This document shows positions 1 through 64,000 of a stretch of 64,000 nucleotides of DNA, one piece after another (position 1 is the stretch's first letter; every line of letters begins with the position of its first letter). This DNA comes from a virus. The translations under genes and the position numbers were made by a program. The stretch lies in the IMG/VR virus record IMGVR_UViG_3300045988_140747; one strand, written 5' to 3'. The notes under the pieces were generated by a model. It was not told the DNA's origin, searched no databases, and was given only the letters and a program-made list of their open reading frames with translations.

Positions 1-194
1 CTTTTTTTTGCGTTTCCGATAAAAAGAGCGGCAAATAAAAGCCAGATGATCATCCTAGTCAAGTGCATATCATCATCTGAAAATCCGGAAATAATTGCAA
101 TTATCACACAGCCAACCGCAATCTTCCCTCTAATTGTTCCTTTAATTATGCTTATGATGCTGTTCGTGTCAACATTACTATGATCTCGGCTCAT
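1..194 (-). CDS. small membrane protein, 3' end beyond window edge
   Basis: ATG (cat at 192-194) with GGAGGA 6 nt upstream on the minus strand (tcctcc 201-206). Reads MSRDHSNVDTNSIISIIKGTIRGKIAVGCVIIAIISGF..., hydrophobic segments. Open to position 1. Confidence 0.5.
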   Translation of the reverse strand, partial: MSRDHSNVDTNSIISIIKGTIRGKIAVGCVIIAIISGFSDDDMHLTRMIIWLLFAALFIGNAKK

Positions 195-372
195 TACGAT
201 TCCTCCTTTATTTTAACACAGTATACCATATTTTCTCCGTACAATGAAACTGCAATTTTTAACAAAGTTTATCAAGAAACTTGTTTGATACAACGGTTAA
301 TGATTGCCATTCGGAAATATTTAGTAAAATACAATAACTTTCGCAAATATTTTGCTTAATTGCCAAAATCTA

Positions 373-400
373 TTGACATGGCAATTGTTTGTGGTACGAT
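373..400 (+). promoter_or_regulatory. conserved phage promoter cassette, copy 1
   Basis: TTGACA 373-378, 16-nt spacer, TGG + TACGAT 395-400. An A-rich leader and GGAGGA precede the ATG at 443. Confidence 0.7.
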
Positions 401-442
401 AAAGTTACGAAAAAATACATCAGAATAACGGAGGACCACAAA

Positions 443-607
443 ATGTACGCTGTTGTAGCCGTTTACCCAAAAGGAGATCGGGTTCTGGTTGGATTTGCTA
501 ACAGCCAGACCGATGTTGATGGTCTGGTTTGTGACTGCATCAATACGAACGGGCGCAAAAACCTCGAAAATGCAGGGATCAGAATCTGCGTAGAGTTGGC
601 ATGTTGA
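443..607 (+). CDS. hypothetical protein (54 aa)
   Basis: Start refined inside ORF 389..607 to the ATG 7 nt after ACGGAGGA. Lies downstream of promoter copy 1. Confidence 0.6.
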   Translation: MYAVVAVYPKGDRVLVGFANSQTDVDGLVCDCINTNGRKNLENAGIRICVELAC

Positions 608-659
608 TTTTTTTTCGGAGTAAAGTTACCGATCGGCAACAGAAACGGAGGACTTGGAA

Positions 660-800
660 ATGCTGTATGATTTGTTGGTTGATCTGATTTGCGCAAGCAC
701 TCAGAAAGACAAAGAACGCGCATATCGACAGCTTGAACGAATTGGCGTTGATCGGGCTACCGCAAACGCTCTTGCTGCCGATATCAAAGCCGGAATGTAA
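660..800 (+). CDS. hypothetical protein (46 aa)
   Basis: Not in the ORF track (<60 aa). ATG 660 lies 7 nt after ACGGAGGA. Reads MLYDLLVDLICASTQKDKERAYRQLERIGVDRATANALAADIKAGM. Its stop abuts the RBS of the next gene. Confidence 0.5.
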   Translation: MLYDLLVDLICASTQKDKERAYRQLERIGVDRATANALAADIKAGM

Positions 801-810
801 GGAGGCTCTC

Positions 811-1053
811 ATGGAGCATGAGTTCATAAGCGACAAGCTTGCTTGCTTTAGGATCAGCGTAACTGATCGAATCTGGTTCTTCAAGCATGATGGCGTTGTT
901 AAAGCTATCGCTGTGCCTGATGGGCTCCACGTCACCCTGAGCGGACGATCCGATAGAGAAGTTATCAAACTGATGAGCGAACGCCCGTTCGGAAAATCGT
1001 ATCCGTCACATGTTCGATGCGCCGTTCTGAGCGTGTTTCGCAATTGGCTATAA
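811..1053 (+). CDS. hypothetical protein (80 aa)
   Basis: ATG 811 lies 5 nt after TAAGGAGG (798-805), inside ORF 733..1053. Confidence 0.65.
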   Translation: MEHEFISDKLACFRISVTDRIWFFKHDGVVKAIAVPDGLHVTLSGRSDREVIKLMSERPFGKSYPSHVRCAVLSVFRNWL

Positions 1054-1066
1054 AAGGAGAAGGAAA

Positions 1067-1615
1067 ATGGATAAGAAAACGCTGAGGAAAGAACTTGAAA
1101 GCAGTATGCCTCTCGAGCTGGTTCTCGACCTGACTACCGGCCAGTGCGGCTGTACGATTTATAAGGGAGTTGGCTTTGACGATGATCCATCTAAGTTCCC
1201 GGATCACATCTGCTACATCCCCGATATGGAGTTGAATGATATTCCGTACAATAAGCCTTTCTTGTCGGATGAAGAAAGAAACACCATCCTCGAATACTGC
1301 TACACCTTCCAAGACTTCATCGACCTGTGCCACGGTGACGTCAACAAGGCAAAGATTGTTTACGACAACTGCGACTGGCAGCAGCCGTCTTCAGAATATG
1401 AGGAAATGAAGCAGATTGGATGGGGCGACGACTATGAGCAGCCGTGGCACGCAGTAACCAGATGGTGCGCCGATGATGTGATTGGAATCGCAAAATCCGC
1501 CGGGATCGAGATGACTGATGAACAAGCCGAAGATTGGTGGAGAGAACATGAACGGGGATTTCGGCAGATGATGGTTCAGGCCGGAAATGAAATCCTCGAG
1601 ACTATGATTAAATGA
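1067..1615 (+). CDS. hypothetical protein (182 aa)
   Basis: AAGGAG 1054-1059 upstream. Acidic, Trp-rich C-terminal half. No motif recognised. Confidence 0.75.
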   Translation: MDKKTLRKELESSMPLELVLDLTTGQCGCTIYKGVGFDDDPSKFPDHICYIPDMELNDIPYNKPFLSDEERNTILEYCYTFQDFIDLCHGDVNKAKIVYDNCDWQQPSSEYEEMKQIGWGDDYEQPWHAVTRWCADDVIGIAKSAGIEMTDEQAEDWWREHERGFRQMMVQAGNEILETMIK

Positions 1616-1741
1616 ACCCGGGCTTGCTTTTATACTGGTTGATTCACACACTCCATCATCTCGGAAAAGATAAGAAGCTCACAGCTTGTTTTCTGCCCAG
1701 AGCGGCAAATGCGCAAAATATTTTCGTCGATACGCCGAAAT

Positions 1742-1769
1742 TTGACATGATCGGTAGGTGTGCTACGAT
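1742..1769 (+). promoter_or_regulatory. conserved phage promoter cassette, copy 2
   Basis: TTGACA 1742-1747, 16-nt spacer (tgatCGGTAGgtgTGc), TACGAT 1764-1769. Confidence 0.7.
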
Positions 1770-1812
1770 AACGTTACGAAAACACACACCAACGAAAATA
1801 TGGAGGTTCAAC

Positions 1813-2142
1813 ATGAAGAACATATCCTTAAAAAGCCATTACGAAAAGCGCCCCACCAACTGCGTTATGCTCCATGAGATGTCTCCAGACTCCTACTGCA
1901 TCGGACTCGTCCACCCGGGAGAGGAGGATGAGCGGGAGATCTACTGGGACATGAGTAATGGCAATATCTATATCGAGCTGAGAGACCCGGATTTTGAGAA
2001 CAGCACTGACTGCTTCGGAATCAAGAACGGCAGGCGCGCTTCCTTTGGTTGGTTTTCCCTAATCGGAAACTGCAAGAGCGAAGATCGCTTTGACGCCGAA
2101 GAAGAGATGCAGCGGCTGATCGAAAATGCAGAGCTTCTGTAA
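1813..2142 (+). CDS. hypothetical protein (109 aa)
   Basis: ATG 1813 lies 6 nt after TGGAGG. The upstream part of ORF 1612..2142 covers the promoter, so it was trimmed. Confidence 0.7.
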   Translation: MKNISLKSHYEKRPTNCVMLHEMSPDSYCIGLVHPGEEDEREIYWDMSNGNIYIELRDPDFENSTDCFGIKNGRRASFGWFSLIGNCKSEDRFDAEEEMQRLIENAELL

Positions 2143-2158
2143 AAATTGGAGGATAAAA

Positions 2159-2656
2159 ATGCTTACTGATGAAATGATTGCTCGAAAGATCGTTTTGGAT
2201 CAAAACAATGGATTTTCCTTGTGCCCTCGTTGCGGCGGGAGGATGCCGGATCCTGTAACTCATGGGGCACTGAGCCGTCATGCTAGTGGCGTATACATCT
2301 GCGAGATGTGCGGCATGGATGAGGCTCTCCGAGACTGGAAGGGGAATGCGTTGCCGTTATCTTCGTGGAAGCTTGTTCGCAGCCGTAGATATATGCACGA
2401 CAAGAAAAAAGCGGAGATCAATGTCGTGGCCGATCAGCCCTCCGGCGGCGTTAAGAACCTGCGATCCATCGGTATGGACTACTTCGGCCGCGAAGTGTTT
2501 GTCGATGAACTGGGCATGGCTTGGAAATACACCGAACCCGGTGCAATGCCACGGGAGCGGCACGACAAGGTTTATACTGCGTCCGGCAATGACCGGGACG
2601 GCGAACCCAGCCTGCCGATGTCGGATGAGTTTGACTACCGGATTATCGACAATTGA
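2159..2656 (+). CDS. hypothetical zinc-ribbon protein (165 aa)
   Basis: ATG 2159 follows TTGGAGGA. CPRCGG...CEMCG cysteine pairs near the N-terminus. Confidence 0.7.
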   Translation: MLTDEMIARKIVLDQNNGFSLCPRCGGRMPDPVTHGALSRHASGVYICEMCGMDEALRDWKGNALPLSSWKLVRSRRYMHDKKKAEINVVADQPSGGVKNLRSIGMDYFGREVFVDELGMAWKYTEPGAMPRERHDKVYTASGNDRDGEPSLPMSDEFDYRIIDN

Positions 2657-2671
2657 CAGGAGGACTAAGCC

Positions 2672-3112
2672 ATGAAGATTATTTCCGGCAAGACCGAGAT
2701 CGCTGCAGCAATCAATTTCGGTCGGTATCCTGTTATCCGAATTGACATGAGTCAGACCGACGACTACGGCGTTATTGGCGCTCCGGTCAGAATTGACAAT
2801 GGCACATTCTCGACAGGTGAGCCGTATTTTGTCCGCTGCCATCTCCGTATATTCAAGGATGAAAACAATCTGGTATTCAATGCAGACGGAGTCGCCCTGA
2901 AAGCGGACCTTAGCTACAAAGACTACGAGCGGATGTTGGAATACGCCAACGCTCCGATCATAAAGCCCGATCAAGACATCATGGTTTGCATGGTAGACAG
3001 CAAGCGTTGCTTTGTTTGTGCGCCCGTTGTCTTGCGGACGGGGAAGCGCGTTGATCCATACTGCGTAACCCCGCTTGATCTGGAGCCGTGCAATATTCCC
3101 GGCTTTGATTAA
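2672..3112 (+). CDS. hypothetical protein (146 aa)
   Basis: AGGAGG 2658-2663 lies 8 nt upstream. Confidence 0.75.
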   Translation: MKIISGKTEIAAAINFGRYPVIRIDMSQTDDYGVIGAPVRIDNGTFSTGEPYFVRCHLRIFKDENNLVFNADGVALKADLSYKDYERMLEYANAPIIKPDQDIMVCMVDSKRCFVCAPVVLRTGKRVDPYCVTPLDLEPCNIPGFD

Positions 3113-3201
3113 ATTGGAGCACGACCTACTGAAGATAATCAAGAAGTTAATCAAGGCCTTGTATAGATGCTCTAATAAATTGCGGTATATCGCAATTTTA
3201 T

Positions 3202-3229
3202 TTGACTAGGTTGGTGGTTGTGCTACGAT
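3202..3229 (+). promoter_or_regulatory. conserved phage promoter cassette, copy 3
   Basis: TTGACT 3202-3207, 16-nt spacer, TGc + TACGAT 3224-3229. Confidence 0.65.
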
Positions 3230-3278
3230 ATAGTCGTAGAAAAACTACACATTATCGGAAAACAGGAGAATTTAACTC

Positions 3279-3560
3279 ATGAAAACTTCTGAAGTTCGCA
3301 GCTCTCTCCTCAATCTCGCTGAAAAACTTGACAGCCAGTGGGCATACGCCAGCCAGCTTGCAAGGAGACAGGAGATCGAAGGGCTTACTCTGTATGATGA
3401 TGAAGGGAAGCCATTCCCTAATGCTGCGCAGATCTCGTATCGCGGGATGACATCCGCCTTCGAATCGCTTGGAGGAGAGTGGCACAGGAAGATCAATGGT
3501 AGCCATCGGCTTTGCCTGTATGGCATGTACGTTGAAACCTATCCAGATGATGAGGTGTGA
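3279..3560 (+). CDS. hypothetical protein (93 aa)
   Basis: CAGGAG RBS. First gene after promoter copy 3. Confidence 0.7.
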   Translation: MKTSEVRSSLLNLAEKLDSQWAYASQLARRQEIEGLTLYDDEGKPFPNAAQISYRGMTSAFESLGGEWHRKINGSHRLCLYGMYVETYPDDEV

Positions 3561-3562
3561 AT

Positions 3563-3901
3563 ATGTTTGATCTGCGAGAACACAAGGGTCTCATTCGTCG
3601 TTTGGTTTCCGAGGCGAACAAAAATGATGCCATTTGGCACTGGTCGCTAAAAGCTCTCAGCAAGACCAAGGCTAGCATCTTCTGGAGTTATCTGGAGTAC
3701 GGAGGCCAGAAGCCGTGTTTCACAATTGAGCTTGACGAGACTGAAGACGACTGCATGATCCGCGCGAAGGACGAGCACGGAGACACCCTCAACTGCGAGA
3801 TGGTTGAGTGCAAAGACCTGCCTCACCTGAATACGCCGATCGAAGAGGCGATCAAGATGATGGCCTACACGATCATCAATACGGCTCACAGTTGCTACTG
3901 A
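3563..3901 (+). CDS. hypothetical protein (112 aa)
   Basis: ATG 3563 lies 7 nt after GAGG (3552-3555). A GTG at 3557 is an alternative start. Confidence 0.7.
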   Translation: MFDLREHKGLIRRLVSEANKNDAIWHWSLKALSKTKASIFWSYLEYGGQKPCFTIELDETEDDCMIRAKDEHGDTLNCEMVECKDLPHLNTPIEEAIKMMAYTIINTAHSCY

Positions 3902-3915
3902 TTGGAGGCTTTGAA

Positions 3916-4512
3916 ATGGATAGCAAGATATTCGATCTGAATGCGGCATTTATTGTGTCCACTGAGTCCAGAAAGTTTCTCGTAGTCATAGAAAACTGCA
4001 ATATTGAATCAGATATTCTGTTTCAGCTCTGCCAACGCATCGTAACTCTCGAAGATGAAGGCTGTGTTGTCACCGGTGTTGTCAGAATCCTTTCTGACGG
4101 AACCAGACCCCGGGTTGCTTTTCGCGGAACAAAAGAGTACAAATCTGCAAAGCGGAACGCGCACAAGTCCTCTGATGCTCTTACTGGTCGGTATGCCAAG
4201 CTCGCTGCCGACCTGAAAGCTGCCTATGAGTACGGCAAGGCACACATGGGTACTGACGATGGCGGGACCTGCAACTTCGATTCTCCGACGCTGTACCTTC
4301 CAAGATGGAACAAGGAACAGGTCAAGGCTGCTGTTAAAGCCGCCGGGCTCAACAGCTTTGAATGGAAACCGTTTGGCAGGCAGAGGGCGTTCTTGGTTGT
4401 GTCTGTCCCATGCGCTGGTCAGGGCTATACAAGAACGAATGCGGCCGAGGCGATGAGTAAGCGACTTGGAGAACTTGGTTACGACTCTGGGATGTACTAC
4501 CAGATGGACTGA
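3916..4512 (+). CDS. hypothetical protein (198 aa)
   Basis: ATG 3916 lies 7 nt after TGGAGG. The upstream part of ORF 3808..4512 overlaps the previous gene out of context. Confidence 0.7.
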   Translation: MDSKIFDLNAAFIVSTESRKFLVVIENCNIESDILFQLCQRIVTLEDEGCVVTGVVRILSDGTRPRVAFRGTKEYKSAKRNAHKSSDALTGRYAKLAADLKAAYEYGKAHMGTDDGGTCNFDSPTLYLPRWNKEQVKAAVKAAGLNSFEWKPFGRQRAFLVVSVPCAGQGYTRTNAAEAMSKRLGELGYDSGMYYQMD

Positions 4513-4518
4513 CTCCGC

Positions 4519-4541
4519 AAAAGGCTCTACAGCCTTTTTAA
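4519..4541 (+). terminator. rho-independent terminator
   Basis: AAGGCT (4521-4526) / AGCCTT (4531-4536) stem, CTAC loop, then TTTTA. Confidence 0.55.
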
Positions 4542-4645
4542 TGATTCGTTAGATACCATCACTCATTGGAAAAATGTTAAATGATTTCACGAATTGCTGA
4601 AAACCTCAACAATCGAAAAATGGACTGAAACACGTCGTTTTCCTA

Positions 4646-4673
4646 TTGACATGGTCGGTAGTTCTGGTACGAT
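4646..4673 (+). promoter_or_regulatory. conserved phage promoter cassette, copy 4
   Basis: TTGACA 4646-4651, spacer tggtCGGTAGTTcTGG, TACGAT 4668-4673. Confidence 0.7.
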
Positions 4674-4716
4674 ACGTTTATCGAAAAACATTACGAATTA
4701 TCGGAGGATTTCAATT

Positions 4717-5010
4717 ATGACTACTTACCGTGAACTTATCGCCCGCCGTGATGAATTTGAATTTATGAGTGTTAGCTGGAGAGGAGTCAACAGTCTCATT
4801 CAGGAGTACCTCAAGGCTCAAATCATCGCCGGTCACATGGAGTTCGCCCGGATGGTTATCGGGGATCTGTGCGATGCCGCAGAATCTGGAGCTTACGACA
4901 ATGACTCGTATTTCAAGAGCATGTATGACGAATGGGTCAGTTGGTTTAAGTTTTGGGGATACAGTGAACAGGCTGACGAACTTGTCGATTTTGTCAACGA
5001 ACCTGCATGA
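4717..5010 (+). CDS. hypothetical protein (97 aa)
   Basis: ATG 4717 follows TCGGAGGA. ORF 4594..5010 was trimmed because it spans the promoter. Confidence 0.7.
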   Translation: MTTYRELIARRDEFEFMSVSWRGVNSLIQEYLKAQIIAGHMEFARMVIGDLCDAAESGAYDNDSYFKSMYDEWVSWFKFWGYSEQADELVDFVNEPA

Positions 5011-5064
5011 TCGGGTCGAAGAGATCGATGGTTGCGCCTTGCTTTACCAACGGAGGAATGAAAC

Positions 5065-5322
5065 ATGAAAAAGGCTGATATAGAACTGATCCATATCGGA
5101 TTGAACACTTTGTCAATCTCTCTCGATACGAACTGGTCCATAATGAACGGACAGAGCGCTAACCCTGAAGAGAAAAACGCCAGCAAGGAGCGGTATCACG
5201 GGATGCTCAAAACGCTCTGTTTCATGGGCGGTGACTGGGCTGTGGATGAAAATGGAAAGCACCGCGTTTTTCTGGCCGGGATGTCCAGCCAAGACGTTGA
5301 TAAATACGTCGGAGAAGAATGA
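5065..5322 (+). CDS. hypothetical protein (85 aa)
   Basis: CGGAGGA RBS lies 8 nt upstream. Confidence 0.7.
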   Translation: MKKADIELIHIGLNTLSISLDTNWSIMNGQSANPEEKNASKERYHGMLKTLCFMGGDWAVDENGKHRVFLAGMSSQDVDKYVGEE

Positions 5323-5414
5323 TCCGCCTGATGATGACCGCCGGCACCGGTCGAAACACCCGAAAGGGTGTCGCGGAAGCCAAACCGCAATGAAAAATCA
5401 AGGAGGATTTTACT

Positions 5415-5627
5415 ATGGAAAACAAAAATGCCGTTGCCGTTCACGAGTGGAAGGATGATCCTAACTGCTTCCTGCGGATGCTGAATAGCCCTGCACAGCA
5501 GCGGAGCCGCGCAGCCCGCCGCCAGAAGGATGCTGACCAGGAGAGGTTCAACAACGTCCTGAACGCCGTTGCCATCGGCGCAGCAGCCTTTGCCGTCACC
5601 CTGCTCGTTATCTGCTTCGTTCTCTGA
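5415..5627 (+). CDS. small C-terminally membrane-anchored protein (70 aa)
   Basis: AAGGAGGA RBS. C-terminal hydrophobic helix AVAIGAAAFAVTLLVICFVL. Confidence 0.7.
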   Translation: MENKNAVAVHEWKDDPNCFLRMLNSPAQQRSRAARRQKDADQERFNNVLNAVAIGAAAFAVTLLVICFVL

Positions 5628-5633
5628 TGGATG

Positions 5634-5777
5634 ATGGCAATGAATCCGATGTATGATTGCTCAGGTTTGCTTGACCGGTTCGGCGGTGTAACGGAGCCGC
5701 CTGACGACCGGGATGTTGAAGATGAACCTGAATGGCAGCGGCCGGAAGAAGCTGATGCTGTTTGCTGGGATGGTTAA
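5634..5777 (+). CDS. small acidic protein (47 aa), tentative
   Basis: Below ORF-track cutoff. Reads MAMNPMYDCSGLLDRFGGVTEPPDDRDVEDEPEWQRPEEADAVCWDG. It exactly fills the gap between neighbouring genes, but there is no clear RBS. Confidence 0.35.
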   Translation: MAMNPMYDCSGLLDRFGGVTEPPDDRDVEDEPEWQRPEEADAVCWDG

Positions 5778-5789
5778 GGAGGTCTACTT

Positions 5790-6215
5790 ATGTTGAACAA
5801 TGGGAAAAACGAAATGCAAGAAAAGAAATTTGAGGTCTTTGCGCAGATTCGCGCCGCTCTGACCCAGCAGGACATCGATGACATCATGGTGTCCGCCCTC
5901 GAAGGCGGCATCAACTACTGGTGCAGGCGCGTTGTCGTGCAGGGTGACTACCTCGGAGAGTATGCCAGCGAGCAGATTTCGCGTGGCGGAAAGCTCGCTG
6001 TCTGGCTCGATGAGCCGTTCGAGGATAACAAGACCTGCTATATACTCGACCGCGACAAGTTCCTTTACGGCTTCAAGCTGTGGCTTGAGAACGCTCACGC
6101 CAACTGTGATGTCGTTGACAATGTTGATGGCTCCGTTGACTGCGGACAGATTGATGCCATCTGCGCAGATGAGATTATCCAGCACGCGCTTTTCGGCGAT
6201 CTGGTGTTTGGCTGA
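5790..6215 (+). CDS. hypothetical protein (141 aa)
   Basis: TAAGGAGG lies 8 nt upstream. Confidence 0.75.
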   Translation: MLNNGKNEMQEKKFEVFAQIRAALTQQDIDDIMVSALEGGINYWCRRVVVQGDYLGEYASEQISRGGKLAVWLDEPFEDNKTCYILDRDKFLYGFKLWLENAHANCDVVDNVDGSVDCGQIDAICADEIIQHALFGDLVFG

Positions 6216-6231
6216 GAAGGGAGGTGGGCTC

Positions 6232-6582
6232 ATGAGCTATACCCCGCCAGAAAAAATGACCATCGAACAGCTCAAAGCAGAGGTCGATGCTTCCTTTGAG
6301 GAGTGGGAACGCATCAAAGAGAATGGGTGTCAAGATCCATCATGGCCTGATGGAGTCAACATGAACCTTGTGCGGAACCACATTATTTTTTGGTATCAGT
6401 ATCTTCAGGAGAGGATCTCTGCTTCGAATGAACAGCTTTCTCTCTTTGACGTGAACAACGATCCAATCGACAAACGCCCTGTTCCACCCGTTGTTCCAAA
6501 TGCCTACATGGCTCCAAATGGAAAGCATTCTCACCGCCTTGACAACGACCCTATGTGGCCTAACATCGTCCACGATATCTAA
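6232..6582 (+). CDS. hypothetical protein (116 aa)
   Basis: ATG 6232 follows GAAGGGAGGTGG. The first 118 codons of ORF 5878..6582 are an out-of-frame overlap of the previous gene. Confidence 0.7.
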   Translation: MSYTPPEKMTIEQLKAEVDASFEEWERIKENGCQDPSWPDGVNMNLVRNHIIFWYQYLQERISASNEQLSLFDVNNDPIDKRPVPPVVPNAYMAPNGKHSHRLDNDPMWPNIVHDI

Positions 6583-6599
6583 CACAAAGGAGAAGTACT

Positions 6600-7223
6600 A
6601 TGAAGAAAATCAAAGTTAAACTGACATTCAAGGAACCTATTCTCGGCACTTGGCCGGCTAATCCCAATGTTGCGCGAGAGTTTATCGCATCGAAGTCCCC
6701 TGATGCTACTACCGTTGAAGATGAAATCGCTGCCCTTGGAGCCGATGCGGTGGCAGACAAAGGGATGACTGTTTTCCCAAGAGATCCCGATGGACGCCCG
6801 ATTTTTTACGATTACCAAATTAAGGGGTTCTTTAAGGACTCCTGTGGTATGCTCTCCAGAATCGGCGGCAAGACCGAAACTGGAAAGAAAAAGGCCGTGA
6901 ATGAGTCTGGAAGGATTACGGCTTACAAGAAGACTATTGACGGGTTGATCTTCGTTGAACCACGCATGATCCCCATTGTGTTTGATGGGGAAATTGGTGA
7001 TTGTCAGCGCCCTCTCCGCGCACAGACAGCGCAGGGTGAGCGCGTCAGCCTCACCAACAGTGAAGAAATCCCTGCAGGAGCTACCTGCGAATTCTCCATC
7101 GTTCTCCTTGATGAAAGCCACGAAAAGGCTGTTCTGGAATGGATGGATTATGGCTCTTTACGTGGTATCGGCCAGTGGCGAAATTCAGGCAAGGGACGTT
7201 TCGACTACGAAATTGTAAAATGA
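6600..7223 (+). CDS. RAMP-like (Cas7/Csm3-style RRM fold) protein, 207 aa
   Basis: AAGGAG RBS. C-terminal glycine-rich loop GIGQWRNSGKGRF (7164-7202) fits the RAMP signature GhGxxxxxGxG. FPRDPDGRPIFYDYQIKGFFKDSCG (6774-6848) resembles the Csm3/Cmr4 motif (d.G.P.IPgSslKG.lR). Confidence 0.45.
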   Translation: MKKIKVKLTFKEPILGTWPANPNVAREFIASKSPDATTVEDEIAALGADAVADKGMTVFPRDPDGRPIFYDYQIKGFFKDSCGMLSRIGGKTETGKKKAVNESGRITAYKKTIDGLIFVEPRMIPIVFDGEIGDCQRPLRAQTAQGERVSLTNSEEIPAGATCEFSIVLLDESHEKAVLEWMDYGSLRGIGQWRNSGKGRFDYEIVK

Positions 7224-7453
7224 ATGCTATGGCACGGCTAAGCCTCGACTCGCAACGACAAGCAAAGGCAAAGCTCGGAGAAGCCCCGAAACGCAGTGGC
7301 CATGATGTGAAGCAAACCGCACAGCAACGGCTTCGATATGAAATGGGAAGCACTGCTATGGAGAGGAAAAGCAAAAAGACGATGCGCATAGCCAAGTCGT
7401 TGTATAGCAAAGATAAGAAATGCGAGGAATGCTCACCGACGCAACTGCAGTGA
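7220..7453 (+). CDS. small basic Lys/Arg/Gln-rich protein (77 aa), tentative
   Basis: ATG 7220 overlaps the stop of 6600..7223 (ATGA coupling). Reads MNAMARLSLDSQRQAKAKLGEAPKRSG... It lies in a purine-rich repeat-bearing region, so coding status is uncertain. Confidence 0.35.
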   Translation: MNAMARLSLDSQRQAKAKLGEAPKRSGHDVKQTAQQRLRYEMGSTAMERKSKKTMRIAKSLYSKDKKCEECSPTQLQ

Positions 7454-7699
7454 ACAGCTGAGAATATCCAGGAAGTGCGGCGCAAAGGCAAGGAATGGCA
7501 AAGAGATGCAGCGGCATTGCCTAGAGAGGTAAGGAACGGCTATGGCATTGCGTAGAACTGACCAGCAAAGAGAAGAACAGCATTGAAAAGGCATGGCTTG
7601 GTGGGTCGTCGCAAGGGCACAGCTCGGAGAGGAAGTGCCTCGCGCAGCAAAAGCAGAGTATAGAGATGAACTGCAAAGGCAAAATGGAGGTTGAACAAC
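7454..7699 (+). other. purine-rich non-coding stretch with degenerate repeats
   Basis: No ORF over 33 codons. GCAAAGGCAA occurs at 7262, 7482 and 7673. AGCTCGGAGA occurs at 7272 and 7621. GGAAGTGC occurs at 7471 and 7631. Confidence 0.4.
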
Positions 7700-8404
7700 A
7701 TGGCAGACATTAAAGACAAAATTTCAAAGCTTTTGGCTCTTGCCGAAAGCCCAAACGAGAACGAAGCCAAGATGGCACTGCTCAAAGCCAGAGAGCTTAT
7801 GGCTCAGTACAAGCTCACACCCGAAGAAATCACCCGGGAGAAAAGTGAGGTCGTGAAACGTGAAGTTCTCGGCATCAAATGCACAAAGATGACCAATGAC
7901 TGGATCCCTACATTGGCAAGTGTTATTGCTTCCCACTACTGCTGCAAGGCATATCTATACCGGGAGCAGTATTCCAAAACCAGTCAGATCGGCTTGATCG
8001 GACTTGAAGATGACTTTGACATCTGCAAAAAGATTATCCTCTATGCGGTTGAGTGCGTTCTGTCTGGAACCCGGCGGATTGTGAAGAACCCTTATGAACC
8101 CGCCGGGAGACACCGTAAGAATTGCAACGCATACGGTTGGGGGTTTGCCAAGGGACTTCGCGAAGCGTATGAAAAACAGGCTGAACAGCACCAAGAGTGG
8201 GGACTGGTTATGAGCGTTCCTTCCGCCGTCACTGATGAAATCAAAAGTCTCTGTGGAAAGGCAAAGCCCAAGCCTTATGGAACTGGGCGCTGTGATCGTG
8301 GCAGTTCCGATTTTGCCCAGTCTGGTTACGAAGCAGGAAAGCAGTTTGATCCGAGCCGCAGAATCGGAAATTCCGAACAGCCCGCATCTACTCTCACAGC
8401 TTGA
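7700..8404 (+). CDS. DUF2786-type protein (234 aa)
   Basis: ATG 7700 lies 9 nt after GGAGG (7686-7690). N-terminus DKISKLLALAESPNENEAKMALLKARELMAQY matches the DUF2786 signature helix pair. Confidence 0.7.
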   Translation: MADIKDKISKLLALAESPNENEAKMALLKARELMAQYKLTPEEITREKSEVVKREVLGIKCTKMTNDWIPTLASVIASHYCCKAYLYREQYSKTSQIGLIGLEDDFDICKKIILYAVECVLSGTRRIVKNPYEPAGRHRKNCNAYGWGFAKGLREAYEKQAEQHQEWGLVMSVPSAVTDEIKSLCGKAKPKPYGTGRCDRGSSDFAQSGYEAGKQFDPSRRIGNSEQPASTLTA

Positions 8405-8420
8405 AAAAGGAGAAAAATCT

Positions 8421-8924
8421 ATGAATGGTACGTTCTATCGTGGTGAGATTTACTACGTCAATCCCGGAAACGGCGAAGTTGGAAGTGAAATCCGAAGTGG
8501 TCGTCCCGGCGTTATCGTCAGCAACGATCTAAACAACAGGCATTCAGCCTTCGTTGAGATTGTATATTTGACAACGAAGGATAAAAAGCCTCTGCCAACG
8601 CATGTTCATGTTGAATCCTCTGGAGTTTCGGCCACCGCGCTGTGCGAACAGGTCGTAACTGTTGATAAAAGCCGCCTGAGCACATACATTGGCACACTTA
8701 CGAGCGCCGAGATGAAAGATGTCGAAAAGAGTATTGTTATCAGCCTTGGACTTGACGATTATGTTGCTGCCTCCAAAGAGAGCGCATTGGACCCAACCAG
8801 ACAGTGTTGCTCTCATTCTGAAAATTTGAAGCTTCGATTCCACAGCGATTCTGAGTATATCGCGGCTTGCGCACAGCGAGATGCCTACAAGGAACTGTGT
8901 ATGAAGCTTATCGATCGAAAGTGA
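8421..8924 (+). CDS. MazF/PemK-family endoribonuclease-like toxin with C-terminal extension (167 aa)
   Basis: GEIYYVNPGNGEVGSEIRSGRPGVIVSND...LTTKDKKPLPTHVHV...CEQVVTVDKSRL follows the PemK/MazF pattern (GdIy.v.f....GsE..g.RPavVvs......vvvpltt......p.hv.l.....s.v.~eqirtid~.RL). AAAGGAG RBS. Confidence 0.65.
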   Translation: MNGTFYRGEIYYVNPGNGEVGSEIRSGRPGVIVSNDLNNRHSAFVEIVYLTTKDKKPLPTHVHVESSGVSATALCEQVVTVDKSRLSTYIGTLTSAEMKDVEKSIVISLGLDDYVAASKESALDPTRQCCSHSENLKLRFHSDSEYIAACAQRDAYKELCMKLIDRK

Positions 8925-8936
8925 GGGAATCCGAAT

Positions 8937-9212
8937 ATGAAAGCTGAAACAATCGAGTGGCATGATATCAAAGAAGATGGATTGCCTGATATTGACGAAA
9001 ACGACTATTGCGAGAACCGTTTCCTTGTTGTCATCCATCACAAATATGTTGCTTTCGATAGAACCATTCAGGATGACGTTTTTGTTCATGAAGCATCAGT
9101 CTTATGTGGCGAGTTTGTAGATGATGAATGTGACAGTATCGAGAGGAAACGAAATGGGCACACTTTCACTATCACTCAGTGGGCAAGAATGCCGAAAGGA
9201 GTACATAAATGA
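8937..9212 (+). CDS. DUF551-like protein (91 aa)
   Basis: IEWHDIKEDGLPD ... ITQWARMPKG resembles the DUF551 frame (W..v....P ... tHWmplP). Confidence 0.55.
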   Translation: MKAETIEWHDIKEDGLPDIDENDYCENRFLVVIHHKYVAFDRTIQDDVFVHEASVLCGEFVDDECDSIERKRNGHTFTITQWARMPKGVHK

Positions 9213-9760
9213 GCAATCTGAAAGACGATGCCATCAATCTTTTGAATGACTTAAACCAGAGCGGCAACTTCAAATACGGAGATTATAGCGTTCTGTTTGA
9301 CGCCATTTGCGAGATCGAACCTTTGCAGGATCGAGACGAACAGCTAGAAGCATTGTGGGATGACTTCGGAAATGTTCCGTACAATGAAGAAACGGAAACC
9401 ATAGAAGAAGACTTTTTGACCTTTTGTGCCGGCACACATCGCTATGATATCTGGAAGTGGTTTGATGAACGGCACAGCAAAGGCGTAGCGTATCTTTTGT
9501 ATAAGTACGGACGGAACAAGTGCTATGTCTTAAAGCACAACAATTATGCTGATGGCGAGGACTTTGAAATTTTCTTCTATGAGGATGCGGCAAGGATTGC
9601 CATGAAGAGCGAGATGGAATCCGTTGTTGAAAACCTGAAGTCCGAAGGCTATGCGCCGGAGATTGTCAATAAGCCTTATCGCCCTGAAGTTTATGTACCT
9701 GATACTGGAATATATTACGACTGGGAAATCTTTCCGTCCTCTGTAAACGTTACCAAATGA
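9209..9760 (+). CDS. hypothetical protein with WFDERHSKG module (183 aa)
   Basis: AAGGAG RBS. Shares the segment DIWKWFDERHSKGVAYLLY with 18836..19498. Confidence 0.75.
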   Translation: MSNLKDDAINLLNDLNQSGNFKYGDYSVLFDAICEIEPLQDRDEQLEALWDDFGNVPYNEETETIEEDFLTFCAGTHRYDIWKWFDERHSKGVAYLLYKYGRNKCYVLKHNNYADGEDFEIFFYEDAARIAMKSEMESVVENLKSEGYAPEIVNKPYRPEVYVPDTGIYYDWEIFPSSVNVTK

Positions 9761-9813
9761 TACGCTATATCCAAATATTACCCAAAAAGATTTCTGAAAA
9801 TCGCTGTTTTGGC

Positions 9814-9841
9814 TTGACTTTACCGGCTGGTAATGTATAGT
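9814..9841 (+). promoter_or_regulatory. promoter, divergent relative of the conserved cassette (copy 5)
   Basis: TTGACT 9814-9819, 16-nt spacer, TATAGT 9836-9841, then leader and TGGAGG before ATG 9884. Confidence 0.55.
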
Positions 9842-9883
9842 AAAACTACGGAAACTATACTGCTTTACATGGAGGCTTGAAAA

Positions 9884-10102
9884 ATGACTAGAACAGCTGG
9901 ACAGGTCCCTGATCTGCCGAAAGAAATCGTTGATCGATGGATGAATGAAAATGGATACCCTTGCGGAGCCCTCAAAAAATGTGATGAATGTACCCCGTCC
10001 ACTTACTCCGCTTGCTCGACTTGGGCAATTTGGTTCAAGAAATCGTGGGGGAATATTTGCTACAATGCGACACAATCGAAAAGGAGAGATCTTGATCTAT
10101 GA
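9884..10102 (+). CDS. hypothetical protein (72 aa)
   Basis: GGAGG lies 8 nt upstream. Confidence 0.65.
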   Translation: MTRTAGQVPDLPKEIVDRWMNENGYPCGALKKCDECTPSTYSACSTWAIWFKKSWGNICYNATQSKRRDLDL

Positions 10103-10461
10103 GCTATGACATCAGTCTCGTTGACCCGGTCACAAAAGAAACTCTTGAGGCCGACTTCGTACACCATATCACTGGTGGATCCTATACTATTGGCGGAACC
10201 AGAAAGCTCGAGCTCAATGTGACATGGAACTACTGTAAGTTCTACTATGGAGACAAGGCCTTCGGGGACAAGGGTATCAAATCGCTTGATGGGATGACAG
10301 GCGCTGAAAGCATTCCTATCCTGAAAAAAGCTATTTCAAACCTTGGAGACGATGTTTCCCCTGTATACTGGGATGCTACCGAGGGAAACGCAAAGAAAGC
10401 TTTGTGCGGGTTGCTCGCACTTGCTCAAATTAGGCCTGACGGCGTATGGGAGGTGGTGTGA
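10099..10461 (+). CDS. hypothetical protein (120 aa)
   Basis: ATGA overlap with the previous stop. AAGGAG at 10081. Confidence 0.7.
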   Translation: MSYDISLVDPVTKETLEADFVHHITGGSYTIGGTRKLELNVTWNYCKFYYGDKAFGDKGIKSLDGMTGAESIPILKKAISNLGDDVSPVYWDATEGNAKKALCGLLALAQIRPDGVWEVV

Positions 10462-10462
10462 A

Positions 10463-10876
10463 GTGGATCTCAATGGGTTCGAAGTATATGATATGAGGGA
10501 TCGTCCCATTGCATTCTCTATCACAGAGAATGGAATCACATTCAATGCAAGCGCTGCTAAAGCCATTGGATATCCAGCGTATGCTACGCTGTATATCAAT
10601 AAAGAGGACCGACTACTGTTATTGATGGCATCCGACAAGTACGACGATAAATCGAAATCCTTTTTCACAGGAAAAAGAAAAAATGCTAATGTCAAAAACG
10701 TGCGATGGAATAGCGAGTCGCTGAATCGGGATGTCATTGATCTCATAGAGGGAGATAAAACCGGTGAACTTTGCATTTCCGACTTCAGGGTTCGTGGAAG
10801 GAAGGTTGATGTTGGAAAAGAGCCTCCGGTACCAGCTGTATTGTTCGACTTAAAAGTTGCGAAGCAAATATTGTGA
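10463..10876 (+). CDS. hypothetical protein (137 aa)
   Basis: GTG 10463 lies 6 nt after GGGAGGTGG. ATG 10493 is an alternative start. The upstream part of ORF 10343 overlaps the previous gene. Confidence 0.55.
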   Translation: MDLNGFEVYDMRDRPIAFSITENGITFNASAAKAIGYPAYATLYINKEDRLLLLMASDKYDDKSKSFFTGKRKNANVKNVRWNSESLNRDVIDLIEGDKTGELCISDFRVRGRKVDVGKEPPVPAVLFDLKVAKQIL

Positions 10877-10886
10877 GGGAGAAGCT

Positions 10887-11069
10887 ATGATTATCTGCGA
10901 TCCCCAGTGCCCTGACAGATTTCCTGGATGCTCAGATCGTTGTGAGCGGTACAAGGAAAGGCGAAAAGATTACGAAAAAAGAATGAAGTATCTGAAGGAT
11001 TTTTCGTTTAATCCGTATTGCAGGCACAAAAGGCACCGTGATATTGTTCGAGACGCAAAAAGAGAATAA
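10887..11069 (+). CDS. small Cys-rich basic protein (60 aa)
   Basis: ATG 10887 follows GAGGGAG. Reads CDPQCPDRFPGCSDRC, then a Lys/Arg-rich tail. Confidence 0.6.
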   Translation: MIICDPQCPDRFPGCSDRCERYKERRKDYEKRMKYLKDFSFNPYCRHKRHRDIVRDAKRE

Positions 11070-11206
11070 TCCCGCTTTGCTTGTATGGCATTTATGAAGG
11101 CATGTGAGGAGGTGCTACTCTTATAAAAAAGAAGAATGTTTATGAAAAAAGGATCAAGGCCCGAAATGATGCAGCACAGATCTTTTGTTGGTGTATCGTT
11201 ATTGCG

Positions 11207-11854
11207 TTGAACCAAGAAGAAGGAATCGGTTCAGAACGGCTCGGAAGAGCTTGTGATGAGATGAAGACTTTTGAGGATAAGTTCAAGAACATGATCCAGT
11301 CTTCCGGCAGAAAAGCTGCTTCTGTCGAAATGGAAAGGCTCTTGGATGGAGTGTGTGATACCGACATTATCCTTCCTTCTCTCAAGTACCCGAAGACACG
11401 CTTTGAAGAGCAAATCCGAATGGCAGAAAACGATGGTGGAAGAATTGCGTGGCTTGTGATGGCTTGCTCCGCTCGGTCTACTTTTGGATTTGGCAAGGAT
11501 CGTCTTGCTCGTCTAAAGAAAGAATCGCTCGATAATTATCGGCAGTATATTGAATGGAAGGAAAGCGCCGGGGAAACGTATGCGCTCGAACAGATCAGGA
11601 GATGCGCCTCTGCTGCACTTAGAGAGACACTGTACATTTCAGACACAAGGAATGACGAGCCTCCCACAAGAGCATACGTTAGAGAGAATGATCCCATTTC
11701 AGCTTTGAATGTTTCATCGGCGGTTTCTGCAAATCTTGCAAGAAAAAAAGGCGTAAAAAGTGTTCCACTTCTCGTTCTTAGCCAAGATGAGGCTCGAAAG
11801 CAAGTAAAAGCTGTCCTTGATTCGCTTTATCCGCAGGCGGGCAAAAAGTGCTAA
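11207..11854 (+). CDS. hypothetical protein (at least 215 aa; start uncertain)
   Basis: The first canonical start in frame is TTG 11207, with no RBS. The frame is open from 11108, and a strong GAGGAGG (11106-11112) sits there, suggesting a non-canonical start near 11120. Confidence 0.55.
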   Translation: MNQEEGIGSERLGRACDEMKTFEDKFKNMIQSSGRKAASVEMERLLDGVCDTDIILPSLKYPKTRFEEQIRMAENDGGRIAWLVMACSARSTFGFGKDRLARLKKESLDNYRQYIEWKESAGETYALEQIRRCASAALRETLYISDTRNDEPPTRAYVRENDPISALNVSSAVSANLARKKGVKSVPLLVLSQDEARKQVKAVLDSLYPQAGKKC

Positions 11855-11955
11855 TTGATAAAATTTCATTGGCCGTTCCTTTCGCCCTGCTGTCTGTGCA
11901 TGTCTATATCCGATATATGACTGTACTCGGTATTCCGTTATGATGGAGAAAAACA

Positions 11956-12120
11956 ATGAGAAAAAGTATTCTGGCGAGGATGACTGACTTTGTGGCCGAT
12001 AGTCGCATTGCTCCTGTTGTCATTGGAATTGGCATAGTTGTTCTTCTGTATGTGCTTGTTTCATTGCCACTTACTGCGCTCAAGTTGAAGTTTTTACAGT
12101 TTGTCATTAGTGCACTGTAG
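11956..12120 (+). CDS. small membrane protein (54 aa)
   Basis: Below ORF-track cutoff. GGAG lies 7 nt upstream. Hydrophobic core APVVIGIGIVVLLYVLVSLPL. Confidence 0.45.
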   Translation: MRKSILARMTDFVADSRIAPVVIGIGIVVLLYVLVSLPLTALKLKFLQFVISAL

Positions 12121-12145
12121 AAAACGAAAATTTTGATTTGAAAGT

Positions 12146-12175
12146 TTGACCTTATTGCAATTTTGATGTATGATA
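12146..12175 (+). promoter_or_regulatory. sigma-70-type promoter (not of the conserved family)
   Basis: TTGACC 12146-12151, 17-nt spacer, TATGAT 12169-12174. Confidence 0.5.
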
Positions 12176-12209
12176 CATAAAAAGGCAAAACGAGAATGGA
12201 GGTGAAACA

Positions 12210-12719
12210 ATGAACGCAAAGGACACCATTACGGCTGCGCTCAAGTCGGTCGGACTTACACAGAAGGAGGCCGCTGCAAAAATAGGATGGTCGCCGTATC
12301 AGATCAATGCCAAAATTGCAAAGGGAACGCTTCGAGCTGACGCATTTTTGAACCTCATGGACAGTATCGGAGTAGATGTTACTCTGACGAACAGAGCAAC
12401 TGGGAAAGAGATCCGCCTGCCCACCGAGGGAGTTGGACGGCGAGTAAAGGCAATGGTTGATCGCGTTATCTACGATACCGCAGCATCCGATGCGCTTGCC
12501 AACAACTTCTACGCAGATGGGAAAAATGAGTACTCCGATGGAATGGCTATGGAACTGTACATCGATCAGAACGGTCGATACTTCTTTGCTTGCTATAGCA
12601 ACCTAGAGGGAGTCAAGGATCGGATCCTTCCCATCTCCGCGTCAGATGCGGCCACATTCATCCGAAGATATGGAACTGCAACACACAAAGAGGATGCAGG
12701 CTCCGAAATTCAAGAATAA
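12210..12719 (+). CDS. HTH (XRE-like) domain protein (169 aa)
   Basis: GGAGGTG RBS. N-terminal LKSVGLTQKEAAAKIGWSPYQINAKIAKG looks like a helix-turn-helix. Confidence 0.65.
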   Translation: MNAKDTITAALKSVGLTQKEAAAKIGWSPYQINAKIAKGTLRADAFLNLMDSIGVDVTLTNRATGKEIRLPTEGVGRRVKAMVDRVIYDTAASDALANNFYADGKNEYSDGMAMELYIDQNGRYFFACYSNLEGVKDRILPISASDAATFIRRYGTATHKEDAGSEIQE

Positions 12720-12730
12720 CTTTAGATTTT

Positions 12731-12768
12731 ACACCCCGACGGAATATCCGCCGGGGTGTTTTCTTTTT
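12731..12768 (+). terminator. rho-independent terminator
   Basis: ACACCCCG (12731-12738) pairs with CGGGGTGT (12752-12759), followed by TTTTCTTTTT. Confidence 0.7.
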
Positions 12769-12877
12769 ATTCCGGCAGAAAGGGCCATTCCTTCATCGGG
12801 TAAAAGATAAAAAGCTACAAACTGTATTCTATACGAAAACCGCAACATGAAAGAATGTTTCGATGCATCGTCAAAAC

Positions 12878-12905
12878 TTGACATGGCCGGTAGTTCTGGT
12901 ACGAT
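12878..12905 (+). promoter_or_regulatory. conserved phage promoter cassette, copy 6
   Basis: TTGACA 12878-12883, spacer tggcCGGTAGTTcTGG, TACGAT 12900-12905. Confidence 0.7.
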
Positions 12906-12955
12906 AAAGTTGTGGAAAAAACCACACGATATCGAGAAAAAAGGAGGTGAATGAG

Positions 12956-13054
12956 ATGAGCAAGGAGTTCTTCAATCTCCCTGAATCCACCAAGAGGATG
13001 ATCTGGGAGGCACTTCTCGCACGGTGGGCAGCAAAAAAGCCCGCCACCCGATAA
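12956..13054 (+). CDS. micro-protein (32 aa), tentative
   Basis: AAGGAGGTG lies 6 nt upstream. Reads MSKEFFNLPESTKRMIWEALLARWAAKKPATR. First ORF after promoter copy 6. Confidence 0.4.
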   Translation: MSKEFFNLPESTKRMIWEALLARWAAKKPATR

Positions 13055-13237
13055 ACGGATGACAGGCTGCAAGATGAGATTTCCAGACCACATCTTGTAG
13101 CCAGTCTACCATCGGAAGGAGATGATGTCAAGAGGTTTCCGGCGGAGTTTGACCTCATAAATCAAGCCCCGCCCCACTACCTCGGCAACAGCCGGGAGAT
13201 TATCTCGATTATACACCGAACAACAGGAGGCTTCGAA

Positions 13238-13570
13238 ATGAGATGCTGTAATCTGGATCCGCTGCCAGTCGTCACCGGCGATCCGTTTGACTGGCACGAT
13301 GACTGCGAGTTTTGCGTCACGCTGGCTGCTCGTGCTGCCGCGATCGTCCAGCAGGTCACAAGATACGCTGTCACTCGGTACACCTGCCCAGGACGACAGA
13401 TTATCGTATCCAAAAGCACGCGCACCACTGGAGGGTGGCAAGTGACCTACTACTGTACCGACCGGATTACCGGGGACATGGTGCCGACAGGACACACCGA
13501 TTGCGACACAGCCGAACAGGTTGCTGGAGAAATCCCAGAAAGCTTTTGCGCAGCCGATGCTGTCGCATAA
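13238..13570 (+). CDS. hypothetical Cys-rich protein (110 aa)
   Basis: CAGGAGG lies 8 nt upstream. Confidence 0.65.
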   Translation: MRCCNLDPLPVVTGDPFDWHDDCEFCVTLAARAAAIVQQVTRYAVTRYTCPGRQIIVSKSTRTTGGWQVTYYCTDRITGDMVPTGHTDCDTAEQVAGEIPESFCAADAVA

Positions 13571-13597
13571 TCACAATCAGAAACAGGAGAATGCAAT

Positions 13598-13921
13598 ATG
13601 ACTACTGAAGAGCTCTTCCATAAAATGCAATGGCATGTCGAACGCGAGGTCAAGCATTACAAGGCAGATTTCGATATCGACAAAGACGATATCCTTGAGC
13701 GCATCGCTAGCCGACGGTTTGGTCAGTACATTTGGGTCACGCGCGAGTGTGGGACTCATTTTGTTTCCACCGGGACATGCGCAGACGATCCGAAGGCTTC
13801 CGAGGAATTCCTCAATGCAATCCGAAGGACTTGGCCTGAGCGCCACGAATACATTATTACAATTTCGTCCACAGGACGCCATAGATTCCAAAGGAATGGA
13901 ATGAAACCGAGTGGAAAGTAA
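13598..13921 (+). CDS. hypothetical protein (107 aa)
   Basis: CAGGAG RBS. Confidence 0.7.
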   Translation: MTTEELFHKMQWHVEREVKHYKADFDIDKDDILERIASRRFGQYIWVTRECGTHFVSTGTCADDPKASEEFLNAIRRTWPERHEYIITISSTGRHRFQRNGMKPSGK

Positions 13922-13972
13922 TTGCGGATTTCTGCTTTTTTGAAAAATCTTCGGAAAAATAGCGATTTTATA

Positions 13973-14000
13973 TTGACTTTTCCGATCGGTATGGTATCGT
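13973..14000 (+). promoter_or_regulatory. conserved phage promoter cassette, copy 7
   Basis: TTGACT 13973-13978, 16-nt spacer, TGG + TATCGT 13995-14000. Confidence 0.6.
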
Positions 14001-14040
14001 AAAGATATGGAAACACAACACGATCAAAAGGAGGCACACA

Positions 14041-14640
14041 ATGGCTGTTTATGCATGTATTTACGGCAAGGAAAACATTGCCGAATATGAAGGATGCGTT
14101 CTAAGAACCTACGAGAAAAACGGCTACGAAGATTCTGACTGGTATGCGGTTTGCTGGGACCGCAGCAAGAAAGCTGTTGTTGATGTGAAGTATGACACAA
14201 CCCGGGCTGGTGGCGGTGGCTCCGCCGTGATCGACGCTACGGATGATGTTATCCGCCTTGCGTATCGGTATTACTGGAGCCTTGGCAGATCCTTCTTCGA
14301 CAACAGATCTAACCCCGACAACGCCAAGATGATTCGCGTTGGCGACACCGTAAAGGTGGTTCGCGGCCGCAAGGTCAAGAAGGGGAGCGAAGGAACCGTT
14401 TTCTGGGTTGGAACCAGAAAGAACCTGTACACCTACCGGGTCGAGGATCGGATTGGAGTGGAAATCAATGGCGAACGAGTGTTCCTTCCTGCCGAATATG
14501 TCGAGGTTATTGGCTGGGAGAAACGCCTCGTTACCGGGAGAGCCAGAAAGCAGAAGATTCGAAACTTAGCCCTGAGCTCTATGCCGAGCTGGGCCATCGA
14601 TAAGCTTGTCAACGGATATAAGGAGGCCGCAAATGATTAA
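14041..14640 (+). CDS. hypothetical protein (199 aa)
   Basis: AAGGAGG RBS. A KOW/SH3-like stretch VGDTVKVVRGRKVKKGSEGTVFWVG. Confidence 0.75.
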   Translation: MAVYACIYGKENIAEYEGCVLRTYEKNGYEDSDWYAVCWDRSKKAVVDVKYDTTRAGGGGSAVIDATDDVIRLAYRYYWSLGRSFFDNRSNPDNAKMIRVGDTVKVVRGRKVKKGSEGTVFWVGTRKNLYTYRVEDRIGVEINGERVFLPAEYVEVIGWEKRLVTGRARKQKIRNLALSSMPSWAIDKLVNGYKEAAND

Positions 14641-15007
14641 GGACTATAAGCCGTCTTTTACGGAGATCATCACCGAGTACAGCCTCGTGTTTGATGATGG
14701 ACACCACAATGGGTTCGGCTTTCCCTGTGATGAAAACGGAAAGCTGCCCGAAAACATGAAGTACGAGAAGCCTGCAGCATTCGACAACTACATCGATTGC
14801 CTGAAGCATCCTGAACGCTTCTTGCGCTTCAATAAGGTCGTCAAGGAGGAACGCAGCGTTCATAACTGCGCATCTGGCGCTTGTTCGTGCGGAGAACGAG
14901 TGTATCTTTATGACCAGTATCAAGGAGCTTGTCAGTGCCCCAATTGCGGAAAATGGTACAACCTGTTCGGACAGGAGCTGATCCCACCTGAAGAGTGGAA
15001 TGATTGA
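14633..15007 (+). CDS. hypothetical zinc-ribbon protein (124 aa)
   Basis: ATG 14633 follows AGGAGG (14621-14626). CSCGERV...CQCPNCG. Confidence 0.7.
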   Translation: MIKDYKPSFTEIITEYSLVFDDGHHNGFGFPCDENGKLPENMKYEKPAAFDNYIDCLKHPERFLRFNKVVKEERSVHNCASGACSCGERVYLYDQYQGACQCPNCGKWYNLFGQELIPPEEWND

Positions 15008-15023
15008 TTGGAGGTTATGTGCC

Positions 15024-15302
15024 ATGACAAAAGAAATGCTGAAGCTGTCTTCAACCGAAGTCCACGCTACAATCCCATACAGTATGATCTGCATGACTCG
15101 GTATGGATGTTCGTGGGACACTGGGAGACGCCGCCGGGCGTGGTTGTCCTACTTTTCCGAAGAAGAGCGGAAAGCGGCTGCACGGCTATTTCCTAAAGCC
15201 CGTGATTGGACTGTTGGCCGGGGAGTTCCCGCGGTTGTCAGAATGAGCGAGAAGACATTCTTCCTGTGGCAGAAGCTCGGAGAGTTCTGTACATCTATCT
15301 AA
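15024..15302 (+). CDS. hypothetical protein (92 aa)
   Basis: ATG 15024 lies 9 nt after GGAGG (15010-15014). Confidence 0.6.
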   Translation: MTKEMLKLSSTEVHATIPYSMICMTRYGCSWDTGRRRRAWLSYFSEEERKAAARLFPKARDWTVGRGVPAVVRMSEKTFFLWQKLGEFCTSI

Positions 15303-15319
15303 AGAGGAGGTTGAAGATA

Positions 15320-15478
15320 ATGTATAAGATTCGTGACAAGTACGTTGGGCTTCCGCGGGAAGGCATCGACGAATTCGATACTCACGAAGAAGCGCTGCTG
15401 ATGCTTTCTGAGTATCGGATTGCTTACGGACCGTTCTGGACGTTCTCTCTCAAGAAGGCTGGTGAAAAAAATGATTAA
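15320..15478 (+). CDS. hypothetical protein (52 aa)
   Basis: ATG 15320 follows AGAGGAGG. Confidence 0.55.
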   Translation: MYKIRDKYVGLPREGIDEFDTHEEALLMLSEYRIAYGPFWTFSLKKAGEKND

Positions 15479-15914
15479 GATGATTAGCAATCGCGACGAT
15501 TTTCTCATGACGGTACTAGAATGTGGGAGAGATGATTTGTCACTCCTTGATGATGTGAACTATGATTGGGGAAACATTTTGGAAGACGGACTCTCCGATC
15601 TGCGCGGCATAAATGACGTTATGTATGCCGTGTTCGAATATGGTATTGCCAGGATCAATGATTCCATAAGTGATCGAATCGCTGATTTGTCCGCTCGCGG
15701 GGAAGAGCTTGACATCGAAGAGAAAAAAGAACTCGAAGAGCTTCAAACTCTTGTCCCAAACGAAGACATTCGCAGCTATCGCAATTGTATTGATACCAGT
15801 GTGTGGGCTGAGAATCATGGTGCTGTTTATAGAAAGTACCTTTCTGATGCGCTTGAAGACTTCAGGTACGGCACTGGATTTTCGATAGATACCGGATGGA
15901 GCGACGATGAATAA
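15471..15914 (+). CDS. hypothetical acidic protein (147 aa)
   Basis: ATG 15471 overlaps the previous stop by 8 nt. Confidence 0.6.
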   Translation: MIKMISNRDDFLMTVLECGRDDLSLLDDVNYDWGNILEDGLSDLRGINDVMYAVFEYGIARINDSISDRIADLSARGEELDIEEKKELEELQTLVPNEDIRSYRNCIDTSVWAENHGAVYRKYLSDALEDFRYGTGFSIDTGWSDDE

Positions 15915-16536
15915 GATTGTAGTTACCGCAGCTGATATCAATAAGGTTCTGGCGTGGCGCGATGAGCATGTTGACCTTGTGAGATCTATGCCACTCGCCC
16001 TGAGCGAAGTCGAAATCCAGTGCGTGGAAAGCGAGATTTCGATCACATGCTACCGGAAGGAACGAAAGCTGAAAATGTACATCAGAGATTCTGATGGACT
16101 TCTCGGGCATTCCACCTTTGTTCCTTATGACGGAAAAATGTGGGAGAGAACGAAGACTACCCTGCCGTCAACACTGTTTGGATCCCAGATTCAGAGGGAT
16201 GCAATCACGGTTTACAGCTCGCTCATGGCGCTGATGGTCTACGGAAAAAACTATCCTGCAAATCAAAATGACAGGAAGACAGCCACCGGGAGTGCTACTA
16301 AGAAGGTCTCCAAGAAGTCAACTTCCGACGTAACATATATCATTCACTCCACTGGAAATCGTGTTTCACTTGTTCAAAAGGGACATCATACAAGCCCTTC
16401 TTGCTCATTTACCGTGAGAGGACACTTTAGACATTACAAGAACGGTAAGACGATCTGGATCTCCGAATATAAAAAAGGAACAGGTGATGAGCACCACAAG
16501 ACGTACAAGATCTCTCCCAATCGAATCTCCATTTGA
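15907..16536 (+). CDS. hypothetical protein (209 aa)
   Basis: ATGA-type overlap with the previous gene. Its stop codon lies inside the -35 box of promoter copy 8. Confidence 0.7.
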   Translation: MNKIVVTAADINKVLAWRDEHVDLVRSMPLALSEVEIQCVESEISITCYRKERKLKMYIRDSDGLLGHSTFVPYDGKMWERTKTTLPSTLFGSQIQRDAITVYSSLMALMVYGKNYPANQNDRKTATGSATKKVSKKSTSDVTYIIHSTGNRVSLVQKGHHTSPSCSFTVRGHFRHYKNGKTIWISEYKKGTGDEHHKTYKISPNRISI

Positions 16537-16560
16537 CATGCTCGGTAGTCATGTTACGAT
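16533..16560 (+). promoter_or_regulatory. conserved phage promoter cassette, copy 8
   Basis: TTGACA 16533-16538, spacer tgctCGGTAGTcaTGt, TACGAT 16555-16560. Confidence 0.7.
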
Positions 16561-16614
16561 AAAGTTATGAACATCAACCTATTATCGACAAAAAATAAAA
16601 TGGAGGACAAAATT

Positions 16615-16728
16615 ATGACTATGGTTGAACTTCGACACAAAATCTGTGAGATGGGAGCTGCCCGGGCGGAGCATCCTTATGGAACCCCTGAGTTTAATGC
16701 TGCTAATGATGTGCATGGAGAAATCTAA
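16615..16728 (+). CDS. micro-protein (37 aa), tentative
   Basis: TGGAGGA lies 7 nt upstream. Its stop is immediately followed by the ATG of the next gene. Confidence 0.4.
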   Translation: MTMVELRHKICEMGAARAEHPYGTPEFNAANDVHGEI

Positions 16729-16911
16729 ATGAAGGACTGTCTTATAAAATGTAAGAAGTGCAAGCACTACTATGCAATCATGATCGGGCCGGGAGGTGCT
16801 GGGTATAATCCCTATCCGTGCTGTCAGCTCTATACCGACACCGGAAAGCATCCTAATGTGCTCACTCAGGAGTGCTTCGAAAAAAGAACTGTAAGGAAGA
16901 AGGTGAAATAA
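16729..16911 (+). CDS. small Cys-rich protein (60 aa)
   Basis: CLIKCKKCKHYY...PCCQ. Confidence 0.55.
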   Translation: MKDCLIKCKKCKHYYAIMIGPGGAGYNPYPCCQLYTDTGKHPNVLTQECFEKRTVRKKVK

Positions 16912-17186
16912 TGTCCGCAATGAAAGCTGCTGCTATTTACCCGGAAATCATCAAAAGGTTCTCTGACTTTAATGATGGTCGTCTCGATGAATGGAATCGA
17001 TACGTTTCCGATGTAAAAGAGAGGTGCGAGTATCACGATTTTCTCACACGGATTTCTTGGGATCTCCTGCGTTTGTGTTTCACCTCCATGGAACTCTGCG
17101 AATGGTACAGGAAGTACAATATCAATGACAATCACATCACCACTGCCGTTCGGAAGGCGTATGTTGAAGTTTTCGGTCCTGTTTAA
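16911..17186 (+). CDS. hypothetical protein (91 aa)
   Basis: ATG 16911 in a TAATG overlap, inside ORF 16872..17186. Confidence 0.6.
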   Translation: MSAMKAAAIYPEIIKRFSDFNDGRLDEWNRYVSDVKERCEYHDFLTRISWDLLRLCFTSMELCEWYRKYNINDNHITTAVRKAYVEVFGPV

Positions 17187-17274
17187 CTCAAAAACGATAT
17201 AAAAGCCGTCGAACTTACATCTTTTACGTCTTTTTATGAAAGTATACTTTAATAAAATGGAAGGTTGGTAAATC

Positions 17275-17706
17275 ATGAAAAACGAATACATGGAACTTCA
17301 GAGCCGCCAGCAGATGGAATTTAATGAGCTGCCCCTCGGATTTGCTTTTAGCGATGAGCAGTTCAAGAAGATGATGGAGGGGTGGGGGCTTACCATCGGC
17401 GACACGGACAAAATCGCCCGCGTCGCTGGCGGCGCGTTCATCCAGAAAAGGGACCTTGACAGCTATCACGAAATTGTCAAGCGTTTTGATAAAGAACTGA
17501 AAGAAGCTATTGCCGCAGACAAAACTGGGGATGGCTTCATCTACCAGATGTTTTTGACAGAGCTTGAGAACCATGAGTACAGCTACACCGGAGATGCAGA
17601 GGACGCGCTTGATGCACTTGGCTACACTATTGATGAAATCTACGCCGATGATCTCCTGCGCCATGGTTTCGAAAAGGCCATCCAGAGAGCTGCAATGGAG
17701 GACTGA
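17275..17706 (+). CDS. hypothetical protein (143 aa)
   Basis: GGAAGG RBS. No motif recognised. Confidence 0.7.
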   Translation: MKNEYMELQSRQQMEFNELPLGFAFSDEQFKKMMEGWGLTIGDTDKIARVAGGAFIQKRDLDSYHEIVKRFDKELKEAIAADKTGDGFIYQMFLTELENHEYSYTGDAEDALDALGYTIDEIYADDLLRHGFEKAIQRAAMED

Positions 17707-17707
17707 A

Positions 17708-18031
17708 ATGGAAAACGCCGAAAAGAAATTCTGGACTCAGAAAGATTTCGATTACTCCAAAGTCAAAATTGGAGACTACGTCGAACAGGCGGTTGTTGAC
17801 GACGCTATGGACTGCCTCCCTCCCGCGAGCATGAGAAGCGACTGTTCGCAGCTCGGAGAGCCTTACTCCACCAGATTCGACCCTGAAAGCGGGAATTGGA
17901 GGTCAACCTACGCAACCTTCAAGCGCGTCTCTGGAGCTTTTCCCAATGGAATTTGGCAGTATTGCGGACATTGCTTTCGCGGAGAAAACGTCGAACGCGG
18001 CAAGGACCTCCAAGTGTGTAAAATTTCATGA
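17708..18031 (+). CDS. hypothetical protein (107 aa)
   Basis: ATG 17708 lies 2 nt after the previous stop, inside ORF 17564..18031. Confidence 0.65.
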   Translation: MENAEKKFWTQKDFDYSKVKIGDYVEQAVVDDAMDCLPPASMRSDCSQLGEPYSTRFDPESGNWRSTYATFKRVSGAFPNGIWQYCGHCFRGENVERGKDLQVCKIS

Positions 18032-18043
18032 TCCCGGATTGCC

Positions 18044-18072
18044 AATCGGAAATCAGCATTTCCGATTGTTTA
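18044..18072 (+). terminator. rho-independent terminator
   Basis: AATCGGAAAT (18044-18053), CAGC loop, ATTTCCGATT (18058-18067), then GTTTAAAAT. Confidence 0.6.
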
Positions 18073-18109
18073 AAATAACGTTGAAAATGTTGAAAGGTGG
18101 TTTTTAATC

Positions 18110-18430
18110 ATGGGCACCCCTAAAATTCCGTACACCATTCAGGCCGGCATAGCTGCATCTGTCAACAATGATGAAGCCGTACTCACAATTATGCAGAGCT
18201 GTATGCAGAGTGTCGTTAACGATGTCCTGCACGGTGTTGTTTACAAGTATAATCTTTTGGATCTTCCTCTCGTACTCGCTGCTGTCAAGCACGCCGTAAA
18301 TGGTCTTGAAACCCTGCTTGACGAAGACGACAAGATGATCGAAGAAACTGCTATGAAAGAGATCGGATGCGTCACCATTGACGCTTCAATGCTTCGAAAA
18401 CTGGCTAAAAAGGAGAAAGACGATGATTGA
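18110..18430 (+). CDS. hypothetical protein (106 aa)
   Basis: GAAAGGTGG RBS. Confidence 0.7.
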   Translation: MGTPKIPYTIQAGIAASVNNDEAVLTIMQSCMQSVVNDVLHGVVYKYNLLDLPLVLAAVKHAVNGLETLLDEDDKMIEETAMKEIGCVTIDASMLRKLAKKEKDDD

Positions 18431-18836
18431 TATGAAATTGATCGATGCCAATGCAGCCATTGAGAATGCAGACAAGCGTTATAACGAATGGAACCTTGCC
18501 ATGGCTGCGGCAGAAGGGAACCGGCAGATTAGCATGGTTTACAAAAAGCAGGAGCTTTTCAAGGCTGTGAAGAAAGTTATTGAAATCTGCCCGTCCATTG
18601 ACCTGGACAGCCTACGACCTGTGTCTGAGTGGGAGCTGAACCCGCATAGATTTTCCTGTGAGCACTTCCGATGCAAGAAATGCCACCACATCAACTGTGT
18701 GGCTGACAAATACTGCGGTGAGTGCGGTGCAAAGATGACGAATGCTGGCGTTAAGCCGGAGGATCTGCCCATTCCTGAAGAGGAACTCCCGAAAAGCTCC
18801 TCTGGATCTTGTGACTTTGAGGAGGTCGAGCTGTAA
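18423..18836 (+). CDS. hypothetical zinc-ribbon protein (137 aa)
   Basis: ATG 18423 follows AAGGAG. CKKCHH...CGECG. Confidence 0.65.
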   Translation: MIDMKLIDANAAIENADKRYNEWNLAMAAAEGNRQISMVYKKQELFKAVKKVIEICPSIDLDSLRPVSEWELNPHRFSCEHFRCKKCHHINCVADKYCGECGAKMTNAGVKPEDLPIPEEELPKSSSGSCDFEEVEL

Positions 18837-19498
18837 TGGGGCGTGAAGTTGTTGATGCCGAAACTCTTACAAAGTTTCTTGAGAACTGGATCAAAGATAT
18901 CAATGACGCTCCGTGCTGGGGTACTCAACGGGCCGCTGTCATGGGATCGGCAATTGGATTGCTCGAAAAAGTCCGCACGTTTGTAAAAGAGTCCAGCACA
19001 CCAGAGTTCGATAAAACCATCGGGCGAAAGATGGAGCCCCTGCAGGAGCGTGATGCTGCACTTGAACAGATCTGGAAGCAATTTGCGGATCATCCCATCA
19101 ACCCAGAAACGGAGAAAATTGAGGCCCCGTTTCTGCATCTGCCCATGAGTAACGATGACTACTTTGTTTCTTTTGATGCAGGAACCACGAAAGAAGACAT
19201 CTGGCGGTGGTTTGATGAACGGCACAGCAAAGGTGTCGTATATCTGCTTTATGGCAGACCGTTCTATGAAAAGGACCCCAATGAGGTATACCCTTTGAGA
19301 GAACTTGTCAAGCAGAATGTTCCGTTCCTACTGAGCGAGATTTTCCACATTCCCGATTCTGAGCTTGCACCGCATATCATTGAAGCCTGCGTAGATGATC
19401 TGTGCGAAAACAGCAATGCCATGTTCGATTACGATTCCATAGATGCACACATTCGTGGCACGTTGGCTGTGTTTGGTATAAATCCTGATGATTATTAA
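18836..19498 (+). CDS. hypothetical protein with WFDERHSKG module (220 aa)
   Basis: GAGGAGG RBS and TAATG overlap. Shares DIWRWFDERHSKGVVYLLY with 9209..9760. Confidence 0.75.
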   Translation: MGREVVDAETLTKFLENWIKDINDAPCWGTQRAAVMGSAIGLLEKVRTFVKESSTPEFDKTIGRKMEPLQERDAALEQIWKQFADHPINPETEKIEAPFLHLPMSNDDYFVSFDAGTTKEDIWRWFDERHSKGVVYLLYGRPFYEKDPNEVYPLRELVKQNVPFLLSEIFHIPDSELAPHIIEACVDDLCENSNAMFDYDSIDAHIRGTLAVFGINPDDY

Positions 19499-19518
19499 GA
19501 ATGATGGAGGACTCTCTG

Positions 19519-19980
19519 ATGGGTGCAATTGATAATACCCGCCTTGAAAACGACATGATCGATCACATGTGGTCGTTTCTGCAAATGGGCGGCTTAAAAT
19601 CCAACTATCCTGCTCTAAAGAGTGCCTGTATGGAACTGCGGCAGATGATGATGCAGAAAACCGCAGGACAGCGTAAAGATCGTCCGCATGACATTCCGTT
19701 TGACAATCTGGAGAGAGTTAAAGCAACAATCATAGTTGAAGCCATGGCTCTGGTTCTATCCGGTGATCTTGAGAACCAGCCGGTTGCAAAAGCCATGAGC
19801 GAGGAAGACCTTGAAGATATGGTGTCAGCTGCAAAGAAGAATGCTTCCGCCCTCAAAGATTTCTGTTTCGAATGGGACTGCTCTGTATGTCCATTTGAAG
19901 AGAGCCAAAAGAAATGTGTTATTCAAACTCCTGCCAGTTGGGATCTTCGTAGATGTGAACTTTTTAAGGAGGAGCGGTAA
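19519..19980 (+). CDS. hypothetical protein (153 aa)
   Basis: ATG 19519 lies 8 nt after GGAGG (19506-19510). ATG 19501 lacks an RBS. Confidence 0.65.
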   Translation: MGAIDNTRLENDMIDHMWSFLQMGGLKSNYPALKSACMELRQMMMQKTAGQRKDRPHDIPFDNLERVKATIIVEAMALVLSGDLENQPVAKAMSEEDLEDMVSAAKKNASALKDFCFEWDCSVCPFEESQKKCVIQTPASWDLRRCELFKEER

Positions 19981-20240
19981 TGACGATCTTGAACTTCTCT
20001 CGTGAAGAAAGAGGCTGCTGTGGACGTGCCGATGTCCGGCTCACGGAAGCCGAAGTAAGGATCCTGAGCAATATTCTTTATAGAATGGACAGCCACGATG
20101 GGGACGTTACTCAAGCGCTCAACAAAGATTTTTTCGTACTGAGGGAACTTCTGCATCATGGCTGGTTTGATAGGCCTGCCATCGAGATTCTTTGTAAAAC
20201 AGCAAAAATTGAAAGGAAGGTAAAAAATGACAATCAATAA
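19980..20240 (+). CDS. hypothetical protein (86 aa)
   Basis: AAGGAGGAG RBS and TAATG overlap. Confidence 0.7.
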   Translation: MTILNFSREERGCCGRADVRLTEAEVRILSNILYRMDSHDGDVTQALNKDFFVLRELLHHGWFDRPAIEILCKTAKIERKVKNDNQ

Positions 20241-20838
20241 AATAAGATACGAGCCTGGGGATATAGTCACTCTGGCAGGAACTGAGTTTGTTGTGCTGGA
20301 TGTTGAGCGTCGTGGCAGCCTGCCGGACAGCCTGTTCCTGCTGGCGCTGGAATCGGTTGGTGCTTCTGAATTTGGCAGCTCTAACAACTACGCAGAGAGC
20401 GATCTGAAGAAGGCCGTGGACAAGTGGTTGGAGGACATGGGCAAGAGGGGCCTCGACAATGCCAAGCTCATCCCCCGCGAGATCGACCTGACCACGCTGG
20501 ACGGTTCCGGCTGCTATGGGAAGTTGTCGGTGAAGGCTGCGCAGCTTACACTGGATGAAGCTCGCGAGTACGCTAGCATCATCCCCAATGCGGAGAGGTG
20601 GTGCTGGCTGGCGACCGGTTGGAGCGGTCCCAGCAAGTCGGACGGTGATCTCGCCCTGTTCGTCTACTTCAATGGCGTCTGGGGCTACGACCGCTGCTCC
20701 TTCTCTGGCGGCATCCGCCCCGCTTTGAAAATCCCCGCTGACCTCTTGCATTACTCTGCGGACAAGTCAGACTTGAGCGAGGTCTCGACAGACACGTTGG
20801 AGAGAGGGGGTGAAGATACAGATGATGCGTCTCGTTGA
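20227..20838 (+). CDS. DUF6273-like protein (203 aa)
   Basis: WCWLATGW...GIRPALKI ending is typical of that Firmicutes family. Recognition from memory only. Confidence 0.55.
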   Translation: MTINKIRYEPGDIVTLAGTEFVVLDVERRGSLPDSLFLLALESVGASEFGSSNNYAESDLKKAVDKWLEDMGKRGLDNAKLIPREIDLTTLDGSGCYGKLSVKAAQLTLDEAREYASIIPNAERWCWLATGWSGPSKSDGDLALFVYFNGVWGYDRCSFSGGIRPALKIPADLLHYSADKSDLSEVSTDTLERGGEDTDDASR

Positions 20839-21172
20839 TGTAAACTCCTACAAGCGCATTTTGGAGGGCTGGCTCTCTGGGGTGCACTCCGGTGGGGACG
20901 AACAGGAAAACGCAGAAGGCCTGTCAATTTCCAACTGCATCCGCCAGCTTGATGACGCTCCCACTATTGACGCCGAGCCCGTCGTACGCTGCAAGGACTG
21001 TGAACACTTCAAGAACTACGGAAAGACATCTTTGCTCGCCGATGGAAAGAACATCAAGGCGGGGTGGTGCTACAGACGGATTCGGTATGATGAGGAGTAC
21101 AGGATGCAGCCGGACGATTTCTGCTCATACGGGAAAAGAAGGAATGGAGGTAATGGCAATGCGAAAAATTGA
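20822..21172 (+). CDS. hypothetical protein (116 aa)
   Basis: ATG 20822 follows GAGAGGGGG and overlaps the previous gene by 17 nt. Confidence 0.6.
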   Translation: MMRLVDVNSYKRILEGWLSGVHSGGDEQENAEGLSISNCIRQLDDAPTIDAEPVVRCKDCEHFKNYGKTSLLADGKNIKAGWCYRRIRYDEEYRMQPDDFCSYGKRRNGGNGNAKN

Positions 21173-21189
21173 GGATACGGAGGAGCAGA

Positions 21190-21753
21190 ATGAGCACTGA
21201 ACACAAAGCTGTCCTCCTGAGTATCCGACCTGAGTGGTGCAGCCGTATCTTTTCGGGCCGGAAAACGGTGGAAATCCGTAAGACAAGACCGGTCTCGTTG
21301 AAAGAACCTTTTAAGTGCTACATATATTGCACGAAAGGAACGAAATTTTTCTGCTGGAAAGCCGTTGACCATTTATATTTCGACGATAGGTCTCATAATC
21401 TATTCGACCGCAGGGCTGACGGAATGGTTGTCGGCGAATTTATCTGCGATGATATTCAATGCATAGGCCCTGAAGAATGTGTTGTGAAAGAGGACATCGA
21501 ATCTGCGATTGCTGGAAGTTGTCTCACTGTTCAGCAGGTCAAGGACTATGCCAGATGGAAGTACGGGATGCGATATGTAGATTTGAAAGACTTGTACGGG
21601 TGGCACATCTCTGACTTGAAGATCTACGATGTGCCGCGCGAACTGCAGAGCTTTACTGGCTTGCAGAAAACGAGATTCGGTTTGCGAGAAGTCGAGATTA
21701 CCAGAGCACCGCAAAGTTGGTGCTATGTTGAAGAAAGGAGTGACCTCAAATGA
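21190..21753 (+). CDS. ASCH (PUA-like, RNA-binding fold) domain protein (187 aa)
   Basis: ATG 21190 follows GGAGGAG. N-terminus AVLLSIRPEWCSRIFSGRKTVEIRKTRP matches the ASCH opening (siKPewaekIlsGeKtvEfRk). Confidence 0.6.
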   Translation: MSTEHKAVLLSIRPEWCSRIFSGRKTVEIRKTRPVSLKEPFKCYIYCTKGTKFFCWKAVDHLYFDDRSHNLFDRRADGMVVGEFICDDIQCIGPEECVVKEDIESAIAGSCLTVQQVKDYARWKYGMRYVDLKDLYGWHISDLKIYDVPRELQSFTGLQKTRFGLREVEITRAPQSWCYVEERSDLK

Positions 21754-21902
21754 TGGCATTTGCTATTGCCTATGCTTCTGAATGGCTTTCTGTTGGAATT
21801 GCGGTATCAACCGCAATTCGTGTTACAGGTAATTGGAAGCTGCTGTGGTTCTTTTTAATTCCTGCATTTTTAGGACCCAGCTATCACCATACCGAAGGTT
21901 GA
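21750..21902 (+). CDS. small hydrophobic protein (50 aa)
   Basis: Below ORF-track cutoff. ATGA overlap and AAGGAG 9 nt upstream. Two hydrophobic stretches (MMAFAIAYASEWLSVGIAVSTAI, LLWFFLIPAFLG). Confidence 0.45.
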   Translation: MMAFAIAYASEWLSVGIAVSTAIRVTGNWKLLWFFLIPAFLGPSYHHTEG

Positions 21903-21916
21903 AAAGGAGAACCATT

Positions 21917-22585
21917 ATGGAAAATTTCAGGTTTGACGGAGTTGATTGCTTTGAAGATTCTTCTGAAGCTGATGAAATCATTCGGGATGCTGTAGAAAAG
22001 CTTCAGGCACTCATGACCGATAGAGCAAAGGAACTCGTCACTGATTACACCAAAGCGTCATCCAATCTTGACCAACTCCGCCGGGAAATCCACTATGCCA
22101 AGGCCGAAAAGAAGCGCGTTCAGGAAGAACTCGAACGTGCAAAAGCCTGTCTCAGCAATTATAAAAGCAACGATTTCCCTCGTGAGCTTGTCCAGAAAAT
22201 GGCGAAAGCCGTTTGCGGAGATTTTGCTCCCGGAGACGAAGTTTGGATTATTAACGGCAACTATAACTCAATGCCATGCTCTTTTTGCCACGAACTCGGA
22301 CAGATTTTCGTTACATTTCCTGATGGCTCAGCTGGTAGCATTAGATGTCCGAAATGCGAAGGACATAAGAAGATTTCTCACTTTCAACACCGAACGGAAA
22401 AGACAAAAATCTCGGAAATTTACATGAAGCTGTGTTTCCGTTCTGATCGGGTTAGTTACTGGGACACGGATACGATCAGAGTTTCAGGATCTGAAACCAG
22501 AGTGCCGCTTGACAACATTTTCAAAACTGAAGAAGAAGCGCAAAAACGCGCTGATGAACTGAACGAAAAGGAACAAAACAAATGA
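21917..22585 (+). CDS. hypothetical coiled-coil / zinc-ribbon protein (222 aa)
   Basis: ATG 21917 follows AAAGGAGA. CSFCHE...CPKCEG. Confidence 0.7.
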   Translation: MENFRFDGVDCFEDSSEADEIIRDAVEKLQALMTDRAKELVTDYTKASSNLDQLRREIHYAKAEKKRVQEELERAKACLSNYKSNDFPRELVQKMAKAVCGDFAPGDEVWIINGNYNSMPCSFCHELGQIFVTFPDGSAGSIRCPKCEGHKKISHFQHRTEKTKISEIYMKLCFRSDRVSYWDTDTIRVSGSETRVPLDNIFKTEEEAQKRADELNEKEQNK

Positions 22586-23142
22586 AATGGATTGAACAGA
22601 TTACGCCAAAGCAGATGACCGAAGAACTGGGAATTCCGTATCATGGCTGGATGCGCGAAATGGATCGTTGCTGGTCTGACGAGAACAGCCAGTATTGTGT
22701 TACATCCCGGCTTCTTCGCACCGAATTGGGAAAGGTTGAGCATGTCTGCATCACGTCGGTCAATGGCTGTGGAAAGTCTGATGGATCCGGGGATATCCCT
22801 TGGGCCGTAAAGCAGGAAATCAAGAATGACCTGTTTGGAGAGAAGCGCTGCGCCATTGAAGTGTTCCCAACCCAAAATAGGCTGGTTGACATGGCCGACT
22901 GCTATCACCTGTGGGTGTTCGAAAAAGGATTTGAGCTTCCGTTCGGCATTCATCCAAAAGACAAGAAGACCACTCCCGTCAACCGTGGTAGCACCCGGAT
23001 GCGTTGTGTCACCAGCGATGGTCGAGAGATCAGCATGAAGGACATGCTCGAAAATACTGGTTCTCTCGGCGTAATGCATGATACCTATGCCGATGGAATG
23101 ATGAATTTTCTTGCCAATAATCAGCTGAAAGGATCAGTATGA
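22582..23142 (+). CDS. hypothetical protein (186 aa)
   Basis: ATGA overlap with the previous gene. Confidence 0.7.
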   Translation: MKWIEQITPKQMTEELGIPYHGWMREMDRCWSDENSQYCVTSRLLRTELGKVEHVCITSVNGCGKSDGSGDIPWAVKQEIKNDLFGEKRCAIEVFPTQNRLVDMADCYHLWVFEKGFELPFGIHPKDKKTTPVNRGSTRMRCVTSDGREISMKDMLENTGSLGVMHDTYADGMMNFLANNQLKGSV

Positions 23143-23459
23143 AACGGATAGTTGATGTTCAGCCACTCATCGACAAGGTTGTGAGCTGCATTCGTACCGA
23201 TGTGCCAAATCCGAAAATCAGCCTCGGAGAATGTCTTTATCATCTGCAGTCTCTTCCCGTGATTTCTGATGACAGAAGTTCGGAGAAGCCTGTCGGCGAG
23301 TGGCTTGTCAGAAAGAGCACTACCTCATCTCTTTTTAGAGAATGCCCGTATTGTGGAAAAAAGTTGTACCCCATGCCAGGGCTGTTGGACACAAAATTTT
23401 GCCCTCGGTGTGGAGTCCGTCTCAAAGAAATGTCTGCGAAGGAGTTTGAAAATGGCTAA
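23139..23459 (+). CDS. hypothetical zinc-ribbon protein (106 aa)
   Basis: ATGA overlap. CPYCGK...CPRCG. Confidence 0.7.
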   Translation: MKRIVDVQPLIDKVVSCIRTDVPNPKISLGECLYHLQSLPVISDDRSSEKPVGEWLVRKSTTSSLFRECPYCGKKLYPMPGLLDTKFCPRCGVRLKEMSAKEFENG

Positions 23460-23742
23460 TTTCATCAAAGAATCCGCTCTCGATAATATTCGGAATCTCG
23501 CCAAACAGTATGCTGCCATTGGGGATGACCGGTGTGCTCAGCTTCTTGATGCTCTTGCAGAATCCACTCACAATGTCAGCATGGTGAGCGATTCCGAGAT
23601 CCTCAAGAAGACCTCAACGCGCGATCTCGTCAAAGAACTCGAATCTAGGACCGATGTGGTTAGGACAACGTGTGTTGATCCTTATGACGTTGGTCATTTC
23701 AGCGTTGAAGGGCCGGCAGTTGTACTGGAAATCGTTGACTAA
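23452..23742 (+). CDS. hypothetical protein (96 aa)
   Basis: ATG 23452 follows AAGGAG (23440-23445), inside ORF 23269..23742. Confidence 0.6.
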   Translation: MANFIKESALDNIRNLAKQYAAIGDDRCAQLLDALAESTHNVSMVSDSEILKKTSTRDLVKELESRTDVVRTTCVDPYDVGHFSVEGPAVVLEIVD

Positions 23743-23755
23743 GGACGGTATACTT

Positions 23756-24211
23756 ATGATTATTATTGGATACCCGGGGATCGGCAAAAGCTCCTATGTG
23801 AGACGCAATGTCTGCGCAATTGATCTTGAAAGCAGTTGCTTTCAAAAAGAAAGCAACTTGGCTGTATCGTACTGCAATGTTGCCATTGATCTTGCAAACC
23901 AGGGTTTTGATGTGTTCGTATCATCACATGATGCCGTAAGAAAGGCGCTCATTGCCTCTGGCTATGATGAACTGTTTGCAATCTATCCTTCTATCGACAT
24001 GGAAAAGCAGTGGGTGACTCGGCTTTATGATCGATATTGGATGACCGGCCTCGAAAAAGATCGGAGAGCCTTTGAGCGAGCGAAAACGCGCTACAGTGCT
24101 GACGTTGCCGCGATTGAAAAAGATGTTCTTAGAATGCGCGGATGGTACGAAATCAAAGAACTGGATTACAGGCTTGAAGACATCATTGAACATTTCCGCT
24201 ACATTTGCTGA
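23756..24211 (+). CDS. P-loop NTPase, nucleotide/polynucleotide-kinase-like (151 aa)
   Basis: N-terminal MIIIGYPGIGKSSY is a Walker A motif at the extreme N-terminus, as in small kinases (compare the T4 Pnk kinase-domain opening). Lies immediately upstream of rtcB. Confidence 0.5.
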   Translation: MIIIGYPGIGKSSYVRRNVCAIDLESSCFQKESNLAVSYCNVAIDLANQGFDVFVSSHDAVRKALIASGYDELFAIYPSIDMEKQWVTRLYDRYWMTGLEKDRRAFERAKTRYSADVAAIEKDVLRMRGWYEIKELDYRLEDIIEHFRYIC

Positions 24212-24229
24212 TAATACAAGGAGAAACGC

Positions 24230-25456
24230 ATGGAAAAAGCAGTTGAAGTCTGCGGAAAGTACACATCCGCAAAGATTTTTACCCATGACTACGATGAGAG
24301 ATCGTTTCAGCAGATCAAGGAGTTCTGTGATAACCCTGCTGCCGCCGGGAACAAAGTTCGCATCATGCCAGATGTACATGCCGGCGCAGGCTGCGTCATT
24401 GGATTCACGGCTGAGTATACCGACAAGATCGTACCCCATGTGATAGGGGTCGATATTGGATGTGGTATGTTAGCCGTAGATCTCGGAATGCGAGACATTG
24501 ATCTCGATGAACTTGATCGGCTTATTCGTGAGCGTATTCCTGCAGGATTCAACGTTCATGACGAGCCAACCATGTCTACCGGAATCCTTGATGGATTGTG
24601 CTGTAGAGACAAGCTTCATAACATTGATCGGATTGAAAGAAGCGTCGGCACGCTTGGAGGAGGAAATCACTTCATTGAACTTGATGTCGATGATGAAGGC
24701 CGAAAGTATCTCGTTATTCATACCGGAAGCCGGAATCTCGGAAAGCAAGTGGCAGACTACTACCAGAATCTTGCCATTTCAAACCTGAAGGGAAAGAACA
24801 AGACTGCTGAAGAGAAAAAAGAGCTTATCCGAAAACTTTCTGCTGAAGGCCGACAGAAGGATATCGCAGAAGCTTTAAAGGCCATCAAGCATGATTCTTC
24901 CGAAGAAATACCCGACCATCTGTGCTATCTTGAGGGCCAAGATATGAAGGAATATCTCGGCGATATGGGGCTGTGCCAATACGTTGCAAGCTTAAACCGC
25001 GGGAAAATACTCCTATCCATCCTCGGAGGACTCAGCCTGCTCAACATCTATCAAGACAGTTCCGTGTTTGAAACTATCCATAACTATATCGATAGCCATG
25101 GAATCATCAGAAAAGGGGCTGTTTCCGCCAAGGCAGGGGAGAAGCTCTTGATCCCGCTGAACATGCGAGACGGAAGTTTGATCTGCATCGGTAAAGGAAA
25201 CCCGGACTGGAACTTTTCTGCTCCGCACGGTGCCGGAAGGCTGTATAGCAGGAAGAAAGCCCGTGAGACATTTAGCGTCGAAGAATATCGGAAGCAGATG
25301 AATGGCATTTTCACCACTTCTGCCGATGCATCTACCCTTGATGAGTGCCCTATGGCCTATAAACCTGCAGATGAGATCATTGAAGCCATCGGCTCGACTG
25401 CGGAGATTGTGAAGCGCATTCGACCGATCTACAATTTCAAAGCAGGAGGCGAATGA
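24230..25456 (+). CDS. rtcB: RNA 3'-phosphate/5'-OH ligase RtcB (408 aa)
   Basis: Hallmark RtcB motifs: MPDVHAGAGCVIGF, GGGNHFIEL, SAPHGAGR. Length matches bacterial RtcB. AAGGAG RBS. Confidence 0.9.
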   Translation: MEKAVEVCGKYTSAKIFTHDYDERSFQQIKEFCDNPAAAGNKVRIMPDVHAGAGCVIGFTAEYTDKIVPHVIGVDIGCGMLAVDLGMRDIDLDELDRLIRERIPAGFNVHDEPTMSTGILDGLCCRDKLHNIDRIERSVGTLGGGNHFIELDVDDEGRKYLVIHTGSRNLGKQVADYYQNLAISNLKGKNKTAEEKKELIRKLSAEGRQKDIAEALKAIKHDSSEEIPDHLCYLEGQDMKEYLGDMGLCQYVASLNRGKILLSILGGLSLLNIYQDSSVFETIHNYIDSHGIIRKGAVSAKAGEKLLIPLNMRDGSLICIGKGNPDWNFSAPHGAGRLYSRKKARETFSVEEYRKQMNGIFTTSADASTLDECPMAYKPADEIIEAIGSTAEIVKRIRPIYNFKAGGE

Positions 25457-25458
25457 GC

Positions 25459-25776
25459 ATGTGTAAGTGGTGCGGACGACCTCAGTGCGCCTTAACGAAA
25501 CGGCAGGCTATCAAGCACGGTCCGATTCTTGAGGATAATGTTTCTTTGATGATGCGCCTGCCGTACAATTGCTACCCAGGAACATACTGCTTTCAAGGCG
25601 TTCCTGCGTATTACAGCTTGAGTGCACTAATTCCTGATGAGGATGAAGAGGATCCTCATGCTTACATAAGATTTGTGTATGATGAAGATATCGATGCTCC
25701 TGACGGATGGGAGTGCCGAGAGGTTCTTGATCCTCTTGAATGGAAAACTGAGGCCGAGATTCAAAAGGCTCTTTGA
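25459..25776 (+). CDS. hypothetical protein (105 aa)
   Basis: ATG 25459 lies 9 nt after AGGAGG. ATG 25453 is in frame but only 3 nt from the RBS. Confidence 0.6.
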   Translation: MCKWCGRPQCALTKRQAIKHGPILEDNVSLMMRLPYNCYPGTYCFQGVPAYYSLSALIPDEDEEDPHAYIRFVYDEDIDAPDGWECREVLDPLEWKTEAEIQKAL

Positions 25777-25950
25777 GGAAAGTTTTTCCAAACGCTTTAT
25801 TGAACGACCCGCTGATTGTAGAATAGTAATCTGCGGTGAACAAAGGGCCTTGCCCAGCATTCACATCGAACCGAAAGGTTCGCCGTCACGCCAAAGGACC
25901 ATTTCCCGGTGTATGGATGCTAAACGTCGTGAAAGGAACGGTACTTAAAA

Positions 25951-26193
25951 ATGAACAGAAATCTTAACGAGGCAATCCTTGACATCGCAAAAGCAGATGC
26001 GCTCATGTACGCGATCGAGAACACCTATCTCGATGCAGATGATGACCATGATGACAAGGAGTTCCGGAACCGCAAGACTGGGGCCTTCTACGCTGTGTGG
26101 GATGCAATCCACAAGGTTGAAGAGGACCTCGATAAGCTCTCTGGGGACTGCACGGTTGTTGATGCCATCCGAGCCGTCAATGAAACCACCTGA
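25951..26193 (+). CDS. hypothetical acidic protein (80 aa)
   Basis: Weak AAAGGAA RBS. Followed by a strong terminator. Confidence 0.55.
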   Translation: MNRNLNEAILDIAKADALMYAIENTYLDADDDHDDKEFRNRKTGAFYAVWDAIHKVEEDLDKLSGDCTVVDAIRAVNETT

Positions 26194-26221
26194 AGCCTGA
26201 GCAAGTAAAATCCTTTCCATC

Positions 26222-26260
26222 AGAGCCGGGAGCCTTCGGGCTTCTGGCTCTTTTGCTTTT
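26222..26260 (+). terminator. rho-independent terminator closing the left-hand + strand block
   Basis: 13-bp stem AGAGCCGGGAGCC / GGCTTCTGGCTCT with a TTCG loop, then TTTTGCTTTTT. Confidence 0.8.
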
Positions 26261-26623
26261 TCATCTTGAAATGCCCGAGGCTCCATTGTATAATGTATAA
26301 ATATGAGGCACCAGCCGTGTTTCATATACCAAAACAGTTACCACATGTATCCCATATCTATAGCAGATGCGATGTTTATTGGATAAAGGTGATGACTGAT
26401 TGCCGAAATTTAATAGTTGGCTCCAGAACAGGGAATATTCGGAGTTTCCGTTGAATTGAATTTTTGTGCATGAATGACCGTTTTTGAGCGATTTTTACGA
26501 CTTTGCAAATTTTATGTACCCGATGTATACGATATTCCAGAAAAAGGAAATTTTTCAATCGTCCCCAAGAAATGAATGATTATTGATGACTTGTGTGTGA
26601 TTATTCACGAACAAGGCAATAGA

Positions 26624-26661
26624 AAGCGCCCTGATCTGATTACTGGATCTGGGCGCTTTTG
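26624..26661. terminator. bidirectional terminator at the 3' end of the integrase gene
   Basis: AGCGCCC-GATC / GATC-GGGCGCT stem (one T.T mismatch). TTTT on the + side and TTTCTATT on the - side. Confidence 0.65.
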
Positions 26662-28377
26662 TTATTCATACTTGAAGCGAACCGTGATTGCGTTTTTAAA
26701 CACCACTGAAGTGACTTTTCCGTTTACGATGTCTATTTCCGCTATGATGGACGTGAAAAACGACTTCTGAATCGACTTGTCCACAGTTTGCGAAAACTTT
26801 TTGTAGTCGATCTTGGAATCGCCTATGAGATTCTCCACCATCACGAAATAGCTTGCTCGGCTTATGAAGTCCTCGCTAGAAATCATTGTTTCTTGATCTT
26901 CGGAACGAATTTCTCCGAGCCTTTTCTCTATATCCTGAAGTTCGGATATGATTTTATTCCGCTCGGAAGCGTACTCTCTCTCGGACATTCCGCTGTCACT
27001 GTACAGATACAATGACTTCAACCTTGATAAAGCTGATTCTTTGCTACGATGCTTACTCTCTAGTAAGCTTTTTTCACTTGAAGTGTTCGACAGGCCGCTT
27101 TCTGCTATAGGAGGATTGTACTCTATGCCGGTCTTACCTGATATGATGGCTTGCTTCAATGCTTCAAGCCCCGGACGCTCGATACCTGTTATTCCGGACG
27201 ACGAAAGATTTTTCAGCAGAATATTCTCAAGGCTGGACAATGTCGTTTGATCGGTAACGGTATCTTTTGCTCTGATGATGTTTGCAATGAAGTTTACTAT
27301 GACCCCTCCGAACGTTGAATCCGACACCATTTTGTTTGAGCAGATGGCGGTATTTTCACGCCTTTTGCGGCAAGTATAGATTGACGGACTCCAACCGTCA
27401 GCATGTGGGCTGTCCAAACTCGCGGTCATGCTAGTTCCGCAGATTCCACACCTCATAATGCCTGCGAATGTGTGAATGTTCTTCCTGAGGTATGTTTTGT
27501 TTTTGGAAACTCCGCCGAGGCAATTGTCCGATAAGGCTTTTGAAATTCTGTCGAAATCTGTTTTCGACACTATTGGCTGATGGTGATTTTCGATTGTTAC
27601 CCACTCATCTTCCTTGTTTTTCTTGTTGCCCTTCCTGTCGTTGTGGACATTATACTGATAGGCACCGATATAAAATGGACTTGTAAGGATTTTGTGTACT
27701 CCGGGAACGTTCCATTCGTTGCCAGCTCGTGTTTTTATGCCAAGATTGTTTAAATGCCTACAAACATAGATTAGCGACCGGTACTGATCGTATAAAAGAT
27801 AAATTTTTTTCACGATGTCCGCTTCTTTGGCATTCACTGAGAACTGCTTCGTCTTTTTGTCGTAATCGTAGCCATATGGAATACGCCCTCCGTTCCATTG
27901 GCCGTTATTCGCTCTGGAAAGCATGACTGCTGTGACGCGCTCTGAAGTCATTTGCCGCTCAAGTTCCGCGAAAACCAGAATGATTTTCAGCATTGCCTCA
28001 CCAACGGCGTTGCTCGTGTCGAACTGTTCATTTTTGCTAACGAATGCAATTCCGAGTTTTTTCAGTTCCGAGTACATCTCTGCGAAATCGAGAAGATTTC
28101 TGCTGATCCGGTCGATTTTCCAAACAAGAAGGTGAGAAAACTCACCGGTGCGAAGACGATCCATCATACGCTGGTAATCCGGGCGGTCCGTGTTCTTTGC
28201 CGAGTAGCCTGCATCCTCAAAAATTACATAATCCGATGTCCCGAGGATCATCTCAGAGTACGCGATCAGCTCCCTGCGTTGAACCTGAAGAGAGTCTTTA
28301 TCAACTTGGTATCTCGTAGAAACACGAATGTAGATTGCCACTTTTTTTGAATTTAGTTTTTCTGATATTGCTGTCAT
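26662..28377 (-). CDS. large serine recombinase (integrase), 571 aa
   Basis: N-terminal resolvase-type catalytic domain (VAIYIRVSTRYQ...SLQVQRREL...VWKIDRISRN), then a recombinase domain and a Cys-rich zinc-ribbon region (CGICG...CRKRR). GGAGGCA RBS. Confidence 0.9.
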   Translation of the reverse strand: MTAISEKLNSKKVAIYIRVSTRYQVDKDSLQVQRRELIAYSEMILGTSDYVIFEDAGYSAKNTDRPDYQRMMDRLRTGEFSHLLVWKIDRISRNLLDFAEMYSELKKLGIAFVSKNEQFDTSNAVGEAMLKIILVFAELERQMTSERVTAVMLSRANNGQWNGGRIPYGYDYDKKTKQFSVNAKEADIVKKIYLLYDQYRSLIYVCRHLNNLGIKTRAGNEWNVPGVHKILTSPFYIGAYQYNVHNDRKGNKKNKEDEWVTIENHHQPIVSKTDFDRISKALSDNCLGGVSKNKTYLRKNIHTFAGIMRCGICGTSMTASLDSPHADGWSPSIYTCRKRRENTAICSNKMVSDSTFGGVIVNFIANIIRAKDTVTDQTTLSSLENILLKNLSSSGITGIERPGLEALKQAIISGKTGIEYNPPIAESGLSNTSSEKSLLESKHRSKESALSRLKSLYLYSDSGMSEREYASERNKIISELQDIEKRLGEIRSEDQETMISSEDFISRASYFVMVENLIGDSKIDYKKFSQTVDKSIQKSFFTSIIAEIDIVNGKVTSVVFKNAITVRFKYE

Positions 28378-28451
28378 TTTTGCCTCCTGCGCATAAAGTG
28401 CTTAGGACTGTCCAACGGATTGTCACGGTGGTTTTCCAAGTCAAATCCAGA

Positions 28452-28495
28452 CATATACCGTAACCGTAACCTTAACCGTAACCATATACCGTAAG
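28452..28495. repeat. cluster of CCGTAA direct repeats upstream of the integrase gene
   Basis: CCGTAA starts at 28458, 28464, 28476 and 28489. CATATACCGTAA is duplicated at 28452 and 28483. Confidence 0.7.
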
Positions 28496-28507
28496 CTATA
28501 TATTTAT

Positions 28508-28538
28508 AAAGCAGGATGCCATGTGACATCCTGCTTTT
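28508..28538. terminator. terminator after the repressor operon (hairpin usable in both directions)
   Basis: 11-bp stem AAAGCAGGATG / CATCCTGCTTT. T-rich runs on both sides. Confidence 0.7.
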
Positions 28539-28540
28539 GC

Positions 28541-29011
28541 TTACTGTTTTTTATCATCGAAGTAGAACAGTGAGAATGAACCGGAATGCAGACAATCTGT
28601 TATGCTTTCCTCAACGTCACTGCTCTGGTCGAAAGTTATCCGACCGTGCTTTGCGAGAAGATCGCAAACGGTGAATGCTTGGCCCAAAGAGCTCAATGCG
28701 AAATCTGCGGCTATCCGATCAAGAGTTTTGCAGTCCCAAGTTGATAGCTCCGAAATGAGCGAAGACTGATCCACATCCGAAATGTTGCTTGACAGGATTA
28801 TCACGACATGACCGGAGGGCGTGACAAATATTGCCTCTATATCAACCCTGCCGCAGGAGCTTGATGCCAATGAAATCCATTGGCCGACACAAGTCAACGG
28901 AGAAAGGTTCTGAGAGGATTTTGAGGGCTTTTTGCTCGCGTCGATAATTTTCCTTGACAGAATCAAATCTTCCGTTAGGCGGGCAGAAGGAGGGCTCTCA
29001 GTGAACATCAT
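28541..29011 (-). CDS. hypothetical protein co-transcribed with the repressor (156 aa)
   Basis: Overlaps the end of the repressor gene by 14 nt. Ser-rich. No motif recognised. Confidence 0.65.
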   Translation of the reverse strand: MMFTESPPSARLTEDLILSRKIIDASKKPSKSSQNLSPLTCVGQWISLASSSCGRVDIEAIFVTPSGHVVIILSSNISDVDQSSLISELSTWDCKTLDRIAADFALSSLGQAFTVCDLLAKHGRITFDQSSDVEESITDCLHSGSFSLFYFDDKKQ

Positions 29012-29351
29012 TCTGCATCACCTTCTTGTACCTGTCAAGAACGGCGTGAACTACGCGGCGATCATCCGCGCTTGCTATGGAGTACAGGGAAGCGATTTCG
29101 GAAACATCCTCTGGGAAAGATGTTGTTAGGTCATGATCCAAGCCGAGAAGCCAGTCTACGGAGACTTCGAAATACTCCGCAATGCGAACAACGTAAGAAA
29201 GATCCGGGTTTCTGGTTCCCGTGAGATACCTCGAAAGCGCAGGGACGCTCACGTCAAGTTCGTCTGCCAGCCGCGCAATTGTAAATCCGCGGCTATCTAT
29301 GAGCCACCGGAGACGTTCTCTGAAGGTGGTTAAGTCAAGAGTTAGAGCCAT
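28998..29351 (-). CDS. XRE-family HTH repressor (CI-like), 117 aa
   Basis: HTH_3-type segment FTIARLADELDVSVPALSRYLTGTRNPDLSYVVRIAEYFEVSVDWLLG. Divergent from a Cro-like gene. AAGGAG RBS. Confidence 0.8.
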   Translation of the reverse strand: MALTLDLTTFRERLRWLIDSRGFTIARLADELDVSVPALSRYLTGTRNPDLSYVVRIAEYFEVSVDWLLGLDHDLTTSFPEDVSEIASLYSIASADDRRVVHAVLDRYKKVMQNDVH

Positions 29352-29400
29352 AATGTGTACACTCCTTGTCCTTGATTATGGTGTTTCATTATCATCTTAT

Positions 29401-29433
29401 AACAAAATTACTTTTTTAGCAACAAAAATTACT
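29401..29433. promoter_or_regulatory. candidate operator repeats of the lysogeny switch
   Basis: AACAAAATTACT (29401-29412) and AACAAAAATTACT (29421-29433) in the 175-nt divergent intergenic region. Confidence 0.45.
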
Positions 29434-29451
29434 AAAAACATCGAAAACTTA

Positions 29452-29480
29452 TTGACTTTTTCCGAATGGTAAACTATAAT
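29452..29480 (+). promoter_or_regulatory. rightward (Cro-side) promoter
   Basis: TTGACT 29452-29457, 17-nt spacer, TATAAT 29475-29480. The palindrome CCGTACGG (29483-29490) sits at the expected start site. Confidence 0.7.
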
Positions 29481-29526
29481 TACCGTACGGAACATAATCC
29501 GAACCGAAAAGCATGGAGGTGATGAG

Positions 29527-29805
29527 ATGGAACCTTTTGCAAAAAACCTTCGATGGATCCGAGGCGCGAGAAGCGCGTTTGGATTCAGTCAAAAGCAGAT
29601 GGCTGATGCGCTCGGAATCTCCGAGAGCAGCTATCAGAAGAAGGAAGCTGGAGACATCCGGTTCTCTGACGGCGAAAAGGTCATGGTTGCGAAGATCCTT
29701 GGATTGTCCATGGATCAAGTTAACCAGATTTTTTTCGGAGGGGAGTTACCAAACGGAAACGACAACAGCTGTTGCGGAAAGACGCTTCCGCCCTTCCTGC
29801 CATAA
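29527..29805 (+). CDS. Cro-like XRE-family HTH protein (92 aa)
   Basis: FGFSQKQMADALGISESSYQKKEAG. GGAGGTG lies 8 nt upstream. Confidence 0.75.
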   Translation: MEPFAKNLRWIRGARSAFGFSQKQMADALGISESSYQKKEAGDIRFSDGEKVMVAKILGLSMDQVNQIFFGGELPNGNDNSCCGKTLPPFLP

Positions 29806-29833
29806 ATTATACAACGAACCGAGGATCAAAAAA

Positions 29834-30334
29834 ATGGGACGTAGAGCCACGAAAGCTGCTGAAAATCCATGGTGTAAAGCCAGATTAGAGGCTGCAAAGT
29901 ATGACGAGAGGCTGTTGAGTCGAGAAGGCGCTGCCGAACGGCTAGGAATGTCCGTTTCCGCAGTATCCGATGCGGAGCTTGGGCTATCAAAATGTATGCC
30001 CGTCGATAAGGCTGTCTTGATGGCTGATCTGTACAGGGCTCCGTACCTGCTTAATCACTATTGCCTCAACGAATGCCCGATAGGCGGAAGACTGCCGATA
30101 TCAGATGAGGTTCTTGGGATTGAACGTGTTACGGTCAAGCTTTTAAAGAATCTCCGAGTAGACGATCTGCGTGATGTTAAGGAAAGACTCATCGACATAG
30201 CGGCCGACGGGATCATTAGTGATGACGAAAAACCTAATTTGGCCGAAGTTATCAAATACCTCGATGGTCTTGCCAAAACCATATCCGAATTAAAAACCGT
30301 TGGACTCATGGCGCTAGGTGACTACGATGGATGA
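29834..30334 (+). CDS. second HTH (XRE-like) regulator with C-terminal domain (166 aa)
   Basis: ATG 29834 inside ORF 29513..30334. LSREGAAERLGMSVSAVSDAELG is HTH-like. The upstream 107 codons overlap the cro-like gene out of frame. Confidence 0.65.
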   Translation: MGRRATKAAENPWCKARLEAAKYDERLLSREGAAERLGMSVSAVSDAELGLSKCMPVDKAVLMADLYRAPYLLNHYCLNECPIGGRLPISDEVLGIERVTVKLLKNLRVDDLRDVKERLIDIAADGIISDDEKPNLAEVIKYLDGLAKTISELKTVGLMALGDYDG

Positions 30335-30491
30335 AAGAGCGAGTCTTGCTGCAATGCTTCAAGAGATTCTGAAGAATGATTATCAGATCACTACCGACGA
30401 AGAACTCAGCAGAGCGATTAACAAAATCGGACATATCGATATTTCGGTATTCTGCTCGCCTATAACGGAAACGGGGAGGACCACCGCATGA
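30327..30491 (+). CDS. hypothetical protein (54 aa)
   Basis: Below ORF-track cutoff. ATG 30327 overlaps the previous gene, and its stop overlaps ATG 30488 (ATGA). Confidence 0.45.
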   Translation: MDERASLAAMLQEILKNDYQITTDEELSRAINKIGHIDISVFCSPITETGRTTA

Positions 30492-31093
30492 AAAGAATCT
30501 GCAAGACAGGGATTGCCGTAGCGATCATTTCCGCGTTGATGGCATCCTCTAATGCGTCCGCTGCAGAGACATGGAATTTTCGCTCACACGAACTTCTCGA
30601 CACCGAGAAAGTGGTTGCCGTATCCGATCCTGCAGATGAAGAATGCGAACTCGAGCTGTGTGTTATCAGTGAGAGAATCCCGCTTTCTCGAAACCTTCAG
30701 GAACGGATGCAAACATTCTGCGGGGATTGCGCCGTTCCGTATGAGATCGCGCTTGCCGTTGTCTACCAAGAAAGCAGGTTTCAGTCTGATGTTGAAAACG
30801 GATCCTGCGTCGGTCTTATGCAAATAAATCAAGTCAACGGAGACAGACTGTTCTCCAAAATTGGAGTGACGGATCTTAGAGATCCAGAGCAGAACCTTCA
30901 GGCTGGAATCTGGATGCTTGGAGAGCTGTTTGAGAAATACGGGGAATGGAACATGGCTCTCACGGCTTATAACAACGGCGAATCCGGCGCCAAGAAAAAA
31001 TTCTTCGACAAAGGAATGATTTCGTGCCCATACAGCGAAAGCGTTCTCAGAAAGAGCGATGAATGGAGAAAAGTGTTGGAGGAAATCTCATGA
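30488..31093 (+). CDS. secreted lytic transglycosylase (SLT domain), 201 aa
   Basis: Signal-peptide-like N-terminus (KTGIAVAIISALMASSNASA). SLT motifs ...YQESRF..., GLMQI, AYNNG. Confidence 0.75.
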   Translation: MKRICKTGIAVAIISALMASSNASAAETWNFRSHELLDTEKVVAVSDPADEECELELCVISERIPLSRNLQERMQTFCGDCAVPYEIALAVVYQESRFQSDVENGSCVGLMQINQVNGDRLFSKIGVTDLRDPEQNLQAGIWMLGELFEKYGEWNMALTAYNNGESGAKKKFFDKGMISCPYSESVLRKSDEWRKVLEEIS

Positions 31094-31704
31094 GCGACAT
31101 TATCGTACCTGATTTTAAAGAACTTGAGTTTGATGATAGCAAACACGTCTACAAACTCAACGGGGCCGAGATTCCGAGCGTGACTACGATCATGAAGCCT
31201 TTGAGCAACGCGGAATATAGCGGAATCAGCGAGCTTACGCTACAAAAGGCTGCAGATAAGGGAACTGCGGTTCACAATGCTGCCGAGAACTGGATTAAAT
31301 TTCAAATCGATGATATCGACCCAGAGTACAGGGGCTACTTCGATGCGTTTCTTGAATGGTGGAACATCAATGATCCGCAAGTGGTTGGGTCTGAGGTTAG
31401 GCTATACCACAAGATCATGCGGTATGCCGGAACTGCTGATCTGATCGCATGGATCGATGGAAAGCTTACGCTTATCGATTACAAAACCACAAGCAAACTC
31501 ATCGAAATGAACTGCGGCGTCCAGTTGGAGGCGTATGCAAAGGCCTTGGCAAGTCATGGAATCGATGTTCAGCAGAAGATGATACTTCATCTCAAGAAAA
31601 ATGGAAAATTCGCTGAAATGAAGTTCCAAGCATCTGACGCTAAACGCTGGACTGTGTTCGGGGCGTTGAAGACGGTGTATGACTACATCGAATCATCTAA
31701 ATAG
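31090..31704 (+). CDS. PD-(D/E)XK (RecB/Cas4-like) nuclease, 204 aa
   Basis: ATG 31090 follows GGAGGA. TADLIAW...LIDYKTT provides the D...(D/E)xK core. Sits upstream of recT. Confidence 0.65.
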   Translation: MSDIIVPDFKELEFDDSKHVYKLNGAEIPSVTTIMKPLSNAEYSGISELTLQKAADKGTAVHNAAENWIKFQIDDIDPEYRGYFDAFLEWWNINDPQVVGSEVRLYHKIMRYAGTADLIAWIDGKLTLIDYKTTSKLIEMNCGVQLEAYAKALASHGIDVQQKMILHLKKNGKFAEMKFQASDAKRWTVFGALKTVYDYIESSK

Positions 31705-31775
31705 TATCCGGTTCGTCTAAAACAACAGATTTTTTAGACGAAAAACATATTATCAAAAAGAAAGGTTGGCTACTT

Positions 31776-32492
31776 ATGGAAAAAATCGTTGCAGGAACAA
31801 GCGCTTTGGAATGCGCCAAGCCCGCTATTGCTGCGGAAACCGAACTTGATCGGGAGGCTTCGATGATCGAGTTGAGAGTGCAGCGGATGGCCGTTTTGAA
31901 CGACACGGATTATGTTTGTGCCGCCGAGATGCTCAAAGAGATCAAGGCTACGCAGAAGAAGGTCACGGAATACTGGGAGCCGCTTCGAGTATCCGCGAAG
32001 GACGCCTATGATCGGGTTCTTTCTCGCAAGAAGGATATGATTGATCCTCTGAAATCTGCAGAGGATATCCTGAAAAGCAAAATGACGACCTACTCTGACG
32101 AGCAGGAGCGAAAGCGAAAGGCTCAGGAAGAAGCGCTGCGCAAGCTTGCCGAGGCTGAGCTTGAAAAGAAACTTTCGGAAGCTACTGCCGCAGAGGCATC
32201 TGGGGACACCGAGGCCGCCAGCAGCGCTATGGCTGAAGCTGAAGTTATGGATGACGTGTCCATTGGCGGAAGCGTCAGTGCCCCGGATGTTAAGGTCAAG
32301 GGTGTGTCCAAGAGCAAGACGTGGAAGATTGTTGGCGTTGACGCTTCCCATGTCCCCGTTGAGATTAACGGCATGGTTATCCGCCCGGTCGATGAAAAAG
32401 CTATTCTGCGGATTATCAAAGCATCTAAGGGAACCATTCGGATTCCCGGTGTTATTTATGAAGAAACCACGCAAATTAGCGCCCGTGGTTGA
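31776..32492 (+). CDS. coiled-coil recombination-module protein (238 aa)
   Basis: Long Lys/Glu-rich helices. Positioned between the nuclease and RecT. Family not recognised with confidence. Confidence 0.6.
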   Translation: MEKIVAGTSALECAKPAIAAETELDREASMIELRVQRMAVLNDTDYVCAAEMLKEIKATQKKVTEYWEPLRVSAKDAYDRVLSRKKDMIDPLKSAEDILKSKMTTYSDEQERKRKAQEEALRKLAEAELEKKLSEATAAEASGDTEAASSAMAEAEVMDDVSIGGSVSAPDVKVKGVSKSKTWKIVGVDASHVPVEINGMVIRPVDEKAILRIIKASKGTIRIPGVIYEETTQISARG

Positions 32493-32512
32493 ATTTAAAG
32501 GAGGTTATTGTT

Positions 32513-33424
32513 ATGGCAAACAATGCACTGAGCAAGGCCGAAAGCAACGCTCTGAGCGTCAGTTATGACGTTATGGGCACGAGAGTTGATCTGGATCTGA
32601 ACTTCGTTAAGCGCTACCTTGTCAGAGGACAGGCCGATCGAGTGACTGATCAGGAGCTGGTGTTCTTTATGAATACCTGCAAGATGCAGAAGCTGAACCC
32701 GTTGGCCTCCGGCGAAGTGTACTGCATCAAGTTTGGCAGTGATCCTGCGCAGATGGTTATCGGTAAGGATGCTTATCTGCGCCGGGCATTCAGCAATCCC
32801 GACTACCTTTATAAGGAAGACGGCATCACCGTTCTGCGCGGAGAGCAGATCGTGCAGAAAGAAGGCTGCTGCCTTTACCCGGGAGAGAAGCTTATCGGCG
32901 GATGGTGTAAGGTCTATTTCATGCGGAACGGCAAGGAACGTACCGCATACAAGGAGGTTTCCCTTGAGGAGTACAACAAGGGCCAGGCGAACTGGAAGAC
33001 AAAGCCGGCGACCATGATCGACAAGGTAGCCGTCTCTCAGTGCGTCCGCGATGCGTTCCCGAAAGACTACGAGGGCCTGTACAGCGAGGATGAAATGGTC
33101 GCTTCTGGAGCGATTCCCGTAAATTTCCGCGAGGTGAAGAACACGGAAAGCTCAAATGCACCGGCGACCGAGGTTGTCGATGCTGATCCCGTCATCTCTC
33201 AGGAACAGCGACAGGCTCTTTTCAAAGCCGCCCAAAAACAGTTCGGCAAGGAAGAAGGCAATGCGGTTGTCAAGAAAATCATCGAGAGTATGGGACTTGA
33301 ATCGACAACGGGAATGACTGAAAGCCAGTATGTCGAAGCTACCGAAAGGCTCATGAAGATGGTTGATGACAGAAAAGCTGCTGTCGCCAGTGAGGAGACT
33401 GCCGCCGATGAAGCCAGCGAATGA
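32513..33424 (+). CDS. recT: RecT-family single-strand annealing protein (303 aa)
   Basis: ATG 32513 follows AAAGGAGG. Overall RecT-like pattern (FMNTCKMQKLNPL..GEVYCIKFG...NWKTKPATMIDKVAVSQCVRDAFP). Confidence 0.8.
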   Translation: MANNALSKAESNALSVSYDVMGTRVDLDLNFVKRYLVRGQADRVTDQELVFFMNTCKMQKLNPLASGEVYCIKFGSDPAQMVIGKDAYLRRAFSNPDYLYKEDGITVLRGEQIVQKEGCCLYPGEKLIGGWCKVYFMRNGKERTAYKEVSLEEYNKGQANWKTKPATMIDKVAVSQCVRDAFPKDYEGLYSEDEMVASGAIPVNFREVKNTESSNAPATEVVDADPVISQEQRQALFKAAQKQFGKEEGNAVVKKIIESMGLESTTGMTESQYVEATERLMKMVDDRKAAVASEETAADEASE

Positions 33425-33459
33425 TCGCTATTATCAAAAGGAGAGGCGGGTGATGCTCA

Positions 33460-34257
33460 ATGGCATGGGTCAGTGTGCATGATACGGTTGACGGGAGGAA
33501 GCTGCGAGAGCTTGCTAAGTCAATCGGATGCACCAAGGAAGAGGCCCTTGGAACATTGGTGTCCCTCTGGATGTGGGGACTCAAGAACGCCGACAAGTTT
33601 GGCAGAATCATAAGCGCGGACAAAACGGATATCCTTGACGCGTTCAGCATGAAGTTGGTTGCAAAAATCCCGAATGTCGTTGATTTGCTCATAGAAAACG
33701 GGTGGATTGACGTTGAAAACGAGAAAGACCTCGTCATCCACGACTGGGATCAATGGCAGGCGTTGTGGTACAAGGCAAACGAGCGGAGAGAGAGCGATGC
33801 AAGGAGAAAGAAGAAGGAACGGCTTAAAAAGCGTGGAACCGCAGATGAACCGGAGCAAACACGCGAAACTGCCGATTATCAAACGACAGAAGCCACCGAA
33901 GAGGCCGAGAACATGAGTTTCCTTCCGAAGGATGAAAAGCCGGTATCCAAGTATTCTGAAGGCTTTGAATCTTTCTGGAAGGCGTACCCAAGAAAAATCG
34001 ACAAGGGGAATGCCTACAAAAAGTATTCCGCTCGAAGAAAAGATGGATTTTCGGACGAGGAACTTATCGAAGCCGCTACTGCTTATGCCGGGGAGTGCAA
34101 TAGGCTTCACACTGAGCAGAACTACATCAAACATCCGAAGACATTCCTGAGCGATAGCTTGCCGTTCACGGACTACATCAAGAAGAAACCCACTTCACCG
34201 GCAGAATGCCAAGAACCGAATACTGCAGATCCGTTTGCGGAATGGGGTGAGCCGTAA
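33460..34257 (+). CDS. replication initiation / replisome-organiser-like protein (265 aa)
   Basis: C-terminal FESFWKAYPRKIDKGNAYKKY motif is common in phage replication-module proteins. Directly precedes the DnaC-like loader. Start uncertain. Confidence 0.55.
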   Translation: MAWVSVHDTVDGRKLRELAKSIGCTKEEALGTLVSLWMWGLKNADKFGRIISADKTDILDAFSMKLVAKIPNVVDLLIENGWIDVENEKDLVIHDWDQWQALWYKANERRESDARRKKKERLKKRGTADEPEQTRETADYQTTEATEEAENMSFLPKDEKPVSKYSEGFESFWKAYPRKIDKGNAYKKYSARRKDGFSDEELIEAATAYAGECNRLHTEQNYIKHPKTFLSDSLPFTDYIKKKPTSPAECQEPNTADPFAEWGEP

Positions 34258-35135
34258 TGTACGAAACAAGCTATCAGATGATGAAAGCAGCGGCTGAAAG
34301 ATGCATGAAAATGCAGAAGGAGAGGCCGGGAGACTATAGGAATAGTCAGGGGCTTCTTGTATGTGGCCGCTGTAAGAGTCTACGACAGAAGATTATGATG
34401 ATTTCCAATCCGACTCCTGAAGACAAGGATCATAAAAGCCAGCTGATTGTTCCGATTCAGTGCAGATGCGATATCTCTGATCGCGAAAAAGGCTTGAAAG
34501 ATAGGGCCGATGCGCAAAATGCCGAAAGGCTTAAAAGGTTGAAAGCGGCCAGTCTGATGGATGAAAAGCTTGCAAATGCATCCTTTGACGGATTTCGGAG
34601 CAATCCATATAATGAGCGAAATCGAAAACTGTGCATCAGCTACGCCGATCGGTTTCAGAAAATGGTTGATAACAATCAAGGACTGCTTTTTTGGGGTGGA
34701 GTTGGAACAGGAAAGAGCTATGCTGCAGCCTGTATAGCCAACAGTCTTATGGGAAAAGGCGTTCCTGTTGTCATGACATCTTTTGTCAAGCTATTGGAGA
34801 TCATTCAATCCACCGGTCAGGAGTCCACAATATTATCAAACCTCAATTCTGCACAACTTGTTATTTTCGATGACCTTGGAGCTGAGCGTGGAACTGATTA
34901 CACGTTAGAAAAGGTTTACAACATTGTGGATAGCCGATATCGGAAAAGACTTCCGATGATTCTGACTACGAATCTTACTATCGAGCAGATGAAGGACGAG
35001 CAAGATATCCGCTACAGCCGAATTTATGATCGAATCTTCGAGTCCTGCTATCCGATGCAGTTCACAGGACCGAGCTGGAGAAAAAAAGAAGCATCCAGAC
35101 GTTTCAAGGAGATTGAAGATCTGCTTGGCAAGTAA
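34257..35135 (+). CDS. DnaC/IstB-like AAA+ helicase loader (292 aa)
   Basis: Walker A GGVGTGKSYAA, Walker B LVIFDDLGAE. TAATG overlap with the upstream gene. Confidence 0.85.
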   Translation: MYETSYQMMKAAAERCMKMQKERPGDYRNSQGLLVCGRCKSLRQKIMMISNPTPEDKDHKSQLIVPIQCRCDISDREKGLKDRADAQNAERLKRLKAASLMDEKLANASFDGFRSNPYNERNRKLCISYADRFQKMVDNNQGLLFWGGVGTGKSYAAACIANSLMGKGVPVVMTSFVKLLEIIQSTGQESTILSNLNSAQLVIFDDLGAERGTDYTLEKVYNIVDSRYRKRLPMILTTNLTIEQMKDEQDIRYSRIYDRIFESCYPMQFTGPSWRKKEASRRFKEIEDLLGK

Positions 35136-35150
35136 AAGGAGATAAACCCA

Positions 35151-35351
35151 ATGAATGAACGTGAGAAAGAAGGAGTCCTTCGCATCTCAAATGAAGCGGA
35201 TCGTATGACTGTCGTTGCCATCCTGTATAAGAACGGATACAGTGTGTCTCCGATTCGGAGGAAGAAAAACGGTAGAAGCTACGAATACTTTATCAAATAT
35301 TCGTACAACGAGAGTATCGATGAAATCGGAGGTACGCCCAGTGACAGTTAA
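35151..35351 (+). CDS. hypothetical protein (66 aa)
   Basis: AAGGAG RBS. Confidence 0.6.
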   Translation: MNEREKEGVLRISNEADRMTVVAILYKNGYSVSPIRRKKNGRSYEYFIKYSYNESIDEIGGTPSDS

Positions 35352-35832
35352 GTTTACCGTTTTTGGACAGCCCATCGGAAAAGGAAGACCAAAGTTTTCT
35401 ACGGTGTGCGGGCATGTGAATACCTACACACCGGAAAAAACTGCAAACTACGAGACGCTTGTGAAGTATGCGTACCAGAGCCAGTGCAGAGGAATTCGGT
35501 TTGACCCAAAGATTCCTCTTGATGTCCGAATCACTGCGTATTTCAAGATACCGTCCAGCTCGAGCAAGAAACGCGCAAAGTTGATGAGAGAGCACATCAT
35601 AAGGCCTGTCGTAAAGCCTGACATCGACAACGTGGCTAAGGTGGTGCTGGACTCCATCAATGGAGTTGCATTTTATGACGACTCTCAGATTGCGGATATG
35701 CAGGTGCGAAAATTCTATGACGACTCTCCCCGGGTGGTTGTCACAATCCGGGACATCCCATTGACTATGCCACGCGATTACCAATCGGAAATTAAACGCA
35801 GAAAACCGGAAATGAAAAGGAGAAAAACATGA
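35341..35832 (+). CDS. rusA: RusA-family Holliday junction resolvase (163 aa)
   Basis: GTG 35341 lies 8 nt after GGAGG. FTVFGQPIGKGRPKF ... KPDIDNVAKVVLDSINGVAFYDDSQI is the RusA signature. Confidence 0.85.
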   Translation: MTVKFTVFGQPIGKGRPKFSTVCGHVNTYTPEKTANYETLVKYAYQSQCRGIRFDPKIPLDVRITAYFKIPSSSSKKRAKLMREHIIRPVVKPDIDNVAKVVLDSINGVAFYDDSQIADMQVRKFYDDSPRVVVTIRDIPLTMPRDYQSEIKRRKPEMKRRKT

Positions 35833-36062
35833 GCAGAGAACTTGAGTTTGACGGCTACTGGGAGGGCGATATTGTCTACTCCTGCGATTGCTGTAACAAG
35901 GAAGAGCGATACCCGTTCACCTCGGAGGAAGAAGCCAAGTCCTACCGAGAGAAAGCCGACCTGAAGAAAAAAGGCTGGCTTTTCACCAAGGTGAACAACC
36001 GATTTGTTGATACATGCTGCGAGTCATGTCGCAACAAGTATATCCGTATGAACACCCTTTGA
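35829..36062 (+). CDS. zinc-ribbon protein (77 aa)
   Basis: CDCCNK...CCESCRNK. ATGA overlap. Confidence 0.65.
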   Translation: MSRELEFDGYWEGDIVYSCDCCNKEERYPFTSEEEAKSYREKADLKKKGWLFTKVNNRFVDTCCESCRNKYIRMNTL

Positions 36063-36082
36063 TATTTTAGGAGGAAACTGAA

Positions 36083-36622
36083 ATGACCAACAACGAAATG
36101 ATCCTGAGCCTGAAGAGCGACACCTTTGCAGCCATGAAGGAGGACTTCGACGGCGTGCTGGCACGTACGATCGGAAACATGGAGATGAAGAACGCTGACA
36201 ACGCCACCATCACCCTGAAGCTTGGCATCACGCTGGACAAGGTCAGCGTTGGCACTCCGAACGGCAATCAGGACATCACCCGTCCGTCCTTCAAGCATGA
36301 CATCAGCTCTGTCATGCAGGTCAAGGACCGCAAGTCCGGCGCTCTTACTGGAGACTATGAGCTCGTCTACGAGGATGGCAAGTATGTCATGCGCCGCATC
36401 GATGACGGCCAGACCAATATGTTTGATGGACAGATTGAGCATGTCGAGCCTTCCTTCGTTGATGCTGACTACAATGATGTTGTGGATGACGACACTGATC
36501 GCCAGAAGGCAATCCCGGCGGCATCTGAGGTAGGCCCTCGTAAGCTTCCCGCAGCATCCACCGATGCTTCCGAGGATGACCCCGAAGATGGTGATTACAC
36601 TTACGACGAGCCGGAAGACTAA
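36083..36622 (+). CDS. hypothetical protein with strongly acidic tail (179 aa)
   Basis: GGAGGA RBS. C-terminus SEDDPEDGDYTYDEPED. Confidence 0.7.
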   Translation: MTNNEMILSLKSDTFAAMKEDFDGVLARTIGNMEMKNADNATITLKLGITLDKVSVGTPNGNQDITRPSFKHDISSVMQVKDRKSGALTGDYELVYEDGKYVMRRIDDGQTNMFDGQIEHVEPSFVDADYNDVVDDDTDRQKAIPAASEVGPRKLPAASTDASEDDPEDGDYTYDEPED

Positions 36623-36658
36623 GTAGGCCATAAAAATCCGTAAAAAGAGGGAAGCTAC

Positions 36659-37390
36659 ATGAAAAGCCCCATCGATGTTGTAAAAGGAACGATAGTAGGT
36701 TATGACGACAGAACCCGAGAGATTATCATCCGAGCGCCTTATGATGATTGGTTCACCATGACAAAGCGAGGCTACTCAAAGTGCAATGTCCAGTTGATAG
36801 ACTCTCGGCCACTGTCTGACAAGCAAAGAAGAACGTGTTACAAGCTCATTAGAGAGATTGCAAACTACACGGGAATGGGACTCGACCCCGCCAAAGAATA
36901 CCTCAAGTTGAAGTTCTTGGTTGAAGATATGGAGTCCACTGCTGACCAGATGTTCTCTTTGAGCGATGCTCCGATGAGCCTTGTGTGCGCGTTTCAAAGA
37001 TTCCTTGTACATTTCATCATCGACTGGGATCTGCCCTGTAGCTTCCCTCTGCTGGATTTTGTAGACGACACACAGGATTACATCTATGCCTGTTTGGCCG
37101 CTAAGAAATGCTGCGTATGCGGAAAGCAGAGTGATCTGCACCACGTTGAGCATGTCGGCACCGGACGAGACAGAGAAGACATCATCCACGAAGGAATGGA
37201 AGTTTTACCATTATGTAGAATCCACCACACAGAAGCGCACCAGATCGGCCAGATCACCTTCAACCGGAAGTACCACATCGATCGGGGCGTAAGGTTGGAC
37301 AAGGATCTCTGCAAGATCTATAGGCTGAAGAGAAAAAAGGAGCAAGAAAATGCTGAATGTAGTGGCGATTATGGGTCGGCTGGTTGCTGA
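36659..37390 (+). CDS. HNH-type nuclease-like protein (243 aa)
   Basis: CCVCGKQSDLHHVEHVGTGRDREDIIHEGMEVLPLCRIHHTEAH (Cys pair plus His-rich HNH-like core). Confidence 0.55.
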   Translation: MKSPIDVVKGTIVGYDDRTREIIIRAPYDDWFTMTKRGYSKCNVQLIDSRPLSDKQRRTCYKLIREIANYTGMGLDPAKEYLKLKFLVEDMESTADQMFSLSDAPMSLVCAFQRFLVHFIIDWDLPCSFPLLDFVDDTQDYIYACLAAKKCCVCGKQSDLHHVEHVGTGRDREDIIHEGMEVLPLCRIHHTEAHQIGQITFNRKYHIDRGVRLDKDLCKIYRLKRKKEQENAECSGDYGSAGC

Positions 37391-37811
37391 CCCTGAGCTC
37401 AGAACCACGCAGAGCGGTACTGATGTATGCAGTTTTCGTATCGCTTGTGATCGTAATTTTGTACGCCAAGGAGAGCAGCGTCAGGCAGATTTCATCGATA
37501 TTGTCGCTTGGCGAAATCAGGCATCCTTTGTAAGCAAGTATTTCCAGAAAGGTAGTCTGATTGCCATTGAAGGCAGTCTTCAGACCCGAAACTATCAAGA
37601 CAAGAATGGCAACAAGCGTACAGCAGTAGAGGTCGTTGCAAACAACATTAACTTCGCTGGCCCCAAGAACAACGGCTCTGGCGGAGGCAATGATTATCAA
37701 AACGCATCCTCTAACACGAGCTATGACGCTGCGGATCCTGCGCCCGCAGAGGATGCAACAGCGGCTGACGATTTCGCTGTCATTGACGATACAGATGACC
37801 TGCCATTCTAG
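37350..37811 (+). CDS. ssb: single-stranded DNA-binding protein (153 aa)
   Basis: MLNVVAIMGRLVADPELRTTQSGTDVCSFRIA...OB-fold pattern. Gly/Asn-rich linker. Acidic tail ending DDLPF. Confidence 0.9.
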   Translation: MLNVVAIMGRLVADPELRTTQSGTDVCSFRIACDRNFVRQGEQRQADFIDIVAWRNQASFVSKYFQKGSLIAIEGSLQTRNYQDKNGNKRTAVEVVANNINFAGPKNNGSGGGNDYQNASSNTSYDAADPAPAEDATAADDFAVIDDTDDLPF

Positions 37812-37824
37812 CGAGGTGTGAAAA

Positions 37825-38232
37825 ATGAGTCTTGCCCGTAAAATGATTCGTTGCAGTCTGCGTACTGGCGGAAAGAGCATAGAGCAAATCCGAGAGATGT
37901 TCAAAGGGCAGGGGCTGACTTACCGGGACTTTGAAAACCTTCAGAAAATGTATGAAGAGTTTGACGGCGCGGAAGTTGTCCTGTCGCTGTGGGACTGGGA
38001 TCGGAGAGAAAGCTATCATCTTGATAGTTGGTCAGCTGCTGATGATGAGAAGGTGATGCGCGGCGTATACTTCGCCGAGCAGACTCATCCGTTCCCGCGG
38101 TACAAAGACAATTTTGAAAAGTTCCAATGCGACTGGAAGGCTGGAAAATATGACTTCGGAGGAGCTTCTTTGACATTTTCACCCGAGGACGTTGAAGAAA
38201 TCGAAGAGGTTATCGGAATGGAGATGCCCTGA
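37825..38232 (+). CDS. hypothetical protein (135 aa)
   Basis: GAGGTG RBS. Confidence 0.7.
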   Translation: MSLARKMIRCSLRTGGKSIEQIREMFKGQGLTYRDFENLQKMYEEFDGAEVVLSLWDWDRRESYHLDSWSAADDEKVMRGVYFAEQTHPFPRYKDNFEKFQCDWKAGKYDFGGASLTFSPEDVEEIEEVIGMEMP

Positions 38233-38235
38233 AAT

Positions 38236-38652
38236 TTGAACAAGAGCTGTGCTATCTGGCTTGACGGGCGCTCTTTTTCTATGAAAGATGAAATTTTACT
38301 GCAATTGGGTAATGATGGAAATCTCAAAAAGTACAATGATGAGTTTGACATCATCATTCATTGCGAAACCGAAAAGGATAGGGAAGATACCATAAGGCTC
38401 CTCAAGAGAGCCGATAGGCTTAGATGGCACGATGTCAACAAGGAAATGCCTAAAGATGACGTGGATCCTTTGGCCAAAGATTGTAGCGTTGAGGTGTATG
38501 TTGTAACCAATGATGGATGGACGGGCATTGCCTTTCATGTCAAAGGTGATCCGGCAGACGAATGGATGTTCGCCGAAGGCTCTGCAAGCTTCGGAACGTC
38601 TTTTGACGGCGTGACCCATTGGATGTATCAACCTGATGCGCCAGACAAATGA
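38236..38652 (+). CDS. DUF551-domain protein (up to 138 aa; start uncertain)
   Basis: C-terminal LRWHDVNKEMPKDD...GVTHWMYQPDAP matches the DUF551 frame. Start is TTG 38236 or ATG 38281. Confidence 0.6.
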   Translation: MNKSCAIWLDGRSFSMKDEILLQLGNDGNLKKYNDEFDIIIHCETEKDREDTIRLLKRADRLRWHDVNKEMPKDDVDPLAKDCSVEVYVVTNDGWTGIAFHVKGDPADEWMFAEGSASFGTSFDGVTHWMYQPDAPDK

Positions 38653-38670
38653 AAGGAATAGACAAGATAT

Positions 38671-39168
38671 ATGAGCGTAGTAGCAGCAAAGGTATATACC
38701 GACCACATCGAAGTGGCAGCGGATTCTATCATTGTCCAAGGCGACATGAAGAGATCTGGCTTTTTTTCAAAGCTTGAATGCATCAACGATATGATTATTG
38801 GAGCTTGTGGGACTGCGAGAGAGGCTTCTTTAATGTGGCAATTTGCAAAGACCCACAAGCCAGAATCTGCCACTGAGAGAGATGTTCTTGCGTACATGGT
38901 CGAATTTCTTAAATGGAAAAAGGATTTCGGAGGAGACGCCGAAATTGAGAATGATTACGTTATTGCTTACCAAGGGCGTCTTTTTGAAATCGAGGAAACG
39001 TTTGTGAATCGAGTGAAAGACTACGTTGCGATCGGAGCCGGCATGTACTTTGCAACTGCAGCTCTTTACCTCGGCCAGAGTCCCAAAAATGCGGTTAAGG
39101 TGGCGTGCGATCTTAACTGCTATGTGGCCGAACCTATTGTGTCTTATGAGATGAAAACAGTTGACTAA
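38671..39168 (+). CDS. HslV / proteasome beta-subunit-like (Ntn-hydrolase fold) protein, 165 aa
   Basis: HIEVAADSIIVQGDMKRSGFFSKLECINDMIIGACGTAREA and YVAIGAGMYFATAALYLG parallel the HslV blocks (vaiagDgqvt.G....k...rKvrrl...vlaGfAGstADa / faiGSGg.yAlaAAra). No N-terminal Thr. Confidence 0.4.
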   Translation: MSVVAAKVYTDHIEVAADSIIVQGDMKRSGFFSKLECINDMIIGACGTAREASLMWQFAKTHKPESATERDVLAYMVEFLKWKKDFGGDAEIENDYVIAYQGRLFEIEETFVNRVKDYVAIGAGMYFATAALYLGQSPKNAVKVACDLNCYVAEPIVSYEMKTVD

Positions 39169-39180
39169 GGAGGTTTTAGT

Positions 39181-39597
39181 ATGAAAGTCATTATCAATAC
39201 CCACGGAAACCCGCTTCCCGCGTCTTACGGCGAGTGGGTCGATCTTTACACCGCAGAAGATGCAACCCTCGAACCGCTGGAGTTTAAGATCATCTCTCTT
39301 GGCGTGTCCATGCAGTTGCCCAAAGGAAAGTATGCCGTCGTGGTCCCACGCTCTTCTGCCTGCAAGAACTATGGTGTCATCATGGCGAACAGCATTGGCA
39401 TCATTGAGAACAGCTATTGCGGCAACAATGACATCTGGGGATTTCCTGCTGTTGCCATCCGGCACACTGAGATTCCGAAGGGAACACGGCTGTGCCAGTT
39501 CCGGCTTGTTGACCAGTCCGAAGCGATCGTGTTTGAACCCGTTGATGACCTCGGGAACCCTGACCGTGGCGGGTTTGGAAGCACTGGCAGCAAGTAA
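39181..39597 (+). CDS. dut: dUTP diphosphatase (trimeric dUTPase), 138 aa
   Basis: Motifs VVPRSS, GIIENSYCG, and C-terminal DRGGFGSTG. AAGGAGG RBS. Confidence 0.85.
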   Translation: MKVIINTHGNPLPASYGEWVDLYTAEDATLEPLEFKIISLGVSMQLPKGKYAVVVPRSSACKNYGVIMANSIGIIENSYCGNNDIWGFPAVAIRHTEIPKGTRLCQFRLVDQSEAIVFEPVDDLGNPDRGGFGSTGSK

Positions 39598-39677
39598 ACC
39601 TCTCTGTTGGGACATTTTCATTCCATTATCTGCCCCTGCTAAAGGATAGAGTGATGACGATGTAGGAGGAAATCAAA

Positions 39678-40214
39678 GTGAGAAGCCCGGAAATCGAGAT
39701 AAAAGAAAGACGGTATGACGTTGATGCCGTAAAGAATCGGCTCAACGCATACCGCGATAAAGAGCGGGAAATCGACGTCAAGGTCGAACGGCTTGAAACT
39801 TTGATTTCCAAAATGAAAAGCATAGAATCCCAGAGGATGTCCGATATGCCTAAAGCTGCCGGAGCCGGAAGTGACAGAATGGCGCGTGATCTTGAGCATA
39901 AGGAAGACCTAGAAAATGCTATCAATGAAGCAATAATGTCGCAGAAGGTCGAAAAGGCCGCTATCAAGGAAGAACTCGAGCAGCTGAAACTTTCAGATGA
40001 AAGAGAAGTTATCCAGATTCGGTATTTTGATTGCAACGGGTGGAGCGATGTTGCCCGGATCATGTTTGGTATGAAACCTGACTATGAGCGAAAGCAAGAT
40101 AGCTATCTTCGACGAGTGTTCAAAATACACGGCTCTGCACTCCTGCACATTGCGATGATCGAAGAGGAAGGAACAATGAATCCGTCCGAGAAGACTTCGG
40201 AAATTGCGAATTAA
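39678..40214 (+). CDS. sigma-70 region-4-like late transcription activator (ArpU/RinA-type), 178 aa
   Basis: GTG start 8 nt after AGGAGGA. N-terminal coiled coil plus C-terminal EREVIQIRYFDCNGWSDVARIMF HTH, as in phage sigma-like activators. Confidence 0.6.
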   Translation: MRSPEIEIKERRYDVDAVKNRLNAYRDKEREIDVKVERLETLISKMKSIESQRMSDMPKAAGAGSDRMARDLEHKEDLENAINEAIMSQKVEKAAIKEELEQLKLSDEREVIQIRYFDCNGWSDVARIMFGMKPDYERKQDSYLRRVFKIHGSALLHIAMIEEEGTMNPSEKTSEIAN

Positions 40215-40224
40215 CGCAATTTAT

Positions 40225-40252
40225 TTGACATGGACGGTAGTTGTGGTACGAT
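40225..40252 (+). promoter_or_regulatory. conserved phage promoter cassette, copy 9
   Basis: TTGACA 40225-40230, spacer tggaCGGTAGTTgTGG, TACGAT 40247-40252. Confidence 0.7.
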
Positions 40253-40293
40253 AACGTTGTAAAAACAAACCCACAACAAACGGAGGAAATACA

Positions 40294-40524
40294 ATGAAGG
40301 CCAAAATGAAGAAGTATTTCGCTGTCAAGAACGTTGAGCTTCCCGATTGCACTTATGTTCCCGGGTACTTCGGAAAGGAGCATTTTGCCTCAACACATCC
40401 GACCCCGAAGGAGATTGAGACGTTTGGCTTTGACACCAGAAATCAGGCGATCGATGAACTTTGCAACCTTGCGAAGATCTTCGGAACCGGGAACGTACAC
40501 GGATACGCTGTTGTTGAACTATGA
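40294..40524 (+). CDS. hypothetical protein (76 aa)
   Basis: CGGAGGA RBS. Confidence 0.65.
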   Translation: MKAKMKKYFAVKNVELPDCTYVPGYFGKEHFASTHPTPKEIETFGFDTRNQAIDELCNLAKIFGTGNVHGYAVVEL

Positions 40525-40547
40525 TTACCGAAAAGGAGGCTGTTTGG

Positions 40548-40775
40548 ATGACCAAGATTGACGCTTTCAAGGAAACTATCAATATCGATATCGCAATGAA
40601 GCGCGGTATGATGAATCGCGACGTTGAAAGCATCAGGAACTGCATTGACAGTGATCCTGTTGCGTTCGCCGATCAGATTCTCAGCTACGCTGAGGATCTT
40701 TCAAGACTTAAGAACGAGATTATCAATCTGAAATCCACCTTGTCTATGCTTGATGCTATCAAAGTATCTGAATGA
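40548..40775 (+). CDS. hypothetical protein (75 aa)
   Basis: ATG 40548 lies 8 nt after AAAGGAGG. ATG 40521 (ATGA overlap) is an alternative start. Confidence 0.6.
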   Translation: MTKIDAFKETINIDIAMKRGMMNRDVESIRNCIDSDPVAFADQILSYAEDLSRLKNEIINLKSTLSMLDAIKVSE

Positions 40776-40792
40776 TCGCGGAGGAAAAGAAT

Positions 40793-41206
40793 ATGAACAT
40801 CAGCTTTGAAGAAAAGAAGACGGAAGCCATCAACCGCATGAAGATGCTCGGAATCTTCCCGGAGACCATCAAGCAGTTCAAGCAGGGGGGCTATGTTAGC
40901 CGGAGTGATCCTCCCTTTGGAGCGTACTACTGGGTAGAAGGCGATGAACTTGATGCCCTTAGAAAGTTTGAGCAAGCGCACAACTGCCTTGTCTACACTG
41001 TCGTTCGAGCTTACACAAGCATCGGCATGATGGACAGCTACCTGTTTGTAAGCGACTGCAAGGATGACTGGGATTCCGATCGAGAGGATCTCAAGGAAGG
41101 GTATGCCTTCTCCTACACAGTCAACTACGATGCCCCTGACTGCTCCGAGTTTGGCACTATTGGGATCAAGCTTGCCGCTGCCGCAGGACTCGTACGGACA
41201 GCGTGA
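40793..41206 (+). CDS. hypothetical protein (137 aa)
   Basis: ATG 40793 lies 8 nt after GGAGG (40780-40784). Confidence 0.65.
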   Translation: MNISFEEKKTEAINRMKMLGIFPETIKQFKQGGYVSRSDPPFGAYYWVEGDELDALRKFEQAHNCLVYTVVRAYTSIGMMDSYLFVSDCKDDWDSDREDLKEGYAFSYTVNYDAPDCSEFGTIGIKLAAAAGLVRTA

Positions 41207-41333
41207 TGGCTGTTTATCAATAAAAAGGAGGAGCGTCTTATGAACGGAAAACCGCCGAGAGATCCGAAGTATCCATACAAATTGCCTATTTGGTGGTGAA
41301 GTTCCAATCCATGCCGGGAGCACCCGGCTTTAT

Positions 41334-41409
41334 CGGGTATTGGCGCAGACGGTAGCGCGCCAGATTTGGGATCTGGAGGCCGTCAGTTCGAATCTGACAT
41401 ATCCGACCA
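41334..41409 (+). tRNA. tRNA-Pro (anticodon TGG), CCA encoded
   Basis: Hand-folded. Acceptor CGGGTAT/ATATCCG, D arm GCGC-AGACGGTA-GCGC, anticodon arm CCAGA-TTTGGGA-TCTGG, T arm GTCAG-TTCGAAT-CTGAC, A73, CCA. Confidence 0.85.
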
Positions 41410-41460
41410 GCGGATCATCTCCGCATCGATTGTCAACACATATAGTCTGGAGGAAATGAA

Positions 41461-41628
41461 ATGCCTACGCAGAGAGAATTTTCTGAAGCTTTCAGGTGGA
41501 TGTTCGGAAGCACTTGGAGAGGAGCTGTTGAGACGTACAAGGAAATGAAACGGAAGGATCCACAGTATATCGAAACAGTCGTGGCCGTCTACCGGAAAAA
41601 TAGCCGAGATGCGTTTTATAACGACTGA
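41461..41628 (+). CDS. hypothetical protein (55 aa) between two tRNAs
   Basis: Below ORF-track cutoff. ATG 41461 lies 7 nt after GGAGG. Reads MPTQREFSEAFRWMFGSTWRGAVETYKEMKRKDPQYIETVVAVYRKNSRDAFYND. Confidence 0.5.
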   Translation: MPTQREFSEAFRWMFGSTWRGAVETYKEMKRKDPQYIETVVAVYRKNSRDAFYND

Positions 41629-41638
41629 TTATCAATAC

Positions 41639-41715
41639 GGGCTAGTAGCTCAGTCGGTCAGAGCCGGCAGCTCATAACTGCTTGGTCGCGGGTTCAAGTC
41701 CTGCCTGGCCCACCA
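41639..41715 (+). tRNA. tRNA with CAT anticodon (elongator Met or Ile2), CCA encoded
   Basis: Acceptor GGGCTAG/CTGGCCC (G1-C72, so not an initiator). D arm GCTC-AGTCGGTCA-GAGC, anticodon arm GGCAG-CTCATAA-CTGCT, T arm GCGGG-TTCAAGT-CCTGC. Confidence 0.85.
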
Positions 41716-41752
41716 TTTTTTTGAATACTACCCCAAAAAGGAGAGATGGATA

Positions 41753-41998
41753 ATGAAAAATTCGAGCGTCAAGGAAATCGTTGAATGGGTTATTGCGAAG
41801 GGGAAAGAGAAGGCTTCGTCTCGTGTCGCGGTTATCCACGAAAGCGAGATTATCAAAGAGTTCGGTGTGGAACCTGGATGGCTTCAGAGCCATGGTCCCG
41901 AAATCTATCATGAGTGCGATCGGCACACAGAAGTTTCGGATTCTCTGATCTACACCGGAAATGACAGGGACTATTGGTCTATTCAGCTCACTTTTTGA
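41753..41998 (+). CDS. hypothetical protein (81 aa)
   Basis: AAAGGAGAG RBS. Confidence 0.65.
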   Translation: MKNSSVKEIVEWVIAKGKEKASSRVAVIHESEIIKEFGVEPGWLQSHGPEIYHECDRHTEVSDSLIYTGNDRDYWSIQLTF

Positions 41999-42035
41999 GC
42001 AAATAATAAGTCAAACGTGAAGGAAGGTTTTCATT

Positions 42036-42407
42036 ATGTTTTATTCGTTCTGCTTCTTGAACGGCAAGATCGGCGTTACTCTTGATCGCTACACCACCAT
42101 CTCACCGAAGTTCCGCTCTTGCATTACCGGAATGATCGTTTCCGAAGATGATACTGAGGCGCTTGGCGATATGATCGGTGAAGAGGGCATTCATCTCCTT
42201 GTTGAGAACGGCTTTCTGATCGAAGAAGGCGAATGGAAAAAGACTCCTGACACCAGATCGTGGCAGGAGCTTTGTGAGTATGGCGAGGTTATCAAAGCGG
42301 TAAGGAAATTCAGGGAAGATCACGATTCCACCCTGAGAGAAGCTCGTGATGCCATTGAGAACTACAAGGCGTTTCTGAAGAACAAGTACGGCAGGAAGGG
42401 AAAGTAA
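42036..42407 (+). CDS. hypothetical protein (123 aa)
   Basis: GAAGGAAGG RBS. Confidence 0.65.
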   Translation: MFYSFCFLNGKIGVTLDRYTTISPKFRSCITGMIVSEDDTEALGDMIGEEGIHLLVENGFLIEEGEWKKTPDTRSWQELCEYGEVIKAVRKFREDHDSTLREARDAIENYKAFLKNKYGRKGK

Positions 42408-42673
42408 TGATGCATCCCAATTATTTCACGGTTCTTGGTTACAACAAGGACGATGGCAGTTACACTCATTTTACGGACTGCTCAAGTTTTCCAAATGCAG
42501 AAAGGTATGCAAGGTACTTGCTTCGGACGGCTCAGGCAAAGCCGGCTGGCGGAAGCTTTGACCAGTTCGAAGTATGGGATATCAACAAGAACCGGGTTGC
42601 AGTGCTATCCCCCGACGGGGGGAAGCGAATCTGTGAGGGCGTGACAAATGCGGATCGAGAAGATTTTCTGTGA
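42407..42673 (+). CDS. hypothetical protein (88 aa)
   Basis: TAATG overlap with the previous gene. Confidence 0.6.
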   Translation: MMHPNYFTVLGYNKDDGSYTHFTDCSSFPNAERYARYLLRTAQAKPAGGSFDQFEVWDINKNRVAVLSPDGGKRICEGVTNADREDFL

Positions 42674-42902
42674 TCGTTGCGGCAAGGAGATTCCAAAGGT
42701 TACAGAGATGAACATTTTGGGCCATGAAGTAGAGAGATATCGGCTTGGGAAGCTAGATTTTGGATTTCCATTCCACGACATCGACCTTAGCCGGTATGGC
42801 ACAGACGTTTGCGAGAAATGCGCTTTTGAAGTAAGCATATTGATGCGCGACCAGAAAGCTAAAATGATTGGAGGCAACGGCTATGGAACACTCAAGGAAT
42901 GA
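42648..42902 (+). CDS. zinc-ribbon protein (84 aa)
   Basis: CDRCGK...CEKCAFE. GAGGG lies 9 nt upstream. Confidence 0.6.
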   Translation: MRIEKIFCDRCGKEIPKVTEMNILGHEVERYRLGKLDFGFPFHDIDLSRYGTDVCEKCAFEVSILMRDQKAKMIGGNGYGTLKE

Positions 42903-43365
42903 CGCCTACAATGCACTGGATACTCTGGCAAGCAACGTCAGAGAAACAGACAACTACGGCATGTTCTGCAGGGACGAGCTGAAAAGCCTGATTGATGACT
43001 ATTTTTCAATTGTAGATCACCTCAAGCAAACGACACTCTGGGATGTCCTGACATATGAAGATCGGCTTGAAAGTCCGGTGCGAATCCTCACAGCAGACAA
43101 TGAGCGGCTGAAGAATGAAAACAACGAGCTTCTTTGCAAGCTCAAACAGTCTGAAAAGTACATAGCTTACGAAGACATCGATGAACAGCTCCGCATTGGT
43201 GATGTAGTTTACTCGAAGATTTTGAAAACGGCTGGAACGGTTCTCCGAGCCGATCCTGATGACTATATTATCGCAGACTTTGATATGAGAAATGGATCGT
43301 CAAAGAGATATGCGTGCAGATGGAATGATATTGTTCTTATAGAACGGAAGGGGGAGCAAAAATGA
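42883..43365 (+). CDS. hypothetical coiled-coil protein (160 aa)
   Basis: ATG 42883 lies 8 nt after GGAGG (42870-42874). Confidence 0.65.
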   Translation: MEHSRNDAYNALDTLASNVRETDNYGMFCRDELKSLIDDYFSIVDHLKQTTLWDVLTYEDRLESPVRILTADNERLKNENNELLCKLKQSEKYIAYEDIDEQLRIGDVVYSKILKTAGTVLRADPDDYIIADFDMRNGSSKRYACRWNDIVLIERKGEQK

Positions 43366-43604
43366 AGTATTTTGTTGAAGCGAACGTTAAGTACCCTTAC
43401 ATGAGCACGACTGCCACGTTTATCATTGATTGCGATTGTACGATCGAATCTGTTGATGGCATCACGTGGCTTGAATCTCAAGCAAAAAGGGCTTTCGATG
43501 AAGAGCCATCCAACCGCAAAGACTACGATGAGTTCATTATTATCTCGTTTTCTCCGCTTGACACACCTACGGGCCCCATTTGCGGAGGTGCAGCTTTGTT
43601 ATGA
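43362..43604 (+). CDS. hypothetical protein (80 aa)
   Basis: AAGGGGGAG RBS. Confidence 0.6.
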   Translation: MKYFVEANVKYPYMSTTATFIIDCDCTIESVDGITWLESQAKRAFDEEPSNRKDYDEFIIISFSPLDTPTGPICGGAALL

Positions 43605-43786
43605 AAAAGAAAGAAAAAACATGCGATCCTGGCACCTGCGACTATTGCCAGTACATTGGCGAAGGTGACTTTTTGTGCGACAAATATCTCGAAGTCGTCG
43701 TAGAGGACTGGGAACCCACCAAAAACTTTTTGATGTGTGCCAAGAAAAAACGGAGGATTTCAAATGACTTTTCTGTGCGTCCCTGA
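43601..43786 (+). CDS. small Cys-rich protein (61 aa)
   Basis: ATGA overlap. CDPGTCDYCQY...FLCD. Confidence 0.5.
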   Translation: MKKKEKTCDPGTCDYCQYIGEGDFLCDKYLEVVVEDWEPTKNFLMCAKKKRRISNDFSVRP

Positions 43787-44003
43787 AAAGTGCGATATCA
43801 GTATTATCACACCTGCAGACAAAGAGACTCCAATTCTCTGCACTGCCCACAATTGCGAGAGAAGAGTCTCTCCTACATGTGGAAGCTGTAAGTTCTATGC
43901 GGAACATGAAGGCGTGTGCTGCTACTACAAGTCGGAACATGTGGCGGATTTTACCGCTCCTGATGATGAATGCCGCTGTTGGAGGAAGAAAGAAGATGCT
44001 TGA
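43764..44003 (+). CDS. small Cys-rich protein (79 aa)
   Basis: ATG 43764 follows CGGAGGA. Ten cysteines. Confidence 0.55.
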   Translation: MTFLCVPEKCDISIITPADKETPILCTAHNCERRVSPTCGSCKFYAEHEGVCCYYKSEHVADFTAPDDECRCWRKKEDA

Positions 44004-44241
44004 TATCGTTCTGAAGATTTCGCAGATCGCTGCCGCCGGCGCTGCGATTTTTATGATTTATCAAAGCGTTAAGCCAAGACCGCTTTGTGATAGATGCAAA
44101 CATCTGATCTGCAAAAGGACGGATGACTACTTCAAATATGTGTGCGGAGCTGGCTCTTTTAGAGAGTTCTATCATAAAGCCCCTGAGATCTGTAACTGTT
44201 TTGAGAAAAAAGTGGAAGGCAATACGTCCCATTTTCAATAA
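43996..44241 (+). CDS. small membrane-anchored Cys-rich protein (81 aa)
   Basis: N-terminal helix ISQIAAAGAAIFMIY. GGAGGAAG lies upstream. Confidence 0.55.
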   Translation: MLDIVLKISQIAAAGAAIFMIYQSVKPRPLCDRCKHLICKRTDDYFKYVCGAGSFREFYHKAPEICNCFEKKVEGNTSHFQ

Positions 44242-44274
44242 TGACAGGAGATAATCTTTAGGAGGAGCTTGTGG

Positions 44275-44472
44275 ATGAAAAAAGCAAACGGCAGGTATAT
44301 GGATGTAGTGTGCGACCGTTGTGGGCGCGATATCCGAGTGGATGACACAAGCAGGGCGCTACTACACGGATGGGGATGGCGAAAAGACACTGGAGACTTA
44401 TGCCCGGGGTGTTATAGCGACTACAGAAAAATGATCTCTGAATTCAAATCCGAGAAGCGCAAAATCCGATAA
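44275..44472 (+). CDS. zinc-ribbon protein (65 aa)
   Basis: ATG 44275 follows GGAGGAG. CDRCGR...CPGC. Confidence 0.6.
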   Translation: MKKANGRYMDVVCDRCGRDIRVDDTSRALLHGWGWRKDTGDLCPGCYSDYRKMISEFKSEKRKIR

Positions 44473-44498
44473 ATGTTAAGATTTAGGAGGAACTAAGC

Positions 44499-44726
44499 AT
44501 GGAAGAATGCAGATTAAAACCATGTCCCTTTTGTGGTGGCGAGGTCACCATCGCTGAAGGCGGCGATGATTTAACTAAGTGGATGTTTGTCACAAGAGGA
44601 AACAAAGAAAACGCTTGCAAGTGCCGCGTATTTATGGAAAGTAAACCGTACTATTCTGATTGCGAAGAAAATGATAAACAAAGTATCAAGCGGAAGCTTA
44701 TCAATGAGTGGAATAAGAGGATTTGA
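44499..44726 (+). CDS. Lar-family restriction-alleviation-like protein (75 aa)
   Basis: LKPCPFCGGEVTI... opening and ...LINEWNKR ending match the Lar family pattern (LkPCPFCGg ... aWNrR). Confidence 0.65.
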   Translation: MEECRLKPCPFCGGEVTIAEGGDDLTKWMFVTRGNKENACKCRVFMESKPYYSDCEENDKQSIKRKLINEWNKRI

Positions 44727-44755
44727 TAAAAGCTGAGATTTAAGGGAGATACATT

Positions 44756-44953
44756 ATGAAAAAGTTCGTTGTTCTTTTTGAAGGTTGGAATGATAAGCAC
44801 GACCGTGAATGTATGCGCTATGTTGTTGATGCAGATGATGGCTTTGAAAGTATTTTGAGTGTTGAAGAACGGGCGGAAAAGATGGCTCGAAGCAAACATC
44901 CTAATCTGAAAAATTTTAAGACGCTTTACATCAAAGAACTGCTTAACAGATAA
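44756..44953 (+). CDS. hypothetical protein (65 aa)
   Basis: AAGGGAGA RBS. Confidence 0.6.
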   Translation: MKKFVVLFEGWNDKHDRECMRYVVDADDGFESILSVEERAEKMARSKHPNLKNFKTLYIKELLNR

Positions 44954-44978
44954 AAACTAAGTTTTAATTAGAGTTGTG

Positions 44979-45158
44979 ATGGAAGAACATGAACTGAAAC
45001 CATGCCCGTTTTGCGCATCGGAGTATCCTCATGTCATGCTAAACGATAGAGGAGCGAAGGCTGGAATGTGGAGATACTTTGTAGAATGCCTTAACTGCGA
45101 AAGCAAAACTGGCATCTATAAAACAAAGGAAGGCGCAATGCAGGCATGGGAGCTGTGA
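44979..45158 (+). CDS. second Lar-family-like protein (59 aa)
   Basis: ELKPCPFCASEY...CLNCESKT...GAMQAWEL. A paralogue of 44499..44726. Confidence 0.6.
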   Translation: MEEHELKPCPFCASEYPHVMLNDRGAKAGMWRYFVECLNCESKTGIYKTKEGAMQAWEL

Positions 45159-45193
45159 GCATATAAAAAATAGGTTCTATGGAGGTTTGTCTC

Positions 45194-45511
45194 ATGGAGA
45201 AAATTAAATTGGTTGATGCAATTTCCATTTCTGATGGATTCAAGAAGGCTGGACTGGAGAAAAAATCTGAGGCAAAGAGGCTTATGGATTCAAAAGATAT
45301 CTATAAGCAACGGAAGGGGATAGTCAAGGACTGTGGAGCTGATATGATCATTGGCCTTGCTGAAGACCTCGCTACATTTCGAGGAATTGATATTGTTGCA
45401 CTCCTCACCGAATATGAGTCGATAAAGACATATACAGATTGTGAAGAATACAGAAAGCAGGGTGCCATTGAGGTTCTCGAGAGGATGATCGACATGCTCT
45501 CTTCAAATTAA
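45194..45511 (+). CDS. hypothetical protein (105 aa)
   Basis: ATG 45194 lies 8 nt after GGAGG. Confidence 0.6.
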   Translation: MEKIKLVDAISISDGFKKAGLEKKSEAKRLMDSKDIYKQRKGIVKDCGADMIIGLAEDLATFRGIDIVALLTEYESIKTYTDCEEYRKQGAIEVLERMIDMLSSN

Positions 45512-45534
45512 ATCTGTAATCGGAGGTTCAATTT

Positions 45535-45834
45535 ATGCCATATTTTGTATGTGAGGAATGCAAAGCTGGCCATTGCGCACGAAGGTCTCCCGGACCGAAT
45601 ATCGTAGTGGATAGAATGTGCGATTTTTTCATTGGATGGTGCGATATCGAAAAATACAAACCGCCGGAATGTACGGAGATTGTAGTCAAGGATTCAAAAG
45701 GCAAAATGCATCTTGCTTTTTATCAGCCTGGTTGGGATGTTGGCTACGCTCATAAGGATCCTGTAGTTATGGACAGCAATACGGGAGAAAAAATCGAGGA
45801 TCCGGCAAAATGGCTCAAAGGAATGCAGCTATAG
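45535..45834 (+). CDS. hypothetical protein (99 aa)
   Basis: CGGAGG RBS. Confidence 0.65.
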   Translation: MPYFVCEECKAGHCARRSPGPNIVVDRMCDFFIGWCDIEKYKPPECTEIVVKDSKGKMHLAFYQPGWDVGYAHKDPVVMDSNTGEKIEDPAKWLKGMQL

Positions 45835-45845
45835 GAGGAATAAAG

Positions 45846-46364
45846 ATGAACGAAGCAAAGATTTTCAAATTTTCCGGGTACGCGGTCGATTCGATTGATC
45901 CGTACTCAAAAGATCAGGTTAAGGATAGCCTTTACGACTGGGCTGACGATCAGTCTTTCCAGTTCCTGCAGCATGTACATGTCGAGGAGGCTGTGTTGCA
46001 AGATGATGATCTGGATGATCTGAGCGTCAAGAACTGCGACTTGTCGCACTGCGAGAAACATTTTCAAAAGCAAGCAAGCGCAGCTGAGTATGACCGGCCC
46101 ATTCCTAAGCCGGGCGAGCACTGGATGCACTTCAAGGCAGGAAAGATGGTCGAGATCGTTGCGGTCAGCCGATGCAGCGAAAGCCCCGATTCTTTCAGCG
46201 TGATCTATCGAGATCCAAACGGCATCGTGTGGGACCGCCCTCTTGATATGTTTATGAGTGAAGTGGATCGCGAGAAATATCCGAATGCTCTCACGAAATA
46301 CCGTTTCGAGAAAGTTGTTGCAAGCTATACGGCGTATTCTGATACCGTTGAACACTACGAATAA
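45846..46364 (+). CDS. protein with C-terminal DUF1653-like domain (172 aa)
   Basis: ATG 45846 follows TAGGAGGA. GEHWMHFKAGKMVEIVAVSRCSESPDSFSVIYRDPNGIVWDRPLDMF fits the DUF1653 pattern. Confidence 0.6.
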   Translation: MNEAKIFKFSGYAVDSIDPYSKDQVKDSLYDWADDQSFQFLQHVHVEEAVLQDDDLDDLSVKNCDLSHCEKHFQKQASAAEYDRPIPKPGEHWMHFKAGKMVEIVAVSRCSESPDSFSVIYRDPNGIVWDRPLDMFMSEVDREKYPNALTKYRFEKVVASYTAYSDTVEHYE

Positions 46365-46374
46365 GGAGGATCGC

Positions 46375-46647
46375 ATGAAAACCATTTTTTACCCGGCTAT
46401 CTTTCACCCGGAAACAACAGGCTATTCCGTTTCCGTCCCTGATATTGAAGGCTGCTTCACTCAGGGAGAGAACATGGAAGATGCCATGTCTATGGCAAAA
46501 GAGGCTGTTAGCCTTATGCTCGAAGAGGCGAGCATATTTCCAAAACCGTCACTCGCCGCTACGATTCGGCTCCACCGTGGAGACTTCATTTCCATGATCC
46601 CATTTGAGCCAAAGGATGCTAAAGCTAAAGGAGATTCTCTGCGATGA
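46375..46647 (+). CDS. HicB-family antitoxin-like protein (90 aa), no HicA partner seen
   Basis: ATG 46375 follows TAAGGAGGA. IFYPAIFHPETTGYSVSVPDIEGCFTQGENMEDAMSMAKEAV is the canonical HicB N-terminal domain. Confidence 0.7.
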   Translation: MKTIFYPAIFHPETTGYSVSVPDIEGCFTQGENMEDAMSMAKEAVSLMLEEASIFPKPSLAATIRLHRGDFISMIPFEPKDAKAKGDSLR

Positions 46648-46943
46648 ATGAAAAAATTGTCGGCCTTTTCAAGTGCCGTAACTGTGGGTCAATCTTTAAT
46701 GAAAAAGTGGAAGTGACGCAGTCTGTAAGTTGGGCAATCAAAGACATGTCCAAGGAAGTTGAATATACCACGACCGCGGCATTCCACGGAACTTCTCTCC
46801 CGGGGCGCTTTATCATTCACCGGTGCAAAAAAGGATGGTTCTGCATTTGCGACCTTGTTGGATGGAAGATTGGAGAGGAGGCGCAGGACGGTTGTGAATT
46901 TGGATGGAATATTGGAGAGGAGACGCAGGACGGTGGTGAATGA
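46644..46943 (+). CDS. zinc-ribbon protein ending in a 14-aa tandem repeat (99 aa)
   Basis: ATGA overlap. CRNCGS...HRCKKGWFCIC. C-terminus is WKIGEEAQDGCEFG / WNIGEETQDGGE. Confidence 0.6.
   Translation: MNEKIVGLFKCRNCGSIFNEKVEVTQSVSWAIKDMSKEVEYTTTAAFHGTSLPGRFIIHRCKKGWFCICDLVGWKIGEEAQDGCEFGWNIGEETQDGGE
46859..46942 (+). repeat. 42-nt tandem duplication (2 copies)
   Basis: TGGATGGAAGATTGGAGAGGAGGCGCAGGACGGTTGTGAATT (46859-46900) and TGGATGGAATATTGGAGAGGAGACGCAGGACGGTGGTGAATG (46901-46942) differ at 4 positions. Confidence 0.9.
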
Positions 46944-47286
46944 GGTTAGGCCTGTAGATGCCAATGAGCTGCTGAAGCAGTCTGTCTACTGTAAAGGCGA
47001 GGACGGGACTATGTTTTATGCTGTACCCGCTAGTTCTATTATCAAAGCTTCAACACTGACACCGAAATACATATGGAACACACCAGACAAGAAGCCAACC
47101 GAGGCGGATGTTGATCGAAGCGGTTACGTTTTGGCAATCCACAAGAACGATACCCATATTGAGAGGTGGCTCGCATACATAGTTGCGGAGCACCCGGAAA
47201 AATTTTATTGCTGGTATCCGTTGCCGGAGCCCAAACTGGAGGTTTTCGATCATGAGCAAAATGAAAAAGCTGATTCTTGCAGATGA
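46936..47286 (+). CDS. DUF551-like protein (116 aa; start uncertain)
   Basis: GTG 46936 in the ORF 46759..47286 frame. C-terminus ...EKFYCWYPLPEPKLE is DUF551-like. The upstream part of the ORF lies in the repeat and overlaps the previous gene. Confidence 0.45.
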   Translation: MNEVRPVDANELLKQSVYCKGEDGTMFYAVPASSIIKASTLTPKYIWNTPDKKPTEADVDRSGYVLAIHKNDTHIERWLAYIVAEHPEKFYCWYPLPEPKLEVFDHEQNEKADSCR

Positions 47287-47677
47287 CCTGTACGACAAGG
47301 TCTCAAGCATGGGTTTGCAGAATGGCTCTGCTCTTGGTCATCACAGCGGCACCGCTGATGTCATTGCGGAGATGATTTGGCGTGCCCCTGCTGTTGACCC
47401 TGCAAGCTGCCTGAACTGGCACACCGGAATGCCGCCCGAGCATGATTCTCAATCAGCAAAGCTGAAAGGAACAGAAAAGTGGCATCCATGGATGTTTGAA
47501 AAAATATCCGACAAGGTTCTTGTGACCATTGAAGATGCAGAAGGCAATCGATGCACCGATGTGTCGCAGACGTTTGACGGGAAATGGAAGGGGTACTACC
47601 AGATGGATGCTTTGAAACTCAAAATCGTTGCATGGACCGAATTTCCATCACCTGCAAAGGAGGCCGACAATGACTGA
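47252..47677 (+). CDS. DUF551-like protein (141 aa)
   Basis: ATG 47252 lies 10 nt after GGAGG. LNWHTGMPPEH ... KIVAWTEFPSPAKE. Confidence 0.6.
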   Translation: MSKMKKLILADDLYDKVSSMGLQNGSALGHHSGTADVIAEMIWRAPAVDPASCLNWHTGMPPEHDSQSAKLKGTEKWHPWMFEKISDKVLVTIEDAEGNRCTDVSQTFDGKWKGYYQMDALKLKIVAWTEFPSPAKEADND

Positions 47678-47954
47678 AATAGAAAAGCTGGATGCCGCTC
47701 TTACCGAAATGAACATCGGCCACGAGCACGTCATTCAGCCTATTGGTGGTGGCGATATGATAATCGCTTACGGTGGAAGATTCGGAACAAAGTATCTGTT
47801 TGACGCGATCTGCAATGAATTTTCATACGGCGGAAGGCAGGGCCTTTTGGAAGTCATGGGCAAATGGCTTATCGGAAACAGGGATGTTATGGGGGGGCTC
47901 ACTGCCGATGAGGTCGTCAAACTCATCAACAAGAAGTTGGAGGAAAAGAAATGA
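47670..47954 (+). CDS. hypothetical protein (94 aa)
   Basis: ATG 47670 follows AAGGAGG. Confidence 0.65.
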   Translation: MTEIEKLDAALTEMNIGHEHVIQPIGGGDMIIAYGGRFGTKYLFDAICNEFSYGGRQGLLEVMGKWLIGNRDVMGGLTADEVVKLINKKLEEKK

Positions 47955-48202
47955 CAGAAAAGATATATGGGCTCACTGAAAAAAGGCGAGGACTCTACGA
48001 AGTTCCCATCGAATATACAAAGCGAGGGAAGATGATAGTTCATGCTGATTCTTATGAAGAGGCCATCCAGAATGCGCTGGATCCGATGTCTGGATCACTT
48101 CCGGTTGATGATGAGGTTGTAATGGGGAGCCTACACATTCCGTTCGAAAAGGAAAATGCTCCATTACACATCAGATTCAAAGAATTGCCAAAATGGCTAT
48201 GA
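47951..48202 (+). CDS. hypothetical protein (83 aa)
   Basis: ATGA overlap. GGAGGAAAAG lies upstream. Confidence 0.65.
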   Translation: MTEKIYGLTEKRRGLYEVPIEYTKRGKMIVHADSYEEAIQNALDPMSGSLPVDDEVVMGSLHIPFEKENAPLHIRFKELPKWL

Positions 48203-48284
48203 GATGCAACAGCTGCATTTTGTATCGCAAACCATTGCTTTCGTGCATTTTGCATAAAAAATCATATAATCGCATAAAAAGTCA

Positions 48285-48314
48285 TTGTAGTACATTATCG
48301 ACCTATGGTATCCT
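48285..48314 (+). promoter_or_regulatory. candidate promoter for the tRNA/ncRNA cluster
   Basis: TTGTAG 48285-48290, 18-nt spacer, TGG + TATCCT 48309-48314. Weak match. Confidence 0.3.
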
Positions 48315-48422
48315 GTATCCTGTCAAGAATGAGCGAGAGGCAAACAGCATCTTGCGATTTCCGATCGGCAACAGCAGGAAACCGATCCGACATGTTCCCG
48401 ACATTTTGCCGGGAACATTCAT

Positions 48423-48498
48423 GCAGCTGTAGTTCAATTGGCAGAGCATCGGATTTCCAATCCGAGTGTTGCGGGTTCGATCCCCGTCAGCTGCTCCA
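48423..48498 (+). tRNA. tRNA-Gly (anticodon TCC), CCA encoded
   Basis: Acceptor GCAGCTG/CAGCTGC, D arm GTTC-AATTGGCA-GAGC, anticodon arm TCGGA-TTTCCAA-TCCGA, T arm GCGGG-TTCGATC-CCCGT. Confidence 0.85.
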
Positions 48499-48925
48499 CC
48501 TGCGTAATGCAGGCCATGAATTGACCAACCTTCACACTGCCATGCTCGGCTCTCCATCACGGTGGAGCGGCAGGCTGCAAGCCGAGCGCTTTATATGCGG
48601 ATAATGGATGCCTTAAATGCGAGGCCCGGTTCGATACCGGAAATCCGCGCGAAAGGGGTGGATGAGATGCTGGAGCTATATTATGTGAAAGGCACTGACC
48701 TTGTATACGTCCGTCTCATCTGTCCGAAAGTGCGATCGATTTCGGCTAAAGGCAACGGAATCCACTCCAATCGTATCAACCGTTCAGCAAAGGCTGAGAC
48801 TGGAGGCGGAGGTTGTAGATACTCTAGGGGCCGACCTGCAACTCGGTTTGAAAGCGGATGTTAAGTAAAGTGGAAGATTATCATTCCCATTGCTGCTGAT
48901 ACCAGCTGATAGTCTTCCACTTTTA
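48499..48925 (+). ncRNA. ~430-nt highly structured non-coding RNA candidate ending in a long terminator hairpin
   Basis: Nested helices: 48499-48513; 48544-50/48581-87 enclosing 48552-56/48563-67; a tRNA-like module GCGGAT 48597-602 / ATCCGC 48643-48 with CCGG-TTCGATA-CCGG at 48626-40; 48661-67/48714-20; 48724-29/48740-45. A 15-bp terminator stem at 48869-48921 plus TTTTA. The only ORF (48562..48864) has no RBS and an implausible composition. Confidence 0.55.
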
Positions 48926-48928
48926 TAA

Positions 48929-49014
48929 GGGCGTGTAGCTCAGAAGGTAGAGCACGCGTGAGTCCAAAAGGTCTCCGCCAGAAGAAGTCGTCGGTTCGAT
49001 TCCGACCACGCCAA
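48929..49014 (+). ncRNA. tRNA-like element with no usable anticodon loop
   Basis: Canonical D arm GCTC-AGAAGGTA-GAGC and T arm GTCGG-TTCGATT-CCGAC. A 6-bp acceptor (G1.A72 mismatch) and no CCA. The 35 nt between the D and T arms fold into an 8-bp hairpin capped by AAAA instead of a 5-bp stem with a 7-nt loop. Confidence 0.5.
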
Positions 49015-49150
49015 GACCGAAAGTATTGAAAGATCATGTGTGGTGCGCAACATACGCGGTCTGGAGACACATAGTAGGCAACAAGGCTCGTGTTAGGTAC
49101 AAGCACGGGTCAAATGCAAGAGAGCTGAAGACGTTCAGCTCTCTTTCTTT
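49015..49150 (+). ncRNA. structured spacer ending in a second terminator
   Basis: AGACCG 49012-17 pairs with CGGTCT 49056-61. Hairpin CTCGTG/CACGGG. Terminator AAGAGAGCTGAA-GACG-TTCAGCTCTCTT (49118-49145) followed by TCTTT, spanning 49118-49150. Confidence 0.4.
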
Positions 49151-49152
49151 AT

Positions 49153-49242
49153 GCAGTCGTACTCAAGTCTGGTTTAAGAGGGCTGTTTTGAAAACAGCTA
49201 GGTGGGTAACACGCGCGGGTTCGAATCCTGCCGGCTGCGCCA
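49153..49242 (+). tRNA. tRNA-Ser (anticodon TGA), class II, CCA encoded
   Basis: Acceptor GCAGTCG/CGGCTGC, 3-bp D stem, anticodon arm GCTGT-TTTGAAA-ACAGC, 16-nt variable arm, T arm GCGGG-TTCGAAT-CCTGC, G73. Confidence 0.85.
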
Positions 49243-49271
49243 TGAAAATAAAAATGAAGGAAGGCCATTTT

Positions 49272-49946
49272 ATGAAAGTTGAAAGACCCAGTTATCAAAT
49301 CCTTACTGAGATCTCAAAAGACGGCATCGAAGAGCTGCAGCGAATTGAACGCGTAGCACGAGTCTGCTATAAGAGCGAGGATAAGATCGTCCCGGATGGC
49401 TCATCGGCGAAGAAGCTGGTGAGCTTTCTTATTAAGCAGGAGCATGAGGCCATGCTGGAGCACTCCCAGCTGTCTGTGCTGTTCACCTGTGACAGGGCCA
49501 TTGCAAATGAACTGGTACGTCACCGCATTGCATCCTTCGCGCAGGAGAGCACCCGCTACTGCAACTATGCAGGGGAGAAATTCGGATGGGAGACTACGGT
49601 TATCAAACCGTACTACATTCCCGGCGATGGGTCTGACGCATATAAAGCTTGGTTCGATGCCTGCTGGGAAGCAGAGCAAAGCTATCTGAAGCTCATTCGG
49701 AGTGGTCTTCGTCCTGAACAAGCACGCTGCGTATTGCCGTTGTGCCTGAAGACAGAGATCGTGGTGACTGCCAACTACCGTGAGTGGCGTAACATTTTCA
49801 AATTGCGTACACATATCGCCGCTCACCCTCAGATGCGCCAGCTTATGTGCCCGCTTCTTCTCGAGCTGCAGAAGAAGATCCCGGTTGTGTTTGATGATAT
49901 CTACACCTACTGGCCGAATGATGACCAGACCGGTAAGAAAGCTTAA
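49272..49946 (+). CDS. thyX: flavin-dependent thymidylate synthase ThyX (224 aa)
   Basis: ThyX signature RHRIASFAQESTRY (RHRxxSxxxxSxR). ATG 49272 lies 8 nt after AGGAAGG. Earlier in-frame ATGs overlap the tRNA. Confidence 0.85.
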   Translation: MKVERPSYQILTEISKDGIEELQRIERVARVCYKSEDKIVPDGSSAKKLVSFLIKQEHEAMLEHSQLSVLFTCDRAIANELVRHRIASFAQESTRYCNYAGEKFGWETTVIKPYYIPGDGSDAYKAWFDACWEAEQSYLKLIRSGLRPEQARCVLPLCLKTEIVVTANYREWRNIFKLRTHIAAHPQMRQLMCPLLLELQKKIPVVFDDIYTYWPNDDQTGKKA

Positions 49947-49972
49947 CCCAAAGCCGTGGAAACACGGCACAT

Positions 49973-50062
49973 CGAGGATTCGCCAAGATGGTAATGCAGC
50001 GGAATTTGACTCCGCCAGTGCTGAATAAGCGATCGCAGGTTCGAGCCCTGCATCCTCGGCCA
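49973..50062 (+). tRNA. 90-nt class II tRNA with TTG (Gln) anticodon; isotype anomalous
   Basis: Acceptor CGAGGAT/ATCCTCG (7 Watson-Crick pairs). Anticodon arm GCGGA-ATTTGAC-TCCGC. A 19-nt variable arm with GCT-GAATA-AGC stem. T arm GCAGG-TTCGAGC-CCTGC. G73, CCA. Confidence 0.7.
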
Positions 50063-50085
50063 TAAAAGCAATCTGGAGGTCGTTC

Positions 50086-50715
50086 ATGGAAAGCAAAGAA
50101 CAGCTGGTGATTTTCGGTGCCGGCCAGCAGGGGCGCGTATGTAAGCGCCTTGCCATTGAAAACGGTTATGATGTGGCAGCATTCATTGATGACTTTGCCG
50201 CAGGATTAGTAGAGGATGTCCCCGTTTATCAAACCATCTATGATATCCCGGACTTCCGAAAATACAAATATTTCGTTGCCATTGGGGATGTCAAGGCAAG
50301 ACGGAAGTTCGTTGACCAGATCTACTCTCAGAAACTTGAATCTGTCAATTTGATCGACAAAGCCGCCTATATCGAAGATGGAGCGCAGCTCGGTACAGGA
50401 AACTACATCTGCAAGCTTGCGATCATCTACGCATCTGCAAAGATCGGAAGCCACAACATTATCAACTGTAAGGCAGTTCTCGCCACGGATACGGTGGTAG
50501 GCACCAACAATAACATCTCAATGGGATGCAACCTATGCGGAAGCGTCCGTGTCGGGAACAACTGCTACATAGGATGTCAGGCGTCCATTGTGAGCGAACG
50601 AACTATTGGAAACGGCTCTACTGTCGCAGCTGGCGCTGTTGTCCTGAAGAATGTCCCTGAGAATTCTTTCGTTGCTGGTGTACCTGCCATTCCGAAGGAG
50701 AGGAAAAGACGATGA
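50086..50715 (+). CDS. NeuD/PglD-family sugar N-/O-acyltransferase (hexapeptide repeat), 209 aa
   Basis: N-terminal LVIFGAGQQGRVCKRLAIENGYDVAAFIDD Rossmann-like opening, plus a left-handed beta-helix repeat region (IGSHNIINCKAVLATDTVVGTNNNISMGCNLCGSVRVGNNCYIG). Confidence 0.75.
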   Translation: MESKEQLVIFGAGQQGRVCKRLAIENGYDVAAFIDDFAAGLVEDVPVYQTIYDIPDFRKYKYFVAIGDVKARRKFVDQIYSQKLESVNLIDKAAYIEDGAQLGTGNYICKLAIIYASAKIGSHNIINCKAVLATDTVVGTNNNISMGCNLCGSVRVGNNCYIGCQASIVSERTIGNGSTVAAGAVVLKNVPENSFVAGVPAIPKERKRR

Positions 50716-51374
50716 AAGTTCTTGTTATCGCACCTCACCCTGATGACGAGATTCTCGGTGTTGGCGGAACGATAGCAAAAAGGGCTGCTGTCGGCGATGA
50801 AGTTACCGTGTGCATCTGTACAAAGGGCGTACACCCTATGTTCGATCAAAAGATTATTAAAGCTGGACGTGATGAAGCCAGAAAGGCTCACACATACCTT
50901 GGTGTCTCAGAAACCATATTTCTGGATCTTCCTGCTGCAGAGCTTGATAGTCTGCCTATGACTGATATCGTGGGAAGGCTCGAGAATGTGGTTTGCGAAA
51001 CACGTCCAGATGAGATTTTCATTCCTCATCATGGTGACATCCACAATGACCATAAGGCTATCTCTGCTGCCGCGATGGTTGCTTTGAGGCCGAAACGGTT
51101 CAAGAAGCCTGTTCGCATTCTCAGCTATGAGGTTCCGTCTGAGACAGGATGGGATACTCCTACTCCAGAAAATGCATTTAGCCCGAATGTATATGAGGAT
51201 ATCACCGACACAATCGGAAAGAAGCTCGACGCTGTTCTTATATACAGATCGCAAGCTGAACAGTGGCCGGGCGCTCGTTCCGCGGGCGCTGTTGAAGCTC
51301 TTGCAAAATATCGGGGATCTACCGTCTGCATCCCTTACGCCGAGGCATTTCAGCTTGTAAGGCAGACACTGTGA
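50712..51374 (+). CDS. PIG-L/LmbE-family N-acetyl-sugar deacetylase (220 aa)
   Basis: VLVIAPHPDDEILGVGGTIAK and HGDIHNDHKAIS are the family zinc-site motifs. ATGA overlap with the upstream gene. Confidence 0.8.
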   Translation: MKVLVIAPHPDDEILGVGGTIAKRAAVGDEVTVCICTKGVHPMFDQKIIKAGRDEARKAHTYLGVSETIFLDLPAAELDSLPMTDIVGRLENVVCETRPDEIFIPHHGDIHNDHKAISAAAMVALRPKRFKKPVRILSYEVPSETGWDTPTPENAFSPNVYEDITDTIGKKLDAVLIYRSQAEQWPGARSAGAVEALAKYRGSTVCIPYAEAFQLVRQTL

Positions 51375-51401
51375 CCAACATCTAAAGAAGAGGGTTCGTC
51401 A

Positions 51402-52055
51402 ATGGAAAAACGAATTGAAGTTTGCAAGATGAGAGCTGGAGATATCAAAACCGGCTTCGGGAATCCCAGAAAGATCAGCAACAAAAAAATGGATGAGCTC
51501 GAGCAGAGCATGAGCACCTTCGGAGATTTCGGGATTTTCCTCATCGACGAAAAGAACAACGTCATCGGCGGAAACCAGCGGTTGAAAGTTGTCAAGAAGC
51601 TTTATGGCGAAGATGCCATGATTGATTGCAAACGGCTCATCGGATATTCTCAATCCGAGCTCAAGGCGATCAACATCAAGGACAACACACACTCTGGTGA
51701 ATGGGACCTTGACTTGTTGGCTGACTGGACTTCTGAACTCGTCATGGACTTCAGCGTTGAGGCCGAGGAGAAGAAGCAGATCGAAGAGCGCGAGATCCCG
51801 GAGATGGAGCTTATCCACTACGAAAAGTACGATTATGTCATGATCGTATGCAACAACGAGCTGGATTACAACAATCTGGTGAGAGCACTTGGCATCGAAG
51901 GCAAGAAAGTTCGGATTTCCAAACGCAAGATCAACGCGCGTGCGGTCTGGTATCACAAGATGAAGGCGAAGGTCATTCCTTACGATGAACTTCCTGAAGA
52001 ACTTCTTGATGATTCTGACATCAAGGCAAGGGATGGCGGTGGCGAAGATGAGTAA
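51402..52055 (+). CDS. ParB/Srx-fold N-terminal-domain protein (217 aa)
   Basis: GFGNPRKISNKKMDELEQSMSTFGDFGIFLIDEKNNVIGGNQRLKVVKKLYG parallels the ParB N-domain (NPR....l..L..si...G...pi.v.....viDGhhRl.a...lg), with GGNQR in place of DGHHR. Confidence 0.55.
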   Translation: MEKRIEVCKMRAGDIKTGFGNPRKISNKKMDELEQSMSTFGDFGIFLIDEKNNVIGGNQRLKVVKKLYGEDAMIDCKRLIGYSQSELKAINIKDNTHSGEWDLDLLADWTSELVMDFSVEAEEKKQIEEREIPEMELIHYEKYDYVMIVCNNELDYNNLVRALGIEGKKVRISKRKINARAVWYHKMKAKVIPYDELPEELLDDSDIKARDGGGEDE

Positions 52056-52671
52056 CAATACTCTCGTTATCCTTGGTGCCGGCCAGCAGGGAAGAAACTG
52101 CCATAGACTGGCTCCCATCAACGGTTATCAAACGGTTGCCTTCGTCGATGATTTCATCACTGACCCAGTGGAAGACATCCGGGTGTATAGCAAGATCGAA
52201 GATATTCCGGATTTCATGGATCATAAGTACATCGTTGCTGTTGGGGATCTTGCGGTCAGAAAAAAGTTCATTGAGCAGATCAATCTGCTTGGCCTTGAGT
52301 GCGCAAACCTGATTGATCCCACCGCTGATATCGAACCCGGAGCCAAGATTGGAACTGGCAACTACATCTACAAGTTCGCCAGCGTGTATGCTTCGGCCAC
52401 AATCGGAGACCACAACATTATCAATTGCAAAGCTGTACTTGCTACCGACAGCGTTATTGGCAACAACTGCAATATCTGCATGGGAAGCAACATCTGTGGC
52501 GCGGTTCATGTAGGAGACAATAGCTATATTGGGTACAACGCAACGGTCGTCAGCGGGAACAACGTGGGGGCGAACGCCACAGTGGAGGCTGGATCTGTGG
52601 TTATGGAGGATGTGCCGGACTGGCTCCGCGTTTCTGGTATTCCGGCTCGAGACGCCGAAGAACTGTGGTAA
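52048..52671 (+). CDS. second NeuD/PglD-family acyltransferase (207 aa)
   Basis: ATG 52048 inside ORF 51985..52671. LVILGAGQQGRNCHRLAPINGYQTVAFVDD. Roughly half the residues are identical to 50086..50715 by eye. Confidence 0.75.
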   Translation: MSNNTLVILGAGQQGRNCHRLAPINGYQTVAFVDDFITDPVEDIRVYSKIEDIPDFMDHKYIVAVGDLAVRKKFIEQINLLGLECANLIDPTADIEPGAKIGTGNYIYKFASVYASATIGDHNIINCKAVLATDSVIGNNCNICMGSNICGAVHVGDNSYIGYNATVVSGNNVGANATVEAGSVVMEDVPDWLRVSGIPARDAEELW

Positions 52672-52686
52672 ACGTAGAGGTGTAAT

Positions 52687-53403
52687 ATGGAAAAGCCAGA
52701 TATTTTCGGAATCTACATTCCGAGCTATAAGAGATCTGATACGATTACCACTCATAAGCTTCTCGAATACTACAAGGTTGTTATTCGCCAGAGCGAATAT
52801 GAAGACTACCTCAAGACCATCCCTGCAGAAAACATCATTGCCGTTCAGGACGATCTTATCGATAGCGTTCCGAAGGTGTGGAACTGGATCATCGACAATG
52901 CAGAGGAGGACTACTTCTGCATTATCGGTGATGATGTTCCAAGGTTCTACTACCGGCTTGAGAAGAGCGAGGCCATCACAGATCCTGAGATTATCACTTC
53001 TGAGATAGAGCGAATCGGCCAGCTTATGATCGATCTCAATATCGGATGGGGATGTGATGATGCCACCAACGTGCCTTGGGGATACGATGCTGAGTTCACG
53101 TTCAAGGGGACTACCGGCGGAATCAACTGGATTAACAGGAAGAAGCTCAAGGGAAGGTTCAATGCGGAAATCGGATACTGCTGCGATACCGATGTCGTTA
53201 TGCAGGAACTTCTGGTAAACCGGATTATTCTCAAACCCAAGTATTTGTGTCCCGGCGGTGGAGCTGACAAAAACAAAGGCGGCAACTCAAAGAAGAGCCG
53301 AGAGAGTATGATTGCCAGCTTCGAACTTATGAAAACGAAGTGGGGCAAGTATTTCGACTACGACCTGAAGACCAACAAGATCTATGTGAGGGTTCCGCGA
53401 TGA
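52687..53403 (+). CDS. unknown protein, possible GT-A-like glycosyltransferase (238 aa)
   Basis: GAGGTG RBS. N-terminal strand IYIPSYKRSD and a DxD-like IIGDDV. Assignment is weak and motif-based only. Confidence 0.3.
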   Translation: MEKPDIFGIYIPSYKRSDTITTHKLLEYYKVVIRQSEYEDYLKTIPAENIIAVQDDLIDSVPKVWNWIIDNAEEDYFCIIGDDVPRFYYRLEKSEAITDPEIITSEIERIGQLMIDLNIGWGCDDATNVPWGYDAEFTFKGTTGGINWINRKKLKGRFNAEIGYCCDTDVVMQELLVNRIILKPKYLCPGGGADKNKGGNSKKSRESMIASFELMKTKWGKYFDYDLKTNKIYVRVPR

Positions 53404-54083
53404 CCGATGTAAGAGTGTTCTCAGGCCATCAGCCAAACTTCCTTCCATACATGGGCGTGTTCTACAAGATGTACCGTTCCAACGTGTTTGTCTTGGATGA
53501 CGATGTGCAGTATTCTAGGGATGGACTTCACAACGCCAACTTTATCAAAGTGAATGGGTCTAAGCACAGGATTACCGTGCCGGTCAAATACAACTTTGGA
53601 GATCCGATCAACAAGGTTGAGATATGCAACGACATGGATTGGGCTGGCAAGATGCTCAAGACTATGAAGTGCGCTTATGCAAAGGCTCCGCATTTTGAAG
53701 AAGGATATGGGCTCTTGGAAAGGCATTTTCAAAACATGCCAACCCGCTTGTCGGACTTGAACATTGGCCTCATCCGCGAAATCGCAGATAGATTCGGGAT
53801 GACGTGCAAAATTGTCGTTGCCAGCGAATCTGTTCCTACGGATCTCAAGAAGAACGAAAGAAACCTCTACCAATGCATCACCCTCGGGGGAAGTGAGTAC
53901 CTGTCAGGAGAGGGAGGAAGGGTATACAACGACGAAGAGCTGTTTGCTGGGCACGGGATCGACGTGAAGTACTCCGATTATCATCCACTCCATTACAGGC
54001 AAGTCGGTAGGGAGTTCATCGAGAACTTATCCGTTATTGACTACATTTTTAATGTTGGATTTGCGATTCCTGAAGAATGGTGA
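53400..54083 (+). CDS. WbqC-like family protein (227 aa)
   Basis: FSGHQPNFLPYMGVFYKMYRSNVFVLDDDVQYSRDGLHNANFIKVNGSKHRITVPV follows the WbqC-like opening (QPnYlPwlGYF.....sDvFV.lDdvqf.....~nRN.Ik..~G..~ltvPv). ATGA overlap. Confidence 0.7.
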   Translation: MTDVRVFSGHQPNFLPYMGVFYKMYRSNVFVLDDDVQYSRDGLHNANFIKVNGSKHRITVPVKYNFGDPINKVEICNDMDWAGKMLKTMKCAYAKAPHFEEGYGLLERHFQNMPTRLSDLNIGLIREIADRFGMTCKIVVASESVPTDLKKNERNLYQCITLGGSEYLSGEGGRVYNDEELFAGHGIDVKYSDYHPLHYRQVGREFIENLSVIDYIFNVGFAIPEEW

Positions 54084-54112
54084 AATAATTCTCGGTGATA
54101 CGTCAAAAATAC

Positions 54113-54140
54113 TTTACAAATGGAATGGTTGTGTTACGAT
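54113..54140 (+). promoter_or_regulatory. conserved phage promoter cassette, copy 10
   Basis: TTTACA 54113-54118, 16-nt spacer, TGt + TACGAT 54135-54140. Confidence 0.6.
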
Positions 54141-54174
54141 ATAGTTATATAAAAACCACATCAGGAGGTTAAAT

Positions 54175-55335
54175 ATGGCTTATCCGTACACAGAGAATGG
54201 CTACAACATGTTCGACATGCTCAGCCTGATTCAGAAATCCATCCGCCGTTCCGACTACAATCATGCAAGCTTCGCAGCAAAACAACTCAAGGGGCGATAC
54301 CGCAGTACAATGTGGAATCGCCTTTTTGTCACCGCATCGGAAGACTGTTTTGGCGTATTATCAAAAGAACTCGTCGAGCTGAGGAAATGTGATGAAGTGC
54401 ATCCCAGCGACCAGAACCTCAGTGATGCACTCGCTCTGATGTGCAGAGCAAAGAAAAGCCGGGATGCCTGCTACTTTGCCTGCAATTTCGTCCTTGCAAA
54501 CAGAAAGCCGCGCAACTTCGAGTTTTCGGAATCGGAGATGTACGGTTTTCATTTGCAGTTGAATAGAATCCATGATCGTATTGCCGGGAAGATCAATCCT
54601 GATGGATGCGATCAGCTCTCTATCGAAGAGAACGGATTCAAAGAAGCTGACATTGACTACTGCGATCTGTTCTGTGAACTCAGCGAGGGAGAAGCCGCAG
54701 TGGCATACAATGGCCTTGCTCTCCAGAAGGCTATGAAACACCGCGACATGGATATGATCGGCTATCACACCAACTTCTTCCGGGAAAATTGCCGAGAGAA
54801 GTTTTGGGAGACACTGCTCGATTACACCCTGACCAATGCGCTGGATCTCTATAGTGAGATTGACGCCCTGCGGATCTGCGATGAAGTTGTCAACAAGAGG
54901 AGAGCACCTCTCGATAAGGACAACATCTTCGTGGCGAAGGCGGTCATGCTGCTGTGCTACTACGAAGATGACCGGTTCGACTCCGTATTATCAAACAAGA
55001 TTGTCAAGTTCGATGAGCTTATCGACTGGTCGCAGTGGGACATTCCTTCCATTGAGCGGGCAAGGCTCGTGAATGGTGAAATCCCTGAGTGGGTATATGA
55101 CTGCCACACCCTGAAGGGAAAGAAAGCGGGGAAAACCGACTGGGATATGACCGTTAGTGAGCAGGCAGCTCTTACACCTCTCCAGCCGGCATACTTCGAT
55201 GAAGCAAGCTGGCTGTACACCTACGAGCAGGACGTGGAGATGGGAGTTCTCGATGAGGTGGGGATGAAGCCCATCCGGGAATTCGCAAAAACGCATCCAG
55301 TGAATCCCGTGGAGGTAATCCCCTATGAGGAGTGA
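54175..55335 (+). CDS. protein with an MgsA/RarA C-terminal-domain-like N-terminus but no AAA+ module (386 aa)
   Basis: YNMFDMLSLIQKSIRRSDYNHASFAAKQL...LFVTASEDCFGV parallels the MgsA_C blocks (hYdliSAfhKSiRGSDpdAAlyWla...lvriAsEDiGlA). No Walker A anywhere in the protein. Confidence 0.5.
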   Translation: MAYPYTENGYNMFDMLSLIQKSIRRSDYNHASFAAKQLKGRYRSTMWNRLFVTASEDCFGVLSKELVELRKCDEVHPSDQNLSDALALMCRAKKSRDACYFACNFVLANRKPRNFEFSESEMYGFHLQLNRIHDRIAGKINPDGCDQLSIEENGFKEADIDYCDLFCELSEGEAAVAYNGLALQKAMKHRDMDMIGYHTNFFRENCREKFWETLLDYTLTNALDLYSEIDALRICDEVVNKRRAPLDKDNIFVAKAVMLLCYYEDDRFDSVLSNKIVKFDELIDWSQWDIPSIERARLVNGEIPEWVYDCHTLKGKKAGKTDWDMTVSEQAALTPLQPAYFDEASWLYTYEQDVEMGVLDEVGMKPIREFAKTHPVNPVEVIPYEE

Positions 55336-55576
55336 GCCTGAAAGAAAGTCCGATAAGGTCCGGAGGTTGGTGGCAGAGGGAAGATACAAGGAAGCCCTGA
55401 GAATTGCCAAGGATTTCCATTTTGGCATATCCAAGGAAGACTCCGACACCATGAAGCGGGGATATGAATGTATGGTATGGCCGGACTTTTACAGGCAGAT
55501 AGGGAAGATGCCCTCTGAAATCTCACAAAAAGCCATAGAAACCGTGCAACGGCTGTATGGAATAAAATCAATCTAA
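55325..55576 (+). CDS. hypothetical protein (83 aa)
   Basis: ATG 55325 lies 9 nt after GGAGG and overlaps the previous gene by 11 nt. Confidence 0.6.
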   Translation: MRSEPERKSDKVRRLVAEGRYKEALRIAKDFHFGISKEDSDTMKRGYECMVWPDFYRQIGKMPSEISQKAIETVQRLYGIKSI

Positions 55577-55597
55577 GAAGATAAAAAACGCTCATAA

Positions 55598-55635
55598 ACA
55601 GCCTCTACGATCAATGCGTAGGGGCTGTAATTTTT
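55598..55635 (+). terminator. rho-independent terminator before the packaging genes
   Basis: ACAGCCTCTACG / CGTAGGGGCTGT stem (one T.G pair), then AATTTTT. Confidence 0.75.
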
Positions 55636-55643
55636 GAAAAAGG

Positions 55644-56255
55644 TTGGTGAAACTAGTGGACGAAAACAAGGAACGGAATGACGCTCCCGAAACGGCGCTT
55701 AAAAGCGCGAAGAAAACGCGAAGAAAACTTTCCCCTCAACTGAAGGAAAATCAATACACCAAGGGGTCCGAAAAGGCAAGAGAGAATGGTCGGAAGGGCG
55801 GGATCAAATCCGGCGAGTCCAAACGGAACAAGAAGGATGCCAGAGAGTCTATCCGGTATATGCTTCAGTTGTCCGCCAAGAAGGGCTGGGAAGCAAACCT
55901 CAAGGAGTTTGGCGTTGCTACGGAAGAGCTGACCAACATGAACGCCCTTAGCGCCAGGCTGTTTTCAATGGCTTTGAGCGGAAACCTTGATGCCTATCTG
56001 ACCCTCATGAAGATGGGAGGATATGATCCCGAAGAAATCCGTAGAGAGCGCGAGAGCATTGCATCCGATGCCCGCCGGGATAAGGAAGTCAATGCTAAGG
56101 TGGAAGCTCTCGGTAATGGGCCGGATGGATCCAGCGCCGCGCTCAACATGAATGACGAGGAAGGCCACAGCGATGTCGTAATCTACATGCCGCAGGTAGA
56201 AAAGTTCGAGGATCTTGAGGAAAAAGACCAAGAGGGCGGCAAGACTGAGGAATAA
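55644..56255 (+). CDS. candidate terminase small subunit (203 aa; start ambiguous)
   Basis: Sits immediately upstream of terL. Basic N-terminal third (KARENGRKGGIKSGESKRNKK). Possible starts are TTG 55644, GTG 55647 and GTG 55656. Confidence 0.45.
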   Translation: MVKLVDENKERNDAPETALKSAKKTRRKLSPQLKENQYTKGSEKARENGRKGGIKSGESKRNKKDARESIRYMLQLSAKKGWEANLKEFGVATEELTNMNALSARLFSMALSGNLDAYLTLMKMGGYDPEEIRRERESIASDARRDKEVNAKVEALGNGPDGSSAALNMNDEEGHSDVVIYMPQVEKFEDLEEKDQEGGKTEE

Positions 56256-56282
56256 TTTTCCAAATTCCGTTCGGAAGGGGTG

Positions 56283-57691
56283 ATGAGTATGCCACAGATC
56301 CTGAAGCCGCAGGAAGGACCTCAGACACGGTTCATGTCTACCCCCGCGAGCATTTGTATCTATGGCGGCTAGGAGCAGCCGGCGGAGGGAAAAGCTTTGG
56401 ATTGCTCATGTCTGCCCTTCGGTACAAGAACGTGCCCGGGTTTGGCTGCACCATATTCCGAAAGAACTTCAACCAGATATTTGCACAGGGCGGTCTGTGG
56501 GATGAATCCATGCAGATCTACCAAGACGTCAAGGGAGCTTGTCCCAAGTTCGCTCGAGGGCAATGGTTGTTCTGCAATGACAAAGGTGAGGTTTTATCAA
56601 AGGTCACGTTTGCTCATATTGAGAAGGATGAGGACGTCCATAAATGGCAAGGCTCTCAGATCTGCGAATTGGGATTTGACGAGCTAACTCATTTTACCGA
56701 GAAAACGTTCTTCTATATGCTATCCCGTAACCGATCTGCCTGTGGTGTTGAGCCATTTGTCAGGGCTACATGCAACCCTGATGCGAATTCATGGGTGGCA
56801 AAGTTCATTGAGTGGTGGATCGATCAGGATACTGGATACCCAATCCCTGAACGGAGTGGGAAGATTCGATGGTTTATCCGCCGGGATGAAGTGCTCTACT
56901 GGGCTAATACCCGGCAAGAGCTCTGGAAAAGATTCAATCTCACTACAGAAGAGGAGAAAAGTGAGCCAAGGTCTGTCACGTTCATAATGTCTAAGTTGAG
57001 CGACAACAAGGAACTTATGAAGGTGAACCCGGGCTACCTTGCAAACCTAAAGGCGCTGTCTCAGATCGAGAGAGAGCGCCTTCTTTATGGAAACTGGAAG
57101 ATCAAGGCCGCTGCTGGTCTCTACTTCAAGAGATCACAGCTTGGAGAGATTCTCAATAGTGTCCCTGCGGATGTCATCCAGTGGGTAAGATGCTGGGACT
57201 TGGCTGCTACGGAAAAGGACGACAAGGGAGACCCGGCATATACTGCTGGCGTCCTTATGGGAAAGCGGAAGAATGGACGATATGTCATTGCCAACGTTGT
57301 CAACAAGCAGATGTCCGCATCTGATGTCCGAAAGACCATCAAGCTCACGGCACAGTCTGATAGAGCTGCCTATAAGCGAGTCCGAGTTCGATTGCCACAG
57401 GATCCCGGACAGGCCGGTAAGGAACAGGCGGAGTCCTACATAAAGTTCTTGGCCGGCTTTGATGTTACGACTGTGGCAGAAAGCGGAACCAAAGAGGCAA
57501 GAGCGGAGCCAATGGCTGCACAATGGCAGGCTGGAAACTTCGACATTGTATACGGCGAGTGGAATGAAGAGTACCTGCTTCAGCTTGAAAACTTCCCAGA
57601 TGGAAAGTTCAAGGATATGGTCGATGCTTCCGCAAATGCTTTTGCAGAGATCGAATCCAGATGCGCATTCAACCTCAGCAACCTGATTTGA
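56283..57691 (+). CDS. terL: terminase large subunit, reading frame broken 5' of the Walker A motif
   Basis: Frame A (56283-56372) reads MSMPQILKPQEGPQTRFMSTPASICIYGG then TAG. The frame of ORF 56354..57691 continues (L)GAAGGGKSFGLL... plus the full ATPase and nuclease domains. Removing 5 nt (TAGGA, 56370-56374) restores ...IYGGAAGGGKS. Confidence 0.8.
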
Positions 57692-57717
57692 TTACCATAC
57701 CGGAAGGAGATATAAGC

Positions 57718-60700
57718 GTGGATAAGATGACACAAGAGGATCGCATCAAGCACTATGCGCATCTGATTCAGCGTCAGACTGGCAAGGCTGTGCGACCGTA
57801 CCGTGCTGACGGATACGTCAACATGGTTAACCGGTATGGCACATCGAAAGATTCGTCCGAGCAGTACAACTTCGTACCGGATGCGCCGGTTGCTGACGAT
57901 GTGCTTGAAATGCACTATGAAAACAACGGCCTGTTTTCCAAAATCATCGATATGCCGGCAGAGGAAGCCATCAAGCACGGCTTTACCATCGAAGACGTAG
58001 AGGACGGAAAGCTGGCTGACTTCTACAGCGAAGCTCTCGACGAACTCAACTGGGAAGAGAACGCCATGACCGCCGTTAAGTGGGCAAGACTGTTCGGCGG
58101 CTCCATTGCCATTATGCTTGTGAACGATGGTCGTGGGCTCGAGGAACCTCTCGATTGGAAGAACATTCAATCCATTGACGATATCCGAGTGTACGACAGA
58201 TCGCTCATTAGCCCTGACTACAGTAGCGTGTTCAACTACGATCCGCAGGATCCATTCCGAGTTCGCGGCAGTCGGCTTGGTATGCCCGAATACTATGATG
58301 TCTATAGCAAGTATGGATCATTCCGAGTACACGACAGCAGATGCCTTGTTTTCCAAAACGGCGTCCTGCCTGAAAATGCAACTAACTCCATCTACCAGTT
58401 TTGGGGAATCCCGGAGTACATCAGGCTGAACAAGGCCATCCGGGATGCGGACATTGCACACCGCAGCGCACCCAAGTTGCTGGAACGGTCTGTGCAGCCC
58501 ATCTATAAGATGAAGGATCTCGCGGCTGAGTTGGCTACAGAACAGGGCGAAGACCGCATTCTCAAACGTCTGCAGGTTATCGACACTGCACGAGGAATCC
58601 TCAACAGCCTTGTCATCGATGCCGATGGCGAAGACTATGACTTCAAGACGTTCCAGTACAACGGTATCACTGACGTTATCAGTGCATCCTGCAATATGCT
58701 CGCTGCCCTGTCCAATATTCCACAGATCATTCTGTTTGGGCAGACCATCAGCGGAATGAGCAGCACTGATGACACCAGCATGGAGAACTACTACAACTAC
58801 GTTGAGCGCATTCAGAAAAGGATGCTGCGGAGTAATCTCCGATATCTACTGTCTGTTGTTTTTCAAGCCGGCCTTGCAACCGGAGAGGTTGATGAAGTCC
58901 CAAAGCTGAAGGTTCAGTTCAATCCTCTGTGGTCTGTCAGCGATTCCGACCAAGCAACTCTGGATCAGCAGAAGGCCCAGACCGAGCAGATCAAGGCGCA
59001 GACTGCCCAGATCTATGTCGGTATGGAAGCCATTGATCCCAGCGAGGTTCGTTCCAAGCTTGCAGATAGCGATGACTTTGATGTCGAGAATATGCTTGAT
59101 GAGTATACTGAAGAGGAACTCGAAGCTGGAATGCCAAGCAATGATGAGAGCCAAGAGCAAACGCCTGATGATGGACAGCCTGCTACTCCTGATTCTCAAC
59201 CTACTGGAAATGATGAAAAAGCCGGACCTGGTCAGCTCCTGAACGAAAAGACTCTCTCTGCTGTTGGAAACAATGCAAAAGATCCTGCCACCATGGAGAC
59301 TAAGGTTAGCTCCGATCCTCATGAAAACAAGGAAGGCACTGAAGGTGATGCCCCTGCATCCGCCCCTGCTGCGACGAAAAAGCCTTCCGACATGGACCCT
59401 GAAGAAAAGGCCAAAGCTGCACAATCGCGCCAAAACAAGGCAAAAGACCGGGAGGACTCACTTCGTACCGATGACAACAATTCTCACTCCGAAGATCAAA
59501 AAGGCTCGGTGGGCGTTATTGTGGTCAATGGGGGCAGAGTCCTGAATGGTACTCGGCACAACGATTTTGGCTACGGCCTTGTCTGTGGCCCCGGCGGTCA
59601 CATTGAAGAAGGTGAAACTCCGGAACAGGCTGCATTCCGAGAGACCAAAGAAGAATTCGGTATTACGCCCAAAAGCCTTATGTGCCTTGGACAAGGGCCT
59701 AAAGAAAAAGATACCGGCCTGAAGCCGTACCTGTTCCTGTGCACCGAATACTACGGCACTCCGAACTGCGAAGATCTCGAGATGACCGGCGCCAAGTTCA
59801 GTACCATTGAGGAATTGAACGAAAAGGCCGAATCCTTGTTCGGCCCGTTCGCAGACGGCCTGAACATCCTGATGGACTGCCTTGAAACCGGCATCTTCTA
59901 TACAGACCCAGCGGAAGGCGTAACTGGCGAGAAACTGAATTCTCATCTGGAAAAGGCTATGAATGCCGATGGAGGTCAAGGATCTGGCAATTTTGGACAC
60001 GAAGGAAGGCCAGGAAAAGTAGGAGGAAGCGCCGAGTCGCACAACTTTGGAGGGCTCAAAAACAGCGAGCTTTCATCTAAGATGAATGGCGTGTTCGATG
60101 ATGCAAAGATAGGAACTCGCTTTTCCGTAAAGATGAACGGCGTTGCCGGAAAAGATGATTATGAAATCTATAAAGTTTCAGATGGATTCTACGTTCGGAG
60201 CAAAAAAGGCGGAAACGATATTGTCAAATCAGTTGACAAGCTCGTCGAGAATTGCGGTGTATACGTCACAAATCTGACCTCTGACAAGGTCATGTATAAG
60301 GAAGCCAACATTGAAGTTGGTGAACCCGAAACAGAAGAAGCACAAAGTTTTACTAGAGCATACGAATCTTGCAGAAAGGAAAGAGAGCGACTTGCATCTG
60401 GGAATTATAAAATCACTGAAGTTGATGATGCTACCGCAAAAAAGTATGCTGACACTTTGAACAAAGCAAGCAAGGCAAAAATCGCAAAACTTGCTATTGA
60501 TGACCCACAGTTCAAGGCTGTTGTTGATAACATTTCTGCGTATACACAGGGAGAATATGTATATCAGCGAAAAGCGACTGAAAAATTCATCAGCAACGGA
60601 TATGACCCATCTAACGATGCAATCCTCGGAGATCGACTTACCGATTCTTTGTATTTATGCAAAGACATGTACAAGGGACAAAATCTTTCCGTTTCCAGTG

Positions 60701-63700
60701 CAAGTGTAACGGAAGGCATGGCGAACTTGACAAAGGCTGTGAATTGCTCCGATCCGTTTGACGGAGAGCTGTACCGAGTTGCTCAGGACAGAAGCCTGAT
60801 GAAAACTGCAGACTCTGGAAACCAGGGAGTATACACTCCGCCAAAACCCGGAGAAACAATATCCATAGTTGCTCCTACTTCGTTCTCAAAGGACAAAGCG
60901 GCTATTGATAAGATTGCCAAAGATAAGTCCGGTGATATCATCTATTACACTGTTCAACCGGGTGCTCATGCCGTAGATGTATCAAAGCTGTCACCGTATA
61001 AGCAAGCTGAACTCCTTACCTGCGGAGAATATGAGGTTGTCAGTGTTGATTCCAAGCCTCAGAGAGTTGTTATGACTCAGATCGATCGTTTCACAAGTGA
61101 AACAATCGATTCGCTGAAGGCCAACAGAGGGGCAACAGTTGACGACGGTTTTGTTAAATTTCCAATCCTTGAAACTCATGTGACTCTTCGCCAGAAAGAA
61201 CCTATTCACATGGATTCTTGCGATGATAGCATCCACAGATACAGACCCGACGATTTTTCCGAACGGATGGTCTATGATGACGAGATTGATCTCGATGGTG
61301 GCCCAGGGTCTGGGAACTATGGGCACGAGGGCGTTCCGGGGCAAGTGGGCGGAAGCGCCCCTAGCACAAGCGGTCCGATTTCCAAAAGTAGCTTTCAGAA
61401 GGGCTCTGGTCACTTTGAAGTAACTGGTGACGTGAAAGATATGTATCTCACAAAGCCGGCAAGAACCAGAATTGAAGGGGCTATTAAAACGGTGAAAACC
61501 GCTAATGACCTCAAGAAATATCTTGAAAATCAAGGAATCAAGCTTGAAACGTCTTATGAACCACTCAAGAAAGCGATGGATAGAGAGATCCCGTCCATCA
61601 AGGAGCAGGCTGATTATGTGATTGCCGCTATTGAGCAGTACAAGGATCTCGGTGGGCTTAAAGCGCTTAAAGCGGTTCACATCTATGACCATGATATTGA
61701 TGCACAGGCGCAGTACAGCTATCGCGCAAAAGGGGAAGGTGATGTTCCAGACGAGGGACATTTGTATATCAGCTACATGGCTAATGGAGAGCAAATTATG
61801 CATGAGTTTGCTCACGCCTATGCTGACTCCACAAAGCCTGATGGAATGGATGTTGTCGAATGGTCAGCGAAGCTCAACCAAGAAGCAGGCCTTTCGAAAA
61901 ACGTAAAATCATACTTCGGCGCGGACAGCGATGCTAAAGAAGCTGAGCGTTTTGCCAATGCGATTGGGTACGCAATTGCGGATGGAGATGGACCGGATGG
62001 CCGACTTGCATTTGCTGCAAATGTTGCGAATATCGTAAGAAATTCCAATGGATCGTCCGCAGGAATGTCCGGCGGAAACCTTGCATTTAGAAGCATGATT
62101 CCGAAAGACAGCTACTTCAACTCTCCATCCTACAAGAAGGCTGTTGAAGCCTACCGCGGAGCCATCAGAAAGCATGACGATGCATGGAAGAAATATAGCG
62201 ACCTCAAGGAAGATCTCAAAGCAGAGTCCGCTCCGAAGCCTGAATCTGAATGGGATGATAACGACATCTTCGAAGATCTCATTGGCCATCGTCCCATGAC
62301 CTACACAGAAAAAGGCAAGAAGATCAAGTCTGAGATGGACAAAGCCTTCAAGGATTCACAGGAATATGACCATGAGCAGACCGAGACTGGCGACAAGCTT
62401 CGCGAGATCAAGAAAAAAGAGCATGACAAGCAGGTGAAGGGCATCCATTTCCAACCGCCTGCTGATGCCTCCTCCGATGATTATGAGGGCTTTACCACTA
62501 AGACCACCGGAACGTCCGCCTATGATGACTACATCAACGGAGAAAGGAACGGAGGCCGAATTGCAGAGATGTCCCCGGCGGAATATCTTCAAAGATGCGC
62601 CTATCAGGTCTTTGAAGATGCTACCATTGAGTCCACTCTGGCTGCTATCGATGAGTCCAACGTTAAGAAGTATGCCGATATGATGAAGAATGGCACAAAG
62701 TTTGACATGCCGTATCTCAATTTCATGTCTGGTCAGCAGGAAGGACGGCATCGAGCCGCTGCTGCCATGCAAGCTGGTATCGATAAGATCCCTGTGCTTG
62801 TGGTCGGAGAAAGGTTTGCCAAGTATGACGGAGGAAAAGGCTCTGGCAACTGGGGCCATGAAGGCCGAAAAGGGAAGCTCGGTGGATCGGCCCCCGGCGG
62901 AGGCGTGCACAACCGGATTTCCGAAGAGGGCGGATCCTACACCTCATTCTCAAAGAAGCAGAAGAAACTTGCCACAACGCACTTTGCCGGCAAGGGGGAA
63001 TTTCACAATCTCCCGGACAAGACTAAGATTGTTGCCGATCTTGTGTTTGGACCGTACTCTATGGTCTATAACGCCAAGCATGGCATGTTCATCGGCGAAG
63101 ACGGTGCCGAAATGAACCCGGATGATGTGACAGACGCTTGCGACAAAGACACTCCTGTTCGAGTGTTCATTCCGAATGAGGCGAGCACGAACTACAACAA
63201 GCTCAAGCAGTCCTTTGATGTTTCCCCGTCCAGAATGGCTGAAGCAAAAGCCTATTCACAGCCAAAGCAAGCCGACAAAGACCTCCGAAAGAAAACCGGA
63301 GAGGTGTGGAAAACGCTTACTGATGGTCAGAAAAAGTCACTTTATGATTATACCGGCGGCTTTTTTATGGACATCAACCACTCCCTGAGAAGTGGTCATG
63401 GAACTGTGCAGAACCAGTCCAAGGCCTCTGACATCACGACCGCCATAGCTAAGAGCAAAACTCAAGAGGATATGTGGCTGTATCGAGGAGTTGGCTTGGA
63501 GGCTGTTCCTAAGATGTTTGGTATTGACTGGGGAAAAATACAGAAGAATGACATTGGTTCTATTGTTGGAATGTCCGGCTCTGACGACGGCTTTATGTCG
63601 TGCGGTACAACTGCTGGCACTGGATATGGAGACGTAACCGATGTCAACATGAAGATTTTCGTTCCGAAGGGGTCTGAGGCTCTATACGCAGAGCCGTTCT

Positions 63701-63897
63701 CAAAGTATGGAAGCAACCCGGATGCCAAGAACTGGAACGGCGAAAGCGATCAGACCTATTTTTCCTCCGAAATGGAGACTATCTTGCAAAGAGGGTCTCA
63801 TTTCCAATGCACAAAAGCCTACTACGATGAGGACAAAAAGAAATACAGTATCGAAGTGGCTGTCACCGGACAAGAATACAAGGAGCTCAATTGGTGA
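57718..63897 (+). CDS. portal protein fused to a polyvalent cargo: Nudix, MuF-like/ART-fold, zincin metallopeptidase, ParB/Srx-like and C-terminal ADP-ribosyltransferase domains (2,059 aa)
   Basis: GTG 57718 lies 8 nt after AAGGAG (ATG 57727 is an alternative start). DUF1073-type portal region at about 57.7-59.1 kb. Nudix box GPGGHIEEGETPEQAAFRETKEEFGI (59587-59664). R / TSFS / QxE triad at 60775, 60877 and 61003. HEFAH at 61801-61815. EGRHRAAAA at 62740-62766. Terminal ART domain with YTGGFFMDINHSLR, LYRG (63484), FMSCGT (63598) and ExE (63769-63777). Confidence 0.8.
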   Translation: MDKMTQEDRIKHYAHLIQRQTGKAVRPYRADGYVNMVNRYGTSKDSSEQYNFVPDAPVADDVLEMHYENNGLFSKIIDMPAEEAIKHGFTIEDVEDGKLADFYSEALDELNWEENAMTAVKWARLFGGSIAIMLVNDGRGLEEPLDWKNIQSIDDIRVYDRSLISPDYSSVFNYDPQDPFRVRGSRLGMPEYYDVYSKYGSFRVHDSRCLVFQNGVLPENATNSIYQFWGIPEYIRLNKAIRDADIAHRSAPKLLERSVQPIYKMKDLAAELATEQGEDRILKRLQVIDTARGILNSLVIDADGEDYDFKTFQYNGITDVISASCNMLAALSNIPQIILFGQTISGMSSTDDTSMENYYNYVERIQKRMLRSNLRYLLSVVFQAGLATGEVDEVPKLKVQFNPLWSVSDSDQATLDQQKAQTEQIKAQTAQIYVGMEAIDPSEVRSKLADSDDFDVENMLDEYTEEELEAGMPSNDESQEQTPDDGQPATPDSQPTGNDEKAGPGQLLNEKTLSAVGNNAKDPATMETKVSSDPHENKEGTEGDAPASAPAATKKPSDMDPEEKAKAAQSRQNKAKDREDSLRTDDNNSHSEDQKGSVGVIVVNGGRVLNGTRHNDFGYGLVCGPGGHIEEGETPEQAAFRETKEEFGITPKSLMCLGQGPKEKDTGLKPYLFLCTEYYGTPNCEDLEMTGAKFSTIEELNEKAESLFGPFADGLNILMDCLETGIFYTDPAEGVTGEKLNSHLEKAMNADGGQGSGNFGHEGRPGKVGGSAESHNFGGLKNSELSSKMNGVFDDAKIGTRFSVKMNGVAGKDDYEIYKVSDGFYVRSKKGGNDIVKSVDKLVENCGVYVTNLTSDKVMYKEANIEVGEPETEEAQSFTRAYESCRKERERLASGNYKITEVDDATAKKYADTLNKASKAKIAKLAIDDPQFKAVVDNISAYTQGEYVYQRKATEKFISNGYDPSNDAILGDRLTDSLYLCKDMYKGQNLSVSSASVTEGMANLTKAVNCSDPFDGELYRVAQDRSLMKTADSGNQGVYTPPKPGETISIVAPTSFSKDKAAIDKIAKDKSGDIIYYTVQPGAHAVDVSKLSPYKQAELLTCGEYEVVSVDSKPQRVVMTQIDRFTSETIDSLKANRGATVDDGFVKFPILETHVTLRQKEPIHMDSCDDSIHRYRPDDFSERMVYDDEIDLDGGPGSGNYGHEGVPGQVGGSAPSTSGPISKSSFQKGSGHFEVTGDVKDMYLTKPARTRIEGAIKTVKTANDLKKYLENQGIKLETSYEPLKKAMDREIPSIKEQADYVIAAIEQYKDLGGLKALKAVHIYDHDIDAQAQYSYRAKGEGDVPDEGHLYISYMANGEQIMHEFAHAYADSTKPDGMDVVEWSAKLNQEAGLSKNVKSYFGADSDAKEAERFANAIGYAIADGDGPDGRLAFAANVANIVRNSNGSSAGMSGGNLAFRSMIPKDSYFNSPSYKKAVEAYRGAIRKHDDAWKKYSDLKEDLKAESAPKPESEWDDNDIFEDLIGHRPMTYTEKGKKIKSEMDKAFKDSQEYDHEQTETGDKLREIKKKEHDKQVKGIHFQPPADASSDDYEGFTTKTTGTSAYDDYINGERNGGRIAEMSPAEYLQRCAYQVFEDATIESTLAAIDESNVKKYADMMKNGTKFDMPYLNFMSGQQEGRHRAAAAMQAGIDKIPVLVVGERFAKYDGGKGSGNWGHEGRKGKLGGSAPGGGVHNRISEEGGSYTSFSKKQKKLATTHFAGKGEFHNLPDKTKIVADLVFGPYSMVYNAKHGMFIGEDGAEMNPDDVTDACDKDTPVRVFIPNEASTNYNKLKQSFDVSPSRMAEAKAYSQPKQADKDLRKKTGEVWKTLTDGQKKSLYDYTGGFFMDINHSLRSGHGTVQNQSKASDITTAIAKSKTQEDMWLYRGVGLEAVPKMFGIDWGKIQKNDIGSIVGMSGSDDGFMSCGTTAGTGYGDVTDVNMKIFVPKGSEALYAEPFSKYGSNPDAKNWNGESDQTYFSSEMETILQRGSHFQCTKAYYDEDKKKYSIEVAVTGQEYKELNW

Positions 63898-63928
63898 TTC
63901 TTGCAATATTCTGAAATGTTTGTTGTTA

Positions 63929-63958
63929 TTTGACAAAACAGAATGTATCTGTTACGAT
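63929..63958 (+). promoter_or_regulatory. conserved phage promoter cassette, copy 11
   Basis: TTGACA 63929-63934, 18-nt spacer, TGt + TACGAT 63953-63958. It is followed by TAGGAGGG and an ATG at 63996 that opens a gene running off the window. Confidence 0.55.
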
Positions 63959-64000
63959 ACGTTTGTAAAAAACATCATGTTCTAGGAGGGATAAAATGGC

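Follow-up and report, generated by a model that had tools for sequence, protein, structure and literature searches.

A probable VIPR locus in a phage of gut Clostridia: a stand-alone RAMP-fold protein and its modular pentanucleotide array

The DNA analyzed here (the window) is a stretch of 64,000 nucleotides from the IMG/VR virus record IMGVR_UViG_3300045988_140747, and is part of a temperate phage of ~100 kb. The phage genes in the window include those for a serine integrase, RecT, a DnaC-like loader, RtcB, ThyX, tRNAs, the large terminase and the portal. The locus of interest is located at 6600–7685 and consists of a gene for a 207-residue protein (to be referred to as vipr, see below) and a non-coding repeat array directly downstream of it. 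The features of this region are as follows.

6539..6566, + strand: candidate sigma-70-like promoter, TTGACA-16-TAACAT (consensus scan, 10/12 matches)
6589..6592, + strand: Shine-Dalgarno sequence GGAG, 7 nt 5′ of the vipr ATG (from the sequence)
6600..7223, + strand: vipr gene, ATG start, encoding a 207-aa single-RRM RAMP (Cas7-like)
6774–6848, + strand: motif block FPRDPDGRPIFYDYQIKGFFKDSCG in vipr, residues 59–83
7164–7202, + strand: G-loop GIGQWRNSGKGRF in the C-terminal region of vipr, residues 189–201
7220..7453, + strand: 77-aa ORF that overlaps the vipr stop (ATGA) and was predicted by gene finders on sister contigs (L001)
7226..7685, + strand: vrRNA-type array, ~460 nt, non-coding, ~87–90 consecutive 5/6-nt units G-C-A-N-N
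7226, 7262, 7293, 7324, 7365, 7396, 7441, 7482, 7508, 7539, 7585, 7611, 7647, 7673, + strand: starts of the ~14 array modules, each opened by a GCAANG hexamer
7482..7551, + strand: array segment shared with arrays of the clade (blastn)
7700–8404, + strand: DUF2786+DUF7168 protein, the 3′ neighbor of vipr and the array
8421–8924, + strand: PemK/MazF-type toxin domain protein (E=3e-23), directly after the DUF2786+DUF7168 protein

The candidate promoter sits ~35 nt 5′ of the vipr start and is weak, as the count of such sites in the region is not above that in shuffled sequences. The DUF2786/DUF7168 and PemK pair is restricted to the ~100-kb phage lineage, and elsewhere is unlinked to vipr. No obvious antitoxin was called for the toxin gene at 8421–8924.

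Several features outside this region were also noted. The RtcB RNA ligase gene (24230–25456, + strand, Pfam E=1e-60) lies upstream of the integrase, in the accessory region, and the phage enzyme may repair tRNA or other RNA cut by host defense nucleases. Between 41334 and 50062 on the + strand, five or six tRNA genes (Pro, Met, Gly, Ser, Gln) are clustered, with ORFs among them; the sixth tRNA, at 48929–49014, is called by Rfam only, and ThyX (49026–49946) is positioned inside the cluster. The serine integrase gene (26662–28377, minus strand) is adjoined by ~6 tandem copies of the hexamer ACCGTA (28457–28500), which might be part of an attachment or regulatory region. There is a direct tandem duplication of 42 nt, 93% identical, at 46858–46941 in a coding-looking region. 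An ORF of 2,078 residues (57661–63897, + strand) contains a portal domain (residues 84–442), a NUDIX domain (615–720) and an ADP-ribosyltransferase exoenzyme domain (1878–2067), and looks like a portal protein with ejected or effector-like enzymatic extensions.

The vipr product has an LGT motif in β1, a P-x3-DYQIKGFFK motif, a thumb hairpin (residues 133–157, RPLRAxTxQGERVxLxxSE) and the G-loop. An earlier note on this DNA, made from the letters alone, had described the product as a solitary RAMP-like (Cas7/Csm3-style) protein with a C-terminal glycine-rich loop signature and a second RAMP-like block, and the reading frame and both motifs are found at exactly the positions given there. Searches with the single sequence found no match in Pfam or PHROGs, and those in NCBIfam and the PDB gave only sub-threshold RAMP matches (a 'Cas7' PDB chain and Csm4), both at the C-terminal motif. 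With a profile of the family, the PDB search finds type VII CRISPR Cas7 (E=3.1e-5) and L. lactis Csm4 (E=2.3e-3), at the G-rich loop. Among 57 members of the family, 17 match TIGR01903 and nine match the PADLOC model Cas7_IIId; the recurrent weak matches of the family are all RAMPs.

The structure predicted from the alignment with AlphaFold2 (pLDDT 91.8, pTM 0.86) has a single domain with the topology β1-α1-β2-β3-α2-[G-loop]-β4 and a long hairpin at residues 133–157; there is no second RRM. A Foldseek search through the PDB with this model finds 149 matches at E<=1e-3 (best E=1.5e-7, TM 0.5–0.57), and the best 50 of the 149 are all members of the Cas7 family (type VII Cas7, Csm3, Cmr4, Cas7-11, III-D, Csf2). 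The structural assignment made in the earlier note is therefore borne out, including the location of the glycine-rich signature in a loop, which the model places between α2 and β4. The predicted structure makes the 207-residue product a minimal RAMP, composed of the RRM core, the G-loop and the thumb. This resemblance is known to automated annotation, since a viral structure library already lists a 70%-identical protein under the name 'Cas system-associated RAMP superfamily protein'.

The vipr family is large, with at least 7,928 homologues after clustering at 90%, and clustering at 50% identity gives 1,749 or more clusters. The identical 207-residue protein is present on 118 contigs, and its label in nr is 'MAG TPA: hypothetical protein [Caudoviricetes sp.]'; A0A8S5R426 is a relative in UniProt. 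Contigs of IMG/VR contain homologues, as do prophage-like regions in MAGs of Clostridia; no plasmid homologues of the family were found, and its members are in phages and prophages only. In a diverse alignment of 57 family sequences (42–60% identity), residues G76, K79, R137, S154 and G199 do not vary, and conservation reaches at least 90% at G189, Q192, W193, R194, N195 and F201. The most conserved blocks are G-[LI]-G-Q-W-R-N-x-G-x-G-R-F, DYQIKGFFK and RPLRAxTxQGERVALAxSE. As both motifs, the G-rich loop among them, are conserved across this alignment, they are neither due to chance nor private to one phage.

Variations on this architecture are found among the homologues. P0135 (458 residues) and P0158 (432 residues) each consist of two Vipr/Cas7-like domains in a natural tandem fusion, and the LGT, [IW][KR]GF.K, RP[IL] and GQWRNSG motifs are retained in both domains. 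These fusions recall the multi-Cas7 gRAMP fusions, and suggest head-to-tail contacts between protomers, as in Cas7 backbones. C-terminal extensions are present in P0124, P0125, P0132 and P0139. The extension in P0124 is a Big_2 Ig-like domain (Pfam E=1.6e-15), and those in the other three are disordered tails with AT-hook-like PKKRGRKK stretches at the end. Such K/R-rich tails would suit DNA binding, and some of the disordered tails may be due to read-through into the stop-poor array. An 86-kb contig of an Oscillospiraceae MAG (JAGCAN010000001.1) carries two copies of the vipr locus (L117/L118), ~48 kb apart; their flanks are identical in ORF maps, indicating a duplicated prophage region or an assembly repeat.

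The gene stands alone, as had been claimed. The entire 64 kb is free of CRISPR-like arrays, and the window ORFs that were scanned include no cas gene. Neither a CRISPR array nor other cas genes (Cas5, large and small subunits, Cas6) were found in the window or in 160 related loci. Clustering of the ORFs in these 160 loci (80 from IMG/VR and 80 from GTDB) finds no conserved neighbor or protein partner of vipr. In the GTDB and IMG/VR loci, vipr is located in the early region of temperate phages of 30–60 kb from gut Clostridia, flanked by repressor/antirepressor genes on one side and by SSB, RecT, exonuclease and RusA genes on the other.

The interval from the vipr stop to the next gene (7224–7699) is 476 nt long and T-poor (14% T). 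Its period-3 power is 0.10, compared to 5.2, a strong signal, in the vipr gene. Instead, the tract has a Fourier peak at 5.12 nt (power 13.6), and this periodic signal is confined to 7151–7700 within the window. The corresponding tracts of the family show a sharp peak at 5.14–5.16 nt and no codon period. The earlier note had recognized this interval as repeat-rich, and rightly so; what it had overlooked is the order of the repeats, an array of the guide type with a pentanucleotide period.

The words that make up this period are strongly enriched. GCAAAG and related words occur 203 times in 53 tracts, as compared to 13.5 expected (15-fold). On the gene strand, the mean GCANNG density of 80 diverse loci increases from ~0.6 to ~4 per 100 nt over the 400 nt that follow the stop, and on the opposite strand it is at background. 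The distances between motifs are almost only 5/6, 10/11, 15/16, 20/21, 25/26, 31, 36 ... 62 and 67 nt. A period of 5.149 ± 0.031 nt is detected in 56 of 78 loci, compared to one of 77 controls. This periodicity was used as the detector for arrays, the T-poorness alone being only mild across the family.

The array is located directly downstream of vipr in 57 of 80 loci and directly upstream, ending at the vipr start codon, in ~12 of 80, in both cases on the strand of the gene. No array was detected in the other 11 of 80, partly because some contigs are cut. The neighborhood survey called for earlier thus finds a phage-borne family in which a co-oriented array adjoins the gene in ~69 of 80 diverse loci (~86%), with no other common neighbor. 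Periodic tracts are rare elsewhere within ±8 kb of vipr. Such tracts away from a detected vipr are present in L104 (at −7.0 kb and +1.8 kb) and L090 (at −2.6 kb); they may be orphans, or part of a second vipr locus that escaped detection.

A structured non-coding RNA was rejected as an assignment for the tract. There is no match to Rfam at gathering or permissive thresholds and no ribozyme, and the predicted folding of the RNA is weaker than that of its shuffles (z=+1.4). No hairpin tails were found in the array. The 77-residue ORF at its start was considered as a basic partner protein and was likewise rejected, as the tract has no codon periodicity and the ORF lacks conservation in other loci. 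It is judged to be spurious, because the T-poor composition gives few stop codons.

The units of the array were delimited by segmentation with dynamic programming. Their consensus is G(0.86)-C(0.53)-A(0.46)-N-N, with an information content of 1.2, 0.35, 0.19, 0.06 and 0.03 bits at positions 1 to 5; the scaffold positions (G, usually C, and A) are conserved, and two to three positions per unit are free. In the window, 87 consecutive units begin at 7226, of which 82 have the phased initial G and 13 are 6 nt long, the latter recurring every 26–46 nt. Family-wide, the consensus of the 6-nt unit is G-C-A-A-N-G. Next to this hexamer comes a well-conserved GCA-N-N pentamer (G 0.99, C 0.93, A 0.72), and three to five looser G-N-N-N-N units complete the module. 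The commonest modules are 31 nt long (407 cases), followed by those of 26 nt (299) and 36 nt (263). A conserved handle of ~9 nt (GCAANG-GCA) is therefore placed every ~31 nt between G-phased variable segments of ~22 nt. The non-integer period of 5.15 nt arises because the 26-, 31- and 36-nt modules each hold one hexamer.

The array diverges far faster than the vipr gene. Where the genes are 90–99% identical at the DNA level, the arrays are only 37–41% identical, compared to 28% for unrelated arrays, and the per-position gradient of mismatches in the arrays is modest (0.20 to 0.34). The sole part of the window array with detectable DNA similarity (76–86%) to arrays of the clade is the segment at 7482..7551, which may be one or more shared guide modules. 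A search for natural targets in ~1.9 Mb of related phage DNA, with two, three or four variable positions per unit, 0–3 skipped bases and 5–10 units, found none above shuffled controls and only trivial array-to-array matches. The power of this search would be low if the guides are single ~31-nt modules.

A recent preprint describes a system named VIPR, for Viral Interference Programmable Repeat (bioRxiv 10.64898/2026.04.26.720920, 25 June 2026). As described there, Vipr is a phage-encoded 'ancestral RAMP' of ~20 kDa in which an RRM core is combined with a G-loop and a thumb. The vipr gene either stands alone or is accompanied by a single accessory gene, vap, and in the intergenic DNA on its flanks are vrRNAs that consist of at least 4 pentanucleotide repeats in tandem (10.64898/2026.04.26.720920). 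In these repeats a conserved GGY alternates with a hypervariable NN. The canonical unit is YNNGG, and the alternative classes are given as 'NNNGG, YNNNG, NNNNG'. The variable dinucleotides are described as reading double-stranded DNA with a one-base skip, and the complex as repressing competing phages, satellites and prophages. VIPR is reported mostly from viral and proviral genomes, in a non-CRISPR context. Seven types are distinguished, and the array architectures vary ('staggered arrays', single vrRNA). Experiments are reported on type II (phage SUSP1 and a P. fulva prophage), in which an invariable structured 3′ tail follows each repeat tract (10.64898/2026.04.26.720920). A literature search for solitary phage Cas7-like proteins found no earlier description.

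The SUSP1 locus (Escherichia phage SUSP1, KT454805, 27.5–29.5 kb, minus strand) consists of a gap, a 195-aa gene, a 146-aa gene and a second gap. The Fourier scan recovers the published SUSP1 vrRNAs, with YNNGG units, a period of ~4.95–5.0 nt and a hairpin tail after each. An hhalign comparison of the family profile (A1) with the single SUSP1 Vipr gives E=2.1e-4 over 173 columns, and that with a profile of the SUSP1 clade gives E=2.9e-5 and a probability of 74% over 181 collinear columns, a match of moderate strength. The parts in common in the latter alignment are the β1 region, the 'PYIPG/YDYQIKG' RAMP motif and the G-x-G-x-WR..GRF-x-x-E tail. The RAMP-like character of the FPRDPDGRPIFYDYQIKGFFKDSCG block is confirmed here, as its DYQIKGFFK aligns with the 'PYIPGxNI' motif of the SUSP1 Vipr clade. 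For the SUSP1 clade, 529 proteins (90%-identity clusters) were found, compared to the 1,749 or more 50%-identity clusters of the family described here. When the array units are placed in the register of the preprint, 51% are YNNNG, 25% NNNNG, 17% YNNGG and 7% NNNGG.

We conclude that 6600–7685 is very probably a VIPR locus, from a clade in phages of gut Clostridia and with a modular array of the YNNNG type. This conclusion is based on the fold, the full-length homology to a validated Vipr and the adjacent, co-oriented, hypervariable pentanucleotide array, together with the residence in phages and the absence of CRISPR components. The earlier note had listed three possible functions, of which the third, participation in a new RNA-guided function, is the one in line with the evidence here. 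The locus is not new in kind, however, now that the preprint has described VIPR (10.64898/2026.04.26.720920).

The locus shares with SUSP1 type II a phage-encoded, single-RRM RAMP of ~20 kDa with a thumb, a G-loop and the C-terminal G-x-G-x-WR..GRF. Both are without cas genes or a CRISPR array, and both have a non-coding tandem pentanucleotide array directly up- or downstream of the gene, in which the scaffold is fixed and the free positions are hypervariable. There are also differences. The unit here is G-C-A-N-N, purine-rich and T-poor, whereas that of SUSP1 is a T/G-rich YNNGG. The array here is one continuous tract of ~460 nt with ~31-nt modules and the GCAANG-GCA handle, while SUSP1 is described as having separate vrRNAs of ~100 nt, each with 9–16 repeats and a hairpin or pseudoknot tail. 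Moreover, the hosts of the clade are gut Clostridia, and no conserved vap gene is located beside vipr in the 160 loci. The absence of tails excludes the type II architecture but not VIPR, because the preprint allows other architectures, and the differences from SUSP1 may correspond to its 'staggered arrays' or 'related consensus'.

A more remote relative is found in Hydrogenobaculum phage 1 (KP282676, L166), a 19-kb thermophile phage. The gene for its 256-residue homologue (27% identity, locus 3128–4618) precedes two intergenic gaps that are C-poor and G/T-rich and have a weak ~5-nt periodicity; this may be a VIPR locus in an Aquificae phage.

The backbone Cas7 proteins of class 1 systems (type VII Cas7, Csm3, Cmr4, Csf2) have in common with this Vipr the fold, the G-rich loop between α2 and β4, the thumb hairpin and the P-x-x-x-x-x-x-I-K-G-x-x-[KR] motif. 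In comparison to them, the locus here has no CRISPR array, no Cas5, Cas6, Cas10 or Cas11 partners and no second domain, and the RNA periodicity is 5 nt with a periodic 6, rather than the 6 nt of Cas7 systems. Judging from the alignment, Vipr here also appears to be without the conserved Asp at the catalytic position of Csm3.

Other readings of the locus are possible in principle. The earlier note had proposed an anti-CRISPR decoy. This would be a solitary Cas7 mimic that soaks up host crRNA or poisons host type I/III effector complexes. The Cas7-like fold and the location of vipr in accessory or early phage regions agree with this proposal, and Clostridia hosts commonly have class 1 CRISPR systems. 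However, a decoy needs no array, whereas vipr is tied to its own co-oriented pentameric array, and sequences resembling host repeats are absent. The family is also unlike typical Acr families in being huge (1,749 clusters) and strongly conserved, with invariant residues. Anti-CRISPRs are small, evolve fast, have a narrow distribution and often an aca HTH neighbor; this combination is not seen here, and no adjacent conserved HTH gene was found beside vipr. Relatives have, moreover, been reported to be RNA-guided DNA binders (10.64898/2026.04.26.720920). The decoy finds no support here and is extremely improbable. A DNA-level element appears just as implausible. The array would then be an origin- or centromere-like set of iterons on double-stranded DNA, bound by the protein, with 5.15 bp equal to half a helical turn. 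Its period is non-integer and coherent, some homologues have the AT-hook-like basic tails, and vipr is near replication and recombination genes in many phages. The half-turn reading was dropped, however, as the ~31-nt modules with one 6-nt unit each fully explain the period, the content of the arrays is hypervariable, unlike that of iterons, and the array keeps the orientation of the gene even when its position flips. The replication module of the window is, moreover, 25 kb away.

It is somewhat less improbable, though still not to be expected, that the module acts at the level of RNA only, with the protein binding or processing the adjacent repeat RNA (as a TRAP- or CsrB-like sponge, or in autoregulation) and no guiding to foreign DNA. 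Triplets spaced by five nt resemble TRAP sites, and the trp leader RNA recognized by TRAP has 11 G/UAG triplets with 2–3-nt spacers. The analogy is that of one subunit per short triplet every 5–6 nt on unstructured RNA; the fold of TRAP is unrelated, its regulatory target is fixed and it has no hypervariable positions. The orientation of the array fits co-transcription, the RNA is predicted to be unstructured, and the target search produced no hits, all of which agree with an RNA-level role. On the other hand, the free positions are hypervariable while the scaffold is kept, which suggests that the array carries information content and is not a mere binding platform. In addition, the homologous system is described as reading DNA with its variable positions (10.64898/2026.04.26.720920). 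The VIPR reading is therefore preferred.

By analogy with the type II experiments in the preprint (10.64898/2026.04.26.720920), the array of this VIPR locus would be transcribed together with vipr and give rise to short vrRNAs, with one Vipr protomer bound per repeat. The thumb and the G-loop would grip the conserved trinucleotide and leave the variable bases exposed, and these would then read a gapped sequence in double-stranded DNA. A filament of vrRNA-loaded Vipr on its target would repress the transcription of competing phages, satellites and resident prophages. The output in this clade is likely to be repression rather than cleavage, because vipr stands alone and has no conserved vap partner.

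A bolder reading, which we consider doubtful but worth stating, is that the gut-Clostridia clade represents a distinct VIPR type with a miniature-CRISPR-like array, possibly with a decoding rule unlike the published 1-nt skip. If this is true, the array could stand structurally midway between pentanucleotide vrRNAs and repeat-spacer arrays.

With VIPR, a new form of RNA-based reading of double-stranded DNA has been reported, and it is proposed as the viral ancestor of the CRISPR RAMPs (10.64898/2026.04.26.720920); it is also attractive as a ~20 kDa tool without a PAM requirement. The locus described here extends VIPR by a very large clade, from phages of the human and animal gut, with a stand-alone gene and a long, purine-rich array of ~31-nt modules. 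If the modules are individual guides, one temperate phage would carry ~14 of them, for a wide-ranging repression of rival gut phages, and a compact, multiplexed array format would be on offer.

What the first reader, a model, noticed from the sequence alone, without database searches (positions are those of the whole stretch)
48499..49152. About 650 nt of dense RNA secondary structure, with embedded tRNA-like modules, wedged between genuine tRNA genes
Seen in sequence, no credible ORF lies between tRNA-Gly (ends 48498) and tRNA-Ser (starts 49153). The stretch does contain many compatible helices: 48499-48513; GCTCGGC/GCCGAGC 48544/48581 enclosing CTCCA/TGGAG; GATGAGA/TCTCATC 48661/48714; and CCGAAA/TTTCGG 48724/48740. 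It also holds a mini acceptor-plus-T-arm module (GCGGAT...CCGG-TTCGATA-CCGG...ATCCGC, 48597-48648) and a 15-bp terminator (48869-48925). These are followed by a tRNA-like element and a second terminator (49118-49150). From established knowledge, the large ornate RNA classes GOLLD and ROOL are typically found in prophages of Firmicutes next to tRNA genes. Phage tRNA islands can also carry group I introns or tmRNA-like genes. Inference: this is a large structured phage ncRNA, either of one of those classes or new. I cannot match it to a consensus from memory.
Basis: partly seen in the sequence, partly recalled or inferred. Interest (0 to 1): 0.72.

Follow-up and report, generated by a model that had tools for sequence, protein, structure and literature searches.

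The report
Structured small-gene RNA with tRNA mimics
The stretch between two phage tRNA genes is not one giant non-coding RNA but a tightly folded transcript that carries a conserved 49-codon gene with its ribosome-binding site paired away, flanked by two tRNA look-alikes that cannot decode and probably mark RNA cutting sites.

Summary
Alignments of 6-8 diverged lineages of this human-gut temperate phage show compensatory base changes in them. The reading as one large ornate ncRNA does not hold.

- No Rfam family other than tRNA matches. GOLLD, ROOL, tmRNA, group I/II introns and RNase P are all absent, even at E<=10.
- The claim of "no credible ORF" is wrong. Window 48667-48813 is a 49-codon gene under purifying selection: median dN/dS is 0.18 in frame and about 1-2.3 in the other frames, and variable sites by codon position are 10/11/33. 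A Shine-Dalgarno sequence precedes it, and ATG, TTG or GTG sits at one fixed position.

The interval is a composite:
- a structured leader ending in a tRNA-like minihelix without a D arm (48597-48648);
- the small gene, whose ribosome-binding site lies inside a covarying long-range helix (48649-63 with 48760-74);
- a 16-bp hairpin with an invariant loop;
- a tRNA shell (48929-49014) that keeps its acceptor, D and T arms but has a scrambled anticodon arm;
- a conserved hairpin RNA and an intrinsic terminator.

tRNAs and ORFs are interleaved tightly throughout this phage. The most likely role of the tRNA mimics is therefore as RNase P/Z processing marks in a tRNA-mRNA precursor. This is inferred, not shown. 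The function of the protein is unknown.

The parts
48248..48330 (+). Conserved intergenic block upstream of tRNA-Gly. It is a likely promoter or regulatory region of the tRNA-mRNA transcription unit.
   Evidence: Nearly invariant in lineages that are 73-78% identical overall. It is unique in the window. The consensus scan calls no sigma-70 site, so the promoter assignment is an inference.
48423..48498 (+). tRNA-Gly(UCC) with encoded CCA.
   Evidence: ARAGORN; Rfam 65.8 bits.
48499..48513 (+). 5-bp trailer hairpin CCUGC/GCAGG directly after the CCA.
   Evidence: The stem is invariant while the loop changes in sequence and length (GUAAU, ACUAU, GUUAA, UUGAU, UUUGCGAA).
48544..48587 (+). Leader stem P1 (GCUCGGC/GCCGAGC) enclosing hairpin P2 (CUCC/GGAG), followed by GCUUUAUAU.
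   Evidence: 98.5% of cells paired, with 2 pairs changed on both sides. An extra P2 pair occurs as A-U, G-C or U-A.
48597..48648 (+). tRNA-like minihelix without a D arm: 6-bp acceptor-like stem, variable inner hairpin, and a 4-bp T stem with a UUCRANN T-loop.
   Evidence: 100% paired; 5 of 6 acceptor pairs and 1 of 4 T-stem pairs show compensatory changes; 0/500 shuffles reach this. The covariance model finds a single copy in the window. ARAGORN and Rfam tRNA do not call it.
48652..48658 (+). Shine-Dalgarno sequence (AAAGGGG; AAAGGAG or GAGAGGAG in relatives), 8-9 nt before the start codon.
   Evidence: Alignments.
48667..48864 (+). Small protein gene. It is 65 codons in the window, with a conserved core of 49 codons (48667-48813). 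The tail after GGGG is not under coding constraint.
   Evidence: Median dN/dS is 0.18 in frame, against 2.33 and 0.99 in the other frames. Variable columns by codon position are 10/11/33. The start is ATG, TTG or GTG at one position. Three lineages have TGA after codon 49. Homologous ORFs were called independently in other assemblies (P0010, P0011, P0014, P0015).
48649..48663 (+). 5' strand of the long-range helix that covers the ribosome-binding site. It pairs with 48760-48774 inside the ORF.
   Evidence: 13 pairs, 96.2% of cells paired, 4 pairs changed on both sides.
48760..48774 (+). 3' strand of the SD-sequestering helix.
48724..48745 (+). Hairpin inside the ORF (CCGAAA/UUUCGG).
   Evidence: 95.8% paired, with 4 of 6 pairs changed on both sides. 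Some of these changes alter amino acids.
48783..48798 (+). Hairpin inside the ORF (UUCAGC-AAAG-GCUGAG).
   Evidence: The two synonymous sites that vary between lineages in this otherwise nearly invariant stretch covary, A-U to U-A.
48831..48846 (+). Short hairpin CCGA/UCGG after the conserved stop position.
   Evidence: 100% paired, 2 compensatory pairs.
48868..48922 (+). 16-bp hairpin with a 23-nt loop that holds the invariant UGCUGCUGAUAC, followed by UUUUAUAA. It is either an mRNA 3' end-protecting structure or a weak terminator.
   Evidence: 99.2% paired, 6 pairs changed on both sides, 0/500 shuffles reach this. The terminator scan does not call it because the loop exceeds 8 nt.
48929..49014 (+). 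Non-decoding tRNA-like element. The acceptor, D and T arms are kept, there is a G1.A72 mismatch and no CCA, and the anticodon arm is replaced by a hypervariable 25-35 nt segment.
   Evidence: Rfam tRNA 41.3 bits, with 28 nt in place of the 15 model positions of the anticodon arm. ARAGORN misses it. Acceptor pair 4-69 occurs as C-G, A-U or U-A, and 3 T-stem pairs are compensatory. The D stem is GCUC/GAGC or GCUU/AAGC.
49015..49079 (+). Imperfect long hairpin with the invariant apical sequence UGCGCAAC and a conserved 3' block GAGAYACAUAGUAGGC. It is a candidate small RNA.
   Evidence: RNAalifold consensus with several compensated pairs. The motif search recovers only relatives of this phage, apart from one hit in an Agrobacterium genome that is explicable by chance.
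49085..49111 (+). Extra hairpin found only in the window lineage and L100.
   Evidence: Absent from L092, L097, L098, L099 and L103. Comparing the window with L100 by eye shows 2 compensated pairs.
49118..49152 (+). Intrinsic terminator-like hairpin plus U tract, ending 0-1 nt before tRNA-Ser.
   Evidence: Terminator scan: 12 pairs and a T-rich tail. The stem sequence differs between lineages but stays paired.
49153..49242 (+). tRNA-Ser(UGA).

Best explanation
The interval is one segment of a polycistronic tRNA-mRNA transcription unit of a temperate human-gut phage. It is not a single ornate ncRNA.

In order, the segment holds:
1. tRNA-Gly.
2. A roughly 150-nt structured leader that ends in a tRNA-like minihelix lacking a D arm.
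3. A 49-codon gene for a small basic protein. Its Shine-Dalgarno sequence and start region are locked in a conserved long-range helix with the middle of its own coding sequence.
4. A long 3' hairpin.
5. A tRNA 'shell' that keeps its acceptor, D and T arms but has no usable anticodon arm.
6. A conserved hairpin RNA.
7. A terminator-like hairpin.
8. tRNA-Ser.

Shown here: the gene is under purifying selection, and the helices are maintained by compensatory changes.

Inferred: the two tRNA mimics, like the real tRNAs around them, are cut by RNase P at their 5' side and by RNase Z or a similar enzyme at their 3' side. This would release a small mRNA and a small hairpin RNA, each ending in a protective hairpin plus U tract. 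Translation of the small gene would be gated by opening of the SD helix. The activity of the 49-aa protein is unknown.
For: Coding:
- Median in-frame dN/dS is 0.18 (range 0.04-0.50), against 2.33 and 0.99 in the other frames. Variable columns by codon position are 10/11/33, against 36/37/33 in the leader.
- An SD sequence precedes ATG, TTG or GTG at one fixed position.
- Gene callers called the ORF independently in four protein clusters.

Structure (covariation):
- Mini tRNA-like element.
- P1/P2.
- SD helix and intra-ORF hairpins: 97.7% paired, 10 pairs with double changes, at most 1 of 500 shuffles reaching the observed value on four of the five measures (further pair types: 89/500).
- 3' hairpin.
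- tRNA shell.
- Spacer hairpin.

Nucleotide-level constraint: in strain L090 the flanking genes are 92-94% identical, but 48499-48866 is 98.1% identical.

Processing context:
- Every tRNA or tRNA-like module is preceded by a hairpin plus UUUAU(A/U), then G at +1.
- Elsewhere in the window, tRNAs and ORFs alternate with gaps of only 10-50 nt: tRNA-Pro | 55-aa ORF | tRNA-Met, and tRNA-Ser | thyX | tRNA-Gln | next gene. Co-transcription and tRNA-end processing therefore seem unavoidable.
- RNase P is known to cleave non-tRNA substrates, including phage RNAs and operon mRNAs (PMC11143913).
Against: - There are no transcript-end or cleavage data, so processing is pure inference.
- The mini element stacks only 6+4 bp with a 2-nt spacer, not the 7+5 bp that RNase P and RNase Z normally measure. 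It also lacks CCA.
- Its acceptor 3' strand runs straight into the SD helix. That could mean it is a regulatory domain rather than a cleavage site.
- The tRNA shell has a G1.A72 mismatch.
- Hairpins followed by U tracts could be true terminators. That would leave tRNA-Ser and thyX without an obvious promoter, or dependent on read-through.
- Only 6-8 lineages of one phage clade are available, so the covariation statistics rest on few independent events.
Confidence: 0.6

Rival explanations
1. One reading: a single large ornate non-coding RNA (GOLLD, ROOL or a new class) fills the whole 650 nt.
For: Many covarying helices are present. The location next to tRNA genes in a temperate phage is typical of GOLLD and ROOL (general knowledge).
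Against: - No Rfam hit to GOLLD, ROOL or any large RNA, even at E<=10, in the window or in three diverged relatives.
- A protein-coding signature covers 150 nt in the middle.
- The modules are separated by hairpin plus U-tract units.
- RNAalifold finds almost no long-range helices joining the modules.
Confidence: 0.04
2. The tRNA-like elements are decaying tRNA pseudogenes and the rest is neutral spacer. The ORF is fortuitous.
For: - The anticodon arm of 48929-49014 is scrambled and differs in every lineage.
- Thermodynamic z-scores are ordinary.
- Related IMG/VR phages with a 70-78% identical ThyX lack the whole tRNA region.
Against: - Compensatory changes keep 100% pairing in the acceptor and T stems of both mimics across lineages that are about 73-78% identical over this region.
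- dN/dS is 0.18.
- The region is more conserved than the flanking genes.
Confidence: 0.04
3. The tRNA mimics are functional decoys or sensors for tRNA-binding factors rather than processing marks. Candidate factors include host anticodon nucleases or other tRNA-targeting defences, the CCA-adding enzyme, and the phage's own RtcB ligase. Binding to the minihelix, which abuts the SD helix, would switch on translation of the 49-aa protein.
For: - The minihelix 3' strand (ends 48648) is contiguous with the SD-sequestering helix (starts 48649).
- The phage encodes RtcB, an RNA-repair ligase.
- Selection keeps the elbow and acceptor features but not the anticodon.
Against: There is no direct evidence. 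The single-sequence MFE folds of the leader (through codon 5, so without the ORF-internal partner of the SD helix) show no consistent pairing partner for the SD across lineages. The anticodon arm is the usual target of anticodon nucleases, and it is exactly the part that is not conserved.
Confidence: 0.15
4. A hok-like or type I toxin-like module, or a dual-function RNA. A small ORF is kept silent by a folded mRNA and activated by processing, possibly with an antisense RNA. Alternatively the RNA itself acts as a regulator besides encoding the peptide.
For: - The ORF is under 60 codons.
- The SD is sequestered by a conserved long-range helix.
- The mRNA is heavily structured, with invariant loop sequences (UGCUGCUGAUAC).
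- A weak promoter-like site lies on the minus strand at 48707-48680.
Against: - The protein is hydrophilic and basic with no transmembrane segment, unlike most type I toxins.
- There are no PADLOC, Pfam or PHROG hits.
- The minus-strand promoter match is 9/12, is no more than chance expectation, and lies at codon-constrained positions.
Confidence: 0.12

Closest known systems
tRNA punctuation of polycistronic transcripts (mitochondrial model), and RNase P cleavage of tRNA-like structures in bacterial operon mRNAs and phage RNAs (PMC11143913)
   Same: tRNAs and tRNA-like folds sit directly between coding units on one strand. Their excision would define the mRNA ends.
   Different: This is a phage operon. 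Two of the marks are non-decoding mimics, one of them without a D arm and with a 6+4 bp stack. Cleavage has not been demonstrated.
Small stable RNAs in the phage T4 tRNA gene cluster (species 1 and 2 RNAs, rnaC/rnaD; from my own knowledge)
   Same: Non-tRNA structured RNAs are encoded within a phage tRNA cluster. They are co-transcribed and processed with the tRNAs, and their function is unknown.
   Different: There is no sequence or Rfam relationship. Here a translated small gene is embedded, and the mimics flank it.
Dual-function RNAs and structured small mRNAs (RNAIII/hld, SgrS/SgrT, SR1/SR1P; review PMC12612679)
   Same: A transcript of a few hundred nt has many conserved helices and also encodes a small protein.
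   Different: A base-pairing regulatory role is not shown here. The embedding in a tRNA operon and the tRNA mimicry are not features of those RNAs.
GOLLD (RF01998) and ROOL (RF03087) large ornate RNAs
   Same: Prophage context next to tRNA genes, and many helices.
   Different: No covariance-model match. The region is much more modular, it contains a protein-coding gene, and each unit is smaller.
Non-decoding tRNA-like RNAs: MHV68 vtRNA/TMER units, mascRNA, Bacillus cereus tRNA-Other (PMC3399842)
   Same: A tRNA-shaped RNA is kept for processing or regulation rather than decoding. In TMERs the tRNA-like unit is followed by hairpins released through tRNA 3' processing.
   Different: Those come from different kingdoms, polymerases and sequences. 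Here the anticodon arm is hypervariable while the other arms covary.
tmRNA
   Same: A tRNA-like acceptor/T-arm domain without an anticodon arm lies next to a short ORF.
   Different: The ORF has its own SD and start codon. There is no G3.U70 alanine identity pair, no pseudoknots and no CCA. ARAGORN and Rfam are negative.

Membership tests
GOLLD / ROOL (Rfam RF01998, RF03087) | Match to the family covariance model at or above the gathering score | tested here: not met
   cmscan of the whole window at gathering thresholds, and of 48200-50200 at E<=10, lists only tRNA and chance-level hits. The result is the same for the diverged relatives L092, L097, L098 and L099.
GOLLD / ROOL | A single non-coding RNA of about 500-800 nt without a conserved ORF | tested here: not met
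   A 49-codon ORF with median dN/dS of 0.18 sits in the middle. The modules are separated by hairpin plus U-tract units.
tmRNA | tRNA-like domain formed by the 5' and 3' ends with alanine identity (G3.U70), and a tag ORF without SD or start codon | tested here: not met
   ARAGORN finds no tmRNA and there is no Rfam tmRNA hit. The minihelix has G3-C at that pair, and the ORF has its own SD and ATG/TTG/GTG start.
Group I / group II intron, RNase P RNA | Match to the Rfam models | tested here: not met
   No hits at E<=10 in 48200-50200.
tRNA (RF00005), for 48929-49014 | Cloverleaf match above the gathering score, with acceptor, D and T arms | tested here: met
   41.3 bits against a gathering score of 29. 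The arms covary.
tRNA (decoding), for 48929-49014 | 5-bp anticodon stem with a 7-nt loop (U33, anticodon, purine 37) | tested here: not met
   28 nt replace the 15 model positions. ARAGORN does not call it. The segment differs in length and sequence in every lineage, and only L097 forms a regular stem, with a 6- or 8-nt loop.
tRNA, for the minihelix 48597-48648 | Four-arm cloverleaf with a 7+5 bp acceptor/T stack | tested here: not met
   There is no D stem. The stack is 6+4 bp with a 2-nt spacer, and the inner hairpin loop is 5-8 nt. Rfam tRNA and ARAGORN do not detect it.
Protein-coding gene (small ORF) | Excess of synonymous changes in one frame, a start codon with SD, and an open frame in all relatives | tested here: met
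   The core of 49 codons is open in all 8 lineages.
Intrinsic terminator | GC-rich hairpin with a short loop followed by a U tract | tested here: met
   Met for 49118-49152. The hairpin 48868-48922 meets it only partly: it has a 23-nt loop and 4-5 U, and the scan does not call it.
Type I toxin mRNA (hok-like) | Small hydrophobic or membrane toxin | tested here: not met
   The sequence is basic and hydrophilic. AF2 gives only an N-terminal beta hairpin, and the rest has low confidence.
Type I toxin mRNA (hok-like) | SD sequestered by conserved long-range pairing; cis-antisense RNA | tested here: inconclusive
   SD sequestration is supported. The only evidence for an antisense RNA is a chance-level promoter match.
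RNase P / RNase Z substrate (processing mark) | Cleavage at the 5' and 3' ends of the tRNA-like fold | not testable with these tools
   Only the context is available: U or A at -1, G at +1, an upstream hairpin plus U tract, and tight tRNA-ORF interleaving.

The most novel reading that the evidence does not exclude
The ~430-nt unit (48499-48928) is a new kind of phage riboregulator. Its tRNA-mimicking minihelix is stacked on the helix that hides the ribosome-binding site. A tRNA-handling factor would read this minihelix: RNase P, the CCA-adding enzyme, the phage RtcB, or a host tRNA-targeting defence nuclease. Binding or cutting would open the helix and switch on a 49-aa basic effector. The neighbouring anticodon-less tRNA shell and hairpin RNA would act as companion decoys or small RNAs. 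In this reading the phage senses the state of the cell's tRNA machinery through tRNA mimicry in cis.
Probability: 0.1. Interest if true: 0.8.

Novelty: new variant of a known kind. Interest (0 to 1): 0.5.

Why it matters
The case shows that an apparently empty, hairpin-rich gap in a phage tRNA island can hide two things at once: a small protein gene that gene callers miss in most assemblies of it, and covariation-supported RNA modules absent from Rfam.

If the tRNA mimics are processing marks, this phage uses a mitochondrion-like 'tRNA punctuation' strategy to carve mRNAs out of tRNA precursors. If they are sensors or decoys, they would link phage gene expression to the tRNA-targeting arms race.

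Either way, the region offers a compact and testable system: about 430 nt and one 49-aa protein. It also gives two candidate new RNA motifs, a D-armless tRNA-like minihelix and an anticodon-less tRNA shell.

Tried and rejected
- **Rfam.** Searches at gathering thresholds and at E<=10 on the window and on relatives found nothing but tRNA.
- **Cultured phages.** Only tRNA-Gly matches.
- **IMG/VR ThyX relatives (L001-L080).** They share thyX and a distant p108 homologue but have no tRNAs and no homologue of the region.
- **Exact-pattern scans of IMG/VR.** The minihelix, the tRNA-shell 3' half and the ORF core gave 0 hits. The upstream 83-aa protein has only relatives at 90% identity or more.
- **P0012 and P0013.** These 2066-aa and 1409-aa repeat proteins matched the ORF at E of 4e-7 and 4e-4. 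I rejected them as repeat-inflated, unrelated matches.
- **Small protein annotation.** There are no hits in Pfam, PHROGs, NCBIfam, PADLOC or PDB sequences. The AF2 model has pLDDT 48.5, so I did not attempt a fold search.
- **Upstream anti-SD (CCUUC near 48530) pairing with the SD.** The MFE folds disagree between lineages, so I dropped this idea.
- **Helix GATGAGA/TCTCATC.** It is not maintained in L098 and L099.
- **Ribosome-mediated attenuation by a leader peptide.** I rejected this because the stop codon lies 3 nt from the hairpin in some lineages and 50-95 nt away in others, and because the peptide sequence itself is conserved.
- **Agrobacterium hit L101 to the spacer motif.** About 2 chance hits are expected for that pattern in 596 Gb, and the locus has no similarity to the region.
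- **L089.** Homology stops at the tRNA-Gly 3' end and continues into an IS3-like transposase. This is an IS insertion or a chimeric low-coverage contig, and it tells us nothing about the RNA.
Full report
**What is there**

The window is part of a temperate phage from human-gut metagenomes.
- It encodes a serine recombinase, RecT, RtcB, a large terminase and a portal fusion protein.
- Identical or near-identical copies occur in hundreds of ENA and Logan assemblies.

The finding covers the gap between tRNA-Gly(UCC), 48423-48498, and tRNA-Ser(UGA), 49153-49242.

Rfam at gathering thresholds adds one more tRNA-model match inside the gap, at 48929-49014 (41.3 bits). ARAGORN does not call this element. 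A permissive Rfam search of 48200-50200 at E<=10 gives nothing else above chance level. There is no GOLLD, ROOL, tmRNA, group I/II intron or RNase P match. Three diverged relatives give the same result.

**Is the structure more than chance?**

Thermodynamically it is not clearly so.
- 48499-48866 folds with z = -0.72, and 24 of 100 shuffles fold as well. The opposite strand gives z = -0.89.
- 150-nt windows across this stretch give z between -0.1 and -1.7.
- The significant overall z-scores (-2.9 for 48499-48928 and -4.0 for the whole interval) come from the two big hairpins and the tRNA-like element.

The decisive evidence therefore had to be comparative.

**Finding relatives**

- Cultured phages share only tRNA-Gly.
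- IMG/VR phages with a 70-78% identical ThyX lack the tRNAs and the whole region.
- Strains with identical flanking proteins are 92-100% identical.
- In strain L090 the flanking genes are 92-94% identical, but 48499-48866 is 98.1% identical. This is a first sign of constraint at the nucleotide level.
- The breakthrough came from searching the longest ORF of the gap (48562-48864) against 1.84 billion representative proteins. Two short ORFs called in other assemblies matched (P0010 at 86% identity, P0011 at 79%).
- Their contigs, a further one (P0015) and degenerate DNA-pattern scans gave syntenic lineages. L100 is 92% identical to the window over this region, and L092, L097, L098, L099/L102 and L103 are 73-78% identical.

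**A real small gene**

- From 48667 the alignment switches to a coding pattern. Across six lineages the median dN/dS is 0.18 in this frame, against 2.33 and 0.99 in the other two.
- Variable columns by codon position are 10/11/33. In the leader they are 36/37/33.
- The start codon is ATG, TTG or GTG at one fixed position. It lies 8-9 nt after AAAGGGG, AAAGGAG or GAGAGGAG, and the codons just upstream are not conserved.
- The conserved product is 49 aa: MLELYYVKGTDLVYVRLICPKVRSISAKGNGIHSNRINRSAKAETGGGG.
- Three lineages stop there with TGA. The window and four other lineages (L100, L092, L099/L102) read on for 16 or more codons. In that tail, changes fall mostly on codon positions 2 and 3 (3/7/5), and L097 has a 1-nt deletion. 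The tail is therefore not under coding constraint.
- The protein has no match in Pfam, PHROGs, NCBIfam, PADLOC or PDB sequences.
- AlphaFold2 gives only an N-terminal beta hairpin at moderate confidence (mean pLDDT 48.5).

**The RNA structure is also real**

| Element | Window coordinates | Cells paired | Pairs with compensatory changes |
|---|---|---|---|
| tRNA-like minihelix (acceptor-like and T stems) | 48597-48648 | 100% | 6 of 10 (0/500 shuffles reach the paired fraction) |
| Leader stem P1/P2 | 48544-48587 | 98.5% | 2 |
| Nine helices within the mRNA | 48649-48846 | 97.7% | 10 (1/500; 0/500 for paired fraction, cells and covariation score) |
| 3' hairpin | 48868-48922 | 99.2% | 6 of 16 |
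| tRNA shell (acceptor and T stems) | 48929-49014 | 100% | 4 |

Further details on these elements:
- The acceptor-like stem of the minihelix appears as GCGGAU/AUCCGC, GCAGGC/GCCUGC, GGAAAU/AUUUCC or GGGAAU/AUUCCC. Its T stem (CCGG/CCGG or CCAG/CUGG) closes a UUCRANN T-loop. Between the two stems every lineage has a hairpin, but of different length and sequence. There is no D stem.
- The most telling mRNA helix is a 13-pair long-range helix between 48649-48663, which contains the SD, and 48760-48774, which covers codons 32-36. It is 96.2% paired and 4 of its pairs changed on both sides.
- The hairpin CCGAAA/UUUCGG (48724-45) has 4 of 6 pairs compensated, partly through amino-acid changes.
- In the hairpin 48783-98, the two synonymous sites that vary between lineages in an otherwise nearly invariant stretch covary.
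- The loop of the 3' hairpin holds an invariant UGCUGCUGAUAC.
- In the tRNA shell, pair 4-69 occurs as C-G, A-U or U-A, and the D stem switches between GCUC/GAGC and GCUU/AAGC. The 25-35 nt that replace the anticodon arm differ in every lineage.
- 49015-49079 forms an imperfect hairpin with an invariant apical UGCGCAAC.
- 49118-49152 is a terminator-like hairpin whose stem sequence differs between lineages.

**Architecture and likely mechanism**

The interval is modular. Three times, a hairpin followed by a U-rich tract (GCUUUAUAU, UUUUAUAA, UUCUUUAU) directly precedes the G+1 of a tRNA or tRNA-like fold.

Elsewhere in the window, tRNAs and ORFs alternate on the same strand with gaps of only 10-50 nt:
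- tRNA-Pro | SD plus 55-aa ORF | tRNA-Met | next gene;
- tRNA-Ser | thyX | tRNA-Gln | next gene.

Such an arrangement implies polycistronic tRNA-mRNA precursors that RNase P and 3'-processing enzymes necessarily cut apart. RNase P is known to cut non-tRNA substrates, including phage RNAs and operon mRNAs (PMC11143913).

The best-supported explanation is that the minihelix and the tRNA shell are extra processing marks. They would excise the small mRNA and a small hairpin RNA, each ending in a protective hairpin. The SD-sequestering helix would then gate translation of the 49-aa protein. The coding and structural parts of this explanation are shown here. The processing and the gating are inferred.

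Points against:
- The minihelix stacks only 6+4 bp.
- It lacks CCA.
- It is contiguous with the SD helix, so it may be a regulatory domain rather than a cleavage site.

**Rivals**

- A single ornate ncRNA is essentially excluded.
- Neutral decay of tRNA pseudogenes is excluded by the compensatory changes and the low dN/dS.
- Decoy or sensor roles for the mimics remain possible and untested. The phage encodes RtcB.
- A hok-like silent small mRNA or a dual-function RNA also remains possible and untested.

**Comparison and novelty**

The closest known things are:
- tRNA punctuation and RNase P processing of tRNA-like folds in mRNAs;
- the small stable RNAs of the T4 tRNA cluster (from my own knowledge);
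- dual-function RNAs (PMC12612679);
- non-decoding tRNA-like RNAs such as B. cereus tRNA-Other (PMC3399842).

The region is not a member of any curated RNA family. The covariance model of the minihelix finds a single copy in the window. The ORF and the RNA motifs are confined to one clade of gut phages.

I rate it a new variant of a known kind, with moderate interest. It is a clean example of overlapping coding and structural constraints, and it offers two candidate new tRNA-mimic motifs. Its distribution is narrow and its function is not established.

Noticed in passing
window 24230-25456: The phage encodes an RtcB-family RNA ligase (Pfam PF01139, E=1e-60). This enzyme repairs or splices tRNA, so it may be relevant to the tRNA and tRNA-mimic cluster or to defence against tRNA-cleaving nucleases.
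   Followed up: partly
window 41334-41760: A second case of a small ORF sandwiched between tRNAs. tRNA-Pro is followed by an SD and a 55-aa ORF (41462-41629), then tRNA-Met starts 9 nt after the stop, and the next gene starts 38 nt after tRNA-Met.
   Followed up: partly
window 49973-50062: tRNA-Gln(UUG) is 90 nt long and has an extra arm of about 15 nt, like a class II tRNA, which is unusual for tRNA-Gln. The L097 lineage has a normal 77-nt version.
   Followed up: partly
L089 1573-2489: In one Hadza-metagenome contig, homology to the window stops exactly at the 3' end of tRNA-Gly and continues into an AT-rich IS3-like transposase. This is either an IS insertion at the tRNA end or a chimeric low-coverage assembly.
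   Followed up: partly
L092 2880-2925 (between window 48590 and 48594): A lineage-specific 42-nt insertion forms a terminator-like hairpin (AAAGAGCG...CGCUCUUUUU) between the leader stem and the tRNA-like minihelix.
   Followed up: no
window 49272-53403: thyX is followed by PglD-like acetyltransferases, a PIG-L deacetylase and a TET-associated glycosyltransferase (TAGT)-like protein. Together these suggest a DNA base hypermodification cluster.
   Followed up: no
window 57661-63897: A 2078-aa portal-NUDIX fusion protein carries three copies of a GGxGSGNxGHxGRxGxxGGS motif spaced along the chain. These may be linker or processing sites.
   Followed up: no
window 48248-48330: An intergenic block upstream of tRNA-Gly is almost invariant across lineages that are otherwise about 75% identical. 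It contains two GCAUAAAAANUCAU repeats and may be a phage-specific promoter or operator.
   Followed up: partly
window 48766-48806 and 48890-48902: The ORF stretch AAUCGUAUCAACCGUUC shows almost no synonymous variation. It contains GUAUCA, which is complementary to UGAUAC in the invariant loop of the 3' hairpin. A 6-bp loop contact is possible but cannot be tested by covariation, because both sides are invariant.
   Followed up: no

Follow-up and report, generated by a model that had tools for sequence, protein, structure and literature searches.

In phages of the SP-15, YerA41, Carin-5 and RP13 type, the modified base is made before replication. The synthesis of mycothiol and bacillithiol proceeds through GlcNAc transfer, de-N-acetylation by a PIG-L-family enzyme, ligation to the freed amine and N-acetylation. 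RP13 has been cited with thymine-modified DNA (PMC12686479), and ParB-like partners that have no DNA-binding domain are needed for the activity of phage thymine dioxygenases on DNA (10.1101/2025.08.14.668559; PMC13229309). Regarding the locus studied here, the first-pass annotation knew of no described phage system with its exact combination of genes; related systems have been published, namely the 5mYOX-dependent DNA glycosyltransferase clusters and the ParB-dependent thymine dioxygenases.

We analyzed a window of 64,000 nucleotides (IMG/VR record IMGVR_UViG_3300045988_140747; all positions refer to this whole stretch) that belongs to a temperate siphovirus-type prophage of a gut bacterium. 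In the block at 49272-55335, every listed open reading frame was present on the + strand, with start/stop overlaps of 4 nt at 50712/50715, 8 nt at 52048/52055 and 4 nt at 53400/53403, so that the earlier gene list and translational couplings were reproduced. The conserved promoter proposed ahead of the gene at 54175 was also recovered: a promoter-like site (54112..54144, +; TTTACA-16-TACGAT with TG) carries the window-wide motif TTGTGnTACGATAnAG, which has six + strand copies in the window, one of them at 54129; chance alone would give 0.24. The module directly follows the late activators (phrog_36/248) and is followed by the genes for an 83-aa basic protein (55325..55576, +; phrog_18237), usually next after the MgsA_C-like gene in co-occurrence maps, and a 203-aa protein (55644..56255, +; phrog_2412, of unknown function) that, from its position, is probably the small terminase. 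The latter gene lies ahead of the large terminase in most loci. Here, the large terminase (56354..57691, +; Terminase_6N, Terminase_6C) opens the packaging module directly downstream.

We compared about 160 related loci from 67 lineages, with counts taken over 58 or 59 dereplicated lineages. More than 150 loci contain the gene set as a unit, which is more than chance. Its constant core, missed in the first reading, is a trio formed by a ParB-like protein, a TAGT-like glycosyltransferase and an MgsA_C-like protein. In 58/58 lineages, the ParB-like gene is found upstream of the glycosyltransferase gene at a distance of no more than 5 kb, and the MgsA_C-like gene is downstream of the glycosyltransferase in 57 of 59. 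The trio always opens the late operon, adjoining the terminase genes, and in minimal modules it stands alone. Core linkage spans Firmicutes, Bacteroidales and Treponema hosts (a Parabacteroides faecalis AGMB00274 prophage is one carrier) as well as differing terminase types; terminase and structural modules differ while the module stays constant. In contrast, gene order and tailoring genes vary freely among lineages, and the NeuD-PIGL-ParB-NeuD-X-WbqC order proposed as a defining trait is not fixed.

The core protein previously listed as a 238-aa unknown (52687..53403, +) could be identified as a GT-A glycosyltransferase with the TAGT (TET-associated glycosyltransferase) fold, according to its structure model and profile matches. 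It scores 25.4 bits against PF20691, where the gathering score is slightly higher (27.5), and matches phrog_842 with E=1e-11. Its AF2 model (pLDDT 88) has a GT-A fold, and full-length BFVD matches (TM 0.75-0.84, E down to 1e-16) are viral TAGT proteins and the T-even beta-glucosyl-HMC alpha-glucosyltransferase. The IPSYKR and GDDV motifs pointed out earlier are real, with Y10, S13, Y14, R16, D82 and D83 invariant and D82-D83 as the DxD-like element. This is the sole glycosyltransferase in the block. In the PDB, its fold neighbours are RmlT and TarP, which have likewise been reported as neighbours of proven phage DNA GT-A enzymes (bioRxiv 10.1101/2023.12.21.572611).

RmlT and TarP also add sugars to wall teichoic acid, and the gene for TarP is carried by a prophage. 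Hence, one could argue that the genes serve lysogenic conversion and alter a polymer on the host surface (teichoic acid, capsule or O-antigen) to block superinfection, the more so as surface-glycan pathways are the classic setting of NeuD/PglD, DegT, PglF-like dehydratase, WbqC, Glf and UDP-Glc dehydrogenase. However, flippase, polymerase, lipid-carrier glycosyltransferase and nucleotidyltransferase are absent from all variants, and none of the 67 lineages has a GtrA/GtrB-like or membrane protein in the module, in agreement with the earlier view that this is not an ordinary O-antigen/capsule cassette. Besides, the genes lie where the late lytic operon begins, away from the integrase or lysis ends, they are strictly linked to the ParB-like and MgsA_C-like genes, and a like module occurs in Vibrio phage VH2_2019, described as lytic in the literature. 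We therefore regard surface conversion as very improbable.

The ParB/Srx-like protein (51402..52055, +) was assigned through PHROGs and PADLOC: phrog_620 (E=6e-21), and the N-terminal domain of ParB-methyltransferase fusions (phrog_498, E=5e-20; PADLOC MTase_II). Searches with Pfam ParBc and against PDB sequences did not support the call, and neither Pfam nor a structure model confirmed the fold. The protein contains the motifs FGNPRK and GGNQR, the second of which had been singled out before and is conserved (G57, N58 and R60 invariant in alignment A2), and it has no recognisable DNA-binding domain. The suggested association of a ParB-type nucleic-acid fold with sugar genes proved to be genuine and universal. 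By its co-occurrence and ParB precedent, this protein may be a loader or activator of the glycosyltransferase.

Regarding the third member of the trio (54175..55335, +), the product is acidic (pI 4.9) and all-helical, with an AF2 pLDDT of 91.6, and would be an MgsA_C-like domain interrupted by a large insertion. Matches to the MgsA C-terminal domain in PDB 2qw6, 2r9g, 3ctd and 8g28 (E=0.009-0.4) and Foldseek matches to 2r9g and 3pvs are tentatively consistent with the family proposed for it. Short forms keep the MgsA_C-like parts only, and no catalytic fold was recognisable.

The remaining enzymes of the block, NeuD/PglD, PIG-L and WbqC, are accessory tailoring enzymes, and their family calls were upheld. 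The commonest is the PIG-L/LmbE-family de-N-acetylase (50712..51374, +; PF02585, E=1.4e-25), found in 42 of 58 lineages, followed by the WbqC-family protein (53400..54083, +; PF08889, E=5e-58), found in 38. WbqC would catalyse an amide-forming or acylating step on an amino sugar; in loci L041 and L045, an ATP-grasp enzyme occupies its position. The two NeuD/PglD hexapeptide sugar N-acyltransferases (50086..50715, +, with PglD_N and Hexapep domains; 52048..52671, +) are paralogues with 57% identity (BLASTP), scoring 182 and 168.9 bits against TIGR03570 (cutoff 160.8). Since NeuD is present in only 17/58 lineages, its duplication is not a core feature. Across lineages, interchangeable sugar cassettes carry PIG-L and WbqC with or without NeuD; DegT and a 4,6-dehydratase; or ATP-grasp, PLP decarboxylase and UDP-Galp mutase. 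In VH2_2019, PIG-L and WbqC lie beside glycosyltransferase, ParB-like and MgsA_C-like genes, upstream of the terminase. In all chemotypes the tailoring enzymes (deacetylase, aminotransferase, decarboxylase) would yield amines, a recurrent theme in DNA hypermodification.

A glycosyltransferase, a PIG-L deacetylase, a ligase (WbqC or ATP-grasp) and an acetyltransferase also reproduce the logic of mycothiol and bacillithiol synthesis. The product could thus be a soluble glycoside: either a small molecule based on GlcN, or a nucleoside or nucleotide bearing a sugar, for instance an inhibitor or an immune signal of the host that has been disabled. BshB1 is the top NCBIfam match of the PIG-L protein, the top PDB fold matches of the glycosyltransferase include AvpGT, which acts on nucleosides, and actinobacterial operons hold WbqC, LmbE and a GT4 enzyme together with an aaRS paralogue and a tRNA (PMC10404621). 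Yet the BshB score (78.6) is far under the cutoff of 182.5, the minimal ParB-GT-MgsA_C modules have neither deacetylase nor ligase, and this explanation does not account for the position at the packaging genes or the universal ParB partner, so we consider it quite unlikely.

At the upstream end of the block, ThyX (49272..49946, +; PF02511, E=6.7e-45; TIGR02170, 119.6 bits, cutoff 87.9) was correctly recognised and, by these matches, is a bona fide FAD-dependent thymidylate synthase equivalog. It is found near the module in only 2/58 dereplicated lineages and is a neighbour outside the conserved module, which does not support the argument that had linked the cluster to pyrimidine pools. The dUTPase call at 39181 was upheld. 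The odd tRNA (49973..50062, +) is 90 nt long, with anticodon UUG and a long variable arm (ARAGORN, Rfam). It is a passenger of a ThyX/tRNA-Gly/tRNA-Ser cassette found only in loci L007, L008 and L041 and missing from 37 other loci.

Taken together, the best-supported reading is hypermodification of phage DNA, because there is no surface-glycan machinery, the ParB tie is universal and the sole glycosyltransferase has the TAGT fold. We give about an even chance to a late, cytoplasmic module for post-replicative glycosyl hypermodification, with the ParB-like protein as loader or activator. Of the original interpretation, the DNA role is thus supported, while the ThyX argument, NeuD duplication and fixed order are not. 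As the prophage lacks a DNA polymerase gene, any modification must be introduced after replication. The phage's own DNA would be modified following replication and shortly ahead of packaging, with the glycosyltransferase using a nucleotide sugar of the host, probably UDP-GlcNAc, to attach a HexNAc to DNA. The presumably NTP-binding ParB-like protein would load or activate this enzyme, in the way that ParB partners do for phage thymine dioxygenases and that is suggested by ParB domains fused to phage DNA methyltransferases, and the MgsA_C-like protein would be an adaptor. PIG-L would then strip the N-acetyl group to leave a free amine, WbqC (or, in other variants, the ATP-grasp ligase at that position) would attach an acyl or aminoacyl group, and both NeuD/PglD acyltransferases would cap amines. 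Other lineages have 4-amino-4,6-dideoxy-sugar enzymes in their place, or Galf, ATP-grasp and decarboxylase chemistry, a pattern that fits an arms race over which group is appended. On this reading, phage DNA would bear a custom sugar.

In favour of DNA as the target, the single glycosyltransferase comes without membrane or polymer machinery. Against it stand the PF20691 score below threshold, the unconfirmed ParB fold, the acidity of all three core proteins (pI 4.9-5.3) and the lack of a hydroxymethyl-base maker: TET/JBP, C5-methyltransferase and ThyA-type hydroxymethylase are absent from the 57 kb scanned and from every module, leaving the known acceptors 5hmC and 5hmU without a source. The missing base-activating enzyme and the acidic core would also fit cytoplasmic protein glycosylation, in which the sugar is put on capsid, portal or tail proteins of the virion, encoded by the same late operon, or on a host or phage DNA-associated protein, with the ParB-like and MgsA_C-like proteins as substrates or scaffolds. 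The module is late-expressed and adjoins structural genes, one glycosyltransferase with tailored sugars suits monosaccharide protein glycosylation too, and GT-A relatives of DNA glycosyltransferases can use proteins as substrates, as GREB1 is reported to O-GlcNAcylate ER-alpha (PMC7968844). We nonetheless find protein targets unlikely: the nearest structural relatives are phage TAGT proteins, of which the one annotated with a defined activity, the Klebsiella phage PKO111 beta-glucosyl-HMC alpha-glucosyltransferase, is a DNA enzyme; the universal partner has a ParB/Srx-type domain, elsewhere joined to DNA-modifying enzymes; and the module is constant despite differing terminase and structural modules.

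Among described systems, the 5mYOX/methyltransferase-dependent phage DNA glycosyltransferase clusters (Burke et al. 2021, PMC8256090; Pyle et al., bioRxiv 10.1101/2023.12.21.572611) and the T-even beta-glucosyl-HMC alpha-glucosyltransferase (TAGT, PF20691/phrog_842) share the GT-A/TAGT fold and TarP-like PDB neighbours with our locus. As in those clusters, activity would be cytoplasmic and post-replicative, and secondary sugar-modifying, ParB-like and terminase genes lie nearby. Unlike them, the module lacks 5mYOX/TET, C5-methyltransferase and thymidylate-synthase-type hydroxymethylase, and therefore makes no known acceptor; it is obligately paired with an MgsA_C-like protein and one particular ParB-like subfamily, has much richer amino-sugar tailoring (PIG-L, WbqC, NeuD, DegT, dehydratase, ATP-grasp, decarboxylase, Glf) and is hosted mostly by strict anaerobes. 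The ParB-dependent phage thymine dioxygenases (clade E 5mYOX; O'Toole et al., bioRxiv 10.1101/2025.08.14.668559; PNAS 2026, PMC13229309) likewise have a small ParB/Srx-like protein without recognisable DNA-binding domain adjoining a DNA-modifying enzyme, often close to terminase genes. Here the partner is a glycosyltransferase instead of a dioxygenase, the ParB subfamily escapes Pfam ParBc, and a need of the glycosyltransferase for the ParB-like protein is suggested by co-occurrence only. The phages with glycan-hypermodified thymidine, SP-15, YerA41, Carin-5 and RP13 (PMC12686479), likewise carry clusters that combine glycosyltransferase, N-deacetylase and sugar-nucleotide enzyme genes, and Ralstonia phage RP13 also has the PIG-L-like and WbqC genes adjacent; these phages are large and lytic and encode a PolA with a UDG domain, whereas ours is a temperate siphovirus-type prophage. 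Finally, mycothiol and bacillithiol synthesis (MshA-B-C-D, BshA-B-C) follows the same order of chemistry, a likeness in logic only: the glycosyltransferase is GT-A/TAGT here and GT4 there, the ligase is WbqC or ATP-grasp instead of MshC/BshC, and the acceptor in our module is presumably a macromolecule.

Searches with the 238-aa glycosyltransferase of the block returned more than 200 related proteins, every one annotated as "hypothetical". Further relatives came from 76 viral loci, from a ParB-like alignment that yielded 211 viral relatives (80 of which were used) and from a scan of reference genomes (36 loci). Loci were mapped by tBLASTn and ORF clustering and dereplicated at 90% glycosyltransferase identity, giving 67 lineages. 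Both the maps and the ORF clusters show a constant order of three genes, encoding a ParB-like protein, a TAGT-like glycosyltransferase and an MgsA_C-like protein, followed almost always by an 83-aa protein, a presumed small terminase and the large terminase. The ParB-like gene lies at most 5 kb upstream of the glycosyltransferase in 58/58 lineages, and the MgsA_C-like gene at most 2.8 kb downstream of it in 57 out of 59. Some modules (e.g. L137, L150, L166 and L171) consist of the trio only, and the trio is kept where the terminase type changes. Its hosts comprise Lachnospiraceae, Oscillospiraceae, Faecalibacterium, Peptostreptococcaceae, Treponema and Bacteroides/Parabacteroides/Muribaculaceae. 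Just upstream of the module there is usually a late-gene activator (phrog_36/248) or an HTH protein (phrog_1558), which places the module at the head of the late operon. The first-pass annotation had proposed a NeuD-PIGL-ParB-NeuD-X-WbqC neighbourhood; across loci, its ParB-like member is constant, but NeuD, PIG-L and WbqC are variable. The hypermodification system it envisaged is supported in part, with the centre moving to the ParB-like/TAGT-like/MgsA_C-like core.

The window carries a temperate prophage of the siphovirus type, hosted by a gut Firmicute. A Pfam scan of the window ORFs identified a serine integrase (26662-28377, minus strand), as well as HTH repressor, RecT, DnaC-like, RusA, SSB, dUTPase and Lar genes; downstream of these come the block, the large terminase and then a portal fusion. 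We recovered the previously listed plus-strand ORFs at 49.2-57.7 kb together with their 4- and 8-nt start/stop overlaps. The promoter copy said to precede the MgsA_C-like gene was also found: TTGTGnTACGATAnAG, an extended -10-like motif, occurs six times in the window, with 0.24 occurrences expected, and always on the plus strand (389, 3218, 12894, 16549, 40241 and 54129). Copies on both sides place the left 26 kb in one element or regulon with the prophage late genes. This left part contains small ORFs nearly devoid of Pfam matches, and the serine integrase lies between it and the late genes. By megablast, the sole nucleotide match to a deposited phage was the ThyX gene of Faecalibacterium phage FP_oengus. 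Besides, an RtcB RNA ligase gene precedes the phage regions both in the window (24230-25456, plus strand) and in an unrelated carrier, L023 (3951-5156), and a 42-nt unit occurs twice in tandem (93% identity) at 46858-46941 (plus strand), inside the ORF at 46759-47286. The portal fusion (57661-63897, plus strand) is a single 2078-aa ORF joining Phage_portal_3, NUDIX and a C-terminal ADP-ribosyltransferase exotoxin domain, within which an 'EGRHRAAAA' stretch of ParB-like appearance was spotted by eye only.

Regarding the ParB-like protein (51402), the ParB/Srx fold assigned to it is backed by PHROG and PADLOC matches, but not by Pfam, NCBIfam or PDB sequence searches: the protein matched neither PF02195 (ParBc) nor any other Pfam or NCBIfam model, there was no precomputed Pfam domain among 120 of its relatives, and its profile had no match in the PDB. 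Eight PHROG families match it, six of them annotated as ParB-like or nuclease (best phrog_620, E=5.7e-21). Another match is the N-terminal, ParB-type domain of phage DNA methyltransferases (phrog_498, E=5.2e-20; PADLOC MTase_II), and it was the only PADLOC hit. The FGNPRK and GGNQR motifs are conserved in the alignment; their NPR and GxxR signatures, together with these matches, relate the protein remotely to the nucleotide-binding N-terminal domains of ParB. Family members are 194-233 aa long and adjoin the glycosyltransferase in each of 58 lineages.

The 238-aa protein (52687), earlier listed as an unknown, is instead a TAGT-like glycosyltransferase. It aligns to PF20691 (TAGT, a family reportedly defined by Iyer and colleagues in NAR in 2013) through its N-terminal half only, at 25.4 bits for a gathering score of 27.5, and many relatives 50-99% identical to it carry a precomputed PF20691 match. 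It also matches phrog_842, the T6-type beta-glucosyl-HMC alpha-glucosyltransferase family (E=1.2e-11). D82 and D83 of its DxD-type motif are invariant in the alignment, and its AF2 model (pLDDT 88) has a GT-A fold. The full-length BFVD matches of this model (TM 0.75-0.84) are TAGT-annotated proteins, such as that of Ralstonia phage phiRSL1, and also the beta-glucosyl-HMC alpha-glucosyltransferase of Klebsiella phage PKO111. Fold, motif and full-length structural likeness are all those of TAGT members. A tblastn search with the glycosyltransferase against 50,697 phage records gave no match, and PDB sequence searches with the glycosyltransferase, WbqC and the ParB-like protein returned nothing useful. 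Among PDB folds, the neighbours (RmlT, AvpGT, WrtF and TarP; TM ~0.5) belong to teichoic-acid and other GT-A enzymes; for phage DNA GT-A enzymes with experimental proof, TarP is reported as the best PDB match (bioRxiv 10.1101/2023.12.21.572611). The hydroxymethyl-pyrimidine-making neighbours typical of TAGT, in turn, are missing: Pfam scans found no TET/JBP (5mYOX; PF12851), C5-methyltransferase or ThyA-type hydroxymethylase in essentially all ORFs between 1 and 57 kb of the window, nor among the recurrent module-neighbour genes of the related loci.

For the 386-aa protein (54175), the MgsA_C-like call is consistent across four PDB entries, but weak and without a Pfam match: its profile matched 2qw6 (E=0.009) and also 2r9g, 8g28 and 3ctd, and PF12002 (MgsA_C) did not match. 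We rejected the possibility of a hidden enzyme such as a dioxygenase, since the AF2 model (pLDDT 91.6) is all-helical, without a catalytic fold, and its sole Foldseek match is the MgsA/RarA C-terminal domain (2r9g and 3pvs over ~110 residues, a weak E of ~0.35-0.9). With a pI of 4.9, the protein is very acidic. All that short homologues (187-250 aa) retain is the MgsA_C-like helices at the N-terminus and, at the C-terminus, an IPxWVYDxHTxxGK segment, which we take to resemble the end motif of MgsA_C; the long insertion of the 386-aa protein is thus dispensable.

Around the core, and between its members, lie exchangeable cassettes of sugar-tailoring genes. The PIG-L (50712, E=1.4e-25) and WbqC (53400, E=5e-58) assignments in the window were confirmed, and these genes occur in 42/58 and 38/58 lineages, respectively. 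Next in frequency are DegT aminotransferase (18/58), NeuD/PglD (17/58), PglF/PseB-type 4,6-dehydratase (Polysacc_synt_2) and ATP-grasp ligase (16/58 each), an Orn/DAP-decarboxylase-like PLP enzyme (12/58) and UDP-galactopyranose mutase (7/58), with UDP-glucose dehydrogenase, SAM methyltransferase and GFO_IDH_MocA oxidoreductase as occasional extras. Both NeuD/PglD acyltransferases of the window were likewise verified (TIGR03570, 182 and 168.9 bits for a cutoff of 160.8; PglD_N and Hexapep domains) and are paralogues, 57% identical. In two loci, L041 and L045, an ATP-grasp gene takes the usual place of WbqC between PIG-L and the glycosyltransferase, a non-homologous swap suggesting amide or acyl bond formation by WbqC as well. 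There is always exactly one glycosyltransferase per module.

Some loci show unusual arrangements. In L004 (3529-4368) and L005 (1141-1980), an ORF designated P0114 fuses the DegT N-terminus to the C-terminal half of a TAGT-like glycosyltransferase; the donor-binding half is therefore lost, and these loci probably represent a decayed module whose WbqC and MgsA_C-like genes are still intact. A 184-aa ORF of HNH/NUMOD-type look, by eye only, lies between the glycosyltransferase and the MgsA_C-like gene in L032 (3639-4193) and two other loci (cluster c95). In an Erysipelotrichaceae prophage (L001, 4151-7251), PAPS-reductase-like, AAA_5 ATPase and DUF7192 genes precede the module and may form a second nucleic-acid-modifying set.

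Given these enzyme families, one could argue that the block is a lysogenic conversion cassette acting on a surface glycan (O-antigen, capsule or teichoic acid). This is contradicted by the lack of export and polymer machinery: no flippase, polymerase, lipid-carrier glycosyltransferase, membrane acyltransferase or sugar nucleotidyltransferase was found in the window block or among the recurrent genes of the 67 lineages. Nor does the block occupy a moron position near a prophage end; it sits in the late operon, between the late activator and the terminase. Moreover, a Vibrio phage with a similar module is described as lytic.

ThyX, central to the first-pass annotation, is a true equivalog (PF02511, E=6.7e-45; TIGR02170, 119.6 bits for a cutoff of 87.9), but we rejected it as part of the system, as it lies near the module in only 2/58 lineages. 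A 90-nt tRNA with anticodon UUG (49973-50062, plus strand) belongs to a tRNA-Gly/tRNA-Ser/ThyX cassette that is shared only with L007, L008 and L041 (tRNA copies at 7301-7390, 7292-7383 and 5376-5464, respectively). Kept in these four phages, it measures 89-92 nt and combines a Gln anticodon with a long variable arm (class-II-like body); it could be a Gln tRNA, or a Leu/Ser-type body capable of miscoding CAA. A described tRNA-ProX/WbqC/LmbE operon (PMC10404621) suggested the idea of a tRNA as aminoacyl donor for WbqC. We discarded it here, since the tRNA accompanies the ThyX cassette, is absent from 37 other loci, and is present in L041, which has no WbqC. According to these distributions, ThyX and the tRNA are both passengers. 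Another Rfam tRNA (48929-49014, plus strand; 41.3 bits), absent from the ARAGORN output, has a 28-nt insertion in its anticodon region and may be intron-containing or disrupted.

What the data establish is the composition, linkage, position and folds of the module; beyond these, we propose that it would work in the cytoplasm, late in infection. The glycosyltransferase would move a host-derived HexNAc onto its target, with UDP-GlcNAc as the donor because the window variant has no sugar-nucleotide synthesis genes. PIG-L would next expose an amine; characterised enzymes of this family (MshB, BshB and PIG-L) act on GlcNAc already joined to an aglycone. WbqC would then acylate or aminoacylate the freed amine, and both NeuD/PglD enzymes would cap amines using acyl-CoA. 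This enzyme order would also suit a soluble glycoside made by a mycothiol-like logic, a product at odds with the minimal trio and with the genomic position. Phage DNA would be the most likely target, on four grounds: a glycosyltransferase fold family whose lone relative with an annotated defined activity acts on DNA; the obligate ParB-type partner; a location right before packaging; and the arms-race-like turnover of the sugar cassette. A serious gap is that none of the scanned module or window genes makes 5hmC or 5hmU. Glycosylation of virion or DNA-associated proteins would fit both this missing base-activating enzyme and the late timing, but it leaves the TAGT fold and the ParB link unexplained. 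For the DNA target, we speculate that another acceptor chemistry is plausible, as the hosts are mostly strict anaerobes, in which O2-dependent TET/JBP enzymes would be unworkable. In its boldest form, which we consider rather unlikely, a ParB-loaded TAGT with an MgsA_C-like cofactor would, in phages of strictly anaerobic gut bacteria, put tailored, often amine-bearing sugars directly on a new duplex-DNA acceptor. This acceptor may be a canonical base or else a site that some as yet unrecognised chemistry activates, and the outcome would be a new post-replicative class of DNA hypermodification, with a plug-in sugar cassette diversifying under host-defence pressure.

If DNA is the target, the module would represent a widespread route to sugar-modified phage DNA without a hydroxymethyl-base precursor, covering at least 67 lineages in three gut bacterial phyla, with analogous modules in cultured Vibrio phages. 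Such a route would imply new acceptor chemistry, widen the ParB-as-cofactor principle from dioxygenases to glycosyltransferases, and give WbqC and stand-alone MgsA_C-like proteins their first biochemical context. In gut anaerobes, it would matter for restriction evasion, phage therapy and host range; virome sequencing bias and enzymatic DNA-labelling tools would be affected as well. If virion proteins are the target instead, gut phage particles would have their first conserved glycosylation system.

Phage GT-A and GT-B enzymes studied by NEB groups glycosylate 5hmC made by a methyltransferase plus 5mYOX (bioRxiv 10.1101/2023.12.21.572611). In the same work, ~65% of the glycosyltransferase contigs obtained by mining lack a 5mYOX or thymidylate-synthase neighbour and stay unexplained, and ParB-like and terminase genes often adjoin the glycosyltransferase in these contigs. 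The ParB partner of phage thymine dioxygenases has no DNA-binding domain, and CTP use has been proposed for it (10.1101/2025.08.14.668559; PMC13229309). The literature searched held no description of the trio or of its cassette diversity, nor DNA-modification or restriction data on the Vibrio phages that carry an analogous module. As in our module, PIG-L and WbqC are paired in Vibrio phages VH2_2019, PG28 and V-YDF132 and in Ralstonia phage RP13, which the Carin-5 paper counts among SP-15/YerA41-type phages with modified thymine (PMC12686479). In the cultured siphophage VH2_2019 (MN794238, our L175), the block (6315-13117) runs in the order PIG-L, WbqC, MgsA_C-like, SAM methyltransferase, WbqC, GT-B 'Gtf1' and ParB-like 'Noc' and is directly upstream of the terminase; PG28 and V-YDF132 show this order too. 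Its MgsA_C-like protein aligns with the window's family (hhalign, E=2e-5). Papers on VH2_2019 relatives label the PIG-L gene as endolysin or lysis protein, which looks like a mis-annotation. ParB-like, MgsA_C-like, glycosyltransferase, PIG-L and WbqC genes have thus come together, or stayed together, next to the packaging genes of very different phages. Among known systems, the module would be best filed as a putative phage DNA glycosyl-hypermodification cluster lacking any known base-activating enzyme.
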